A stretch of 32,000 nt of DNA. It comes from Desulfatiglandales bacterium (GTDB lineage Bacteria > Desulfobacterota > DSM-4660 > Desulfatiglandales > Desulfatiglandaceae). The translations under genes were made by a program, and so were the position numbers. Within the stretch, counting starts at the first letter, position 1. Every line of letters begins with the position of its first letter. Under the pieces are notes generated by a model, which saw only the letters and a list, made by a program, of their open reading frames with translations, made no database searches and was not told the origin of the DNA. Location: assembly GCA_963666345.1 (NCBI GenBank), contig OY762721.1, positions 3,661,258 through 3,693,257 of the forward strand. Reading direction: 5' to 3'. Shown here piece by piece: positions 1 through 32,000 of the stretch.

Positions 1-1
1 A

Positions 2-844
2 AAGAGAATCGTTGCTTGTTCCCCACCTGTGAAGGGTCAAGGTATGTGGCCAGCGACACTCTATTCAATGGTTGCAGCTGGAGCGGAAGAAATATACTGC
101 ATGGGAGGGGTTCACGCTCTTGCATCTATGGCTTATGGCATGGAAGGGCTCGAACCTGTCGATATGATAGTGGGAGCCGGAAACAAGTTTGTTGCTGAGG
201 CCAAAAGGCAAATTTTTGGTGATGCCGGAATTGATCTGCTTGCCGGACCAACCGAAATCTTAATTATCGCAGATGATACCGCTGACCCTGTAATTGTCGC
301 TGGAGATCTTCTAGGACAGGCAGAGCATGATCCTAATTCCAGACAGGCCCTTATAGCTCTTTCCGAAAATATTGCTGAGGCAACCATCAAGGAGGTTGAT
401 TCTCAGTTGAAAGATTTGCCTACGCGAGATGTAGCCGGGATTGCTTGGAGAGACAACGGAGAGGTCATCGTAGTTGACAGCGCTGATGAAGCAATAGAAA
501 TATCAGATAAATGGGCGCCTGAACATCTGGAGGTTCAGACAGAGGATTGGAAGTATTATTTAGATAACCTGACTAATTATGGGTCACTATTTTTGGGGGA
601 AGAAACAACCGTTGCCTATGGGGATAAAACGATCGGTACTAATCATGTGCTGCCTACTATGCGATCGGCGCGCTATACCGGGGGGTTGTATGTTGGTAAG
701 TTTGTTAAGACAGTTACATATCAGTATGCAAACAGGGAAGGTTCTGCAAAGATTGCAGATGTATGTGAAAGGGCCTGTAATTATGAAAATATGCTTGCTC
801 ATGGGATCACATGTAAAATGAGAAAGGAGAAGTATCTGGGATAA
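2..844 (+). CDS. Histidinol-dehydrogenase-family protein (HisD/HpsN-like polyol dehydrogenase), 5' end truncated by window edge
   Basis: Frame is open to base 2 (..KRIVACSPPVKGQG) and contains the HisD-like stretches AEEIYCMGGVHALASMAYG, DLLAGPTEILIIAD, ADLLGQAEHDP-like and GTNHVLPTMRSARYTGGL. It sits next to a transporter rather than his genes. Confidence 0.85.
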   Translation, partial: KRIVACSPPVKGQGMWPATLYSMVAAGAEEIYCMGGVHALASMAYGMEGLEPVDMIVGAGNKFVAEAKRQIFGDAGIDLLAGPTEILIIADDTADPVIVAGDLLGQAEHDPNSRQALIALSENIAEATIKEVDSQLKDLPTRDVAGIAWRDNGEVIVVDSADEAIEISDKWAPEHLEVQTEDWKYYLDNLTNYGSLFLGEETTVAYGDKTIGTNHVLPTMRSARYTGGLYVGKFVKTVTYQYANREGSAKIADVCERACNYENMLAHGITCKMRKEKYLG

Positions 845-890
845 AGCTGCTTTTAACAATAAATGCAAATTAGACAAGGAGGAATATTTC

Positions 891-1874
891 ATGAAACACA
901 TGGTTAATATCTTAGTGTTGGTGCTTGGAATTTCATTCGCCATCGGTTCCTTTGGTACAGCAATGGCAGGATCGTCCTACCCGGAAAAACCGATAAAAGC
1001 AATTATTCCATTTGGTGCTGGAGGGTTTGTCGATTCGACAGCCAGAATCCTTCAGAAATCTCTCGAAAAAATTCTTCCTCAACCCGTGGTCATATTAAAT
1101 GTTCCTGGTGGTGGTGCTGTTATCGGGAGTAGGCAAGGGAAGGATGCTGATCCAAACGGCTATACATATTTGATGCAGATTGCTGCCATGATGACGGCGC
1201 AAACACTTGGTGTAGCAGATTTTGGTCCGGAAGACTTCGAGCCAGTAGCACAAACTGGAAGGGCTCCTTGTATGATATGTGTTAGATCAGATTCTCGCTT
1301 TAAAAATCTTGAGGATTTTGTTCAAGAAGTAAAAAAGAATCCAAATACTGTAAGAGAAGCAATCAACATTGGAGCAATAGTGCACTTTATCTCGCTATCT
1401 TTCTGTGACGCAGCAGGAGGACTGAAGATGAGATATGTTCAAACTGGAGGTGGTGCGAAGAGGCTTGCTGCTATCCTAGGAGGCCACGCTGATGTTGCCA
1501 TACTTGGTACAGCAGAAGCCAAAGCAACCTATGATTCTGGAGACATTCGCATTCTTGGATATTTAGGATCAGAGCGCAATCGTTTTTATCCGAAGGTTGC
1601 AACGGCTGGAGAACAAGGATACCCAGGTAGCTTTCTAGCTATGAATCTTTGGTGGTTTGCTCCTAAGGGTACTCCAAAAGCGAAAATTGAAGTAATGGCT
1701 GATGCCCTTGAAAAGGCAATGAAAGATCCTGAAGTATTGAAATCGCTTGAGGCTAGGACTACCGACGCAATATTTTATCGTGGTGAAGATGTCATAAAAA
1801 GCATTAAAGCTGACAAAGATGCAATAGACAGACTTGCTAAAAAATACAATATCACCAAGCCAAAGAAAAAATAG
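891..1874 (+). CDS. tctC: Tripartite tricarboxylate transporter substrate-binding protein (TctC/Bug family)
   Basis: Signal-peptide-like N-terminus, YPEKPIKAIIPFGAGGFVDSTARIL, NVPGGGAVIG; followed by TctB- and TctA-like genes. Confidence 0.92.
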   Translation: MKHMVNILVLVLGISFAIGSFGTAMAGSSYPEKPIKAIIPFGAGGFVDSTARILQKSLEKILPQPVVILNVPGGGAVIGSRQGKDADPNGYTYLMQIAAMMTAQTLGVADFGPEDFEPVAQTGRAPCMICVRSDSRFKNLEDFVQEVKKNPNTVREAINIGAIVHFISLSFCDAAGGLKMRYVQTGGGAKRLAAILGGHADVAILGTAEAKATYDSGDIRILGYLGSERNRFYPKVATAGEQGYPGSFLAMNLWWFAPKGTPKAKIEVMADALEKAMKDPEVLKSLEARTTDAIFYRGEDVIKSIKADKDAIDRLAKKYNITKPKKK

Positions 1875-1957
1875 TTGTCTAATTCACAGAGCGCTTCTTG
1901 CTTTTGTTAAAGCAAGGAGCGTGACCTTAACCTATAAAATATTTAATCGGTGCCTCT

Positions 1958-2461
1958 ATGCTTAAAGAATATTCAAATATTATAAAGGATATAATTCTTT
2001 CTCTTTCTATCCTTTTTGTATGTGCCTTAGCATATATTGGCTGTATGAGCCTAAGTGAATCACCTTATGAGCCCCTCGGAGCAGGCTTTATTCCAAAAAC
2101 AATCAGTATTGTTCTTGCATTACTTTCACTTATATTATTGGGGAAATCAGTCCGCAATGTATTTAAAAATCACCAAGGTAATGTCGAAGGCGTTAGTCAA
2201 TCAGAGCCTTTGCCGGCGGTTTTTAAAAGGCGACCAGGACTTGCTGTTTTAGGCGTTATATTAACGATATTATATATCAATGTTCTTTACTTTAGAATAA
2301 TGGGATTCAGAATATCAACCGTTCTATTTGGTGTTTTTCTAGGGACGCTGTTGTCAAGGTTCAATTATAAGAATAGTTTGATCTCTATTATAATAGCGGT
2401 GGTTATGGGGCTTGGCTTGCATTATATATTCACAAACGTATTCATAATCGATCTTCCTTAG
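1958..2461 (+). CDS. tctB: Tripartite tricarboxylate transporter TctB-family small membrane protein
   Basis: About four hydrophobic segments, correct size (167 aa), located between tctC and tctA. Confidence 0.82.
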   Translation: MLKEYSNIIKDIILSLSILFVCALAYIGCMSLSESPYEPLGAGFIPKTISIVLALLSLILLGKSVRNVFKNHQGNVEGVSQSEPLPAVFKRRPGLAVLGVILTILYINVLYFRIMGFRISTVLFGVFLGTLLSRFNYKNSLISIIIAVVMGLGLHYIFTNVFIIDLP

Positions 2462-2530
2462 GTACTTTCAAAATACAAACAAAAGCACTGGAAATATCTT
2501 AAGCAGTTAATATGAGGGGGTTGTCTATAA

Positions 2531-4006
2531 ATGCTTTTATCATCGTTACTCAGTCTATTTGCTCCTGTTCCATTTTTTTACCTGGTTATTGGTGTCGTCT
2601 TAGGTTGCACGGTAGGCGCTATTCCTGGTCTTACAGGATCAATGCTGATAGTTCTTACTTTGCCGATGACTTTTTACATGGACAGCACGCTTGCAATGAT
2701 TCTACTGGTTGCGATGTATGTTGGAGCCATTAGTGGAGGACTAATCACTGCAACATTACTTCGCATGCCTGGAACGCCTTCTTCAATAATGACCACTTTT
2801 GACGGTTATCCAATGGCCAAAAATGGAATGGCAGGAAGGGCTATAGGGATAGGAATAACCGCATCTTTTGTGGGCGGATTAGTGTCATGGATATTCCTTG
2901 CTGTGCTCGCTCCTGTACTGGGTAGACTTGCTGTAAGATTTGGACCTTTTGAATATTTTTCCATGGTTTTAATGGCGCTGGTGCTTATAGCATCTGTGAG
3001 TGAAGGGTCGTTATTAAAAGGTTTCATTGCTGGTCTTTTAGGCTTGCTTGTTGCTACGCCAGGAATAGATCCTGTAACTGCTATGCAAAGACTTGATTTC
3101 GGATTTCATGAGATGGCTGGAGGTTTTGACATTTTACCTGTGCTAATTGGGCTATTTGGTGTTAGCCAGATTATTTCGGATATGGTTAATATCGAACAAA
3201 GGCCTGAAAAAGTCCCATTTAGATTTAAAAGCATGTTTATGTCTTTCAAAGAATTGAAGAGTCAGGCAGTCAATATGATAAGATCTTCAGTTATTGGAAC
3301 ATGGATCGGCATTCTTCCCGGGATAGGTGCAAATATAGGCTCAATAATCGCGTATGGGGCTGCTAAAAACACATCGAAGTCGCCGGAAAAATTTGGGACT
3401 GGTTCTGAAGAAGGCATCGTAGCATCTGAATCTGCCAATAATGCTACCGTTGGAGGCGCATTAATTCCGCTTATTACTCTCGGGATTCCAGGAAGTATTA
3501 TTGATGCAGTTCTTCTTGGTGCCATGTTTATTCATAACGTTCAGCCAGGACCACTTTTATTCAAAACTCATCCCGAAATGGCATATGGTGTAATATCAGC
3601 CTGTCTAGTGGCTAATATAATAATGTTTATTGTAATGATTTTTGCCACTGTATTGATAGCCAAGATAATTGATGTGCCTAAAGAGTTCATTATTCCGGTT
3701 GTTATTGCTTTTTGTGTGGTAGGAGCTTTTGCTTTACATAACAGAATGTTTGATGTTTGGGTCATGTTCGGCTTTGGACTTGTGGGCTATTTATTGGAAA
3801 GGGCATCAGTTCCGCTTGCTCCTTTTATTATTGGTTTAATACTATGTCCGCTTGCAGAATTACCGTTACGTCAGGGTTTGATGGCGTCTGCCGGTGATTA
3901 TTCTCCTTTCATAACTAGACCGGTGTCTCTATTTTTCCTGATAGTAGCAGTGGGAACTTTTATCTTTAGTTTACGAAGAGAGCTTAAAGGGCAAAAAAAC
4001 AACTAA
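2531..4006 (+). CDS. tctA: Tripartite tricarboxylate transporter TctA-family permease
   Basis: VIGVVLGCTVGAIPGLTGSMLIVLTLPMTFYM, GIPGSIIDAVLLGAMFIHNVQPGP; multi-spanning 491 aa. Confidence 0.95.
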   Translation: MLLSSLLSLFAPVPFFYLVIGVVLGCTVGAIPGLTGSMLIVLTLPMTFYMDSTLAMILLVAMYVGAISGGLITATLLRMPGTPSSIMTTFDGYPMAKNGMAGRAIGIGITASFVGGLVSWIFLAVLAPVLGRLAVRFGPFEYFSMVLMALVLIASVSEGSLLKGFIAGLLGLLVATPGIDPVTAMQRLDFGFHEMAGGFDILPVLIGLFGVSQIISDMVNIEQRPEKVPFRFKSMFMSFKELKSQAVNMIRSSVIGTWIGILPGIGANIGSIIAYGAAKNTSKSPEKFGTGSEEGIVASESANNATVGGALIPLITLGIPGSIIDAVLLGAMFIHNVQPGPLLFKTHPEMAYGVISACLVANIIMFIVMIFATVLIAKIIDVPKEFIIPVVIAFCVVGAFALHNRMFDVWVMFGFGLVGYLLERASVPLAPFIIGLILCPLAELPLRQGLMASAGDYSPFITRPVSLFFLIVAVGTFIFSLRRELKGQKNN

Positions 4007-4056
4007 TTTAATAACTTTATAATGTTATATTTAATACTTTTGTTAAGGAGTAAAAG

Positions 4057-5445
4057 ATGAAAAATGTAATTTTAATTGTGCTTGACAGTTTAAGGAAAGA
4101 TCATGTCGGTAGCTATGGCAACGAATGGATAAAGACTCCGAACCTCGACAAATTTTATTCTGAGAGCTTCAGCTTTTCACAAGCATACCCAGAGACTCTT
4201 GCGACGTTACCCGTAAGAAGAGGTATTATGACCGGTCGGAGGGTTTACCCATTCAAAGATTGGAAAGGCTCTGCTTTAGGGGATTTTATATCAGCGCCTG
4301 GATGGCAACCATTAGCTGATGATGATGTTACATTGTCAGAAGTATTTTTTGAAGCTGGGTATCAAACTTCCTTCATTACAGATGTATATCATCTTTTTAA
4401 ACCCTCAATGAATTTTCATAGAGGTTTTTGTGAATGGAGATTCATCCGAGGACAGGAACTTGATCTCCTGGATTGCTCCCGTCCTGAGGTAAATTTGGAT
4501 CATTATATAACTCCCAGGATGAAGGGCCTGGTATCTGAAAATCAAACAGCCCAATATCTCACAAATGTTAGACACAGAAAGGGAGAAGAAGATCATTTTG
4601 CGCCAACGGTGTTCCAGGAGGCCATAAATTGGATAGATAGGAATAAAGATAACGGTCCTTTTTATCTACATTTAGATAGCTTTGATCCTCATGAACCTTG
4701 GGACCCACCAGCAAAGTATTGGGGTTTGTACCATGATCCAGATTATAAAGGTCATCAGGTCATCTGCCCTGACTATGGCGATCCTCTCACATTTATGACT
4801 GAGGAGGAATTAACTCATACAAAAGCCCTTTATGCTGGAGAGGTTACCATGGTTGATACCTGGTTCGGCAAGTTCATGGAAAAGATGTCTGAATTGGGCT
4901 TAGATGAAAATACTCTTGTAGTTGTATTGTCTGACCATGGCCATCCTCTAGGAGAGCACAATCTAATACGAAAAACTCCTGCTGCAATGTATCCCGAATT
5001 GTTGGATATCCCGCTCATGATTCGTCATCCTTCAGGCTTAAAAGCAGGTGAACAGACTGATGGTTATGTCTATAACCATGATTTGTTCACAACTATGCTT
5101 AATTTTGCAGATATACCGGTTAACTGGTCTGTGGATGGAATTGATTTGATGAATATGACGAATAAGAGAGATTACGCTACCTGTGCATTTAAGGGAACTG
5201 TCTGGGCAAAGACGAATGATTATGCGTATTTTTCACTTATGGATGGCGAAAATGCGAAACTATTTGATCTAAAAGAGGATCCGGGTCAATACGACAATAT
5301 CGCTGATAAAAAGCCGAACGTGGTAAAAGAAATGTTTGGCCTCACTCTGGCTGATGCCGACGGGGCTCTTCCCGATTTTTCCAGTCTTAAGGGGCAGCTT
5401 ACGGCGCCTAGATTTAGCACGGCTTTGAGCATAAATAGAAAGTAA
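4057..5445 (+). CDS. Alkaline-phosphatase-superfamily hydrolase (sulfatase-like), Thr at the usual FGly position
   Basis: N-terminal NVILIVLDSLRKDHVGSYG metal motif, LATLPVRRGIMTGR (C/S-x-P-x-R replaced by T-L-P-V-R), VVLSDHGHPLGEH. Confidence 0.88.
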   Translation: MKNVILIVLDSLRKDHVGSYGNEWIKTPNLDKFYSESFSFSQAYPETLATLPVRRGIMTGRRVYPFKDWKGSALGDFISAPGWQPLADDDVTLSEVFFEAGYQTSFITDVYHLFKPSMNFHRGFCEWRFIRGQELDLLDCSRPEVNLDHYITPRMKGLVSENQTAQYLTNVRHRKGEEDHFAPTVFQEAINWIDRNKDNGPFYLHLDSFDPHEPWDPPAKYWGLYHDPDYKGHQVICPDYGDPLTFMTEEELTHTKALYAGEVTMVDTWFGKFMEKMSELGLDENTLVVVLSDHGHPLGEHNLIRKTPAAMYPELLDIPLMIRHPSGLKAGEQTDGYVYNHDLFTTMLNFADIPVNWSVDGIDLMNMTNKRDYATCAFKGTVWAKTNDYAYFSLMDGENAKLFDLKEDPGQYDNIADKKPNVVKEMFGLTLADADGALPDFSSLKGQLTAPRFSTALSINRK

Positions 5446-5510
5446 GCGAAAATTTGATATGTGCTCACTGATATTGTTTGTTAAGTGTGGTAAGAGAGCA
5501 GAGGTTCAAT

Positions 5511-6266
5511 ATGTTTGATTTAGACGGAAAAGTTGCATTGGTAACCGGAGCCAATCGAGGGATAGGGCGGAAGATTGCCCTTACTCTTGCCGAGGCGGGC
5601 GCCAATATAGCTCTTGTGGCCAGAGATAAAGACAAACTCAATTTAGTCGCGGATGAAATACGGGCTTTAGGGAAAAGTGCTGAGGTGTTTTCAGCCGATT
5701 TGAATCTGATAGGGAGTTTAGCATCTTTGGCGCAAGATGTAGATAGAATGATGGGCGGTATAGATATCCTTGTCAATAACGCCGGGATCAACATACCTCA
5801 GGAATCCATAGATGTTACTGAAGATGCATGGGATGCCATAATGGATCTTAACCTTAAATCTGCATTTTTTCTAGCTCAGGCAGTTGGAAAGCTGATGATT
5901 TTGCGCGAAGGTGGGGGAAGAATAATCAATATCAGTTCGCAGACAGGATCTGTTGCACTCGCAAAAAGAGCTGTATATTGTGCCAGCAAGGCAGGAATGA
6001 ATCTTATCACAAAGGTCCTGGCAGTTGATTGGGCACAATATGGGATTCTTGTCAATGCGGTGGCCCCCACCTTTATAGAAACTGATTTTACCAAGGATGC
6101 TTTGGCTGATCCAGACTTTCGGGAATATGCATTGTCAAAAAATGTTTTAAAACGTTTGGGAAAACCCGAGGATGTAGCTGGCGCAGTTCTCTATCTTTCA
6201 ACGGATGCTGCAAAATTGGTAACGGGGCATGTGCTTATGGTAGATGGTGGCTGGACTGCACATTAA
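5511..6266 (+). CDS. Short-chain dehydrogenase/reductase (SDR) family oxidoreductase
   Basis: GKVALVTGANRGIGRKIALTLAEAGA, NNAG, ISSQTGS..YCASKAG, GHVLMVDGGW. ATG at 5511 preferred over the longer track ORF start at 5478. Confidence 0.95.
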   Translation: MFDLDGKVALVTGANRGIGRKIALTLAEAGANIALVARDKDKLNLVADEIRALGKSAEVFSADLNLIGSLASLAQDVDRMMGGIDILVNNAGINIPQESIDVTEDAWDAIMDLNLKSAFFLAQAVGKLMILREGGGRIINISSQTGSVALAKRAVYCASKAGMNLITKVLAVDWAQYGILVNAVAPTFIETDFTKDALADPDFREYALSKNVLKRLGKPEDVAGAVLYLSTDAAKLVTGHVLMVDGGWTAH

Positions 6267-6330
6267 ACTTTGATTAAAGCATAGTTACTTCAAAAAAAAT
6301 CGAGAGAACAAAAAATCTAAGGGATTTGGT

Positions 6331-7299
6331 ATGATCAATAGAAAAACTGAAAAGAAAATTCAGCAGGCAACTGTAATCGGTGCTGGAGTTATGGGGCATG
6401 GTATAGCTCAGTTCCTTGCCTATAATGGTTTGAAGGTAACATTAGTTGATAATAATGAGAAAAATTTAGAGCAGGCAAAAAAATGGATTGATGACAACTT
6501 AAAAGTAATGGTTGATCTCGGAGAGATCAAAGAAACCGAAATTTCAAGTTTGTTGTCTAGAATTGTTTTCGCTACAGAATTGAGTGAAAGCATAAAAGGT
6601 TCTAAATACGTTTTAGAAGCAATTACTGAAAATTTGGAAATAAAGAAAAAGATATGGAAAATAATGGGAGAATATTCAGATGGCGATGCCATTTTGGCTT
6701 CAAATACATCATCATATGATATAAATGAACTTGGCAAAGGGGTTCCCAATGAGGAACGGGTTATTGGCACACATTGGTTCCACCCCCCACCCATTACGCC
6801 TTGTGTCGAGGTCATTCCTTCCGAAAAGACAAATGATAGCACGATTCACTTTGTAGTGGATTTTCTCAAGGATATAGGAAAAATTCCAACAAAATGCGAA
6901 AGCGCCCCAGGTTTTGTAGCTAATCGTCTCCAAATGGCACTAGCCGCAGAAGCAATCGCTTTGGTTGAAAATGGTCTTGCAACCCCAAATGAAGTAGATC
7001 AAATCGTAAAAACATCATTCGGCTTCCGTTTGAGTGCCTATGGCCCTTTTGAAATAATTGACCAAGCAGGAGCAGACACTTATCTAAGCATCTTTGAATA
7101 TCTTTATGAAAAATTGGGGAAAAAGCACTTTAAACCTCCTCGCCTTTTAACTGATCAGGTTAAGGCTGGTTGCTTAGGACTTAAAGTTTCAAAGGGTTTT
7201 TATGACTATACAGAAGGGGCTGCCGATTCTGTTAGGCGCAACCGTGATCGTAAGCTGTATGCAAGGCTAAGACTCTTTAATAAAGAGGCCATAGATTGA
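6331..7299 (+). CDS. 3-hydroxyacyl-CoA dehydrogenase NAD-binding family protein
   Basis: VIGAGVMGHGIAQFLAYNG, SNTSSYDI, GTHWFHPPPITPCVEVI, PGFVANRLQMAL, GLKVSKGFYDY. Confidence 0.92.
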   Translation: MINRKTEKKIQQATVIGAGVMGHGIAQFLAYNGLKVTLVDNNEKNLEQAKKWIDDNLKVMVDLGEIKETEISSLLSRIVFATELSESIKGSKYVLEAITENLEIKKKIWKIMGEYSDGDAILASNTSSYDINELGKGVPNEERVIGTHWFHPPPITPCVEVIPSEKTNDSTIHFVVDFLKDIGKIPTKCESAPGFVANRLQMALAAEAIALVENGLATPNEVDQIVKTSFGFRLSAYGPFEIIDQAGADTYLSIFEYLYEKLGKKHFKPPRLLTDQVKAGCLGLKVSKGFYDYTEGAADSVRRNRDRKLYARLRLFNKEAID

Positions 7300-7634
7300 A
7301 ACAAGCTCTCTCTTAATTGGTACCCGCTCATTCATTTGGATTGATACTTTACTCCTATCATGGGAGGAATCAGGGGGAAATGAAATGCCTTTTCACCCTG
7401 ATGATATTGGATGGCCTCTTCATTAAACTGTATGCTTTTTTCTCTTTTTGGTGTATTATGGGATTATTACGGCAGTGCTCTCCTTCCTGTGGCTCAATCG
7501 TTTTTTGTCAATTCAATTGATACCACATGGGGACACTGCCGTCCCTTTCAAAAAAAGCTAAACTTGATTATACGTTATCACCAGTTGGGTTTTTCCGCAT
7601 TCTTTATCTATTCAATGTCAGGTGCCCGGCCTTC

Positions 7635-8585
7635 TCAGGCCCCCTTTACAGGCAGGGCCGGTTCCTCATTTACCGTGAGAGTGAATATGTCTGCCCTTGC
7701 GTAGTGGCCTGTTACGTCAAAATCGACCCTTGCCCTTACGACTTCGGCCATATCCAGTTCGGCATAGAGTATGCCATCCCTGTCATACAGGGGTCCTTCA
7801 ATCACCTCCCCGAACGGGGATATGATAGCGCTTCCACCTCTGGTGATTATATCAGGCTGGTCTTTTAGTTCCTCAAGATTCCTTATCTCCTCAGGATACA
7901 TATCCTTTGTCATGAACTGGTTACAGGAAAGCACAAAACAGCGGCTTTCGCACGCAATATGCCTCATGCTGGCGTGCCAGGAATCCCTTGAGTCGGCGGT
8001 GGGGGCAAGATATATGTCCAGTCCTTTGCCGTACATGGCCATTCTTGCAAGAGGCATGTAGTTTTCCCAGCATATGAGTCCGCCTACCCTTCCAAATGGG
8101 GTATCTATGACCGTCAGGGTGCTTCCGTCCCCCTCGCCCCATATGAGTCTTTCGGAACCTGTGGGTTTGAGTTTCCTGTGTTTTCCGAGCAGTTCTCCAT
8201 GGGGCCCGAAATAGACAAGGGTACAGTAAAGTGTCCCGCGGCTGAAGGTCGAATCGCGCTCAATGACCCCGATAGCAGCAAACACGCCTGCTTCCCTTGC
8301 CGCCTTTCCGATCAGCTCGGTCTGCCTGCCCGGTACGTCAACCGCTGTTTCCCAGTAACGCTGCCACACCTTTCTTCCTTCAGGACTCCTGCTTCCCACA
8401 ACCATCCCGAAATTGAGTCCCCTCGGGTAGGCGGGTATGAGCGCCTCGGGAAAGAGTATGAATTTGGCCCCTTCAGATGCGGCCTCATGAATGAGTTCGC
8501 ACACCCTATCCGTTATGGCGTCCCTGTCAAAGGGAACAGGAGCTGCCTGTACCACCGCGACCTTCACAGGAGATGGTGATGTCAT
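7635..8585 (-). CDS. Nitrilase / carbon-nitrogen hydrolase (aliphatic/aromatic nitrilase-like)
   Basis: Glu-Lys-Cys triad context: FPEALIPAYPRGLNFG, KHRKLKPTGSERLIWGEGDG, GGLICWENYMPLARMAMYGKGLDIYLAPTAD. Confidence 0.92.
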   Translation of the reverse strand: MTSPSPVKVAVVQAAPVPFDRDAITDRVCELIHEAASEGAKFILFPEALIPAYPRGLNFGMVVGSRSPEGRKVWQRYWETAVDVPGRQTELIGKAAREAGVFAAIGVIERDSTFSRGTLYCTLVYFGPHGELLGKHRKLKPTGSERLIWGEGDGSTLTVIDTPFGRVGGLICWENYMPLARMAMYGKGLDIYLAPTADSRDSWHASMRHIACESRCFVLSCNQFMTKDMYPEEIRNLEELKDQPDIITRGGSAIISPFGEVIEGPLYDRDGILYAELDMAEVVRARVDFDVTGHYARADIFTLTVNEEPALPVKGA

Positions 8586-8700
8586 ATTTTTTATTACCTC
8601 CTCGGCCCGGTCCTTAAGACCGGGATTTTTTTACTCAGTATCTCTTTAAAAAGATTTCGCATGACTTTTGCAGGGGCTTCAACTCTTTTGGGTTCTTCTC

Positions 8701-9050
8701 TCAATTAGTTGGGAGAAAGGGTCCAAGGGTTCCAGGATTCAAGAGTTTGGTTTCCAGGGATTTGATCATTGCTTTCAGCATTGTCTCGACATCCCCGATT
8801 TTCCCCCTTAATTCCTGAAGCCTCTGTTTTTTCAAATAACCCAAGTCACCTGATATCCTGGCCTGGGTTTCCAATTCACAGACTGAACCATATGCAATAT
8901 AGAGAAATCTCACATACTCTATAGTCGTTTTTCTCCCATACCCTTAGGCGATATTCGATGGTATGGAAACAGCGGATCTTCTGATTCGGGAGGTCAAAGC
9001 GTACCGCTCATCTTTTGAAAAACGTTTTGTTTCCTTATAAATATGAAAAC
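8701..9050 (-). pseudogene. Four-helix-bundle (S23/IVP-like) protein remnant, interrupted by an in-frame TAA
   Basis: Minus-strand reading gives ..IYKETKRFSKDERYALTSRIRRSAVSIPSNIA*GYGRKTTIEYVRFLYIAYGSVCELETQARISGDLGYLKK.. with the stop at 8944-8946 where the family normally has Glu. The N-terminus is degenerate, so the upstream boundary is approximate. Confidence 0.75.
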
Positions 9051-9310
9051 AAAGCGTATACGATTTTTGCCGAATGTTTAACTCTTTATGATTTTTAAGC
9101 ATTTCACTTGACCCCTTGACCCCTTGAATCCTATTTGATCACAATTAATCAAATGATGTTCCCTGAAGCTTAACAGAGCAATCCTGGATTATCAAGACCG
9201 GTCGGAAAGAGATACCGATTTGGCATTTTTCCTTTTTGATGGTACATTTATGTCTGATTTTTTTACAGGCTTACGGATCGATCCTTCATACTTCACATCA
9301 GGGGAGGACA

Positions 9311-10510
9311 ATGAACCGGATGAAGACCATAGCCGTGGTAGGCACCTTTGACTCGAAGGGGGAGGAGCATCTCTTTTTAAAGGAGCGGATAGAGAAAAGA
9401 GGCTTTTCAGCCCTCACCATAAACGTGGGCACAAAAGGACCCGGGACCTTCAAGGCGGATATCGATCTGTTCATCCGGCTTGAAAAAGTGGACGGGCTTG
9501 ACCATGAAAGCAGAGACAGAGCCATCGCAGCCATGCTTCAAAGGGCAAAGGAGCTTGTAAGACAACTCCATGAAAGAAAGGAAATCTGTGGAATAATCTC
9601 CGCCGGCGGGGGCACCGGCACGCATCTGGGCACCGGCATAATGAGGGCGGTTCCGATGGGTGTTCCCAAGGTAATGGTATCTACTGTGGCATCAAGGGAT
9701 ATGTCGAAGGTGGTGGGTACCAGGGATATCACCATGATGCACAGTGTGGCTGACCTTCTGGGGGTAAACAGCATATCAGGAGCCGTGCTTGACAGGGCCG
9801 CGGCCGCGGTCTGCGCAATGACGGGTAACGGCTGGAGTCCGGGGATTGAAAAGAAAAGGATCGCGCTCACGTTTTTCGGTTTTATCACTCCGGCGGCTGA
9901 AATGATAAAGGAGCGGCTTGAGCGGCTTGACTACGAGGTGATCGCCTTTCATGCCAACGGCACGGGCGGCATGGCAATGGAGGAGCTTGCGTCCGAAGGC
10001 TATTTCAGCGGCATTCTCGATCTTGGGACACATGAACTGGCCGATGAACTGAAAGGGGGATACTGCTCCGGCATAGGGCCTGAAAGGCTTGTCCTCCCGC
10101 CGGGCATTGTTTTGCCGAGGCTCGTGGTTCCGGGGGGTCTTGACTGCGCGGTCCTTGAGTTTACAAGAGAAAAGATCCCTGAAAAATACAGGGGCAGGAA
10201 GATATTTTTCTATGATTTCCGTTCGGCCGTCCGTTTGAATGAAAAGGAGAGTCTTTTCATTGCCGCGCAGCTTTCGGAAAAATTGAACAAGTCACCTGCC
10301 GGGACAAGGGTTCTTGTCCCCCTGGATGGATGGTCAGAGGCGGACAGGCAGGGAGGTCCTCTTTACGACCCGGCATTGAGTGGGCTTTTCCTTGATAGAT
10401 TGAAGCGGACCCTTGATCCTGAAATAGAGGTCATGGAGGTCGGGATGCATATTAATGATCCTGCGTTTGCGCGGCTTGCCGCCCGAATCATGCATAAGAT
10501 GATCGGATGA
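9311..10510 (+). CDS. Tm-1-like ATP-binding domain / UPF0261 family protein (copy 1)
   Basis: KTIAVVGTFDSKGEEHLFLKERIEKRG, GIISAGGGTGTHLGTGIMRAVPMGVPKVMVSTVAS, VLVPLDGWSEADRQGGPLYDP. ATG at 9311 is preceded by GGGGAGGA. Confidence 0.88.
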   Translation: MNRMKTIAVVGTFDSKGEEHLFLKERIEKRGFSALTINVGTKGPGTFKADIDLFIRLEKVDGLDHESRDRAIAAMLQRAKELVRQLHERKEICGIISAGGGTGTHLGTGIMRAVPMGVPKVMVSTVASRDMSKVVGTRDITMMHSVADLLGVNSISGAVLDRAAAAVCAMTGNGWSPGIEKKRIALTFFGFITPAAEMIKERLERLDYEVIAFHANGTGGMAMEELASEGYFSGILDLGTHELADELKGGYCSGIGPERLVLPPGIVLPRLVVPGGLDCAVLEFTREKIPEKYRGRKIFFYDFRSAVRLNEKESLFIAAQLSEKLNKSPAGTRVLVPLDGWSEADRQGGPLYDPALSGLFLDRLKRTLDPEIEVMEVGMHINDPAFARLAARIMHKMIG

Positions 10511-10529
10511 TCGAACGGCGGCAGGCGAG

Positions 10530-11051
10530 TCAGGCATCATGCGCTTTCCCCTTGGATTTTAAGCCCTGTTTGAAACTTTCCCAGAACTCCTTGTCATTGT
10601 CCTGCCACGCAGCCCCGAATCTTCTTTCAAAATAGGATGAAGGCAGTTTCTCCTGCCATTTTCCCCAGGGGTCTTCCCCCTTTTTCTTGGCCTCGATAAT
10701 GTCATTTATAAAAGAGGCGATATCCGCGATCTCATCTTTCGGTATATAGGAGTCTGCACCCTGTTTTATCGATTTTACCAGGTTGTCGGGCGTAAACGCA
10801 TGGGCTGTGAGCATGACGGCCGTTGTGCCTTTACTGTTGCAGATTTCAAGAAGTCGGTAACCGTTGACCCCCATGATATCAAGCACTGCTACGTCGAATT
10901 CCTCTTTTTCAAGCAGTTCCCGCGCCTCCTCAAACGTGGAGGCACTGACCACGTCACACATGAATAAAAGTTCTTCCAGTACCTGCAGAATGTCAGGTTC
11001 ATCATCGACTATCAAGACCCTTTTACCGTCAAGCAAAGCGGTTTCAGACAT
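10530..11051 (-). CDS. Single-receiver-domain response regulator with short non-DNA-binding C-terminal tail
   Basis: RVLIVDDEPDILQVLEELL, FDVAVLDIMG, AVMLTAHAF, GADSYIPKDEI; no recognisable output domain in the last ~55 aa. Confidence 0.85.
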   Translation of the reverse strand: MSETALLDGKRVLIVDDEPDILQVLEELLFMCDVVSASTFEEARELLEKEEFDVAVLDIMGVNGYRLLEICNSKGTTAVMLTAHAFTPDNLVKSIKQGADSYIPKDEIADIASFINDIIEAKKKGEDPWGKWQEKLPSSYFERRFGAAWQDNDKEFWESFKQGLKSKGKAHDA

Positions 11052-11196
11052 GAATTATCCTCCTTTTATAAAATGACGCCCGATCAGTAAACAGTCAAGC
11101 GGTCGACTCAAGAACCTATCACATGATCCGGGAATATTCCACTGAATAGATAAGCAGTCCCATGCCTGATCGTGGATGACGAACCTGTTGCCCGCC

Positions 11197-12144
11197 TTAC
11201 CTCCTTCTTGCAAGTATCCTGTTCATGAGCGCCCCTATCCCCTGGGGCGTCATGTCTTTCGGGGTCAGCTTGAGGAGTATGTCCACAAATGCCCGGGCCG
11301 CCATTGAAAGATACTGCCCCTCCAAAAAGGCGATGCTCACGTCAAGAAATATCCTGCCTCCTTCAAGGGGCACGGTTGAAAGGCTTTTCCCCTTGAGCTC
11401 AAGGGCGACCGCCTCCTTTACCAGAAAGGAGATCCCTTCTCCCCTTTGAACCAGCTGTTTGATAAATTCCGTGTTGCTGGTATCCATGAGTATGTCGGGT
11501 GTGCAGCCGTTTCGAGTGAAAAGCTCGTTTACCAGCCTCCTAGTGCCTGATCCGGTCTCCTTCATGATGACCGGCTCTCTGGCCAGATCCCTTATGGAGA
11601 CGGTCTTTTCTGCGGCCAGCGGGTGATCAGGTGCGAGTATCACGACCAGCTCTTCCTCGCTGAAGGGAATGAAACGGACATCGGGGTTTTCCTCCGCCTT
11701 GGCGATGATGGCCACTTCGTTTTTGAAGTCCAGCAGGCTGTGAATCATGTCAAGGGAGCTTCCCTCATCCAGGTAGATCCTAACCTGAGGGTAGGTTTCA
11801 TGAAAACCGGTAAGAAGATAAGGCATGAAGTAGCGGGCATAGGTCTTTGTCGTTCCAAGCCTCAGGACTCCCCTTTTGAGTTCCTTCATCTCCTCTATCA
11901 GGTGCTCAAGGTCCCTTTCATAATCAAATACCTTTACGGCGTATTCAAAAAGTGTCTTACCCTCGTCCGTAAGATATATGCTGCGGCCCTTTCTCTTAAA
12001 GAGCTTGAAGCTGCAGTGTTCTTCAAGGAGCCTTATCTGGGCGGTAACGGCCGGCTGGGTGATGTATAGACTTTTGGCTGCAAGGGTAAAACTGAGGTGC
12101 CTTGCTGTGTGGTAAAAGACCCTGAGTTGATTGAAATTGATCAT
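11197..12144 (-). CDS. LysR-family transcriptional regulator
   Basis: NFNQLRVFYHTARHLSFTLAAKSLYITQPAVTAQIRLLEEHCSFKLFKRKGRSIYLTDEG, then a substrate-binding-type effector domain; upstream of the aromatic cluster. Confidence 0.93.
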   Translation of the reverse strand: MINFNQLRVFYHTARHLSFTLAAKSLYITQPAVTAQIRLLEEHCSFKLFKRKGRSIYLTDEGKTLFEYAVKVFDYERDLEHLIEEMKELKRGVLRLGTTKTYARYFMPYLLTGFHETYPQVRIYLDEGSSLDMIHSLLDFKNEVAIIAKAEENPDVRFIPFSEEELVVILAPDHPLAAEKTVSIRDLAREPVIMKETGSGTRRLVNELFTRNGCTPDILMDTSNTEFIKQLVQRGEGISFLVKEAVALELKGKSLSTVPLEGGRIFLDVSIAFLEGQYLSMAARAFVDILLKLTPKDMTPQGIGALMNRILARRR

Positions 12145-12170
12145 GTGCCTGTCCTTTAAAAATAAAGCCT

Positions 12171-12214
12171 AAGCAAAATTTATGGATCAGGGTGATGCAT
12201 AAGTAAAATTTATG
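12171..12214. promoter_or_regulatory. Candidate LysR operator: direct repeat AAG(C/T)AAAATTTATG spaced exactly 30 bp
   Basis: AAGCAAAATTTATG at 12171-12184 and AAGTAAAATTTATG at 12201-12214, directly upstream of the LysR start at 12144. Confidence 0.45.
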
Positions 12215-12473
12215 TATATCATAAATATTATGAAGTTGACAGACACTTTTCAGTAATAAATTATAAGACTTATTTCCATAACAAGAACCTGGTACCGATC
12301 CCTCCACCAGTCCTGAGACCTTATCAAAAAGGATTCCTCATTAAGCGAAAACGCAGGTCGCTTCCTGAAAGCCTTATCTGAACGTGTTTTTTCTGTCCTG
12401 ACGTAACGGAATTCCCGGCTCTGTGGGCCTCAAAAAAACAGCAGTGCCTTAATGGAACGGGAAAAGTGAGCTG

Positions 12474-12521
12474 AAGTGACTAAAGTGACTAAAGTTGGAA
12501 GTGACTAAAGTGACTAAAGTT
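12474..12521. repeat. Tandem 23-nt perfect direct repeat AAGTGACTAAAGTGACTAAAGTT x2 (2-nt spacer)
   Basis: Copies at 12474-12496 and 12499-12521, each internally built from a 9-nt period (GTGACTAAA). Confidence 0.85.
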
Positions 12522-12830
12522 ATGGAGTCGCTTCGCTCCGCTTTCTTAGAGGTTCCATAGCCCTTTGAATCTGGGTTTTTTAGGCATTGCAAAGTCCGGA
12601 AGAGCAGGGTGTTTATTTTTCCCGTCCAATTGCAGAATGCAGTTTTCCTTAAACGTAAGAACCGGAATCAAGAAAGATAAAAAGAAAAAAACAGGAAAGA
12701 GGAGCCCCTCCACCTGACCCCCCGGCCCCTCAAATCCCTGTCCCCTATTTAAGATTTATTTCCCCGGTTTGGGAGTGCATCGACGCTCCACGCAACCATT
12801 CCAACCAACAACATCACAGGAGGGGGAAAA

Positions 12831-14690
12831 ATGGCAGATCAAAAGGCAGGAAGATTTCCGGATCCTCACGATTTCAAGGTGCCTCCCGGCCTGGAGGGCT
12901 GGGAAGAGATGTATCCATCGCACTATCTTTTTTCAAAGGAGAGGGGGGAATGGGAAAAGCAGCAGTTCTGGTATCAGGACAAGATTCATGCCCCTGAACC
13001 GGTGCCCCCCCTGGACCTGATCTTCCAGGAGGCCTGGCAGATCTCCCTTTCACAGTACACCACAAGGGTGTTCTGCATCCCCCCTGCCCAGGGAATCGCC
13101 CAGAGGATGGTCGGGTGCTACATGTACATCTGTGCCATCGCGCCGCCGCCCGATAAGGTTATCGGAGAAAAGGCGGCCCATTTCGAAAAGCGCGTTTTCT
13201 ACGTGTTCGAGCACTATGACGAACTGTGGGACAAGTGGCTCAACAAATTCAAGGCCCTCGGCAACGAGATGTCCGCGGTTGAGATCCCGGAGCAGATGCC
13301 CAAATTCGTGCCTGAAGATCAGGTGCTTCCCGCGCCCAGGGGCTACTACATATCCTATGACGTGATGGAGGCATTCGACAGGCTCGTAAACATGATGTTC
13401 AAGGGATGGCAGTACCACTTCGAGATGCTTAACCTCACTTATCTTGCCTACCTCATGTTCGGCGACGTATCAAGAAAGCTCTTTCCGGGAATCAGCGAGA
13501 GTGCCATCGGCAAGATGGTGGCAGGCGCCTATGTGTCGATGTTCAGGCCGGAGGAGGAGCTGTGCAGACTCGCAAGGCTAGCCTCTTCATCCCGCGGCGT
13601 TGCGGATATTCTGAAGACCGATATGTCGGTAGGGCAGAAGGTCTCCAAGCTTAACAAGATAACCGACGGCAAACACTGGCTGGAGGAGTTTGAGAAATCA
13701 AAGGACCCCTGGTTCTACGTGTCCTGCGGAAGCGGGTGGCTGCATCATGAGGGAAGCTGGATTACCAACCTTGAAATACCCTACAGCTATATAAAGGGCT
13801 ATGTGGAAAGCCTTGAAAGGGGCGAGAAGATCGAGCGCTCCCTTGACCAGATAGACAAAGAAAGGGACCAGATAGTAGAAGAGTACCGCAAACTGATCAA
13901 AACCGATGAAGACCGAAAATCGTTTGACGACGCCTACAAGACCATCCGGACCATATACCGGTACGCGGAGGATCATCTGTTCTGGGTGGAGCACTGGTTT
14001 CACACCATCTGGTATGAAAAGATAAGGAGATTCGGAAGCCTTCTCAAAGGAAACGGAATGCTCAACGAGGTGGACGATATATTCATGTTCACCCGCTATG
14101 AGATCCCGGAGATGCTGACCGAGCTTTCCACCGGCTGGGCCCTGGGAGTGGACATACCTTTAAGGGGCGATTTTTACAAGGCAAAGGCAAAAAAGAGGAG
14201 GAAGATCCTGGATGCTGCATCCGAATGGGCACCCACCCCCGCGCTCGGCGTACCACCCGAGGAGGTGGCGGAACCCTTCACGATCATGCTCTGGGGCGTG
14301 ACGACCGATAAGGTAAAGGAATGGCTCAAGGGTGTGGAGGTCCCGAAAGGAACTGAGATCAGCGAGATAAAGGGATTTGCGGCTTCGGCAGGGGCCGCGG
14401 AAGGTCCGGCCAGGGTGCTCAAGCTCTTAAAGGAGATCGTCGACATAAAACCGGGTGAGATTATCGTGTGCCCGTCGACCAATCCCTCGTGGGCGCCGGT
14501 GTTTACCAAGATCAAGGCGGCTGTCACGGACATCGGCGGGCTTACAAGTCATGCGGCCATAGTCTGCCGGGAATACGGAGTACCATCGGTCACGGGAACG
14601 GGAGTGGCCACATCCGTGATTAAAACCGGAGACATAATCAGGGTCGACGGAGACACAGGGCTGGTAACCATAGTGAAGCGGGCGCAGTGA
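12831..14690 (+). CDS. ppsA: Phenylphosphate synthase alpha-like subunit (PEP-synthase central/phosphohistidine domain protein, ~619 aa)
   Basis: Novel N-terminal region (FPDPHDFKVPPGLEGWEEMYPSHYLFS..SLSQYTTRVFCIPPAQG) fused to a PEP-utilising mobile domain, GGLTSHAAIVCREYGVPSV, with the phosphorylatable His codon at 14550-14552; immediately followed by a PEPS N-terminal-domain protein. Confidence 0.75.
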   Translation: MADQKAGRFPDPHDFKVPPGLEGWEEMYPSHYLFSKERGEWEKQQFWYQDKIHAPEPVPPLDLIFQEAWQISLSQYTTRVFCIPPAQGIAQRMVGCYMYICAIAPPPDKVIGEKAAHFEKRVFYVFEHYDELWDKWLNKFKALGNEMSAVEIPEQMPKFVPEDQVLPAPRGYYISYDVMEAFDRLVNMMFKGWQYHFEMLNLTYLAYLMFGDVSRKLFPGISESAIGKMVAGAYVSMFRPEEELCRLARLASSSRGVADILKTDMSVGQKVSKLNKITDGKHWLEEFEKSKDPWFYVSCGSGWLHHEGSWITNLEIPYSYIKGYVESLERGEKIERSLDQIDKERDQIVEEYRKLIKTDEDRKSFDDAYKTIRTIYRYAEDHLFWVEHWFHTIWYEKIRRFGSLLKGNGMLNEVDDIFMFTRYEIPEMLTELSTGWALGVDIPLRGDFYKAKAKKRRKILDAASEWAPTPALGVPPEEVAEPFTIMLWGVTTDKVKEWLKGVEVPKGTEISEIKGFAASAGAAEGPARVLKLLKEIVDIKPGEIIVCPSTNPSWAPVFTKIKAAVTDIGGLTSHAAIVCREYGVPSVTGTGVATSVIKTGDIIRVDGDTGLVTIVKRAQ

Positions 14691-14778
14691 TACGAATTTA
14701 ACCGGAAAGCCCCTTTCCCATTCAGGTCACTTTTTCGCTTCCTGTCTGTTGAAAGGGGCTTCTAGGTGAAAAGAGATC

Positions 14779-15849
14779 ATGGAACATATACTCGGTTTTG
14801 AAAGACTTGACAGGGGTTCCCTCGCCCTTGTGGGGGGAAAGAACGCGAGCCTGGGTGAGATGATAAAAAGCGGGGTCCGCGTGCCTCCCGGTTTTGCCGT
14901 TACAACCGACAGTTATCTTGGTTTTATAACAAAGACCGGTATAAAGGAGAAGATCTATGAGGCCCTCGCAGGTCTTGATCCTGAGGATGTGGAATCGCTC
15001 GACCGGGCAAGCGGCAAGGCGCGCGGGCTTATCATGGATTCATCCATGACAAGGGAGGGGAGGGATGCAATCGCAGGCGGTTATAAAACACTGTGCCGGG
15101 ATTGCAATAAAGATTACCTGCCTGTGGCGGTCAGATCAAGCGCAACGGCCGAGGACCTCCCGACCGCCAGTTTCGCCGGCCAGCAGGATACATTCCTCTG
15201 GGTCCTTGGGGCGGATAAGGTCATAGGCAATGTCCAGGCCTGCTGGGCAAGCCTGTTTACCCCCCGTGCCGTCAGCTACAGGATTAGGAACAAGTTTTCC
15301 CATGAAAAGGTACTCATAAGCGTCGGTGTCCAGAAGATGGTCAATTCGAGGAGCGCCGGTGTCATGTTTACCCTCAATCCGACCAACGGGGACCCTTCAA
15401 AGGTGGTCATAGAGGCAAGCTGGGGGCTGGGCGAGACGGTTGTTTCAGGTTCGGTTAATCCGGACAAGTTCGTGGTGGACAAGGTGATGCTGGAGATCAA
15501 TGAAAGGGACATATCCAAAAAGCATATAGAATGCCTGTATGACCCGGATGAAAAAAAGGTGGTCAACATCGAGGTGGAGCCGGAAAGACAGCAGAAATGC
15601 TGCCTGGAGGGCCGTGAGGTAAGGGAACTGGCCAGACTGGCAAAGGAAATAGAGGTCCATTACGGATGCCCCATGGACATCGAGTGGGCCATAGAAGAAG
15701 ACGCGTCCTTTCCCGAGAACATATTTATCGTTCAGGCACGGCCCGAGACCGTCTGGAGCCGGAAGGAGTCAAAGCCCGTCATAGGGGCGAAGAGCGGCTA
15801 TCAGCTTTTGATGGAAAAGGCGATGACAAGGATAAAGCTGAGGACATGA
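14779..15849 (+). CDS. ppsB: Phenylphosphate synthase beta-like subunit (PEP/pyruvate-binding ATP-grasp-type domain protein, ~356 aa)
   Basis: LVGGKNASLGEMIKSGVRVPPGFAVTTDSY, VAVRSSATAEDLPTASFAGQQDTFLWV, IEASWGLGETVVSGSVNPDKFVV, MDIEWAIE; ends before the swivel and C-terminal PEPS domains. Confidence 0.78.
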   Translation: MEHILGFERLDRGSLALVGGKNASLGEMIKSGVRVPPGFAVTTDSYLGFITKTGIKEKIYEALAGLDPEDVESLDRASGKARGLIMDSSMTREGRDAIAGGYKTLCRDCNKDYLPVAVRSSATAEDLPTASFAGQQDTFLWVLGADKVIGNVQACWASLFTPRAVSYRIRNKFSHEKVLISVGVQKMVNSRSAGVMFTLNPTNGDPSKVVIEASWGLGETVVSGSVNPDKFVVDKVMLEINERDISKKHIECLYDPDEKKVVNIEVEPERQQKCCLEGREVRELARLAKEIEVHYGCPMDIEWAIEEDASFPENIFIVQARPETVWSRKESKPVIGAKSGYQLLMEKAMTRIKLRT

Positions 15850-16013
15850 ATGAGATAAAATCCCCTTGTCCGATTAAGCTGGAGAAGAACCTTTTCAATA
15901 ATCCGGCATTCAGGGAAAACCAGGATAGAAGGATTTTGCATTTAAGGGTCATCTCCAAAAGAGTTGATTTAAATGAAGGAGTCTTTGCTCTTCTTATTCC
16001 TCGCTCAGTCCCA

Positions 16014-16032
16014 CCCTTCGACAAGCTCAGGG
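16014..16032. repeat. REP-like motif CCCTTCGACAAGCTCAGGG
   Basis: Exact motif in the intergenic region between ppsB-like and the four-helix-bundle remnant; it resembles a short extragenic repeat recalled from other environmental genomes. Confidence 0.4.
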
Positions 16033-16079
16033 CGGGTTCCCGGAAGGGGCCAAGGGTTCTAGGTATGGGAGGAAAACGA

Positions 16080-16273
16080 GTATAGAGTATGTGAGATTTC
16101 TCTATATTGCATATGGTTCAGTCTGTGAATCGGAAATTCGGGCCATGATATCAGCTGAATTGGGTTATTTGAAAGAAGTAAGGCTTCAGGAATTAAGGGG
16201 GAAAATCGGGGATGTCGAGACAATGCTCAAAGCGTTGATCAAATCCCCGGAAAGAAAACCCTCGAATCCTTGA
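16080..16273 (+). pseudogene. Truncated four-helix-bundle (S23/IVP-like) protein remnant, second copy, inverted relative to 8701-9050
   Basis: GRKTSIEYVRFLYIAYGSVCESEIRAMISAELGYLKEVRLQELRGKIGDVETMLKALIKSPE; homology to the other copy stops abruptly upstream (no IPSNIAEG). Confidence 0.75.
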
Positions 16274-16294
16274 CTCCTGGAACCCTTGGACCCT

Positions 16295-16316
16295 TTCTCC
16301 CAACTAATTGGGAGAA
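16295..16316. repeat. 22-nt palindrome TTCTCCCAA-CTAA-TTGGGAGAA
   Basis: 9-bp perfect stem with 4-nt loop. A near copy (one G-T type mismatch) is at 8696-8717 beside the other four-helix-bundle remnant. Confidence 0.85.
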
Positions 16317-16359
16317 GAACCGCATTTTTAACCGGCAGAAAGGGAGGTAAACAGGATCG

Positions 16360-17760
16360 ATGAAAGACATGAGAGATTTTATCCAAGAGGCGGAAGCCCG
16401 GGGCCTGCTCCACAGGATAAAGGCCGAGGTGGACTGGAACCTTGAGCTGTCCCATATCGCAAAACTTAACGAGGAAAACCAGGGACCGGCACTGCTTTTC
16501 GAAAACGTCAAGGATTACGACTCCCCAGTCATCACGAGCGTGTGCACCACCACCGAAAGACTTGCCCTCATAATGGGCATGCCGGGGGAATCGTCCTTGG
16601 TGGACATCATGAGGATGTGGGTGGAGAAAAATGAAGACAGGATTCCCCCCAGATATGTGGACAATGCGCCGTGCAAGGAAAACATCATGATGGGTGATGA
16701 TGTGGATCTTTTCAGGTTTCCCGCGCCCAAGTTTTATCCGATGGACGGCGGGCGTTTTTTCGGTACCGCCCATTTCGTGGTCACAAAAGACCCTGATACC
16801 GGGTGGGTCAACCTTGGCACATACAGGCTCCAGCTCCTGGACAAAAATCATCTCGGAACCCAGTTCATAAAGGGAAAGCATGCGGATATCATGCTCAAGA
16901 AATACCAGAAGCTGAAGGAGCCGATGCCTGTTGCGGTAGTGGTGGGATGCGACCCGATACTCTTTCTGATGGGGGCCTCAAGGCTCTCGGCCTTTGAAAG
17001 TGAATATGATTTCGCAGGCTCCATAAGGGGTGAGGCAATAGATGTAATAAAGGCTGAGACAAACGACCTGCCGGTTCCGGCCACGGCCGAGATCGTGGTG
17101 GAAGGGGAGGTGGACGCGGACACATTCATGGACGAAGGCCCGTTCGGCGAGTACACAGGCTACTATTCAGGTGTGGGGACCGACCCGAGAAATTTCATAG
17201 ACGTAAAGTGCGTGACCCACAGGACAAATCCCGTGTTCTGGTCCACCACGGTGGGACGCGCGGTGACGGACACCCACATGACCATGGCGCTTACCTACGG
17301 CGCGACCCTGTGGCAGCAGCTTGTCGCCATGAAAATCCCCGGCATAAAGGCGGTCTACTGCCCGCCCGAGGGCTCGGGACGCTTTCTTGCCATAATTTCC
17401 ATGACCCAGATGTATCCGGGACACGCGGATCAGGTCCTTACCGCCGCCATATCGACCGAGATGGGCGCCTACGGCCTCAAGACCGTTATCGTGGTGGATG
17501 ATGATATCGACCCGTGGGATATATCAAGGGTCATGTATGCGCTCAGCTTCAGGTTTCAGCCTAACAGGAGTCAGGTAATAAAAAGAGGGAGGTCCACCCC
17601 GCTTGATCCTTCTCTTCCCTTAAACGCAAGGGAGATCACAGGCAGGCTCCTGCTGGACGCCACCATACCGTATGACTGGAAGGAAAAGCCGATCCCTATT
17701 GAGCTTGATCCGGAGCTGGTGGAAAAGATAAAGGGCCGATGGTCTGAACTGGGGTTTTAG
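16360..17760 (+). CDS. UbiD-family prenyl-FMN-dependent (de)carboxylase (phenylphosphate carboxylase / hydroxybenzoate decarboxylase-like)
   Basis: ALLFENVKDYDSPVITS, VVVGCDPILFLMGASRL, VPATAEIVVEGEVD, MDEGPFGEYTGYYS, IYCPPEG-like, TVIVVDDDIDPWD, RGRSTPLDPS. Confidence 0.92.
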   Translation: MKDMRDFIQEAEARGLLHRIKAEVDWNLELSHIAKLNEENQGPALLFENVKDYDSPVITSVCTTTERLALIMGMPGESSLVDIMRMWVEKNEDRIPPRYVDNAPCKENIMMGDDVDLFRFPAPKFYPMDGGRFFGTAHFVVTKDPDTGWVNLGTYRLQLLDKNHLGTQFIKGKHADIMLKKYQKLKEPMPVAVVVGCDPILFLMGASRLSAFESEYDFAGSIRGEAIDVIKAETNDLPVPATAEIVVEGEVDADTFMDEGPFGEYTGYYSGVGTDPRNFIDVKCVTHRTNPVFWSTTVGRAVTDTHMTMALTYGATLWQQLVAMKIPGIKAVYCPPEGSGRFLAIISMTQMYPGHADQVLTAAISTEMGAYGLKTVIVVDDDIDPWDISRVMYALSFRFQPNRSQVIKRGRSTPLDPSLPLNAREITGRLLLDATIPYDWKEKPIPIELDPELVEKIKGRWSELGF

Positions 17761-17777
17761 ACAGGGGGAGAATCGAT

Positions 17778-19439
17778 ATGAAGCCTATCCGCTATGATCC
17801 GGAAGAGATAGAGAAAAATTTGAGGGAGGGTTTCTGGGATAAGACCATCCTGCCCGACTTTTGGGAGAAAAACGCCAGGCTGTGGCCTGACAGGGAGGCC
17901 CTTGTCGATTCCCTCGGATCCAGGCTGACCTGGGCCGAGGCCGCGCAGAGGATCGACAGGATCGCGTTCGGGCTTATAAAGGAGGCGGGTGTTAAGAGGG
18001 ATGACAGGCTCATGGTGCAGCTTCCTAACTGCGTGGAGCAGGTCCTTGTTCGCCTTGCCTGTGAAAAGGCGGGGGTCCTTTCCATACCCGAGATGACCAC
18101 CTTCAGGCAGACGGAGCTTGCGGACATCGCAAAAAGGACGGACGCGGCGGGCATGGTAATTGCCAGGAGCTACAGAAACTTCGACCACCATGAAATGGCA
18201 AGGGAACTTCAGGCTCAGCTGCCGGGACTCAGGCACATCATAGTGGCGGGGGACGACGTGCCTCAAGGCTGCATCTCGTTGAACGAGATCATGGCTCACC
18301 CATATGAGAAGGAGTTCGACATCCTGGAGCTTATCGCCAGGAAGCTTGACGCGGTGGAAGAGGTGGGCTTTCTTATCACGACCACCGGCACCACAGGCCT
18401 TCCGAAGCTTATCGAGCACAGGATAGCGGCGCGCGAGATCTGGACCGCAAGATCGCATGTGAAAAACTGGAAGCTCGGCCCTGATGACTGCGTGATCGCC
18501 ATCGCCCCGCTCGCAGGGGCCGCCGGGGGCACGCCCGCCTATGTTACGGCACCGGTGGGGGGAGCCAAAATCGCCCTTGAATACCAGTACAGGGGAGAGG
18601 AAACGCTCGCCTTCATGGAACAGGAGCGGGTCACGGTGATCGCCCTTGTGCCGACCCAGCTCGCAAGGCTGCTGGAACTTCCCACCGGCAAATATGACCT
18701 TTCATCTTTAAGGATAATAAAGACCGCCGGAGGGTACCTGCCGCCCCCGCTTGCAAAGGAGGCCCAGGAGAGGTTCAACTGCCCCATCCTCGGGACATAC
18801 GGCACGCAGGATACAGGTTCCATATCAGGGGTGCCGATCGACGCACCCGAGGACCTGAGAAACTTCACCGTTGGAAGGCTTCATCCGGGAATAGAGATAA
18901 AGATACTGGATGATGAGGGAAACCGGGTTGAAAAAGGGGGCGTGGGCACCCTATGGTTCAAGGGGCCGGGAAATTCGATCGGTTATTACAGGGATATAGA
19001 TAAAACCATGAACGAGGCCTTTGACAGGGACGGTTTTGCCACGCCCGGAGACCTTGTGGAGCTTATGGATGACGGTTATATCAAGATCATGGGCAGGAAG
19101 AAGAACATCATCATAAGGGGCGGGCAGAACATATATCCAAGGGAGATAGAGGACTATCTGCTGGCGCACGAAAAGGTCACTAACGCGGCCGTCGTTCCCA
19201 TGCCTGATCCTCAGATGGGTGAGAGGGCGTGCGCCTTTGTCACGGTCAAAAAGGGAGAGATGTTCCAATTCGAGGAGATGATCGCATATCTCAAGGAAAA
19301 GAAGATCGCTCCCTTTAAGCTGCCTGAAAGGCTCGAGGTACTCGACGCCCTTCCCCTGGTCGGGGAAAGCGGCAAGATAAACAACAAGGAAATGGTCAGG
19401 ATCATAACCGAGAAGCTTAAGGAGGAGGGGAAGATCTAA
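17778..19439 (+). CDS. AMP-binding acyl-adenylate/CoA ligase, 2,3-dihydroxybenzoate-AMP ligase (EntE)-like
   Basis: FLITTTGTTGLPKLIEHR, ILGTYGTQDTGSISG, TPGDLVELMDDGYIKIMGRKKNIIIRGGQNIYPREIEDYL, VGESGKINNKEMVRII; the N-terminal FWDKTILPDFWEKNARLWPDREALVD resembles EntE/DhbE. Confidence 0.88.
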   Translation: MKPIRYDPEEIEKNLREGFWDKTILPDFWEKNARLWPDREALVDSLGSRLTWAEAAQRIDRIAFGLIKEAGVKRDDRLMVQLPNCVEQVLVRLACEKAGVLSIPEMTTFRQTELADIAKRTDAAGMVIARSYRNFDHHEMARELQAQLPGLRHIIVAGDDVPQGCISLNEIMAHPYEKEFDILELIARKLDAVEEVGFLITTTGTTGLPKLIEHRIAAREIWTARSHVKNWKLGPDDCVIAIAPLAGAAGGTPAYVTAPVGGAKIALEYQYRGEETLAFMEQERVTVIALVPTQLARLLELPTGKYDLSSLRIIKTAGGYLPPPLAKEAQERFNCPILGTYGTQDTGSISGVPIDAPEDLRNFTVGRLHPGIEIKILDDEGNRVEKGGVGTLWFKGPGNSIGYYRDIDKTMNEAFDRDGFATPGDLVELMDDGYIKIMGRKKNIIIRGGQNIYPREIEDYLLAHEKVTNAAVVPMPDPQMGERACAFVTVKKGEMFQFEEMIAYLKEKKIAPFKLPERLEVLDALPLVGESGKINNKEMVRIITEKLKEEGKI

Positions 19440-19655
19440 CGGCCTCCCCGGTTCGGGAATATAGCCGTGGTGTAGGGTTATATGTTATAGGTTATTTGAA
19501 AATGAGTGAACAGAAGCCTTGTCTTCGGCTGCGTACTCTAGTTTTCCGGCAATCTTTCTAACCAATAACGAACAACCAGATGCCTAACCAGTGTGCCATT
19601 TTAAGGAAACGTGGGCAAACGAGTGGTTGCTCCATGCCAGGAAGGAATCCCCCCC

Positions 19656-20252
19656 ATGACCCATGACGGCAAAAGGCCCCTGATCCTCTTTGTATGCTGC
19701 GGAAACAGGGAAAGGAGCGTGATAGCGGAAAACCTTTTTAAAAAGATGCTGAAAAAGGGATATCCTGATTTATCAGACCGGGTGGATGCGGCCTCAGCCG
19801 GCATATTCCCCAGGTCATATTTAGAGCATGCAGGGGAAAACGGGGTCTTTTTCGAAGAACCTTTTTTTTCAAAAAAGGCCAATACCTATGCCGTGGATTA
19901 CCTCCTGAAAAAGGGGATAGACGTAGCATCATACAGGTCAAGGCGGATTAACTCAGGTCTTGTCACAGATGCCCTTCTCATACTTGCCGTAGATCGGGTG
20001 ATAAGGGATGAGATCCTTTTCTTTTATCCGGAGGTCCAAGGCAGGGTCCATACCCTCAGGGAGTTCGTGTTCGGCCCGGAAGGGGACCTCGATATAGGTG
20101 ATCCCATGAAACTGCCCGTTGTTGATAAGGACACCGGCGCCTGGATATGGCCTGACGAATACCCCGTGAGGTATATAAAGGAGATCGAGGAGAGCCTTGA
20201 AAAGGGAATGGTCAAGATAGTGGCTTACATAATGAGCGAGGGGATGGATTAG
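19656..20252 (+). CDS. Low-molecular-weight protein tyrosine phosphatase-like protein
   Basis: LILFVCCGNRERSVIAENLF (V-C-x-G-N-x-x-R-S P-loop), AASAGIF, late acidic DP (GDPMKLP). ATG 19656 preferred over upstream GTG 19611. Confidence 0.78.
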   Translation: MTHDGKRPLILFVCCGNRERSVIAENLFKKMLKKGYPDLSDRVDAASAGIFPRSYLEHAGENGVFFEEPFFSKKANTYAVDYLLKKGIDVASYRSRRINSGLVTDALLILAVDRVIRDEILFFYPEVQGRVHTLREFVFGPEGDLDIGDPMKLPVVDKDTGAWIWPDEYPVRYIKEIEESLEKGMVKIVAYIMSEGMD

Positions 20253-20253
20253 A

Positions 20254-21492
20254 TTGAATAGAACAAAGGGTGCGATCATAGTTCTGGTAATGGCTGAGGA
20301 AAAATGGGTGGAGGCGAATTTTTTCCGTGCTCAAATTACCTCTCTCGGCCACAGGGCCGAGATCCTTGATATGGGCCTTACCGGAGGGCCTGCCGGGCCC
20401 TGCGCTATCGGACGGGAGGAGGTGATAGCGGCAGGCGGCACAGGCGTGGACGAGGCCTCTCTTATAACGGACAGGGGCAAGAGGATGCCCCTTATGATAA
20501 AGGGGGGGAGAAAAAAGGTAAAAGAGCTTTACGAACAGGGAATGCTCACAGGGGTCGTGAGCCTTGGGGGGACCACGGGGACCCAGATGGGGACCTCCAT
20601 CATGAAGGCGCTTCCATTCGGCGTTCCCAAGCTCGCGGTGTCAAGCACGGCATCGCTTAAGGGGTTCGCCTCAAGATACCTCGGTACATCGGATGTCTCG
20701 CTCATGCACACGGTGGTCGAGATCGCGGGGCTTAACCGGTTCATGAAAAACGCGCTTGCACGCGCGGCAGGGGCCGTGTGCGGCATGGTGGAGGGGGGGC
20801 TCAGGGAGCCTGTCGCGCCGGAACAGGGGGGTGTGAGTCCGGTTGTAGCCATGACCCACTTCGGGCCGTGCGAACATTGCGCGGTAAGGGTTCGAAATCT
20901 ACTTGAGGAGCGCGGTTACCAGGTGGTGGGTTTTTCCGCTGCCGGTATCGGGGATCGGGCCATGGAGGAGATAATCGAATCGGGCGGCGTCTTTTCTGCG
21001 GTCATAGATCTTGCCACGGGCGGGGTGGGTGAGGAACTGCTGGGATTTGCCAGGGCAGCGGGGGCCTCAAGGCTTGAGGCGGCGGGAAAAAAGGGGATAC
21101 CGCAGGTGATTGCCACAAGCGGGGTCAATTTCGGCTCCCCCTGGAAGTACAGGTACAAGCCTGAATATGAGTCAAGAAAAAAAATTGAGTATGACAGAGC
21201 CCGCACCTTTATAAGGCTCTCGCAAGACGAGTTGGTCCGGGTGGCGACCGTCATGGCGGAAAAGTTGAACCGCGCAGCGGGTCCGGTGAGGGTGGTAATC
21301 CCGCTTGGCGGGTGGTCATCCGTTGATAAGAAGGGAAGCTTCTTTTATGATGGTGAGGCGGATCAGGTATTTGTCGAGACGCTGGAAAGGGAATTGCGGG
21401 ACGATATCGAGGTCAGGGAAGTGGACGCGGACCTTGAGACGGATGAATTCGCAAAGGTTATCGTGGATTCGTTTCTGGAAATTATTTCGTAG
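20254..21492 (+). CDS. Tm-1-like ATP-binding domain / UPF0261 family protein (copy 2, divergent N-terminus)
   Basis: MLTGVVSLGGTTGTQMGTSIMKALPFGVPKLAVSSTASLKG, VRVVIPLGGWSSVDKKGSFFYD; TTG start one base after the previous stop. Confidence 0.85.
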   Translation: MNRTKGAIIVLVMAEEKWVEANFFRAQITSLGHRAEILDMGLTGGPAGPCAIGREEVIAAGGTGVDEASLITDRGKRMPLMIKGGRKKVKELYEQGMLTGVVSLGGTTGTQMGTSIMKALPFGVPKLAVSSTASLKGFASRYLGTSDVSLMHTVVEIAGLNRFMKNALARAAGAVCGMVEGGLREPVAPEQGGVSPVVAMTHFGPCEHCAVRVRNLLEERGYQVVGFSAAGIGDRAMEEIIESGGVFSAVIDLATGGVGEELLGFARAAGASRLEAAGKKGIPQVIATSGVNFGSPWKYRYKPEYESRKKIEYDRARTFIRLSQDELVRVATVMAEKLNRAAGPVRVVIPLGGWSSVDKKGSFFYDGEADQVFVETLERELRDDIEVREVDADLETDEFAKVIVDSFLEIIS

Positions 21493-21537
21493 AGAGAATC
21501 AGGTGCCGGTTGCCTGATAAACGCGCGGGGGCCTTAC

Positions 21538-21921
21538 ATGGAATACAGGTTCATGACGCATGAGGGGTGCTATGATCTTGTGGCGAACGCAAGACTGGTG
21601 GGAGACGATCTGCTGGTTGCCATATGGGGCGGAGACAGGCCCCATATCGGCGCTGTATCCATGGCCCAGCCCAGGGCAAGCCTCAGGGACCCTTCAAAGC
21701 TGAGTGCTACTGCTTCCGTGTTCACGTATGTGGGGCACAAGGAGGACATTCTCGCAAAACCCGCTTCAGAGACCCTGGCCTCCGCCCTGAACAAGAAGGT
21801 GGTGGTAACGGCAGGTATCCACTGGGATGATATGGAAGAAAAGGGCATTAAAAGGGTGATAAAAAACTGTGAGATTCTGATCGGGATGATTGTAAAGGAG
21901 TTTTCATCTTCAAAAAGCTGA
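21538..21921 (+). CDS. Small LpdD-like prenylated-flavin chaperone domain protein
   Basis: GDDLLVAIWGGDRPHIGAVSMAQPRASLRDPSKLSATASVFTYVGHKEDILAKPASETLASALNKKVVVTAGIHWDDM; directly upstream of ubiX in a ubiD-containing cluster. Confidence 0.72.
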   Translation: MEYRFMTHEGCYDLVANARLVGDDLLVAIWGGDRPHIGAVSMAQPRASLRDPSKLSATASVFTYVGHKEDILAKPASETLASALNKKVVVTAGIHWDDMEEKGIKRVIKNCEILIGMIVKEFSSSKS

Positions 21922-21950
21922 CTCTGTCAGGCGTGGGGGATGGTTCTAAA

Positions 21951-22523
21951 ATGAAAAAAAGACTCATTATCGCGATAACCGGCGCAAGCGGTGTGATTTA
22001 CGGTGTGAGGATGCTCGAACTGATAAGGGAACACGGCTTTGAGACGCATCTTATAATATCAGAGGCGGGCAAGAAGAATATCGAGATCGAGACAGGCTTT
22101 AAGCTCAGGGATATAAAGGCGCTTGCCGATTACAGCCATGAAAACATGGACGTGGGGGCCCCGCTTGCAAGCGGCTCGTTTCTGACGGGGGGTATGGTGG
22201 TGGTGCCCTGTACCATCAAGACCCTGTCAGGGATTACCAATTCCTACAACGACAACCTGATCGTGAGGGCGGCAGACGTCACGTTAAAGGAGGGGCGCAA
22301 GCTGGTGCTGGTTGTAAGGGAGACCCCTCTTCACAAGGGGCATCTGAGACTCATGACCATGGCGGCCGATGTGGGCGCCCACATACTTCCCCCGGTCCCA
22401 TCCTTTTATAACAAGCCTGAAACCATCGACGACATAATCAATCAGACCATAGGAAAGATCTTCGACTACCTGGGCGTGGAGCACGATCTGTTTGCCCGCT
22501 GGGGAAGATATGACTCATGCTGA
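21951..22523 (+). CDS. ubiX: UbiX-family flavin prenyltransferase
   Basis: KKRLIIAITGASGVIYGVRMLELIREHG, APLASGSFLTGGMVVVPCTIKTLSGI, LVVRETPLHKGHLRLM. Confidence 0.95.
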   Translation: MKKRLIIAITGASGVIYGVRMLELIREHGFETHLIISEAGKKNIEIETGFKLRDIKALADYSHENMDVGAPLASGSFLTGGMVVVPCTIKTLSGITNSYNDNLIVRAADVTLKEGRKLVLVVRETPLHKGHLRLMTMAADVGAHILPPVPSFYNKPETIDDIINQTIGKIFDYLGVEHDLFARWGRYDSC

Positions 22524-22537
22524 ATAAATGCTGATAG

Positions 22538-22849
22538 TCATAAAAACAGACTTGCAATGGATGGGACCCGCTCGGCAATTTTGACCGCTATTTGACCGAG
22601 CTTTTCTATCTGCGCCTTGAGTTGTGCCTGAGACAGGTTGACCCTTGAGGCCTCCTTTACAACGGTGATGAGTTCATCATATTTTTCAAGGTCCGTGGTA
22701 TCCGGCGTGATTGTGTCCACCTCGGCACGCGAGAGACCTTCCAGTTCGTTAAGCTGATCCTTGTATATCCCCTTAAATACCTCCCGTCCCTTTTCAAGGG
22801 TTTCTTCAAGGTCCGCCTCAAATCCTTCAAGATCAAAATCATCCGACAT
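22538..22849 (-). CDS. Hypothetical small acidic helical protein
   Basis: 103 aa, highly charged, 4 nt downstream of the next minus-strand gene, so likely co-transcribed. Confidence 0.6.
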   Translation of the reverse strand: MSDDFDLEGFEADLEETLEKGREVFKGIYKDQLNELEGLSRAEVDTITPDTTDLEKYDELITVVKEASRVNLSQAQLKAQIEKLGQIAVKIAERVPSIASLFL

Positions 22850-22852
22850 CTC

Positions 22853-23602
22853 TTATCCCTCCTTATTGCCTTTGCCGATATTATCCTTAAGTTCGTTTAT
22901 TGCCGACTTTAGATCAATGGCAAACTCCTCCGCCTTTTTGATCTTGTCATCGGCCTTCTCGGCCGTCTCAACAAGGGTTCCGATCCTCTCGGATGCCCGG
23001 GCCAGCGTGTCGCCGATATCCTTTCCGAGGTCTCGTTCAACCCCGATCTTATCCAGCAGTTCTGCCTGTGTCTCATGCACCTTTGCAACAGAGGAAAGAT
23101 GACCGGTCACAATCGAATTGGCATAATGAATCTGCTGGTAGGCCCGGTCTATGGAGCCTGTCACCTCTTTTTCCTGCGCCTTGAGCGGGTCGAGCAGCTC
23201 ACTGCGCATCGCCTCCACATCTTGTCTGATCTTGCCCACCATTATAGCCATGCCCTTTAGGACATTTTCCTGAAGTTTCGGGGAGGCATCCGGCTTGAAT
23301 GCAGCGTTTATCGCAAGAAGTAGAGACCTCTTCCTTTCCTTTTCCTTCGAACTTCTTGCCAGTTCCCACTGGCGGTTCATGGCGTTTCCGATCTGAAAGG
23401 GTGCGTAAACGTCGTCTATGAAGCGGTTCACGTCACGCCTCATCCTTGTGAAAAATAACTGTGCAAGCTCTCGATGTGCCTTGTAAACCACCGTAAGGTC
23501 CCGGCCGACCGTTGCTGAAAGCTCAACCGACTCCTTGGGAACCTGGGCGCATGAGCAGAAAATGAGGAAGGATATAAAAATGAATATCGACCTGCGTGGC
23601 AT
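22853..23602 (-). CDS. Predicted lipoprotein with extended coiled-coil character
   Basis: MPRRSIFIFISFLIFCSCAQVPKES (lipobox-like FCSC), followed by heptad-rich helical sequence to a KDIGDTLARASERIGTLVETAEK tail. Confidence 0.7.
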   Translation of the reverse strand: MPRRSIFIFISFLIFCSCAQVPKESVELSATVGRDLTVVYKAHRELAQLFFTRMRRDVNRFIDDVYAPFQIGNAMNRQWELARSSKEKERKRSLLLAINAAFKPDASPKLQENVLKGMAIMVGKIRQDVEAMRSELLDPLKAQEKEVTGSIDRAYQQIHYANSIVTGHLSSVAKVHETQAELLDKIGVERDLGKDIGDTLARASERIGTLVETAEKADDKIKKAEEFAIDLKSAINELKDNIGKGNKEG

Positions 23603-23668
23603 CTCAATTCCTCCTTTTGTGGTGCTTCAAAAGTTGTGTTCAACTGTTAGGCATGATCGGGTAAAATC

Positions 23669-24079
23669 CTATTTGTGCGCGAATGCCCATGAAAAAGAGA
23701 TGCCGAATTCTTCCTTTCCGCCCACCCTGACCGCCGTTAGAAAGGCGGAGGCCAACCACTTTTTCATGCCCGCCTTGGTGACAAGGTCGCTGTAGAACTT
23801 GGCGTCCACACGCTTTTTTTCAGGGTCATTGCCCGGGTCCCCGTAGGCGTAACAGAGGTCATGGGGCAGGCAGCATTTATAGGTGATATCCTTCCAGTCA
23901 CAGCCGGTAAAAAGACCCATTACCCTGTCGGGAAGCATGGAGCAGCCATCAAAGGTCCAGTCTTTGTAGTCGTCCGGTTTCGATTCGATCCTGTCAACCA
24001 GGTAATCGAGATCAAAATGGCGGCACAGCTCAAGTGCCGCGCGAGCGTTCATGACCTCTCCTATTTCAGGCAGATCCAT
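23669..24079 (-). CDS. Phospholipase A2-like domain protein
   Basis: FDGCSMLPDRVMGLFTGCDWKDITYKCCLPHDLCYAYGDPGN matches the PLA2 CCxxHDxC active-site pattern (codons 23852-23875). No clear signal peptide. Confidence 0.7.
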   Translation of the reverse strand: MDLPEIGEVMNARAALELCRHFDLDYLVDRIESKPDDYKDWTFDGCSMLPDRVMGLFTGCDWKDITYKCCLPHDLCYAYGDPGNDPEKKRVDAKFYSDLVTKAGMKKWLASAFLTAVRVGGKEEFGISFSWAFAHK

Positions 24080-24095
24080 TTTCCCTCCTCTTGTT

Positions 24096-24277
24096 TCAAT
24101 AGCTTTTCAGCATGTCCGTTACCAGAACCAGGTTTGCCCTGGCAGCCATCTGAAATCGGTAACGGTCTGTCTTTTCAAACCCTGTTTCAGACTCAAGGTG
24201 GCGGCTTTCATTATCCCTGCTCGCTGCGGTCTGTTTGCAATGGCGTATGTCACATAAAAGTGAAAGTCCTTTTCCAT
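24096..24277 (-). pseudogene. Frameshifted small ORF, possible remnant of a DUF6765-like protein
   Basis: Minus strand starts MEKDFHFYVTYAIANRPQRAG then continues in a second frame as NESRHLESETGFEKTDRYRFQMAARANLVLVTDMLKSY*. The 182-nt span is not a multiple of 3. Confidence 0.35.
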
Positions 24278-24304
24278 CTCCAGCTCATTTCCGCCTCAGG
24301 GCCT

Positions 24305-25531
24305 TTATATGGTGTGAAGACTGTCCTTTGCCTTTTTAAGCCTTTCTATGGCAAGGCTTCCACTTATGATGCAGTATGCGTTTTCAAGATACGCGGCATT
24401 AAGCCCGGTTGTCTCGGCAAGCCTTCCAAGCCTTTCCTCTTGTCCCAGGATCTTGAAACCGAGGATGGTCCTTACCCCTGCCGCCCTCAGCTTTGCCGCG
24501 TCCGAGCCGAACTGGAGGCAGAGCCTTCCCTGAAGCATCCAGTCGACAAGTTCCCTCGGCTTGAACGGGGTGTTGAGTATCAGCTCAATGAGGCTTGCCT
24601 TTACAAGGTTCTGCACGTTGTCGATCCCCTGCTCAAAGAACCTCTCCTTGTGGTAGGAGGTTATGCCCTCGAGCAGGTCGAGGGGAAGCCTTGAGGCCCT
24701 CTGCTCCGGCCTGCTTGCCGAGAATTTGAAGCGCTCCGCCATGTAGGTAAGGGCGCGCTGGGGGAAAAAGCCTATAAGAAACGAGATCACAGGGAGCATA
24801 TCCGTCAATGTATCGTCAGGCACCAGGTCCACCCTGATTTCGCCCGACATGAGCTCACCTGATGGTAGGGCCGAGATAAAGTAGTAGAATATGAGCGAGA
24901 CAAAGGTGCTCAGCACCATCCTGACACCCACCCCGTAATAGGCGGCAGGAGGAAGATCTATGGTGATAAGGCGTCTCAGGATGTAGCGTATCGACCATAT
25001 GTAGGCGCCGAGGAATGCTATGAGCATGGAAAGAAGCGCCGGCGAACAGGTAAGATCCGATCCGTCATGCTCGAGCACGAGCTTCGGCACGGAAAGGAGC
25101 CTTTTCCCTCCCTCGCAGAACATGAGGCAGAAGGCCATTAGGCTGAATATGGTCACAAACAGGAGGGGCAGGGCATAGTCCCACTGGCTGTACCTTCTGT
25201 CCGACACGATCAGGGTATGGGCATCTTCAATGTCCACGTTCTTAAGATTCTCTATTATCCTTTCGTGCTCGATCTCTTTTCTTGGAAGTCGAAGTGTGCG
25301 GTATGATACGAATGTAAAGGGTAGAAAAGAGATGAGAAGGACAATTCCCGCGTAGAAATACCAGCTCTCGGTAAAGGCCGCCACATTGGATGTCTTGACG
25401 TTGAGATAAACGATTAAAACAAGGGTTGCAAGGGTGAGCCCGAGCAGAAAGGCGAATGTCTTCCCACGCCTTTTTATGATCCCGGGCCGGTCTTTTTCCT
25501 TTTTCTGGCTCTCTTCAGGTAAGCTGTCCAT
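24305..25531 (-). CDS. Uncharacterised multi-spanning membrane protein with cytosolic helical C-terminus
   Basis: 408 aa with hydrophobic segments (FAFLLGLTLATLVLIVYL, YFYAGIVLLISFLPFTFV, YALPLLFVTIFSLMAFCLMF, LLSMLIAFLGAYIWSI, VLSTFVSLIFYYFISAL) then DLLEGITSYHKERFFEQGIDNVQNLVKA.. and a helix-hairpin-helix-like LRAAGVRTILGFKIL. Confidence 0.75.
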   Translation of the reverse strand: MDSLPEESQKKEKDRPGIIKRRGKTFAFLLGLTLATLVLIVYLNVKTSNVAAFTESWYFYAGIVLLISFLPFTFVSYRTLRLPRKEIEHERIIENLKNVDIEDAHTLIVSDRRYSQWDYALPLLFVTIFSLMAFCLMFCEGGKRLLSVPKLVLEHDGSDLTCSPALLSMLIAFLGAYIWSIRYILRRLITIDLPPAAYYGVGVRMVLSTFVSLIFYYFISALPSGELMSGEIRVDLVPDDTLTDMLPVISFLIGFFPQRALTYMAERFKFSASRPEQRASRLPLDLLEGITSYHKERFFEQGIDNVQNLVKASLIELILNTPFKPRELVDWMLQGRLCLQFGSDAAKLRAAGVRTILGFKILGQEERLGRLAETTGLNAAYLENAYCIISGSLAIERLKKAKDSLHTI

Positions 25532-25640
25532 TCCGGATACCTCCTTTTACGATATAAGGATGGTTTTGTTTACCAGGACAACTTCGTATCCCTCCCTACA
25601 GGGCGGCGGAGTGTTTAAGTGAGGGCGTTATTGAGACACA

Positions 25641-25664
25641 TGATGCACATAAATTTGTGCATCA
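25641..25664. repeat. Hairpin TGATGCACA-taaatt-TGTGCATCA
   Basis: 9-bp perfect inverted repeat, 6-nt loop; member of the GTGCA hairpin family. Confidence 0.9.
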
Positions 25665-25960
25665 TTAGGATAAGGTCCTGCCTGAAAGTTTAAAAAATCA
25701 CAAAAGCCAAATATTAAACATAATATCAATAGGTTGAATTTGTAAAAAGAACACTTACGCATGATATATGAAGCAAGTAGCGTGCCCCTTATTGTGTGCC
25801 GTGGAAAACCCAAATGGAAAAAGATGAATGAATCAGGCAGGTGCCTGTGGAAGACAGATATGGTAAGGGAATCAGTGGGTTTTGGAAAATTTTCTTATCT
25901 TGGGAGAGGGCATGAAAAATGAAGGAGGGTAAAGGGGCGATTTTGATTTTTTCGTTTTTT

Positions 25961-26000
25961 TGCACATTTTTTTGTGCATGAGTGCACATGATTATGTGCA
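25961..26000. repeat. Tandem hairpins TGCACA-N6-TGTGCA and TGCACAT-gatt-ATGTGCA
   Basis: Inverted repeats at 25961-25978 and 25983-26000, four nt apart. Confidence 0.9.
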
Positions 26001-26062
26001 AAAATCTCTGATAGTGGTGGTTACTCCCTGAAATGATATTGAAAAATGATTCAGGGCATGAT

Positions 26063-26085
26063 AGACTAGTCTGAAACTAGTCTGA
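26063..26085. promoter_or_regulatory. Candidate toxin-antitoxin operator: repeated ACTAGTCTGA, overlapping palindrome AGACTAGTCT
   Basis: ACTAGTCTGA at 26065-26074 and 26076-26085 (11-bp spacing), ending 10 nt before the antitoxin ATG. Confidence 0.6.
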
Positions 26086-26095
26086 GGAGTGAACC

Positions 26096-26335
26096 ATGGA
26101 AAAAGTAGGAGCATATGAGGCCAAGACGCACCTGCCCAAGTTGCTTGAACGGGTGATGAAAGGGGAACGCATCACAATCACAAAACATGGTATCCCTGTC
26201 GCGGTACTCCAGTCGCCTGATCCTGAAAAAATGGTGAATACCGAATCGGTTATCGCCGAAATCCGTGAATTGCGGGACATGCATCGGCTTGACGGCGTCT
26301 CAATCCGTGAGATGATTGATGAAGGAAGAAGATGA
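26096..26335 (+). CDS. Type II antitoxin, Phd/YefM family
   Basis: MEKVGAYEAKTHLPKLLERVMKGERITITKHGIPVAVLQSP; stop overlaps the next start. Confidence 0.93.
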   Translation: MEKVGAYEAKTHLPKLLERVMKGERITITKHGIPVAVLQSPDPEKMVNTESVIAEIRELRDMHRLDGVSIREMIDEGRR

Positions 26336-26754
26336 TAATGGGCTCCTTTGTGGTGGATAATTCAATTGTGATGTCATGGTGTTTTAAAGATGAGGCAAAT
26401 CAATATGCCGATGCGGTGCTGGATTTTCTTTCCGAGGCAACCGCCTTTGTCCCGTCGATCTGGCCGTTTGAAGTAGTAAATGTATTGCTGGTGGCGGAGC
26501 GTCGAAAACGCCTCAGCGAAGCGGACAGCGTCCGGTTTATGACACTGTTGTCGCATCTGCCGATAGTTGTGGAATATGAACGTCCGGAAAGGACGATGAA
26601 GGATCTCCTGGCACTTGCAAGATCCAATAACCTTTCAAGCTATGACGCCTCCTATCTCGATCTTTCCATGAGAAAGGGCATTCCCATTGCCACATCGGAC
26701 AGACGGCTGATAGAGGCCTCAAAAAGGATCGATGTCCCGATTCTTGAAATTTGA
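26332..26754 (+). CDS. vapC: Type II toxin, VapC-like PIN-domain nuclease
   Basis: FVVDNSIVMSWCFKDE, PSIWPFEVVNVL, SYDASYLDLSMRKGIPIATSDRRLIEASK; 4-nt overlap with antitoxin. Confidence 0.93.
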   Translation: MIMGSFVVDNSIVMSWCFKDEANQYADAVLDFLSEATAFVPSIWPFEVVNVLLVAERRKRLSEADSVRFMTLLSHLPIVVEYERPERTMKDLLALARSNNLSSYDASYLDLSMRKGIPIATSDRRLIEASKRIDVPILEI

Positions 26755-26837
26755 AATCTCTCTTCGATACCCATGTTTCAACTCTGTGATATTCAAAGTG
26801 AATTCAGGCCTTTGGTAAGCTAATGCATGTTTTTTTT

Positions 26838-26915
26838 GTGCTCGGATAATTTTATGCACATAAAACTGTGCATCCTTGCTTCTCATTGCACATGTTTATG
26901 TGCATTTAGTAAAAT
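26838..26915. repeat. Hairpin-pair repeat element (copy A): GTGCTCGGATAATTTTATGCACA..TGTGCATCCTTG..TTGCACATGTTTATGTGCATT
   Basis: Hairpins 26854-26873 and 26887-26904; near-identical in order and spacing to 30120-30196. Confidence 0.85.
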
Positions 26916-27060
26916 TAACTATATGGTGCATCTTTTTATGATTCCAGTATCGGTTACGCTTTTATGGATGCGCAAAAAAAATAGTTTCTACTGTCAAATC
27001 TCTGATATTTTTGCTAAAAATCAGAGCATCATTTATGAGTTTCAATGTCAGTGAGGTAAA

Positions 27061-27942
27061 ATGAAAACTTCAGAATCCCTGCTCATAGGAGCATTCGATA
27101 TCCACATACATGCGGGACCCGACATAGTTCCCAGGAAAATGGATGCTGTCGATCTGGTCTCAGAGGCCAGGGATGTCGGAATGGCCGGAATTCTCATAAA
27201 AGATCATGTTAAACCTACTTCTGATCGGGCATATATGTTGAGTCGTTTATTTCCGGACATTCAGGTCTTTGGAGCCCTTGCTCTCAACTATACGGTGGGT
27301 GGGATAAACCTCCATGCGGTACGTGCGGCCGTTCGTAGCGATGTCAAGCAAATCTACATGCCTACCTTCTCTGCTGCCCATGATATAAGGCAGGGGGGAG
27401 GTGTCAGGGAGTCATACAGAGATCTTGTCCCGCAAAATGAAGATGTTGGAATTAAAATCGTGGATAATGAGGGAAACTTTATGAGAGCTTTGAATGAAAT
27501 CCTGAAAACTGTTGCCGAAAGTGACACGATTCTGGGGACCGGTCATATTTCCCCTCATGAATCTTTAGGTTTAATAAAAAGAGCCAGGGCGCTTGGTGTC
27601 GATAAAATACTGGTAACTCACCCTATGAGTCACTCGGTTGACATGCCTTTGAAAGACCAGAAAGAGGCTGTCTCAATGGGTGCAATCATAGAACACTGTT
27701 ATTTTGCCTGCACACCGCTTGCGTGCAGCGAACCTTTAGAGGCTCTAAGAAAGATGGCTGCACAAATCCAAGCGGTTGGACCTGGAAATTGTATTATGTC
27801 CACCGATTTGGGCCAATCCCAAAACATTTCTCCTGTTGAGGGCATGAAGGAATTCATTGAGAAAATGCTCTCTTGCGGTATCTCAGAAGAACAAATTGAT
27901 ATAATGATAAGGAAAAATCCGAAAAAGATCCTTGGGCTGTAA
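27061..27942 (+). CDS. DUF6282-family, amidohydrolase-like protein
   Basis: FDIHIHAGPDIVPRKMDAVDLVSEARDVGMAGILIKDH, INLHAVRAAVRSDVKQIYMPTFSAAHD, TGHISPHESL, VTHPM, CIMSTDLGQ. Confidence 0.82.
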   Translation: MKTSESLLIGAFDIHIHAGPDIVPRKMDAVDLVSEARDVGMAGILIKDHVKPTSDRAYMLSRLFPDIQVFGALALNYTVGGINLHAVRAAVRSDVKQIYMPTFSAAHDIRQGGGVRESYRDLVPQNEDVGIKIVDNEGNFMRALNEILKTVAESDTILGTGHISPHESLGLIKRARALGVDKILVTHPMSHSVDMPLKDQKEAVSMGAIIEHCYFACTPLACSEPLEALRKMAAQIQAVGPGNCIMSTDLGQSQNISPVEGMKEFIEKMLSCGISEEQIDIMIRKNPKKILGL

Positions 27943-28042
27943 ACGTCATTGAACGGGTTATTCCCTTAAAAGTCTTTATTGAAACGACAGACATACCCGG
28001 CGAATTAACCAATTGACAAATAATCAGGGGAGATATCAGCAA

Positions 28043-29005
28043 ATGTATGAACTCGAATTAATAGAATCGGCAGAAAAACTGGTAAGGGAAGTAATAAGGG
28101 TAAAAAAGGAAGACAGCGTGCTTGTGGTTACTGACGCTGATAAATTGAACGTTGCCAAGGCGCTTTCGCTCTCCTGCCGGGGACTTGGCTCTGAAACAGT
28201 CATCACAATTGTTCCCTTAACAGGTGAACACGGCCAGGAACCTCCGGCAACAGTTGCAGCAGCTATGAAGGCTGCCGATGTGGTATTTGCTCCTACAACC
28301 CATGCCCTTACACATACCCGGGCGAGACTGGATGCCTTTAAAGCCGGGGCCCGCGTAATAATACTGAGAGGCGTGACCGAAGACATGATGGTAAGAGGGG
28401 CGATGACCGTAGATTTTAATGAACTTAAGGAAAGGACCGGGACCATTTCAGAAAAACTTGGTAAGGCGAACAATATTTCAGTGACTTCCCATGAGGGTAC
28501 AAATGTCACTTTCAGTATTGCAGGCCGTAATGCCTTTTCGCTTGACGGTTTTTTTCATGAAGAATACGGATTTGCCACACTGCCGCCGGGAGAGGCGCCG
28601 ACCTGTCCGGTGGAAGGAACAATGGAAGGGACATTGGTTTTTGATTATTCCATGGATGGCATCGGAAAACTGAGCCAGCCCCTTAGGCTTGAAATCAGAC
28701 AGGGTGAAGTCGTTTCTGTTTCAGGCGGAATAGAAGAGGTAAGCTTTCTTGAGCAGATATTTGAAAAAGACCCGACAGCGCGAAATATAGCTGAATTTGC
28801 CGTCGGAACAAATCCCAACGCGCGACTTATCGGGAATCTTGCGGAAGACAAAAAACTGGCCGGTACGGTCCACTTTGCCGTAGGGGACAATAAGTCTCTT
28901 GGGGGAGTTGTTGAAAGCAGTGTGCATCTCGACGGACTGATGCTAAAGCCGACCGTTATTGCAGATTATGCCACCCTGGTCAGCGAAGGCAAGTTGGTTT
29001 TATAA
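28043..29005 (+). CDS. M29-like (leucyl) aminopeptidase family protein
   Basis: VVTDADKLNVAKALSLSCRGLGSETVITIVP, FAPTTHALTHTRARLDAFKAGARVIILRGVTEDMM, AEFAVGTNPNARLIGNLAEDKKLAGTVHFAVGDNKSLGG. ATG 28043 preferred to 28013. Confidence 0.82.
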   Translation: MYELELIESAEKLVREVIRVKKEDSVLVVTDADKLNVAKALSLSCRGLGSETVITIVPLTGEHGQEPPATVAAAMKAADVVFAPTTHALTHTRARLDAFKAGARVIILRGVTEDMMVRGAMTVDFNELKERTGTISEKLGKANNISVTSHEGTNVTFSIAGRNAFSLDGFFHEEYGFATLPPGEAPTCPVEGTMEGTLVFDYSMDGIGKLSQPLRLEIRQGEVVSVSGGIEEVSFLEQIFEKDPTARNIAEFAVGTNPNARLIGNLAEDKKLAGTVHFAVGDNKSLGGVVESSVHLDGLMLKPTVIADYATLVSEGKLVL

Positions 29006-29379
29006 ATACAGGGTCTTGAGTGGAGCAGATGATTAAAAGCGGTATAAGTCCTAGTCATAACTATTAAAAACAAGTACTCAAAACGCTCCAAAATTTCAGG
29101 GAAAAAACCTAGTGAAATTTTAAGATATTTTTCCATTGATCTGAATGCCTCTGGAGTTGCCCGACTCCAAGTCTCTGCAAAATCTTATAATAGTCGTTAG
29201 CTAGGCTAGAATATCCTTTTCCGCTTGACATGCCGCCTTTTTCTTCTATCGTATTAGCCGTCTTTTCATAAGGTTATTGGGGAAATGGGGACCTGAGGTA
29301 ATTCCTTGCGTCTGCTTCGGCAGCATACAGGCGGGGCGACCGCTTACACAAACAGATGTCATTTTTCAGGAGATTTCCA

Positions 29380-30075
29380 ATGTCAGTATTTTTTACCGAT
29401 TACAGCGAGTTTCTGATCAGGATACTTATAGCATCGTTGCTGGGCGGATTGATCGGTCTGGAAAGAGATATTCACGGACGCGCGGCCGGTCTCAGGACTC
29501 ATCTGCTGGTCAGCCTGGGAGCGGCGGTTTTTACGATCCTGTCCGGGGTCATTGCCGGCAGTGTCGGACCATCGGGGTTTCAAGGCGACCCGGGTCGGAT
29601 CGCGGCTCAGGTCGTGACAGGCATCGGGTTTTTGGGAGCCGGTGTGATTATAAAGGAAGGCATCAATGTCCGCGGTTTGACGACCGCCGCGTGCCTGTGG
29701 ACAGTGGCTGCAATCGGAATGGCGGCCGGAAGCGGTTGTTACCTGCTTGCCGTTTCTACTACCGGTATTGCCTTAATCGGCCTTGTAATCATTAAATATT
29801 TCGAGAGCTTGTACTCCAAGGATTCTTACAGAATCTTGTGTATCAGCACTCCGATCGAAGTTAATACCTCCCGGATAATAGATATCGTCAAGAGCAGCAG
29901 GTTAAGGGTCCTTACCTGTGACATAGAGAAAAACTATGAAACCGGCATTTCCCTTACGAGATTGTACATCCGGCTCTTTCACCGCGGCATTACAGACAAG
30001 CTTGCTCACGGCGTTATCAGTTCGCTTGAGAGTTCTTCCCTCAAGCTTAAAGAGGTTAAATGGGAGCACGCATAG
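29380..30075 (+). CDS. MgtC/SapB family membrane protein
   Basis: RILIASLLGGLIGLERDIHGRAAGLRTHLLVSLGAAVFTILSG, DPGRIAAQVVTGIGFLGAGVIIKEGINVRGLTTAACLWTVAAIGMAAGSG. ATG 29380 is an alternative to 29356. Confidence 0.93.
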   Translation: MSVFFTDYSEFLIRILIASLLGGLIGLERDIHGRAAGLRTHLLVSLGAAVFTILSGVIAGSVGPSGFQGDPGRIAAQVVTGIGFLGAGVIIKEGINVRGLTTAACLWTVAAIGMAAGSGCYLLAVSTTGIALIGLVIIKYFESLYSKDSYRILCISTPIEVNTSRIIDIVKSSRLRVLTCDIEKNYETGISLTRLYIRLFHRGITDKLAHGVISSLESSSLKLKEVKWEHA

Positions 30076-30106
30076 AAGCAGGCCTGCTACGGCTCCGATA
30101 TATTTA

Positions 30107-30186
30107 TGCACATAAAAATGTGCACGGATAATTTTATGCACATGTTTTTGTGCATCCTTGTTTCACAATGCACATGTTTATGTGCA
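30107..30186. repeat. Hairpin-triplet repeat element (copy B) of the GTGCA family
   Basis: TGCACAT-N4-ATGTGCA 30107-30124, ATGCACA-N6-TGTGCAT 30136-30155, TGCACAT-N4-ATGTGCA 30169-30186. Confidence 0.9.
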
Positions 30187-30868
30187 TTCAATAAAAAATT
30201 GCAATAAATCGGCTAAAAACATGTTTTCTTCTTGACATAACCTGTCATTCCACTAACCTACCTTTCGTACCATTGCTTCAAACAGCCTTTTTATTAAAAA
30301 AGGGCCCTGACCATGACGCTTCACCTGAAATTTTGCCTATCCCCCTCCTGACGGAAGATTTCTTTTCTGCCGGGGGGTGCTTGAAAGAATCAAATATATT
30401 TTTAGAAGCTTATTTTTCGGCTCACTCGAAAAGCGGCAGGCTTTTGACTGGTAGAGTTTCAGACTGTTTGTTGAGGGTGCTTCTTTTGATTCATCTGGAG
30501 CATTTGAAGCATGCGCTAGGGAGTAAAGAGCCCCTTGGACGAGTTGTGAAGGTGAAACAATGGTCTCTTATATATAAACCATATATCACTCCTCGCTAAG
30601 GGTTGAAAACTGCTTAATTGCTTGTAATGATAAGGTTTATGCCAGTTCAGAGAAGGGATATTATGACGCGATTTTGCAGCATATAGGGTTAGGGGTCGAG
30701 CCGCGGTAACGTAATGAAATAACTTGGAAAGAATACTAAAAAGGGTCAAGAATATTGAAAAGGGCGGTATATGACTCAATAACAGGTATTTTTGGAATGA
30801 TTCTTATCCACGATCAATAGATTGTTGAGGTCCAACCGCAAGACAAACGTAGGGTCGAGGTCGAGACT

Positions 30869-31198
30869 ATGCTGATTAACGTGGAATTCTTACAGAATGA
30901 GTTAGTGAAGCCCTTCTTTGAAGTCAAAATGGTCTTCAATGAGAATGGTGCCATATTCTTCTCTGTGGACAAACATCACAGAGACATGAAAGGTCCGGGT
31001 ATCTCTTACGAAGACGATTACAAGGGCAATGCCCTGGCTGCAATGCTGGCTTTTGGGAAAGTTGAAATACGGTTTCATGGATCGTTCTCTGATGTCCGCG
31101 TCGCCTCCATTGTTTCATCCCTCATTAAAAATGAAGGTCTTATCTTTCTCGATGGCTGGCAGGTAACCTATCAAGGCAGGGTTCTTAAAATCGAATAA
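30869..31198 (+). CDS. Hypothetical protein
   Basis: 109-aa ORF with plausible amino-acid usage (MLINVEFLQNELVKPFFEVKMVFNENGAIFFSVDKHHRDMKGPG..); no family recognised. Confidence 0.45.
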   Translation: MLINVEFLQNELVKPFFEVKMVFNENGAIFFSVDKHHRDMKGPGISYEDDYKGNALAAMLAFGKVEIRFHGSFSDVRVASIVSSLIKNEGLIFLDGWQVTYQGRVLKIE

Positions 31199-31616
31199 CT
31201 GTGGATTGTACATATAGACATTCTGCCGAAGGTAATGAGCCGAAGCTACCGTGGTGAAGGTCTCCTCAGGGAGAAACGGGAAACCATCGGATCAAAATCG
31301 CGATCATCATGGAGCAGGGGCAATCCTTCCATGATGCAGAAGGTTCCGATAATTACATCAATTGGTTTTCGAACCGTAACCGCGGATTTTCGGAGTGCCC
31401 GGTAATTTTGGGCACTTTGAATAGCGATATTATATCCACCGATCTGGCGAAACGGGAGAGCGCTGAGCAAGCCCCTGGCAGTTTTATAATGGGTCTGGGG
31501 TCGGACCGAGATAACTAGCTAAAATAACATCTAAAAGCTTGGAAATTAAGTGTTTTTCAATGCTCAAACCATCAATTTTGATGCCAAAATTGGCTGATTA
31601 AGCAAATGGTAATAAT

Positions 31617-32000
31617 ATGCCAAGGGCAAATCGTCATTATATACCTGGATATGTATGGCATATAACCCATAGGTGCCACAAGAAAGAGTTTCTCCTTAAG
31701 TTTGCCCGGGACCGTCGGCGTTGGATAGAGTGGCTCTTCGAAGCGAAAAAGAGATATGGTTTAAGCATTCTCAACTACATGGTTACATCAAACCATATTC
31801 ATTTGTTGGTCTCAGACAGTGGTAAAAGGGACACAATACCTAAATCAATTCAACTGATAGCCGGTAGAACAGGTCAGGAATATAATCACAGGAAGGGAAG
31901 GAAGGGTGCCTTTTGGGAAGACCGTTATCATGCCACTGCAGTTGCGTTGGATGAACATCTGTTCAAATGCATGGTATACATTGATATGAATATGGTAAGG
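31617..32000 (+). mobile_element. REP-associated tyrosine transposase (RAYT, Y1/IS200-like), 3' end truncated by window edge
   Basis: Open frame to the window end: MPRANRHYIPGYVWHITHRCHKKEFLLKFARDRRRWIEWLFEAKKRYGLSILNYMVTSNHIHLLVSD..GAFWEDRYHATAV..CMVYIDMNMVR. HUH motif (H-I-H) codons 31794-31802. Absent from the ORF track because no stop is reached. Confidence 0.92.

Follow-up and report, generated by a model that had tools for sequence, protein, structure and literature searches.

The question raised by this locus is which aromatic compound is activated by a cluster that joins a two-component dikinase to a UbiD-type enzyme and an aryl-acid ligase, and by which parts that compound is carboxylated. 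The cluster spans positions 12831-22523 of a 32,000-nucleotide stretch of DNA, hereafter the window, from Desulfatiglandales bacterium (GCA_963666345.1, contig OY762721.1, 3,661,258-3,693,257 of the forward strand). A sequence-only reading had described it as a cluster for the activation and carboxylation of phenol or, with equal plausibility, catechol, with a non-canonical set of parts; the phenol pathway in that reading is largely right, the parity of catechol is not supported and the novelty is overstated. We propose that the cluster is probably a Desulfatiglans-type module for the oxygen-free activation of phenol or a phenolic compound closely resembling it. Of the candidate substrates, phenol is the likeliest, and catechol is without specific support. 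Clusters of this type, which convert phenol anaerobically to 4-hydroxybenzoyl-CoA, are known from previous work on the sulfate reducer Desulfatiglans anilini.

Gene content and conservation

Family-model searches place all eight ORFs of the cluster on the + strand and in the families previously named from the letters, with strong Pfam and NCBIfam matches whose E-values (1e-15 to 1e-259) mean that they are not chance. Gene calls on identical contigs put the start of the low-molecular-weight protein tyrosine phosphatase (LMW-PTP)-like gene at 19656 (product of 198 aa), that of ubiX at 21951 (190 aa) and that of an upstream UPF0261 gene at 9320. The conserved unit reaches upstream of ppsA, where a divergent LysR-type regulator (11197-12144, - strand; Pfam HTH_1 and LysR_substrate), a stand-alone receiver protein of 173 aa (10530-11051, - strand; Pfam Response_reg) and this second UPF0261 (MarK/Tm-1 family) gene (9320-10510, + strand; Pfam PF06792 and PF23189) are found. 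A LysR homologue occupies the same position in 54 of 80 related loci, and the upstream UPF0261 subtype is found upstream of LysR in approximately 25. Among 33 complete related loci from other species, PpsB is present in 32, UbiD and UPF0261 in 30 each, UbiX in 29, the receiver in 24 (mostly between UbiD and the ligase), the ligase in 22 and LpdD in 20.

The spacer between ppsB and ubiD holds a 260-bp repeat (16062-16321), inverted relative to 8691-8942 and 88.8% identical to it over 260 bp by blastn, which is an insertion outside the pathway. A truncated 23S_rRNA_IVP-like ORF within the repeat (16091-16273) scores 27 bits on PF05635, under the cutoff. A 79-aa ORF at 15846-16085 lacks conservation and is probably not a gene.

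Dikinase, carboxylase and cofactor supply

The PpsA-like subunit (12831-14690, + strand, 619 aa) matches NF006153 over its full length with 862 bits (cutoff 578) and contains a PEP-utilizers swivel domain at residues 539-610. Its catalytic histidine motif (His574) is invariant in 16 homologues and fits the T/SxxGGxxxH motif of HpeH, PpsA and CreH. Compared with the canonical reference, the pps-ppc cluster on plasmid pAZKH of Azoarcus sp. KH32C, it is 42.5% identical to PpsA over 614 aa, and it is 40.4% identical to a CreH-like cresol kinase. The PpsB-like ATP-grasp subunit (14779-15849, + strand, 356 aa; PPDK_N, 397 bits) shares 50.7% identity with Azoarcus PpsB and 50.0% with a CreI-like protein of Rhodococcus. 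The full-length homology of both subunits bears out the earlier proposal of a split dikinase akin to the alpha and beta subunits of phenylphosphate synthase. The PpsA clade is isolated: a single 50%-cluster representative reaches 80% identity, full-length relatives beyond it reach no more than 45%, and the neighbour-joining tree is without support values. Together with the near-equal distances to Azoarcus PpsA and the CreH-like kinase, this means that the substrate is not determined by sequence. PpsA, CreH and HpeH are homologues of rifampin phosphotransferase at the fold level, and consequently the earlier view that grouping with rifampicin phosphotransferases would speak against a phenylphosphate synthase needs revision.

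The UbiD protein (16360-17760, + strand, 466 aa) has the N, core and C domains of its family. On TIGR02724 (PpcB) it scores 502 bits, above the cutoff of 469, on TIGR02723 (alpha) 213 bits and on the VdcC model 333 bits, far under its cutoff of 650. It is 47.6% identical to Azoarcus PpcB versus 32.9% to PpcA. Its canonical UbiD active-site residues N151, R156, H174, E215, E259 and E264 are intact; Azoarcus PpcB has Arg and Asp where this protein has His174 and Glu215. Judged by its sequence, it is a PpcB-type (de)carboxylase. As the sequence-only reading had stated, it is the sole UbiD: the window contains no HAD, CBS, PpcG or second UbiD gene, tblastn of the window with Azoarcus PpcD, PpcG, PpsC and PpcA returned no match, and a VdcD-type small subunit is also absent.

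UbiX (ORF 21933-22523, + strand, 196 aa) is a flavin prenyltransferase scoring 255 bits on NF004685 (cutoff 188) and 53.6% identical to Azoarcus UbiX; it supplies prFMNH2 to UbiD. The small LpdD-like protein (21538-21921, + strand; PF21758, 122 bits) matches LpdD (PDB 8PZH, E=1.3e-5), with which it shares a GGxxPHIG motif, and its H36 and H67 align with the metal-site residues H35 and H61. Given that LpdD is a UbiD-associated prFMNH2 chaperone (PMC10865409), the protein in the window may serve UbiD in the same way. LpdBCD gallate decarboxylase of Lactiplantibacillus plantarum has the same UbiX-UbiD-LpdD trio but works in the decarboxylase direction, without a dikinase or ligase, and the LpdD similarity is low.

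The pps-ppc clusters of Thauera, Aromatoleum and Azoarcus, which encode phenylphosphate synthase and a four-subunit carboxylase, share homologues of PpsA, PpsB, PpcB and UbiX with the window, and the Azoarcus-type cluster follows the same logic of phosphorylation, carboxylation and CoA activation. However, its PpsC (CBS), PpcA, PpcG, PpcD (HAD), DUF120, NUDIX and sigma-54 regulator are absent from the window, its ligase is of the PaaK rather than the EntE class, and the window has UPF0261, LpdD, LMW-PTP, LysR and receiver proteins in addition. PpcB-only clusters have also been reported in Geobacter.

Ligase, LMW-PTP-like and UPF0261 proteins

The aryl-acid adenylating enzyme/CoA ligase (17778-19439, + strand, 553 aa; AMP-binding and AMP-binding_C domains) starts 17 nt past the ubiD stop and is conserved beside UbiD and UPF0261 in relatives. 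It falls under every NCBIfam cutoff, including that of the DHB-AMP ligase model (285 versus 724 bits). Its top PDB match is the salicylate-AMP ligase 5WM2 (E=1e-71), and among solved structures salicylate- and DHB-AMP ligases, including DhbE and EntE, come closest to it. The EntE likeness had been taken to suggest a (di)hydroxybenzoate product and hence catechol as an equally plausible substrate, but it is no indication of a dihydroxy compound: the D. anilini counterpart 02058 (552 aa) is approximately 15-19-fold up on phenol. Of the like-named D. anilini ligases, 01083 tracks benzoate and 03870 tracks aniline/4-aminobenzoate. As ligases so named track both benzoate and phenol, the name "DHB-AMP ligase" is uninformative on the hydroxylation pattern. 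From gene coupling and the D. anilini proteomics, we infer that the ligase is a 4-hydroxybenzoate-CoA ligase.

The LMW-PTP-like gene (19656-20252, ORF from 19611, + strand; LMWPc, 56 bits) is the new detail of the cluster. Its product has a C14-x5-R20-S21 P-loop and Asp149, a motif kept in homologues, and lacks ArsC-type distal cysteines. The best Foldseek match of its AlphaFold2 model (pLDDT 89) is YwlE (4PIC, E=4.8e-10, TM 0.80). The family is small (about 125 homologues found), and the gene is present in 2 of the 33 complete loci; all sampled contexts are ligase-PTP-UPF0261, with this type of ligase on one side and a single UPF0261 subtype on the other.

In the window that neighbour, the in-cluster UPF0261 protein ("AEEKW" subtype; 20254-21492, + strand, 412 aa; PF06792 and PF23189), starts 1 nt past the LMW-PTP stop. 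The aromatic kinase MarK (Saro_1862, PDB 9MPY, Novosphingobium aromaticivorans) belongs to UPF0261 as well and is a protein of the same two-domain type that acts on acetovanillone and partners a biotin carboxylase pathway, likewise in an aromatic-catabolic setting. The in-cluster copy matches Tm-1 (E=1.4e-50) and MarK (E=4.6e-47) in the PDB, and the upstream copy matches MarK with E=4.4e-43. MarK Lys16 and Gly195 are retained in the window, and His304 is Tyr in both copies. The upstream copy keeps the ATP-site motif (D-S-K) and His219, whereas the in-cluster copy has Glu and Glu for D14 and T15 and Ser for His219. The sequence-only reading had placed three extra proteins in the positions of the missing carboxylase subunits; it is not so simple, as LpdD is a chaperone, UPF0261 belongs to the MarK family and the LMW-PTP gene occurs so rarely.

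Substrate and proposed pathway

The non-canonical parts list is not new, given that the annotation of the phe cluster of D. anilini (H567DRAFT_02049-02059; Xie & Muller 2018, PMC6114531; Xie et al. 2020, PMC7500099) lists these families too, with proteins of almost equal length. In D. anilini and the window, respectively, PpsA has 615 and 619 aa, PpsB 358 and 356, the single PpcB 468 and 466, the "DHB-AMP ligase" 552 and 553, UPF0261 403 and 412, UbiX 193 and 196 and the receiver 175 and 173; the link between the two clusters is drawn from annotation, protein lengths and proteomics. Both share the order PpcB-ligase-UPF0261-UbiX and lack PpcG, PpcD and PpsC, but the pps genes are arranged differently, LMW-PTP and LpdD genes are reported only for the window, and the D. 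anilini cluster includes a PaaK-type ligase and genes for 4-hydroxybenzoyl-CoA reductase. The window lacks genes for this reductase and for the benzoyl-CoA pathway, which counts against the proposed module. The identities reported between D. anilini and Thauera are 42%, 38% and 49%; those between the window and Azoarcus for PpsA, PpsB and PpcB are similar. The D. anilini counterparts of PpsA/B, PpcB, ligase, UPF0261, UbiX and receiver are all most abundant on phenol, with UPF0261 up approximately 50-fold, ligase and PpcB approximately 15-20-fold and receiver 02050 approximately 6-fold. Extracts of D. anilini form phenylphosphate from phenol and ATP, but phenylphosphate carboxylase activity was never demonstrated in them, and two PpcB subunits tested after refolding failed to carboxylate it.

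The same chemistry might act on catechol, hydroquinone, cresol or aniline, with the ligase activating the matching substituted benzoate. Such a substrate is unlikely, even though the PpsA clade is isolated and barely closer to Azoarcus PpsA than to the CreH-like kinase, characterised members of the dikinase family take several phenols, PasAB takes aniline and phenol alike and, among solved structures, the ligase most resembles salicylate- and DHB-AMP ligases. The D. anilini gene set responds to phenol, whereas aniline, 4-aminobenzoate and benzoate do not induce it. The UbiD scores above the cutoff of the PpcB equivalog, the ligase name is common to benzoate- and phenol-tracking enzymes, and the aniline-type PasA, at 554 aa with His512, is far shorter and shares only 28% identity with Thauera PpsA. 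CreHI/CreD (4-cresol) and HpeHI/HpeD (hydroxyphenylethanone) share the two-component dikinase family (~40-50% identity) and a dedicated phosphatase that strips the aryl phosphate at a later step (HD in the Cre-like locus versus LMW-PTP in the window), but they are aerobic and have a P450 or biotin carboxylase downstream instead of UbiD.

It is also rather improbable that the UPF0261 proteins are the main phenol kinases during growth, converting ATP to ADP and halving the ATP cost, with PpsAB as a high-affinity scavenger and the LMW-PTP-like protein draining surplus phenylphosphate. MarK is indeed an ADP-forming kinase for phenolic hydroxyls, about 25% of aromatic-kinase genomes encode both kinase types, UPF0261 matches UbiD in its conservation within the cluster, the upstream copy keeps D-S-K and His219, and how sulfate reducers afford four ATP is a recognised puzzle. 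However, the in-cluster copy has Glu-Glu-Lys for Asp-Thr-Lys besides its Ser, MarK favours phenols with carbonyl substituents and guaiacol was not phosphorylated, and PpsA and PpsB of D. anilini are abundant and phenol-induced. Detoxification of hydroxyarylic acids by a VdcBCD/LpdBCD-type decarboxylase, with dikinase and ligase as unrelated neighbours, would explain the UbiX, UbiD and LpdD parts and the VdcC score, but is very improbable in view of the VdcC and PpcB cutoffs, the missing VdcD-type subunit, the synteny of dikinase, UbiD and ligase in 22-32 of 33 species-level loci and the co-induction of the D. anilini counterparts by phenol. A pathway to an aryl-capped siderophore or another secondary metabolite, brought to mind by the DhbE, EntE and salicylate-AMP ligase matches and by homologues named "non-ribosomal peptide synthetase component E", can hardly be credited at all: the ligase fails the DHB-AMP equivalog and is conserved beside UbiD and UPF0261, and no aryl carrier protein, NRPS, isochorismate synthase or isochorismatase was found among the scanned ORFs of at least 110 aa.

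For the activation of phenol, we propose from homology that PpsB moves the pyrophosphoryl group of ATP onto His574 of PpsA, that the gamma-phosphate is lost and that the phosphohistidine would phosphorylate phenol to give phenylphosphate, AMP and Pi. The single PpcB-type UbiD, with prFMNH2 presumably made by UbiX and delivered by the LpdD-like protein, would carboxylate the ring para to the oxygen as phosphate leaves, forming 4-hydroxybenzoate. The ligase may convert this to 4-hydroxybenzoyl-CoA and thereby also draw the carboxylation forward, as gene coupling and the D. anilini proteomics suggest. Synteny points to expression controlled by the divergent LysR and the receiver protein, and the putative LMW-PTP-like aryl phosphatase may add to phosphoryl handling in this sub-lineage. 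In place of the three subunits of the Thauera enzyme that are absent (the HAD-type delta, the gamma and a second UbiD), the most likely candidates are the UPF0261 proteins of the MarK family, although the in-cluster copy lacks D14, T15 and His219 of MarK.

Gene content and relation to described phenol clusters

Eight genes lie on the + strand at 12831-22523, and the coordinates, strand and family names given them by the sequence-only reading all hold. They encode a 619-aa PpsA-like protein (12831-14690) with a C-terminal PEP-utilizers swivel domain and a full-length match to NF006153 (862 bits, cutoff 578), a 356-aa PpsB-like protein (14779-15849; PPDK_N ATP-grasp, 397 bits), a complete PpcB-type UbiD of 466 aa (16360-17760), a 553-aa AMP-binding enzyme (17778-19439), closest among solved structures to salicylate- and DHB-AMP ligases, an LMW-PTP-like protein (LMWPc, 56 bits, cutoff 23), a 412-aa UPF0261 protein (20254-21492), an LpdD-like protein (21538-21921; PF21758, 122 bits) and a 196-aa protein of the UbiX family. 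The starts of the LMW-PTP-like and UbiX genes, at 19656 and 21951, respectively, are those of gene calls on identical metagenome contigs. The window also encodes a receiver protein of 173 aa. A 79-aa ORF at 15846-16085 was considered as a gamma-like subunit and rejected, as it matches no family and all related loci lack a homologue. The Rfam scan of the window returned no match, and scanning for promoters and terminators gave no useful information.

The canonical pps-ppc cluster of Azoarcus sp. KH32C, located on plasmid pAZKH by tblastn of plasmids, is annotated in the order sigma-54 regulator, PpsA, PpsB, CBS protein, ppcB, ppcD, ppcA, ppcG, a further UbiD, UbiX, DUF120, NUDIX and PaaK-type ligase, whereas the window cluster has no ppcD, ppcA, ppcG, CBS protein or PaaK-type ligase. 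The phe cluster of Desulfatiglans anilini (H567DRAFT_02049-02059) is annotated as encoding a PaaK-type ligase, a 175-aa response regulator, PpsB (358 aa), PpsA (615 aa), three 4-hydroxybenzoyl-CoA reductase subunits, UbiX (193 aa), a "UPF0261 family" protein (403 aa), a "2,3-dihydroxybenzoate-AMP ligase" (552 aa) and PpcB (468 aa) (PMC6114531; PMC7500099). The corresponding lengths in the window are 173 aa for the receiver, 356 for PpsB, 619 for PpsA, 196 for UbiX, 412 for UPF0261, 553 for the ligase and 466 for PpcB. The gene set H567DRAFT_02050-02059 thus matches that of the window, the comparison being one of annotation, length, local gene order and proteomics rather than of sequence; D. 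anilini sequences were not among the best 80 of 368 PpsA loci, nor among the top 120 matches for PpsA or the ligase. The parts list, which had appeared to be new, is therefore not so, since the phe cluster carries the same families at near-equal lengths. While the earlier interpretation at the level of the pathway was largely right, its claim to novelty was overstated: the window cluster adds one more example to a type already described and is not a new system.

In the D. anilini proteome, the phe proteins peak on phenol relative to 4-aminobenzoate, aniline and benzoate (PMC6114531; PMC7500099). The UPF0261 protein was measured at 0, 5e7, 5e7 and 2.5e9 on 4-aminobenzoate, aniline, benzoate and phenol, respectively; the ligase reached 1.26e10 on phenol versus ~8e8 on the other three substrates, PpcB 1.8e10 versus ~1e9 and the regulator 6e9 versus ~1e9, while PpsA and PpsB were 4- to 10-fold up (PMC6114531; PMC7500099). 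The authors of that work noted that ppc-gamma is absent, called the role of the ligase unknown, looked for carboxylase activity in extracts and detected none, raised the problem of ATP cost and suggested that sulfate and iron reducers use a different carboxylase mechanism (PMC6114531; PMC7500099). Geobacter likewise has only a ppcB homologue.

An inverted repeat of 260 bp with 88.8% identity occurs at 8691-8942 and 16062-16321. Its left copy encodes a 70-aa 23S_rRNA_IVP gene and its right copy a truncated one; the spacer between the PpsB and UbiD genes is unusually long (510 bp) because the right copy sits there. One of the contigs compared, L002, shares sequence with the window only to the right of 8710, which puts the break in its left flank within the left copy. 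Across 8000-25000, GC content is 49-58%, and it is mostly 39-45% in the flanks, reaching 48% in the right one, a contrast compatible with a horizontally acquired island. In the low-GC block upstream (891-7299) lie genes for a TctCBA tripartite transporter, a sulfatase, an SDR and a 3-hydroxyacyl-CoA dehydrogenase; an arylsulfatase could release phenols. Four minus-strand ORFs at 22538-25531 (103, 249, 136 and 408 aa) are found only in near-identical contigs, and neither Pfam, above its cutoff, nor PADLOC matched them. Just downstream of them, a PhdYeFM antitoxin is paired with a PIN toxin (~26100-26754).

The split dikinase and the single UbiD

Comparison of the split dikinase with phenylphosphate synthase revealed full-length homology, as the sequence-only reading had anticipated: the window PpsA (70.8 kDa) is 42.5% identical to Azoarcus PpsA over 614 of its 619 aa, including the substrate-binding and swivel domains, and PpsB, a separate ATP-grasp subunit whose gene starts 88 nt downstream of the PpsA gene, is 50.7% identical to Azoarcus PpsB. 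PpsAB, CreHI (4-cresol) and HpeHI (hydroxyphenylethanones) form one subfamily of two-component small-molecule dikinases, with ~45% identity between members, fold-level homology to rifampin phosphotransferase and a common T/SxxGGxxxH motif that contains the phospho-carrier histidine (PMC12167813). In the window PpsA this motif is T566-D-I-G-G-L-T-S-H574, which is invariant in 16 homologues, and the residue at -2 is Thr versus Met in HpeH. A CreH-like protein of Rhodococcus, at 40.4% identity, is almost as near to the window PpsA as is Azoarcus PpsA. When a sequence library is clustered at 50% identity, the window PpsA clade keeps a single representative (80% identity), and the next full-length relatives are at most 45% identical. 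A neighbour-joining tree placed the window clade beside that of Azoarcus PpsA and away from CreH, but this placement deserves little weight because the deep branches are star-like and carry no support values. With a shallow alignment as input, AlphaFold2 gave a poor model of PpsA (pLDDT 54). The sequence thus assigns the window dikinase to its family but does not specify the substrate, the protein being almost equidistant from PpsA and CreH and in an isolated clade.

The UbiD protein exceeds the cutoff of TIGR02724, the equivalog model for PpcB (502 bits versus 469), fails the PpcA model TIGR02723 (213 bits, cutoff 565) and falls below the cutoffs of both the VdcC and UbiD-proper models; its identity to Azoarcus PpcB is 47.6%, versus 32.9% to PpcA. 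The window UbiX is 53.6% identical to that of Azoarcus. As the only UbiD in the window, the PpcB-type protein has no second UbiD-like alpha subunit (PpcA) beside it there, and a copy elsewhere in the genome is possible. Searches by tblastn with Azoarcus proteins found no real match to the 10-kDa gamma subunit (PpcG/PpcC), no match to the HAD-type delta subunit (PpcD) and no counterpart of the CBS protein PpsC in the window or in ~90 related loci. No HAD domain was found among the scanned window ORFs, nor any counterpart of the Azoarcus PaaK-type ligase in the window. The view of the cluster as a Thauera-like core from which subunits are missing was hence correct, with PpcB passing its model and PpcA, PpcG, PpcD and the CBS protein absent from the window.

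The window UbiD retains N151, R156, H174, E215, E259 and E264, at a spacing that we take to be that of the prFMN/metal and Glu-Arg-Glu residues of Fdc1. His174 and Glu215 are Arg and Asp in Azoarcus PpcB (16360-17760 compared with 17703-19124 of L092, the source of Azoarcus PpcB), and these two columns presumably belong to the metal/prFMN-phosphate site of UbiD. Their retention might relate to the UbiD working without a PpcA partner.

Ligase, accessory proteins and related loci

The ligase gene is placed 17 nt downstream of the UbiD gene. Its product fails the EntE/DhbE equivalog models (TIGR02275, 285 bits versus 724; NF008192, 258 versus 783), and no gene for an aryl carrier protein or NRPS was found among the scanned window ORFs. 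On phenol, the D. anilini counterpart is ~20-fold more abundant than the PaaK-type ligase, while among similarly annotated D. anilini ligases 01083 tracks benzoate and 03870 tracks aniline/4-aminobenzoate (PMC6114531; PMC7500099). Since ligases with similar annotations track different substrates, the earlier argument that an EntE-like ligase points to catechol falls.

Scanning a single genome from each species identified 368 PpsA relatives, of which the best 80 were examined; all are MAGs of this lineage, with 78-85% identity. Of these 80 loci, 33 are complete, with sequence reaching 10.5 kb or more from the PpsA start. PpsB was found in 32 of the 33, UbiD and UPF0261 in 30 each and UbiX in 29; the counts are lower for the receiver (24), the ligase (22) and LpdD (20), and the LMW-PTP-like protein occurs in 2. 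A divergent LysR gene is usual in the related loci, with a second UPF0261 gene beyond it in ~25 of them, and no further widely recurring family was found there. Ten related clusters (L008, L009, L012, L016, L020, L040, L061, L072, L089 and L090) are modular: two PpcB subtypes (~80% and ~53-58% identity to the window), two ligase subtypes (~80% and ~45%) and the five subtypes into which UPF0261 divides across the related clusters are mixed in varied combinations, with PpsA constant at 73-85% identity.

Three proteins had been regarded as unrelated occupants of the places of the missing subunits. For LpdD and UPF0261 this no longer holds, as both now have family roles; the third, the LMW-PTP-like protein, occurs in only 2 of the 33 complete loci. 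LpdD is a prFMNH2-binding chaperone that aids activation of UbiD enzymes (PMC10865409). The window LpdD-like protein shares with it the GGxxPHIG motif in the alignment to 8PZH, in which H36 and H67 fall at the functional H35/H61 columns and D63 and E69 are also aligned.

The first catalytic assignment in the UPF0261 family came in 2025 with MarK (PDB 9MPY), an ADP-forming kinase of phenolic hydroxyls. Both window copies carry PF06792 and PF23189, and both match 9MPY (in-cluster copy at 20254-21492, E=4.6e-47; upstream copy at 9320-10510, + strand, E=4.4e-43). The MarK ATP-site motif D14-T15-K16, more than 90% conserved in MarK homologues, is D-S-K in the upstream copy and E-E-K in the in-cluster copy and the whole of its AEEKW subtype. 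Of the phenol-binding residues G195, H219 and H304 of MarK, G195 is retained in both copies, H219 is His in the upstream copy and Ser in the in-cluster one, as throughout the AEEKW subtype, and H304 is Tyr in both. No link of UPF0261 to anaerobic phenol clusters was found in the searchable literature.

The LMW-PTP-like protein has an intact P-loop (C14-CGNRE-R20-S21) and a general acid in I-G-D149-P. Its sole cysteines are C14 and C15, and an ArsC-type reductase identity was rejected because the cysteines are confined to the P-loop. Its AlphaFold2 model (pLDDT 89) matched YwlE (4PIC) in Foldseek with E=4.8e-10 and a target TM of 0.80, as well as other LMW-PTPs. The family is small, with 125 members in a set of 5.8 billion sequences. 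Six contigs were sampled, and in each the gene lies between a UPF0261 gene of the AEEKW type and a ligase gene of the type with 76-84% identity; its stop is 1 nt from the UPF0261 start in the window and in loci L088 and L089. These two loci carry the UbiD-ligase-PTP-UPF0261 block without an adjacent dikinase; the block is adjoined by AOR-family oxidoreductases and ferredoxin-like proteins, which could be components of a BamB-type benzoyl-CoA reductase. HD-domain phosphohydrolases recur in related clusters as a second accessory phosphatase family, either just upstream of PpsA on the minus strand (L015, L049, L052, L060, L069 and L085) or inside the cluster (L036, L086 and L087), and some share 29-33% identity with the HD protein encoded in a cre-like locus of Rhodococcus.

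Possible routes of phenol carboxylation

By homology, the PpsAB-like dikinase would phosphorylate phenol via His574. The PpcB-type UbiD would carboxylate the phenylphosphate with cofactor supplied through UbiX and LpdD. The ligase would then form 4-hydroxybenzoyl-CoA, a role suggested by gene coupling and proteomics. Because two PpcB subunits, after refolding, failed to carboxylate phenylphosphate, UPF0261, together with the LMW-PTP-like or HD protein where present, is the obvious component to add.

It is possible, if doubtful, that the strict anaerobes of the Desulfatiglandales carboxylate phenylphosphate by a system built unlike the Thauera alpha-beta-gamma-delta complex. The core of such a system would be a single, fully canonical prFMN UbiD; a MarK-family UPF0261 protein would handle aryl phosphate or phenolate, replacing the HAD delta subunit; the EntE-class ligase would trap the product; and a phosphohydrolase dedicated to P-O cleavage, either LMW-PTP-like or HD, would act in sub-lineages. 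As a variant, UPF0261 proteins may provide an ADP-forming route to phenylphosphate and thereby cut the ATP cost. The reverse role, in which UPF0261 would remake ATP from phenylphosphate, was rejected on thermodynamic grounds by our own estimate, because the hydrolysis of an aryl phosphate is less exergonic than that of ATP and carboxylation must draw on the same energy.

How sulfate- and iron-reducers carboxylate phenylphosphate with only a PpcB homologue, and how they afford up to four ATP equivalents, are acknowledged questions. The window answers neither, but the comparison narrows the candidates. UPF0261 and UbiX are companions of PpsAB and PpcB across the 33 species-level loci, in which an EntE-class ligase and LpdD are usual, and the LMW-PTP-like family, whose sampled contexts are all clusters of this kind, offers another concrete candidate beside UPF0261. 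The value of the comparison is thus a sharper list of candidates for the carboxylation mechanism.

Follow-up and report, generated by a model that had tools for sequence, protein, structure and literature searches.

A long LMW-PTP-fold protein paired with UPF0261 genes as a candidate accessory phosphatase in anaerobic aryl-phosphate clusters

The stretch of DNA analyzed here (the window; 32,000 nucleotides from a Desulfatiglandales bacterium) carries a gene cluster in the order PpsA-PpsB-UbiD-CoA ligase-LMWP-UPF0261-LpdD-UbiX (Table 1), where LMWP denotes the LMW-PTP-like gene under study. The cluster is of the anaerobic phenol/aniline carboxylation type, with the aryl-phosphate components PpsAB, UbiD, and UbiX. 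The role of LpdD as a prFMN chaperone is taken from one report (PMC10865409). The CoA ligase, which is the conserved upstream neighbor of LMWP, is 76-83% identical in related loci, and copies of the receiver protein that are 60-66% identical occur in L001-L007, L022, and L051. A homologue search with PpsA returned metagenomic proteins only, all at an identity of at least 81%, and did not reach PpsA or PasA of Desulfatiglans anilini. A scan of the window that covered every large ORF as well as the small intergenic ones found no HAD-type delta subunit or gamma subunit, as the preliminary description of this DNA had stated for the delta subunit of this aryl-phosphate cluster. Among the small ORFs in the cluster gaps, only a four-helix-bundle protein fragment was matched. 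Rfam and tRNA scans of the window gave no matches, no PTS genes were found in the window, and no terminator-like site was found between the CoA ligase and LMWP.

Table 1. Genes of the cluster and sequence features of LMWP, with positions in the window
Feature	Position	Strand	Basis
UPF0261a, canonical MarK-type kinase paralogue; 'TFDSKG' motif, His219 equivalent kept	9320..10510	+	Pfam, alignment
Stand-alone receiver-domain protein	10530..11051	-	Pfam Response_reg
LysR-type regulator, divergent from PpsA	11197..12144	-	Pfam HTH_1 + LysR_substrate; conserved across loci
PpsA-like subunit (phenylphosphate-synthase alpha type)	12831..14690	+	Pfam PEP-utilizers; NF006153 862 bits
PpsB-like subunit, ATP-binding domain	14779..15849	+	Pfam PPDK_N, E=1e-118
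UbiD-family carboxylase, phenylphosphate carboxylase beta-type	16360..17760	+	TIGR02724 phenyl_P_beta 502 bits, cut-off 469
AMP-forming aromatic-acid CoA ligase (DHB-AMP-ligase/acyl-CoA-synthetase type)	17778..19439	+	Pfam AMP-binding; NCBIfam
LMWP, predicted 198-aa 'long' LMW-PTP-fold cysteine phosphatase	19656..20252	+	Pfam, AF2, Foldseek, homologues
Phosphate-binding loop of LMWP, V13-C14-C15-G16-N17-R18-E19-R20-S21 (CX5RS)	19692..19718	+	Conservation; aligned with P-loop of 4egs, 4pic, 2cwd
Insertion 1 of LMWP, residues ~50-78, aromatic-rich; replaces short variable loop of canonical LMW-PTPs	19803..19889	+	Gap versus 4egs, 2cwd
D149-P150 of LMWP, aligned with general-acid Asp loop of LMW-PTPs/YwlE	20100..20105	+	Alignment
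Insertion 2 of LMWP, residues ~152-169, K-L-P-x-(I/V)-D-x-x-T-G-x-W-x-W-P	20109..20162	+	Conservation; model
UPF0261b, divergent MarK/Tm-1-type kinase paralogue	20254..21492	+	Pfam UPF0261 + UPF0261_C; PDB 9mpy (MarK) E=4.6e-47
LpdD-like prFMN chaperone	21538..21921	+	Pfam PAC_bac/LpdD_chaperone PF21758, E=1e-35
UbiX flavin prenyltransferase	21951..22523	+	NF004685 255 bits; start per public assemblies

The ORF that holds LMWP spans positions 19611-20252 of the forward strand. Its in-frame ATG at 19656 is preceded by GGAAGGA 8-14 nt upstream, the TAG stop occupies 20250-20252, and the same 198-aa product is called at the identical locus in public assemblies. The protein matches Pfam LMWPc (PF01451; 56.6 bits, E=4.4e-15, cut-off 23.2), and this match is split into two stretches because of an insertion in LMWP. 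Structure prediction, which the preliminary description had proposed, yielded an AF2 model (pLDDT 91.6, pTM 0.89) with the four-stranded parallel alpha/beta (Rossmann-like) fold of the LMW-PTP type. In a Foldseek search of the PDB, the best 50 listed matches are LMW-PTP, YwlE, or Wzb structures, all with a probability of 1.0, and no ArsC structure is among them. The nearest structures are YwlE arginine phosphatases and other LMW-PTPs (TM ~0.8 on target). We collected 125 homologues with identities of 49-90%, and the related loci come from MAGs of Desulfatiglandales, Desulfobacteraceae, Dehalococcoidia, and Acidobacteriota.

The best NCBIfam match of LMWP by E-value is nevertheless arsC_pI258_fam, which would suit the chance occurrence in the cluster of a redox protein, either a thioredoxin-coupled arsenate reductase of the ArsC type or some other one. 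We consider this extremely improbable. The match covers the P-loop region (residues 10-45) only and scores 24.6 bits against a cut-off of 174.3 (TIGR02691). Furthermore, the Cys82/Cys89 relay is missing, as C14 and C15 are the only cysteines of the protein; at position 180, where nearly all family members have Cys, it has Ser. Strict synteny with the ligase and UPF0261 extends across more than 20 loci, and an ars-operon context was not seen in the relatives. LMWP falls in the phosphatase branch rather than in that of ArsC.

LMWP carries the complete catalytic residue set of the LMW-PTP fold. Its P-loop follows strand 9-15 of the model and provides the N-terminal C-X5-R-(S/T) motif. Among the 109 homologues whose N-terminus is covered, C14-x-G-N-R-E-R-S is invariant, and 106 of them have C15. 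Some homologues seemingly lack the loop because their gene calls are truncated; for one of them (P0116), the loop was found upstream in its locus, L018. C14 is the predicted nucleophile. Toward the other end of the protein, D149 aligns with the Asp of 'DPYG' in 4egs and of 'ADPF' in 4pic. This position is D in 101 of 121 family members, N in 19 (16%), and S in one, and the residue that follows it is P in 61 and S in 56. The general-acid Asp is thus present in the window protein, is not universal across the family, and is poorly conserved in the alignment of the wider long subfamily defined below. The preliminary description had pointed to a CX5R(S) loop (VCCGNRERS), to its unusual composition, to a distal DP, and to a protein longer than typical LMW-PTPs. 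Each of these features proved real: the loop is intact and nearly fully conserved, it carries Arg at +4 and Glu at +5, the DP falls on the loop of the catalytic Asp in alignments to 4egs and YwlE 4pic, and the 198 residues compare with 142-164 in the matched solved LMW-PTPs.

The additional ~40-50 residues are due to two aromatic-rich insertions. In the first, P52 and F71 are invariant, Y55, P69, N76, and Y78 are nearly so, and the model shows a helix (residues 53-61) followed by a loop. The second has no counterpart in the aligned canonical LMW-PTPs; P154, W163, and W165 are invariant, and short strands are modeled at residues ~155-164. Both insertions are predicted to flank the active site in the long subfamily. 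We use "long LMWP" for an ad hoc, noncurated subfamily of ~190-210 aa with both insertions and a UPF0261 gene no more than two genes away. The window protein belongs to it by its full-length alignment with both insertions, its C-x-x-N-(R)-x-R-S loop, and its UPF0261 context. A metagenome scan with an alignment recovered mostly ordinary short LMW-PTPs, and loci L031-L046 were uninformative.

With YwlE and bacterial LMW-PTPs (4pic, 4kk3, 4egs, 2cwd, and the Wzb structures 7dhd and 2wmy), LMWP shares the fold, the CX5R(S) loop, the Asn at +3, the Ser after the Arg, and the Asp loop. In contrast, sequence identity is only 22-27%, and these proteins differ in the P-loop and the D-loop. At +4 of the P-loop, LMWP has Arg (Arg18, invariant) where YwlE has Thr and PTPs have Ile or Phe, and at +5 it has Glu where the others have Cys (CCGNRERS versus CTGNTCRS in 4pic). 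The Thr at +4 of YwlE (C-T-G-N-T-C-R-S) is reportedly the determinant of pArg specificity. The D-loop reads 'DPMK', without the DPYY motif of canonical PTPs. LMWP falls short of all NCBIfam equivalogs, including the Wzb and Etp models (NF007520, Wzb, 18.7 bits versus 243; NF008486, 19.5 versus 247). The genomic partners of LMWP are UPF0261 and an aromatic-acid CoA ligase rather than a BY-kinase, McsB, or Sua5. By its loop, the lack of Cys at +5 and of DPYY, and its neighbors, LMWP is not a canonical Wzb/Etp/PtpA-type PTP, and Arg18 separates it from YwlE.

The steady conserved partner of LMWP is the UPF0261 family, not UbiD. In 21 of the 23 informative loci of its own clade, counts that are biased toward LMWP-bearing clusters because all loci but two were retrieved via LMWP, the gene is directly followed by a UPF0261 gene and lies between the CoA ligase and this divergent UPF0261 paralogue, with UbiD never adjacent. 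In the window, the TTG start of UPF0261b is 2 nt past the LMWP stop and its ribosome-binding site (GAGGGGA) is inside the 3' end of LMWP, an arrangement by which UPF0261b is predicted to be translationally coupled to LMWP. The association extends to four distant clades of the long subfamily (25-42% identity), which are also near UPF0261 genes: UPF0261 is adjacent to the LMWP relative in L023, L024 (with a 4-nt overlap), and L026 and is two genes off in L025. No UbiD gene was found in the retrieved flanks of these four loci (L023-L026).

Both UPF0261 proteins of the window match MarK (9mpy; E=1e-43 to 1e-47). The family received its first biochemical function, that of the aryl kinase MarK, only in 2025, and phosphorylation of phenolic OH groups with conversion of ATP to ADP is its sole demonstrated activity (PMC12624787). 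MarK acts alone in vitro, and the path by which the phosphoryl group crosses the ~25 Å between its ATP site and its substrate site is unexplained (PMC12624787). UPF0261b has 'MAEEKW' in place of 'TLDTKG', and a MAFFT alignment places Ser at the position of MarK His219. Because the three substrate-binding histidines of MarK are lost in UPF0261b, this paralogue may not be an aryl kinase at all.

In strict anaerobes, the carboxylation of phenylphosphate or phenylphosphoamidate is unsettled, and the clusters hold beta-type UbiD proteins only, with no convincing gamma or delta subunit (PMC6114531, PMC7500099). The same holds for their phosphatase component. For D. anilini, the lone delta candidate is encoded in another part of the genome, resembles KdsC, and was undetected as a protein, and attempts to demonstrate carboxylase activity in extracts failed (PMC6114531). 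The preliminary description had suggested that LMWP functionally replaces the HAD-type delta subunit, with dephosphorylation coupled to carboxylation by UbiD, or that it controls the pool. In such a replacement, phenylphosphate would be cleaved by LMWP and the phenolate passed on to UbiD for para-carboxylation. The window UbiD is of the phenyl_P_beta type, and the absence of HAD, delta, and gamma subunits extends from the window to the called genes of L018 and L020-L025. The chemistry would also be suitable, as the first half-reaction of LMW-PTPs sets free an aryl-oxide. LMWP has no HAD Pfam or NCBIfam match, and it could be at most an analogue of PpcD/KdsC. An HAD_2 hydrolase and LMWP do occur together in L016, where the hydrolase is phosphoglycolate-phosphatase-like rather than delta-type, and mutual exclusivity is thus weakly informed by this locus.

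The distribution of LMWP makes this replacement quite unlikely. One orthologous cluster, L051, was reached independently via PpsA; it has every other cluster gene, including a UbiD that is 87% identical, and lacks LMWP. The experimentally studied phe and ani clusters of D. anilini contain the other components of the window cluster, UPF0261 among them, and no LMWP orthologue was found in D. anilini by a genome scan or in the listed part of its proteome table. The two D. anilini UbiD subunits converted phenylphosphoamidate in vitro without any phosphatase (PMC7500099). The absence from L051 and from these D. anilini searches speaks against an obligatory delta role, and the existence of orthologous clusters without LMWP means that it cannot generally stand in for the missing delta subunit. 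Together with the neighborhood described above, in which UbiD is never beside LMWP and distant relatives have UPF0261 without UbiD, these findings argue against a UbiD-coupled delta subunit; of the earlier proposal, control of the pool fits the data, and the specific coupling to UbiD is unsupported. Its absence from L051, together with GC and GC3 contents of the window copy below those of the neighboring genes, points to an accessory gene, and LMWP is more likely an accessory phosphatase than a missing carboxylase subunit.

We tentatively propose for LMWP an accessory role as a Cys-dependent phosphatase of aryl phosphates, in partnership with UPF0261 kinases; the data make this role possible rather than probable. 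In the host route (anaerobic phenol/aniline type, PpsAB to UbiD to CoA ligase), LMWP would act as a phosphomonoesterase with C14 as nucleophile, C14-C-G-N-R-E-R20-S21 as the phosphate-binding element, and D149 as general acid. It would dephosphorylate a product of the PpsAB dikinase, of the UPF0261a/b kinase pair, or of both, most likely an aryl phosphate and possibly an aryl phosphoamidate, and hydrolysis would proceed via a Cys-phosphate intermediate. LMWP might then supply the phosphatase activity of a kinase/phosphatase module by which phosphorylated aromatic intermediates are trimmed, recycled, or finished. Here we infer the small-molecule aryl-phosphate substrate, the hydrolytic direction, and the functional coupling to UPF0261. 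LMW-PTPs are efficient hydrolases of simple aryl phosphates, among them phenyl phosphate and pNPP.

Known aryl-phosphate pathways have a dedicated phosphatase beside the kinase, namely PpcD and HpeD/AcvF, with HpeD acting after carboxylation (PMC9618137). PpcD of Thauera aromatica (HAD/KdsC-like) is likewise a small phosphatase in a PpsAB/UbiD cluster (PMC6114531), and LMWP could cleave the same P-O-aryl bond. The fold and chemistry are unrelated, however: PpcD uses an HAD Asp nucleophile with Mg2+, whereas LMWP is predicted from its residues to use a metal-independent Cys nucleophile. Unlike PpcD, LMWP is away from UbiD, is dispensable at the cluster level, and has relatives that occur without UbiD. 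The NagD-type HAD phosphatases HpeD/AcvF of the acetovanillone/4-hydroxyacetophenone pathway resemble LMWP in being encoded with a PpsAB-like or UPF0261 aryl kinase, or both, alongside a carboxylase and a CoA ligase. They work with the aryl kinases HpeHI/AcvAB or MarK, and the aryl phosphate is taken off by HpeD once carboxylation has occurred (PMC9618137, PMC12624787). These systems differ in fold, in having a biotin-dependent carboxylase that acts on the acetyl side chain rather than a UbiD that acts on the ring, and in their aerobic hosts.

Several observations argue against an aryl-phosphate phosphatase. The nearest characterized relatives (YwlE, Wzb, and PtpA) are protein phosphatases, a kinase and a phosphatase that act on one metabolite form a futile cycle unless there is an intervening step, Asn at position 149 in 16% of the family is odd for a hydrolase with a poor leaving group, and the pairing is weakened if UPF0261b may not be an aryl kinase. 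The first and last of these points could instead favor a regulatory protein phosphatase that acts on a cluster protein, such as the receiver, a UPF0261 protein that has phosphorylated itself, or the PpsA mobile domain with its phospho-His, much as Wzb acts on Wzc and YwlE on McsB targets. The nearest solved structures and sequences are indeed pArg and pTyr protein phosphatases, and UPF0261b, with its degenerate nucleotide motif and without the MarK histidines, may not act on small aromatics. Bacterial LMW-PTP genes typically adjoin kinase genes, and LMWP resembles the Wzb-Wzc pair in that an LMW-PTP-fold gene adjoins and is co-transcribed with a gene for an ATP-binding, kinase-type protein. 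The receiver protein is conserved in the clusters, patchy presence in orthologous clusters suits a regulator, and the natural fusion P0129 joins PEP-utilizers and PPDK_N domains to five LMWPc domains.

We nevertheless regard a regulatory protein phosphatase as unlikely. UPF0261 activity has been shown on small aromatics only, and none is known on proteins or on the UPF0261 protein itself (PMC12624787). Unlike Wzc, the partner of LMWP has the Tm-1/MarK fold with small phenolics as known substrates, and Tyr-cluster and BY-kinase features are missing. The P-loop and D-loop differences from YwlE and canonical PTPs (no Thr at +4, no Cys at +5, no DPYY aromatic pair), the scores of ~19 bits against Wzb and Etp equivalog cut-offs of 243-247, and the conservation of aromatic-rich insertions near the active site also count against this interpretation.

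The fusion P0129 bears on one more reading, in which LMWP would be a phosphoryl carrier or phosphotransferase instead of a hydrolase. In such an EIIB-like relay, C14 would be phosphorylated by PpsA-His~P, a UPF0261 kinase, or an aryl phosphate, and the phosphoryl group would then move on to another acceptor. PTS EIIB proteins of the lactose/cellobiose family have a related alpha/beta fold in which an N-terminal Cys carries the phosphoryl group, and phospho-enzymes of LMW-PTPs are able to transfer it to alcohols. P0129 hints at a relay because it fuses a PpsA/PpsB-like dikinase to LMWPc domains; these domains read 'ENP' rather than 'DP', and one has a weak PTS_IIB match. The Asn found at position 149 in 19 of 121 members, the poor conservation of this position in the wider long subfamily, and the unexplained ~25 Å gap of MarK (PMC12624787) are also compatible with a relay. 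If true, such a relay with PpsAB, the UPF0261a/b pair, or both would shuttle phosphoryl groups between phospho-enzyme intermediates charged from ATP and phenolic or anilinic substrates. It would represent a small-molecule phosphorelay of a new kind for the anaerobic activation of aromatics and would explain how UPF0261 kinases bridge the gap between ATP and substrate.

A relay is, however, very unlikely. Most members keep the full hydrolytic set of C, N, R, S, and D, including the PTP Arg, Ser, and Asp in LMWP itself, MarK is active alone in vitro, and the fusion was seen in a single family from an unrelated phylum. LMWP has no PTS_IIB match (PF02302, E<=1), and its cluster has no PTS components. 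Given that L051 has no LMWP and that none was found in D. anilini, an obligatory relay could not run through this protein.

Other ideas were set aside. A kinase/phosphatase pair that supplies DMAP or prFMN by feeding UbiX does not suit the distant LMWP-UPF0261 pairs, near which neither UbiX nor UbiD is encoded. A reversed UPF0261 reaction that regains ATP from phenylphosphate would, by reasoning only, undo the PpsAB step and take away what drives carboxylation. The benzene-activation 'Magic' cluster (PMC13101534) is irrelevant to the cluster of the window.

With an accessory aryl-phosphate phosphatase as the preferred reading, a subset of the clusters that hold beta-type UbiD only may have a dedicated LMW-PTP-fold phosphatase, judging from the sequence comparisons. 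LMWP would then be the first non-HAD phosphatase candidate in aryl-phosphate catabolism, as no earlier one was found in the searchable literature. In the phenol and aniline clusters of D. anilini, UPF0261 is itself induced by the substrate and has been overlooked. Through the LMWP-UPF0261 pair, what UPF0261 proteins do in anaerobic aromatic degradation becomes testable, and the pair also bears on phosphorylation as a removable activating group.

The gene for the 198-aa LMW-PTP-fold protein (hereafter LMWP) is a forward-strand open reading frame that starts with an ATG at 19656, carries a Shine-Dalgarno sequence (GGAAGGA) 8-14 nt upstream, and ends at 20252. The same 198-aa product is called in three public assemblies with an identical locus. 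LMWP belongs to the LMW-PTP superfamily and matches the Pfam family LMWPc (PF01451) with an E value of 4.4e-15 and a score of 56.6 bits, compared to a cut-off of 23.2. The CX5R(S) loop VCCGNRERS quoted in the preliminary description is present (V13-C14-C15-G16-N17-R18-E19-R20-S21), with its signature whole and C14 at the nucleophile position. The distal DP reported there is D149-P150, which aligns with the catalytic Asp loops of 4egs (T. tengcongensis LMW-PTP) and YwlE 4pic. Superposition on LMW-PTP and arsenate reductase structures had also been proposed. An AlphaFold2 model built from a 121-sequence alignment (pLDDT 91.6, pTM 0.89) matches LMW-PTP and YwlE structures: the best 50 listed PDB matches are all LMW-PTP-fold phosphatases (probability 1.0) and do not include ArsC. 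The top matches are YwlE arginine phosphatases (4pic, 4etn, and 4kk3/4), 4egs, TT1001, and Wzb, with TM values on the target of about 0.8 and 22-27% identity for the leading ones. LMWP therefore has the LMW-PTP fold with a complete catalytic set (C14, N17, R20, S21, and D149).

As also noted previously, LMWP is longer than typical, and the extra length resides in insertions at residues ~50-78 and ~152-168, the latter with an invariant TGxWxWP. All the sequence features described there are thus confirmed. A search of 5.8 billion proteins yielded 125 homologs of ~200 aa (49-90% identity), all from metagenomes or MAGs. When 1.84 billion representatives were searched exhaustively with HMMER, the orthologous group fell into one 50%-identity cluster. 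The motif C14-x-G-N-R-E-R-S is invariant in all 109 homologs with an N-terminus (C15 in 106/109). Apparently truncated N-termini are gene-calling artifacts; at the related locus L018, for example, the loop is encoded ahead of the start that had been called. Also invariant are P52, F71, P154, W163, and W165, while position 149 is D in 101 homologs, N in 19, and S in 1, and is followed by P in 61 and S in 56. Relatives of ~190-210 aa (25-42% identity) form a wider family that shares the two insertions and a loop of the form C-x-x-N-(R)-x-R-S. LMWP thus belongs to a distinct long subfamily whose aromatic-rich insertions fall at two loops lining the active-site crevice in canonical LMW-PTPs.

The defining features of the Wzb/Etp, YwlE, and ArsC families were tested and are not found in LMWP. 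An ArsC identity failed every test (profile score and structural matches), and its probability is negligible. The nearest characterized relatives of LMWP, together with its position adjacent to a kinase-family gene, would suit a protein phosphatase acting on the product of that gene (UPF0261b), on PpsA-His~P, or on the receiver protein. However, LMWP lacks the specificity residues, and UPF0261 proteins are not known to act as protein kinases, so we regard this role as unlikely. A role as a Cys-phosphoryl carrier seems very improbable, even though Asn variants occur at position 149 and a giant dikinase-LMWPc fusion exists. This fusion is represented by P0129 (MFI5349297.1, Elusimicrobiota MAG, 1679 aa), which combines a PEP-utilizers mobile domain and a PPDK_N ATP-binding domain with five LMWPc domains, and by P0331 (3117 aa). 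Three of the fusion LMWPc domains have 'ENP' at the catalytic 'DP' site, and one has lost the Cys. In the Rosetta-stone sense, fusions of the P0129 type connect PpsAB-type dikinases with LMW-PTP-fold domains.

Coordinates of LMWP and its neighbors in the window
Feature	Coordinates	Strand	Remarks
UPF0261a (canonical MarK-type paralog)	9320-10510	+	second UPF0261 gene, upstream of cluster
Receiver protein	10530-11051	-	stand-alone, 173 aa, short C-terminal tail
LysR regulator	11197-12144	-	
PpsA-like	12831-14690	+	
PpsB-like	14779-15849	+	
UbiD	16360-17760	+	TIGR02724 phenyl_P_beta, 502 bits vs cut-off 469
AMP-forming CoA ligase	17778-19439	+	
LMWP	19656-20252	+	
UPF0261b (divergent MarK-type paralog)	20254-21492	+	
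LpdD-like prFMN chaperone	21538-21921	+	
UbiX	21951-22523	+	

UPF0261b begins with a TTG 2 nt from the LMWP stop codon (TAG, 20250-20252), its ribosome binding site (GAGGGGA) falls inside the LMWP gene, and no terminator-like site was found between the ligase, LMWP, and UPF0261b in the window. The gap 5' of LMWP (19440-19655) measures 217 nt versus ~30-65 nt in other loci, and the LMWP gene is poorer in GC (0.49 versus 0.54-0.57) and GC3 (0.58 versus 0.64-0.71) than the neighboring genes, which is compatible with later insertion. The PpsB-UbiD gap (15850-16359) is likewise long, at 511 nt versus ~110-210 nt elsewhere. Within it, ORF 16091-16273 encodes the C-terminal half of a protein of the TIGR02436 'four helix bundle' family (E=1e-7) and is probably what is left of a gene. 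The receiver protein is conserved in related clusters and is within the operon in L002, L022, and L051. Unrelated genes lie upstream (1-8585; truncated histidinol dehydrogenase-like, TctCBA transporter, sulfatase, SDR, 3-hydroxyacyl-CoA dehydrogenase, and nitrilase-family) and downstream (26096-26754; a PhdYeFM/PIN toxin-antitoxin pair).

Only 17 LMWP loci, all in MAGs, were detected among 185,579 species genomes; they come from Desulfatiglandales, Desulfobacteraceae, Dehalococcoidia, Acidobacteriota, and a Syntrophus-like organism. Others were added by look-ups and by scanning metagenomes. A UPF0261b-type gene directly follows LMWP in 21 of the 23 loci with readable downstream DNA, and a CoA ligase precedes it in 21 loci (own-clade loci as a whole), counts that are biased because nearly all loci were retrieved via LMWP, with only L050 and L051 reached independently. 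In the exceptions, L017 and L021, LMWP follows LysR beside benzoyl-CoA-reductase-like genes. LMWP is adjacent to UbiD in none of the own-clade loci. Genomic contexts were also obtained for four distant clades of the long subfamily. The gene order is ligase-LMWP-UPF0261-UPF0261 in L023 and SDR-LMWP-UPF0261 in L024, where LMWP and UPF0261 overlap by 4 nt. In L025, LMWP follows an AFOR gene with UPF0261 two genes off, and in L026 it precedes a UPF0261 N-terminus ('GTLDTKGEE') in an otherwise unrelated neighborhood. No UbiD was found in the retrieved flanks of these four loci. Therefore, the conserved partner of the subfamily is UPF0261 rather than UbiD. The linkage to UPF0261 is tight and often translationally coupled.

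The first catalytic activity of the UPF0261 family was reported in 2025 for MarK of Novosphingobium aromaticivorans (PDB 9MPY), an enzyme that converts ATP to ADP in phosphorylating acetovanillone and similar aromatics on the phenolic OH, and whose His219 hydrogen-bonds the phenolic oxygen (PMC12624787). The MarK pathway comprises a kinase, a carboxylase, a HAD phosphatase (AcvF/HpeD), and a CoA ligase (PMC12624787). Both UPF0261a and UPF0261b match 9mpy over their full length (E=1e-43 to 1e-47). In UPF0261a, the 'T(L/F)DSKG' nucleotide motif and the His219 equivalent are both retained, whereas UPF0261b has 'MAEEKW' in place of the motif (Lys retained), Ser at the His219 position, and replacements of MarK His304 and His348 (phmmer alignment). 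The window cluster and L001-L030 combine a canonical paralog with a divergent one ('MAEEKW' or 'MLDEKK'), and most divergent paralogs have Ser or Thr for His219. The pairing points to either a heteromeric kinase or a partner that is a pseudo-kinase; because MarK is a homodimer, a UPF0261a/b heterodimer is plausible.

The reading we tentatively put first, at somewhat below even odds, is that LMWP hydrolyzes an aryl phosphate or aryl phosphoamidate, with Cys-phosphate as the intermediate. In this view, LMWP would supply the dephosphorylating half of a kinase/phosphatase module that accompanies the PpsAB-UbiD-ligase route. It would either remove the phosphate to complete a product, as HpeD/AcvF do once carboxylation has taken place (PMC9618137), or keep the pool of phosphorylated intermediates in check. 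The preliminary description, besides control of the pool, suggested that LMWP functionally replaces, with coupling to UbiD carboxylation, the HAD-type delta subunit (PpcD) of phenylphosphate carboxylase. As it stated, the delta subunit is missing from the cluster: neither the large nor the small ORFs of the window gave a HAD-type hydrolase, a gamma subunit, or PpsC. The phosphatase component in strict anaerobes is also an open question (PMC6114531). Nevertheless, we consider replacement distinctly unlikely, given the partnership with UPF0261 and the presence/absence evidence that follows. Regarding the proposed survey of whether LMWP and a HAD delta subunit exclude each other, L016 does carry a HAD_2 hydrolase (4695-5426) together with LMWP, but this enzyme is phosphoglycolate-phosphatase-like and directly follows a second, distant PpsAB pair; absences in MAG loci are contig-level, and the rest of those genomes may hold a delta-type HAD.

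L051 (JBAPTR010000162.1, 10001-19251, Desulfatiglandaceae MAG), the only complete cluster obtained by a route other than LMWP, was reached via a PpsA homolog and encodes UPF0261a, LysR, PpsA, PpsB, UbiD, receiver, ligase, UPF0261b, LpdD, and UbiX. LMWP is not in this cluster, although the rest of the genome may carry one, and the ligase stop and UPF0261b start are 53 nt apart. Identities to the window are 83% for PpsA, 87% for UbiD (the closest among all loci), 80% for the ligase, and 66% for UPF0261b ('MAEEKW'). These genes are within the divergence range of LMWP-containing clusters, which indicates a presence/absence polymorphism in one orthologous cluster type.

The portion of supplementary Table_1 of PMC7500099 considered here places UPF0261 proteins in the D. 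anilini phe (H567DRAFT_02057) and ani (03869) clusters, along with a DHB-AMP-ligase-type ligase (02058) and receiver/response-regulator proteins (02050 and 03867), and its listed proteome entries include nothing tyrosine-phosphatase-like. Among the four abundance columns, protein 02057 is abundant in the last alone, which we read as phenol, and 03869 in just the first two, read as aniline/4-aminobenzoate. The genome scan likewise gave no D. anilini LMWP ortholog, and the two D. anilini UbiD subunits formed 4-aminobenzoate from phenylphosphoamidate in vitro with no phosphatase present (PMC7500099). Because the L051 cluster and the D. anilini clusters have the same parts without LMWP, LMWP is accessory and not part of the core pathway. 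Since it is dispensable, LMWP leaves the missing-delta problem unsolved; PpcD and HpeD/AcvF are HAD enzymes, of which it is an analog and not a homolog.

Full-text searches found no paper tying an LMW-PTP to phenylphosphate synthase or UbiD. What is new is the LMWP-UPF0261 pairing and the recognition of UPF0261 as a substrate-induced part of the D. anilini phenol and aniline clusters, whose published figures draw these genes as uncharacterized. UPF0261 looks like an unrecognized standard component of anaerobic phenol/aniline carboxylation. Both points lead to direct experiments on a family with a known function only since 2025.

UbiD proteins of otherwise orthologous clusters are of two types, either ~52-54% (L005, L009, L011, L018, L022, L028, and L029) or 75-87% (window group, L002, L007, L010, L012, L016, and L051) identical to the window UbiD. 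They recall the D. anilini pair Ppc-beta and Ppc-beta2, which share 51.7% identity and are needed in combination for activity. A second PpsAB pair in L012 and L016 (~370-3480) is only 41-44% identical to that of the window. Some clusters encode a multi-pass membrane protein of ~190-235 aa (L018 3086-3670, L009 1504-2082, and L016 3768-4472) weakly related to GPR1/FUN34/YaaH (AceTr) acetate-uptake transporters, which may be a substrate or product channel. Benzoyl-CoA-reductase-type genes flank LMWP in L020 (4484-11058), L021 (10955-14649), and L025 (3470-5311), either AFOR/BamB-like W-enzymes with ferredoxins or HgdD/BcrBC-like proteins with a BcrAD ATPase. These neighbors fit a product that feeds the benzoyl-CoA pathway; 4-hydroxybenzoyl-CoA reductase (Mo enzyme) is near no LMWP in the loci seen. 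In L050 (CP070652.1, 5.57 Mb), a PpsA with 82% identity is an orphan: it lies beside LysR, an HD-domain protein, and a NUDIX hydrolase, and PpsB and UbiD are missing there. L022 likewise has an HD-domain gene, located after UPF0261b.
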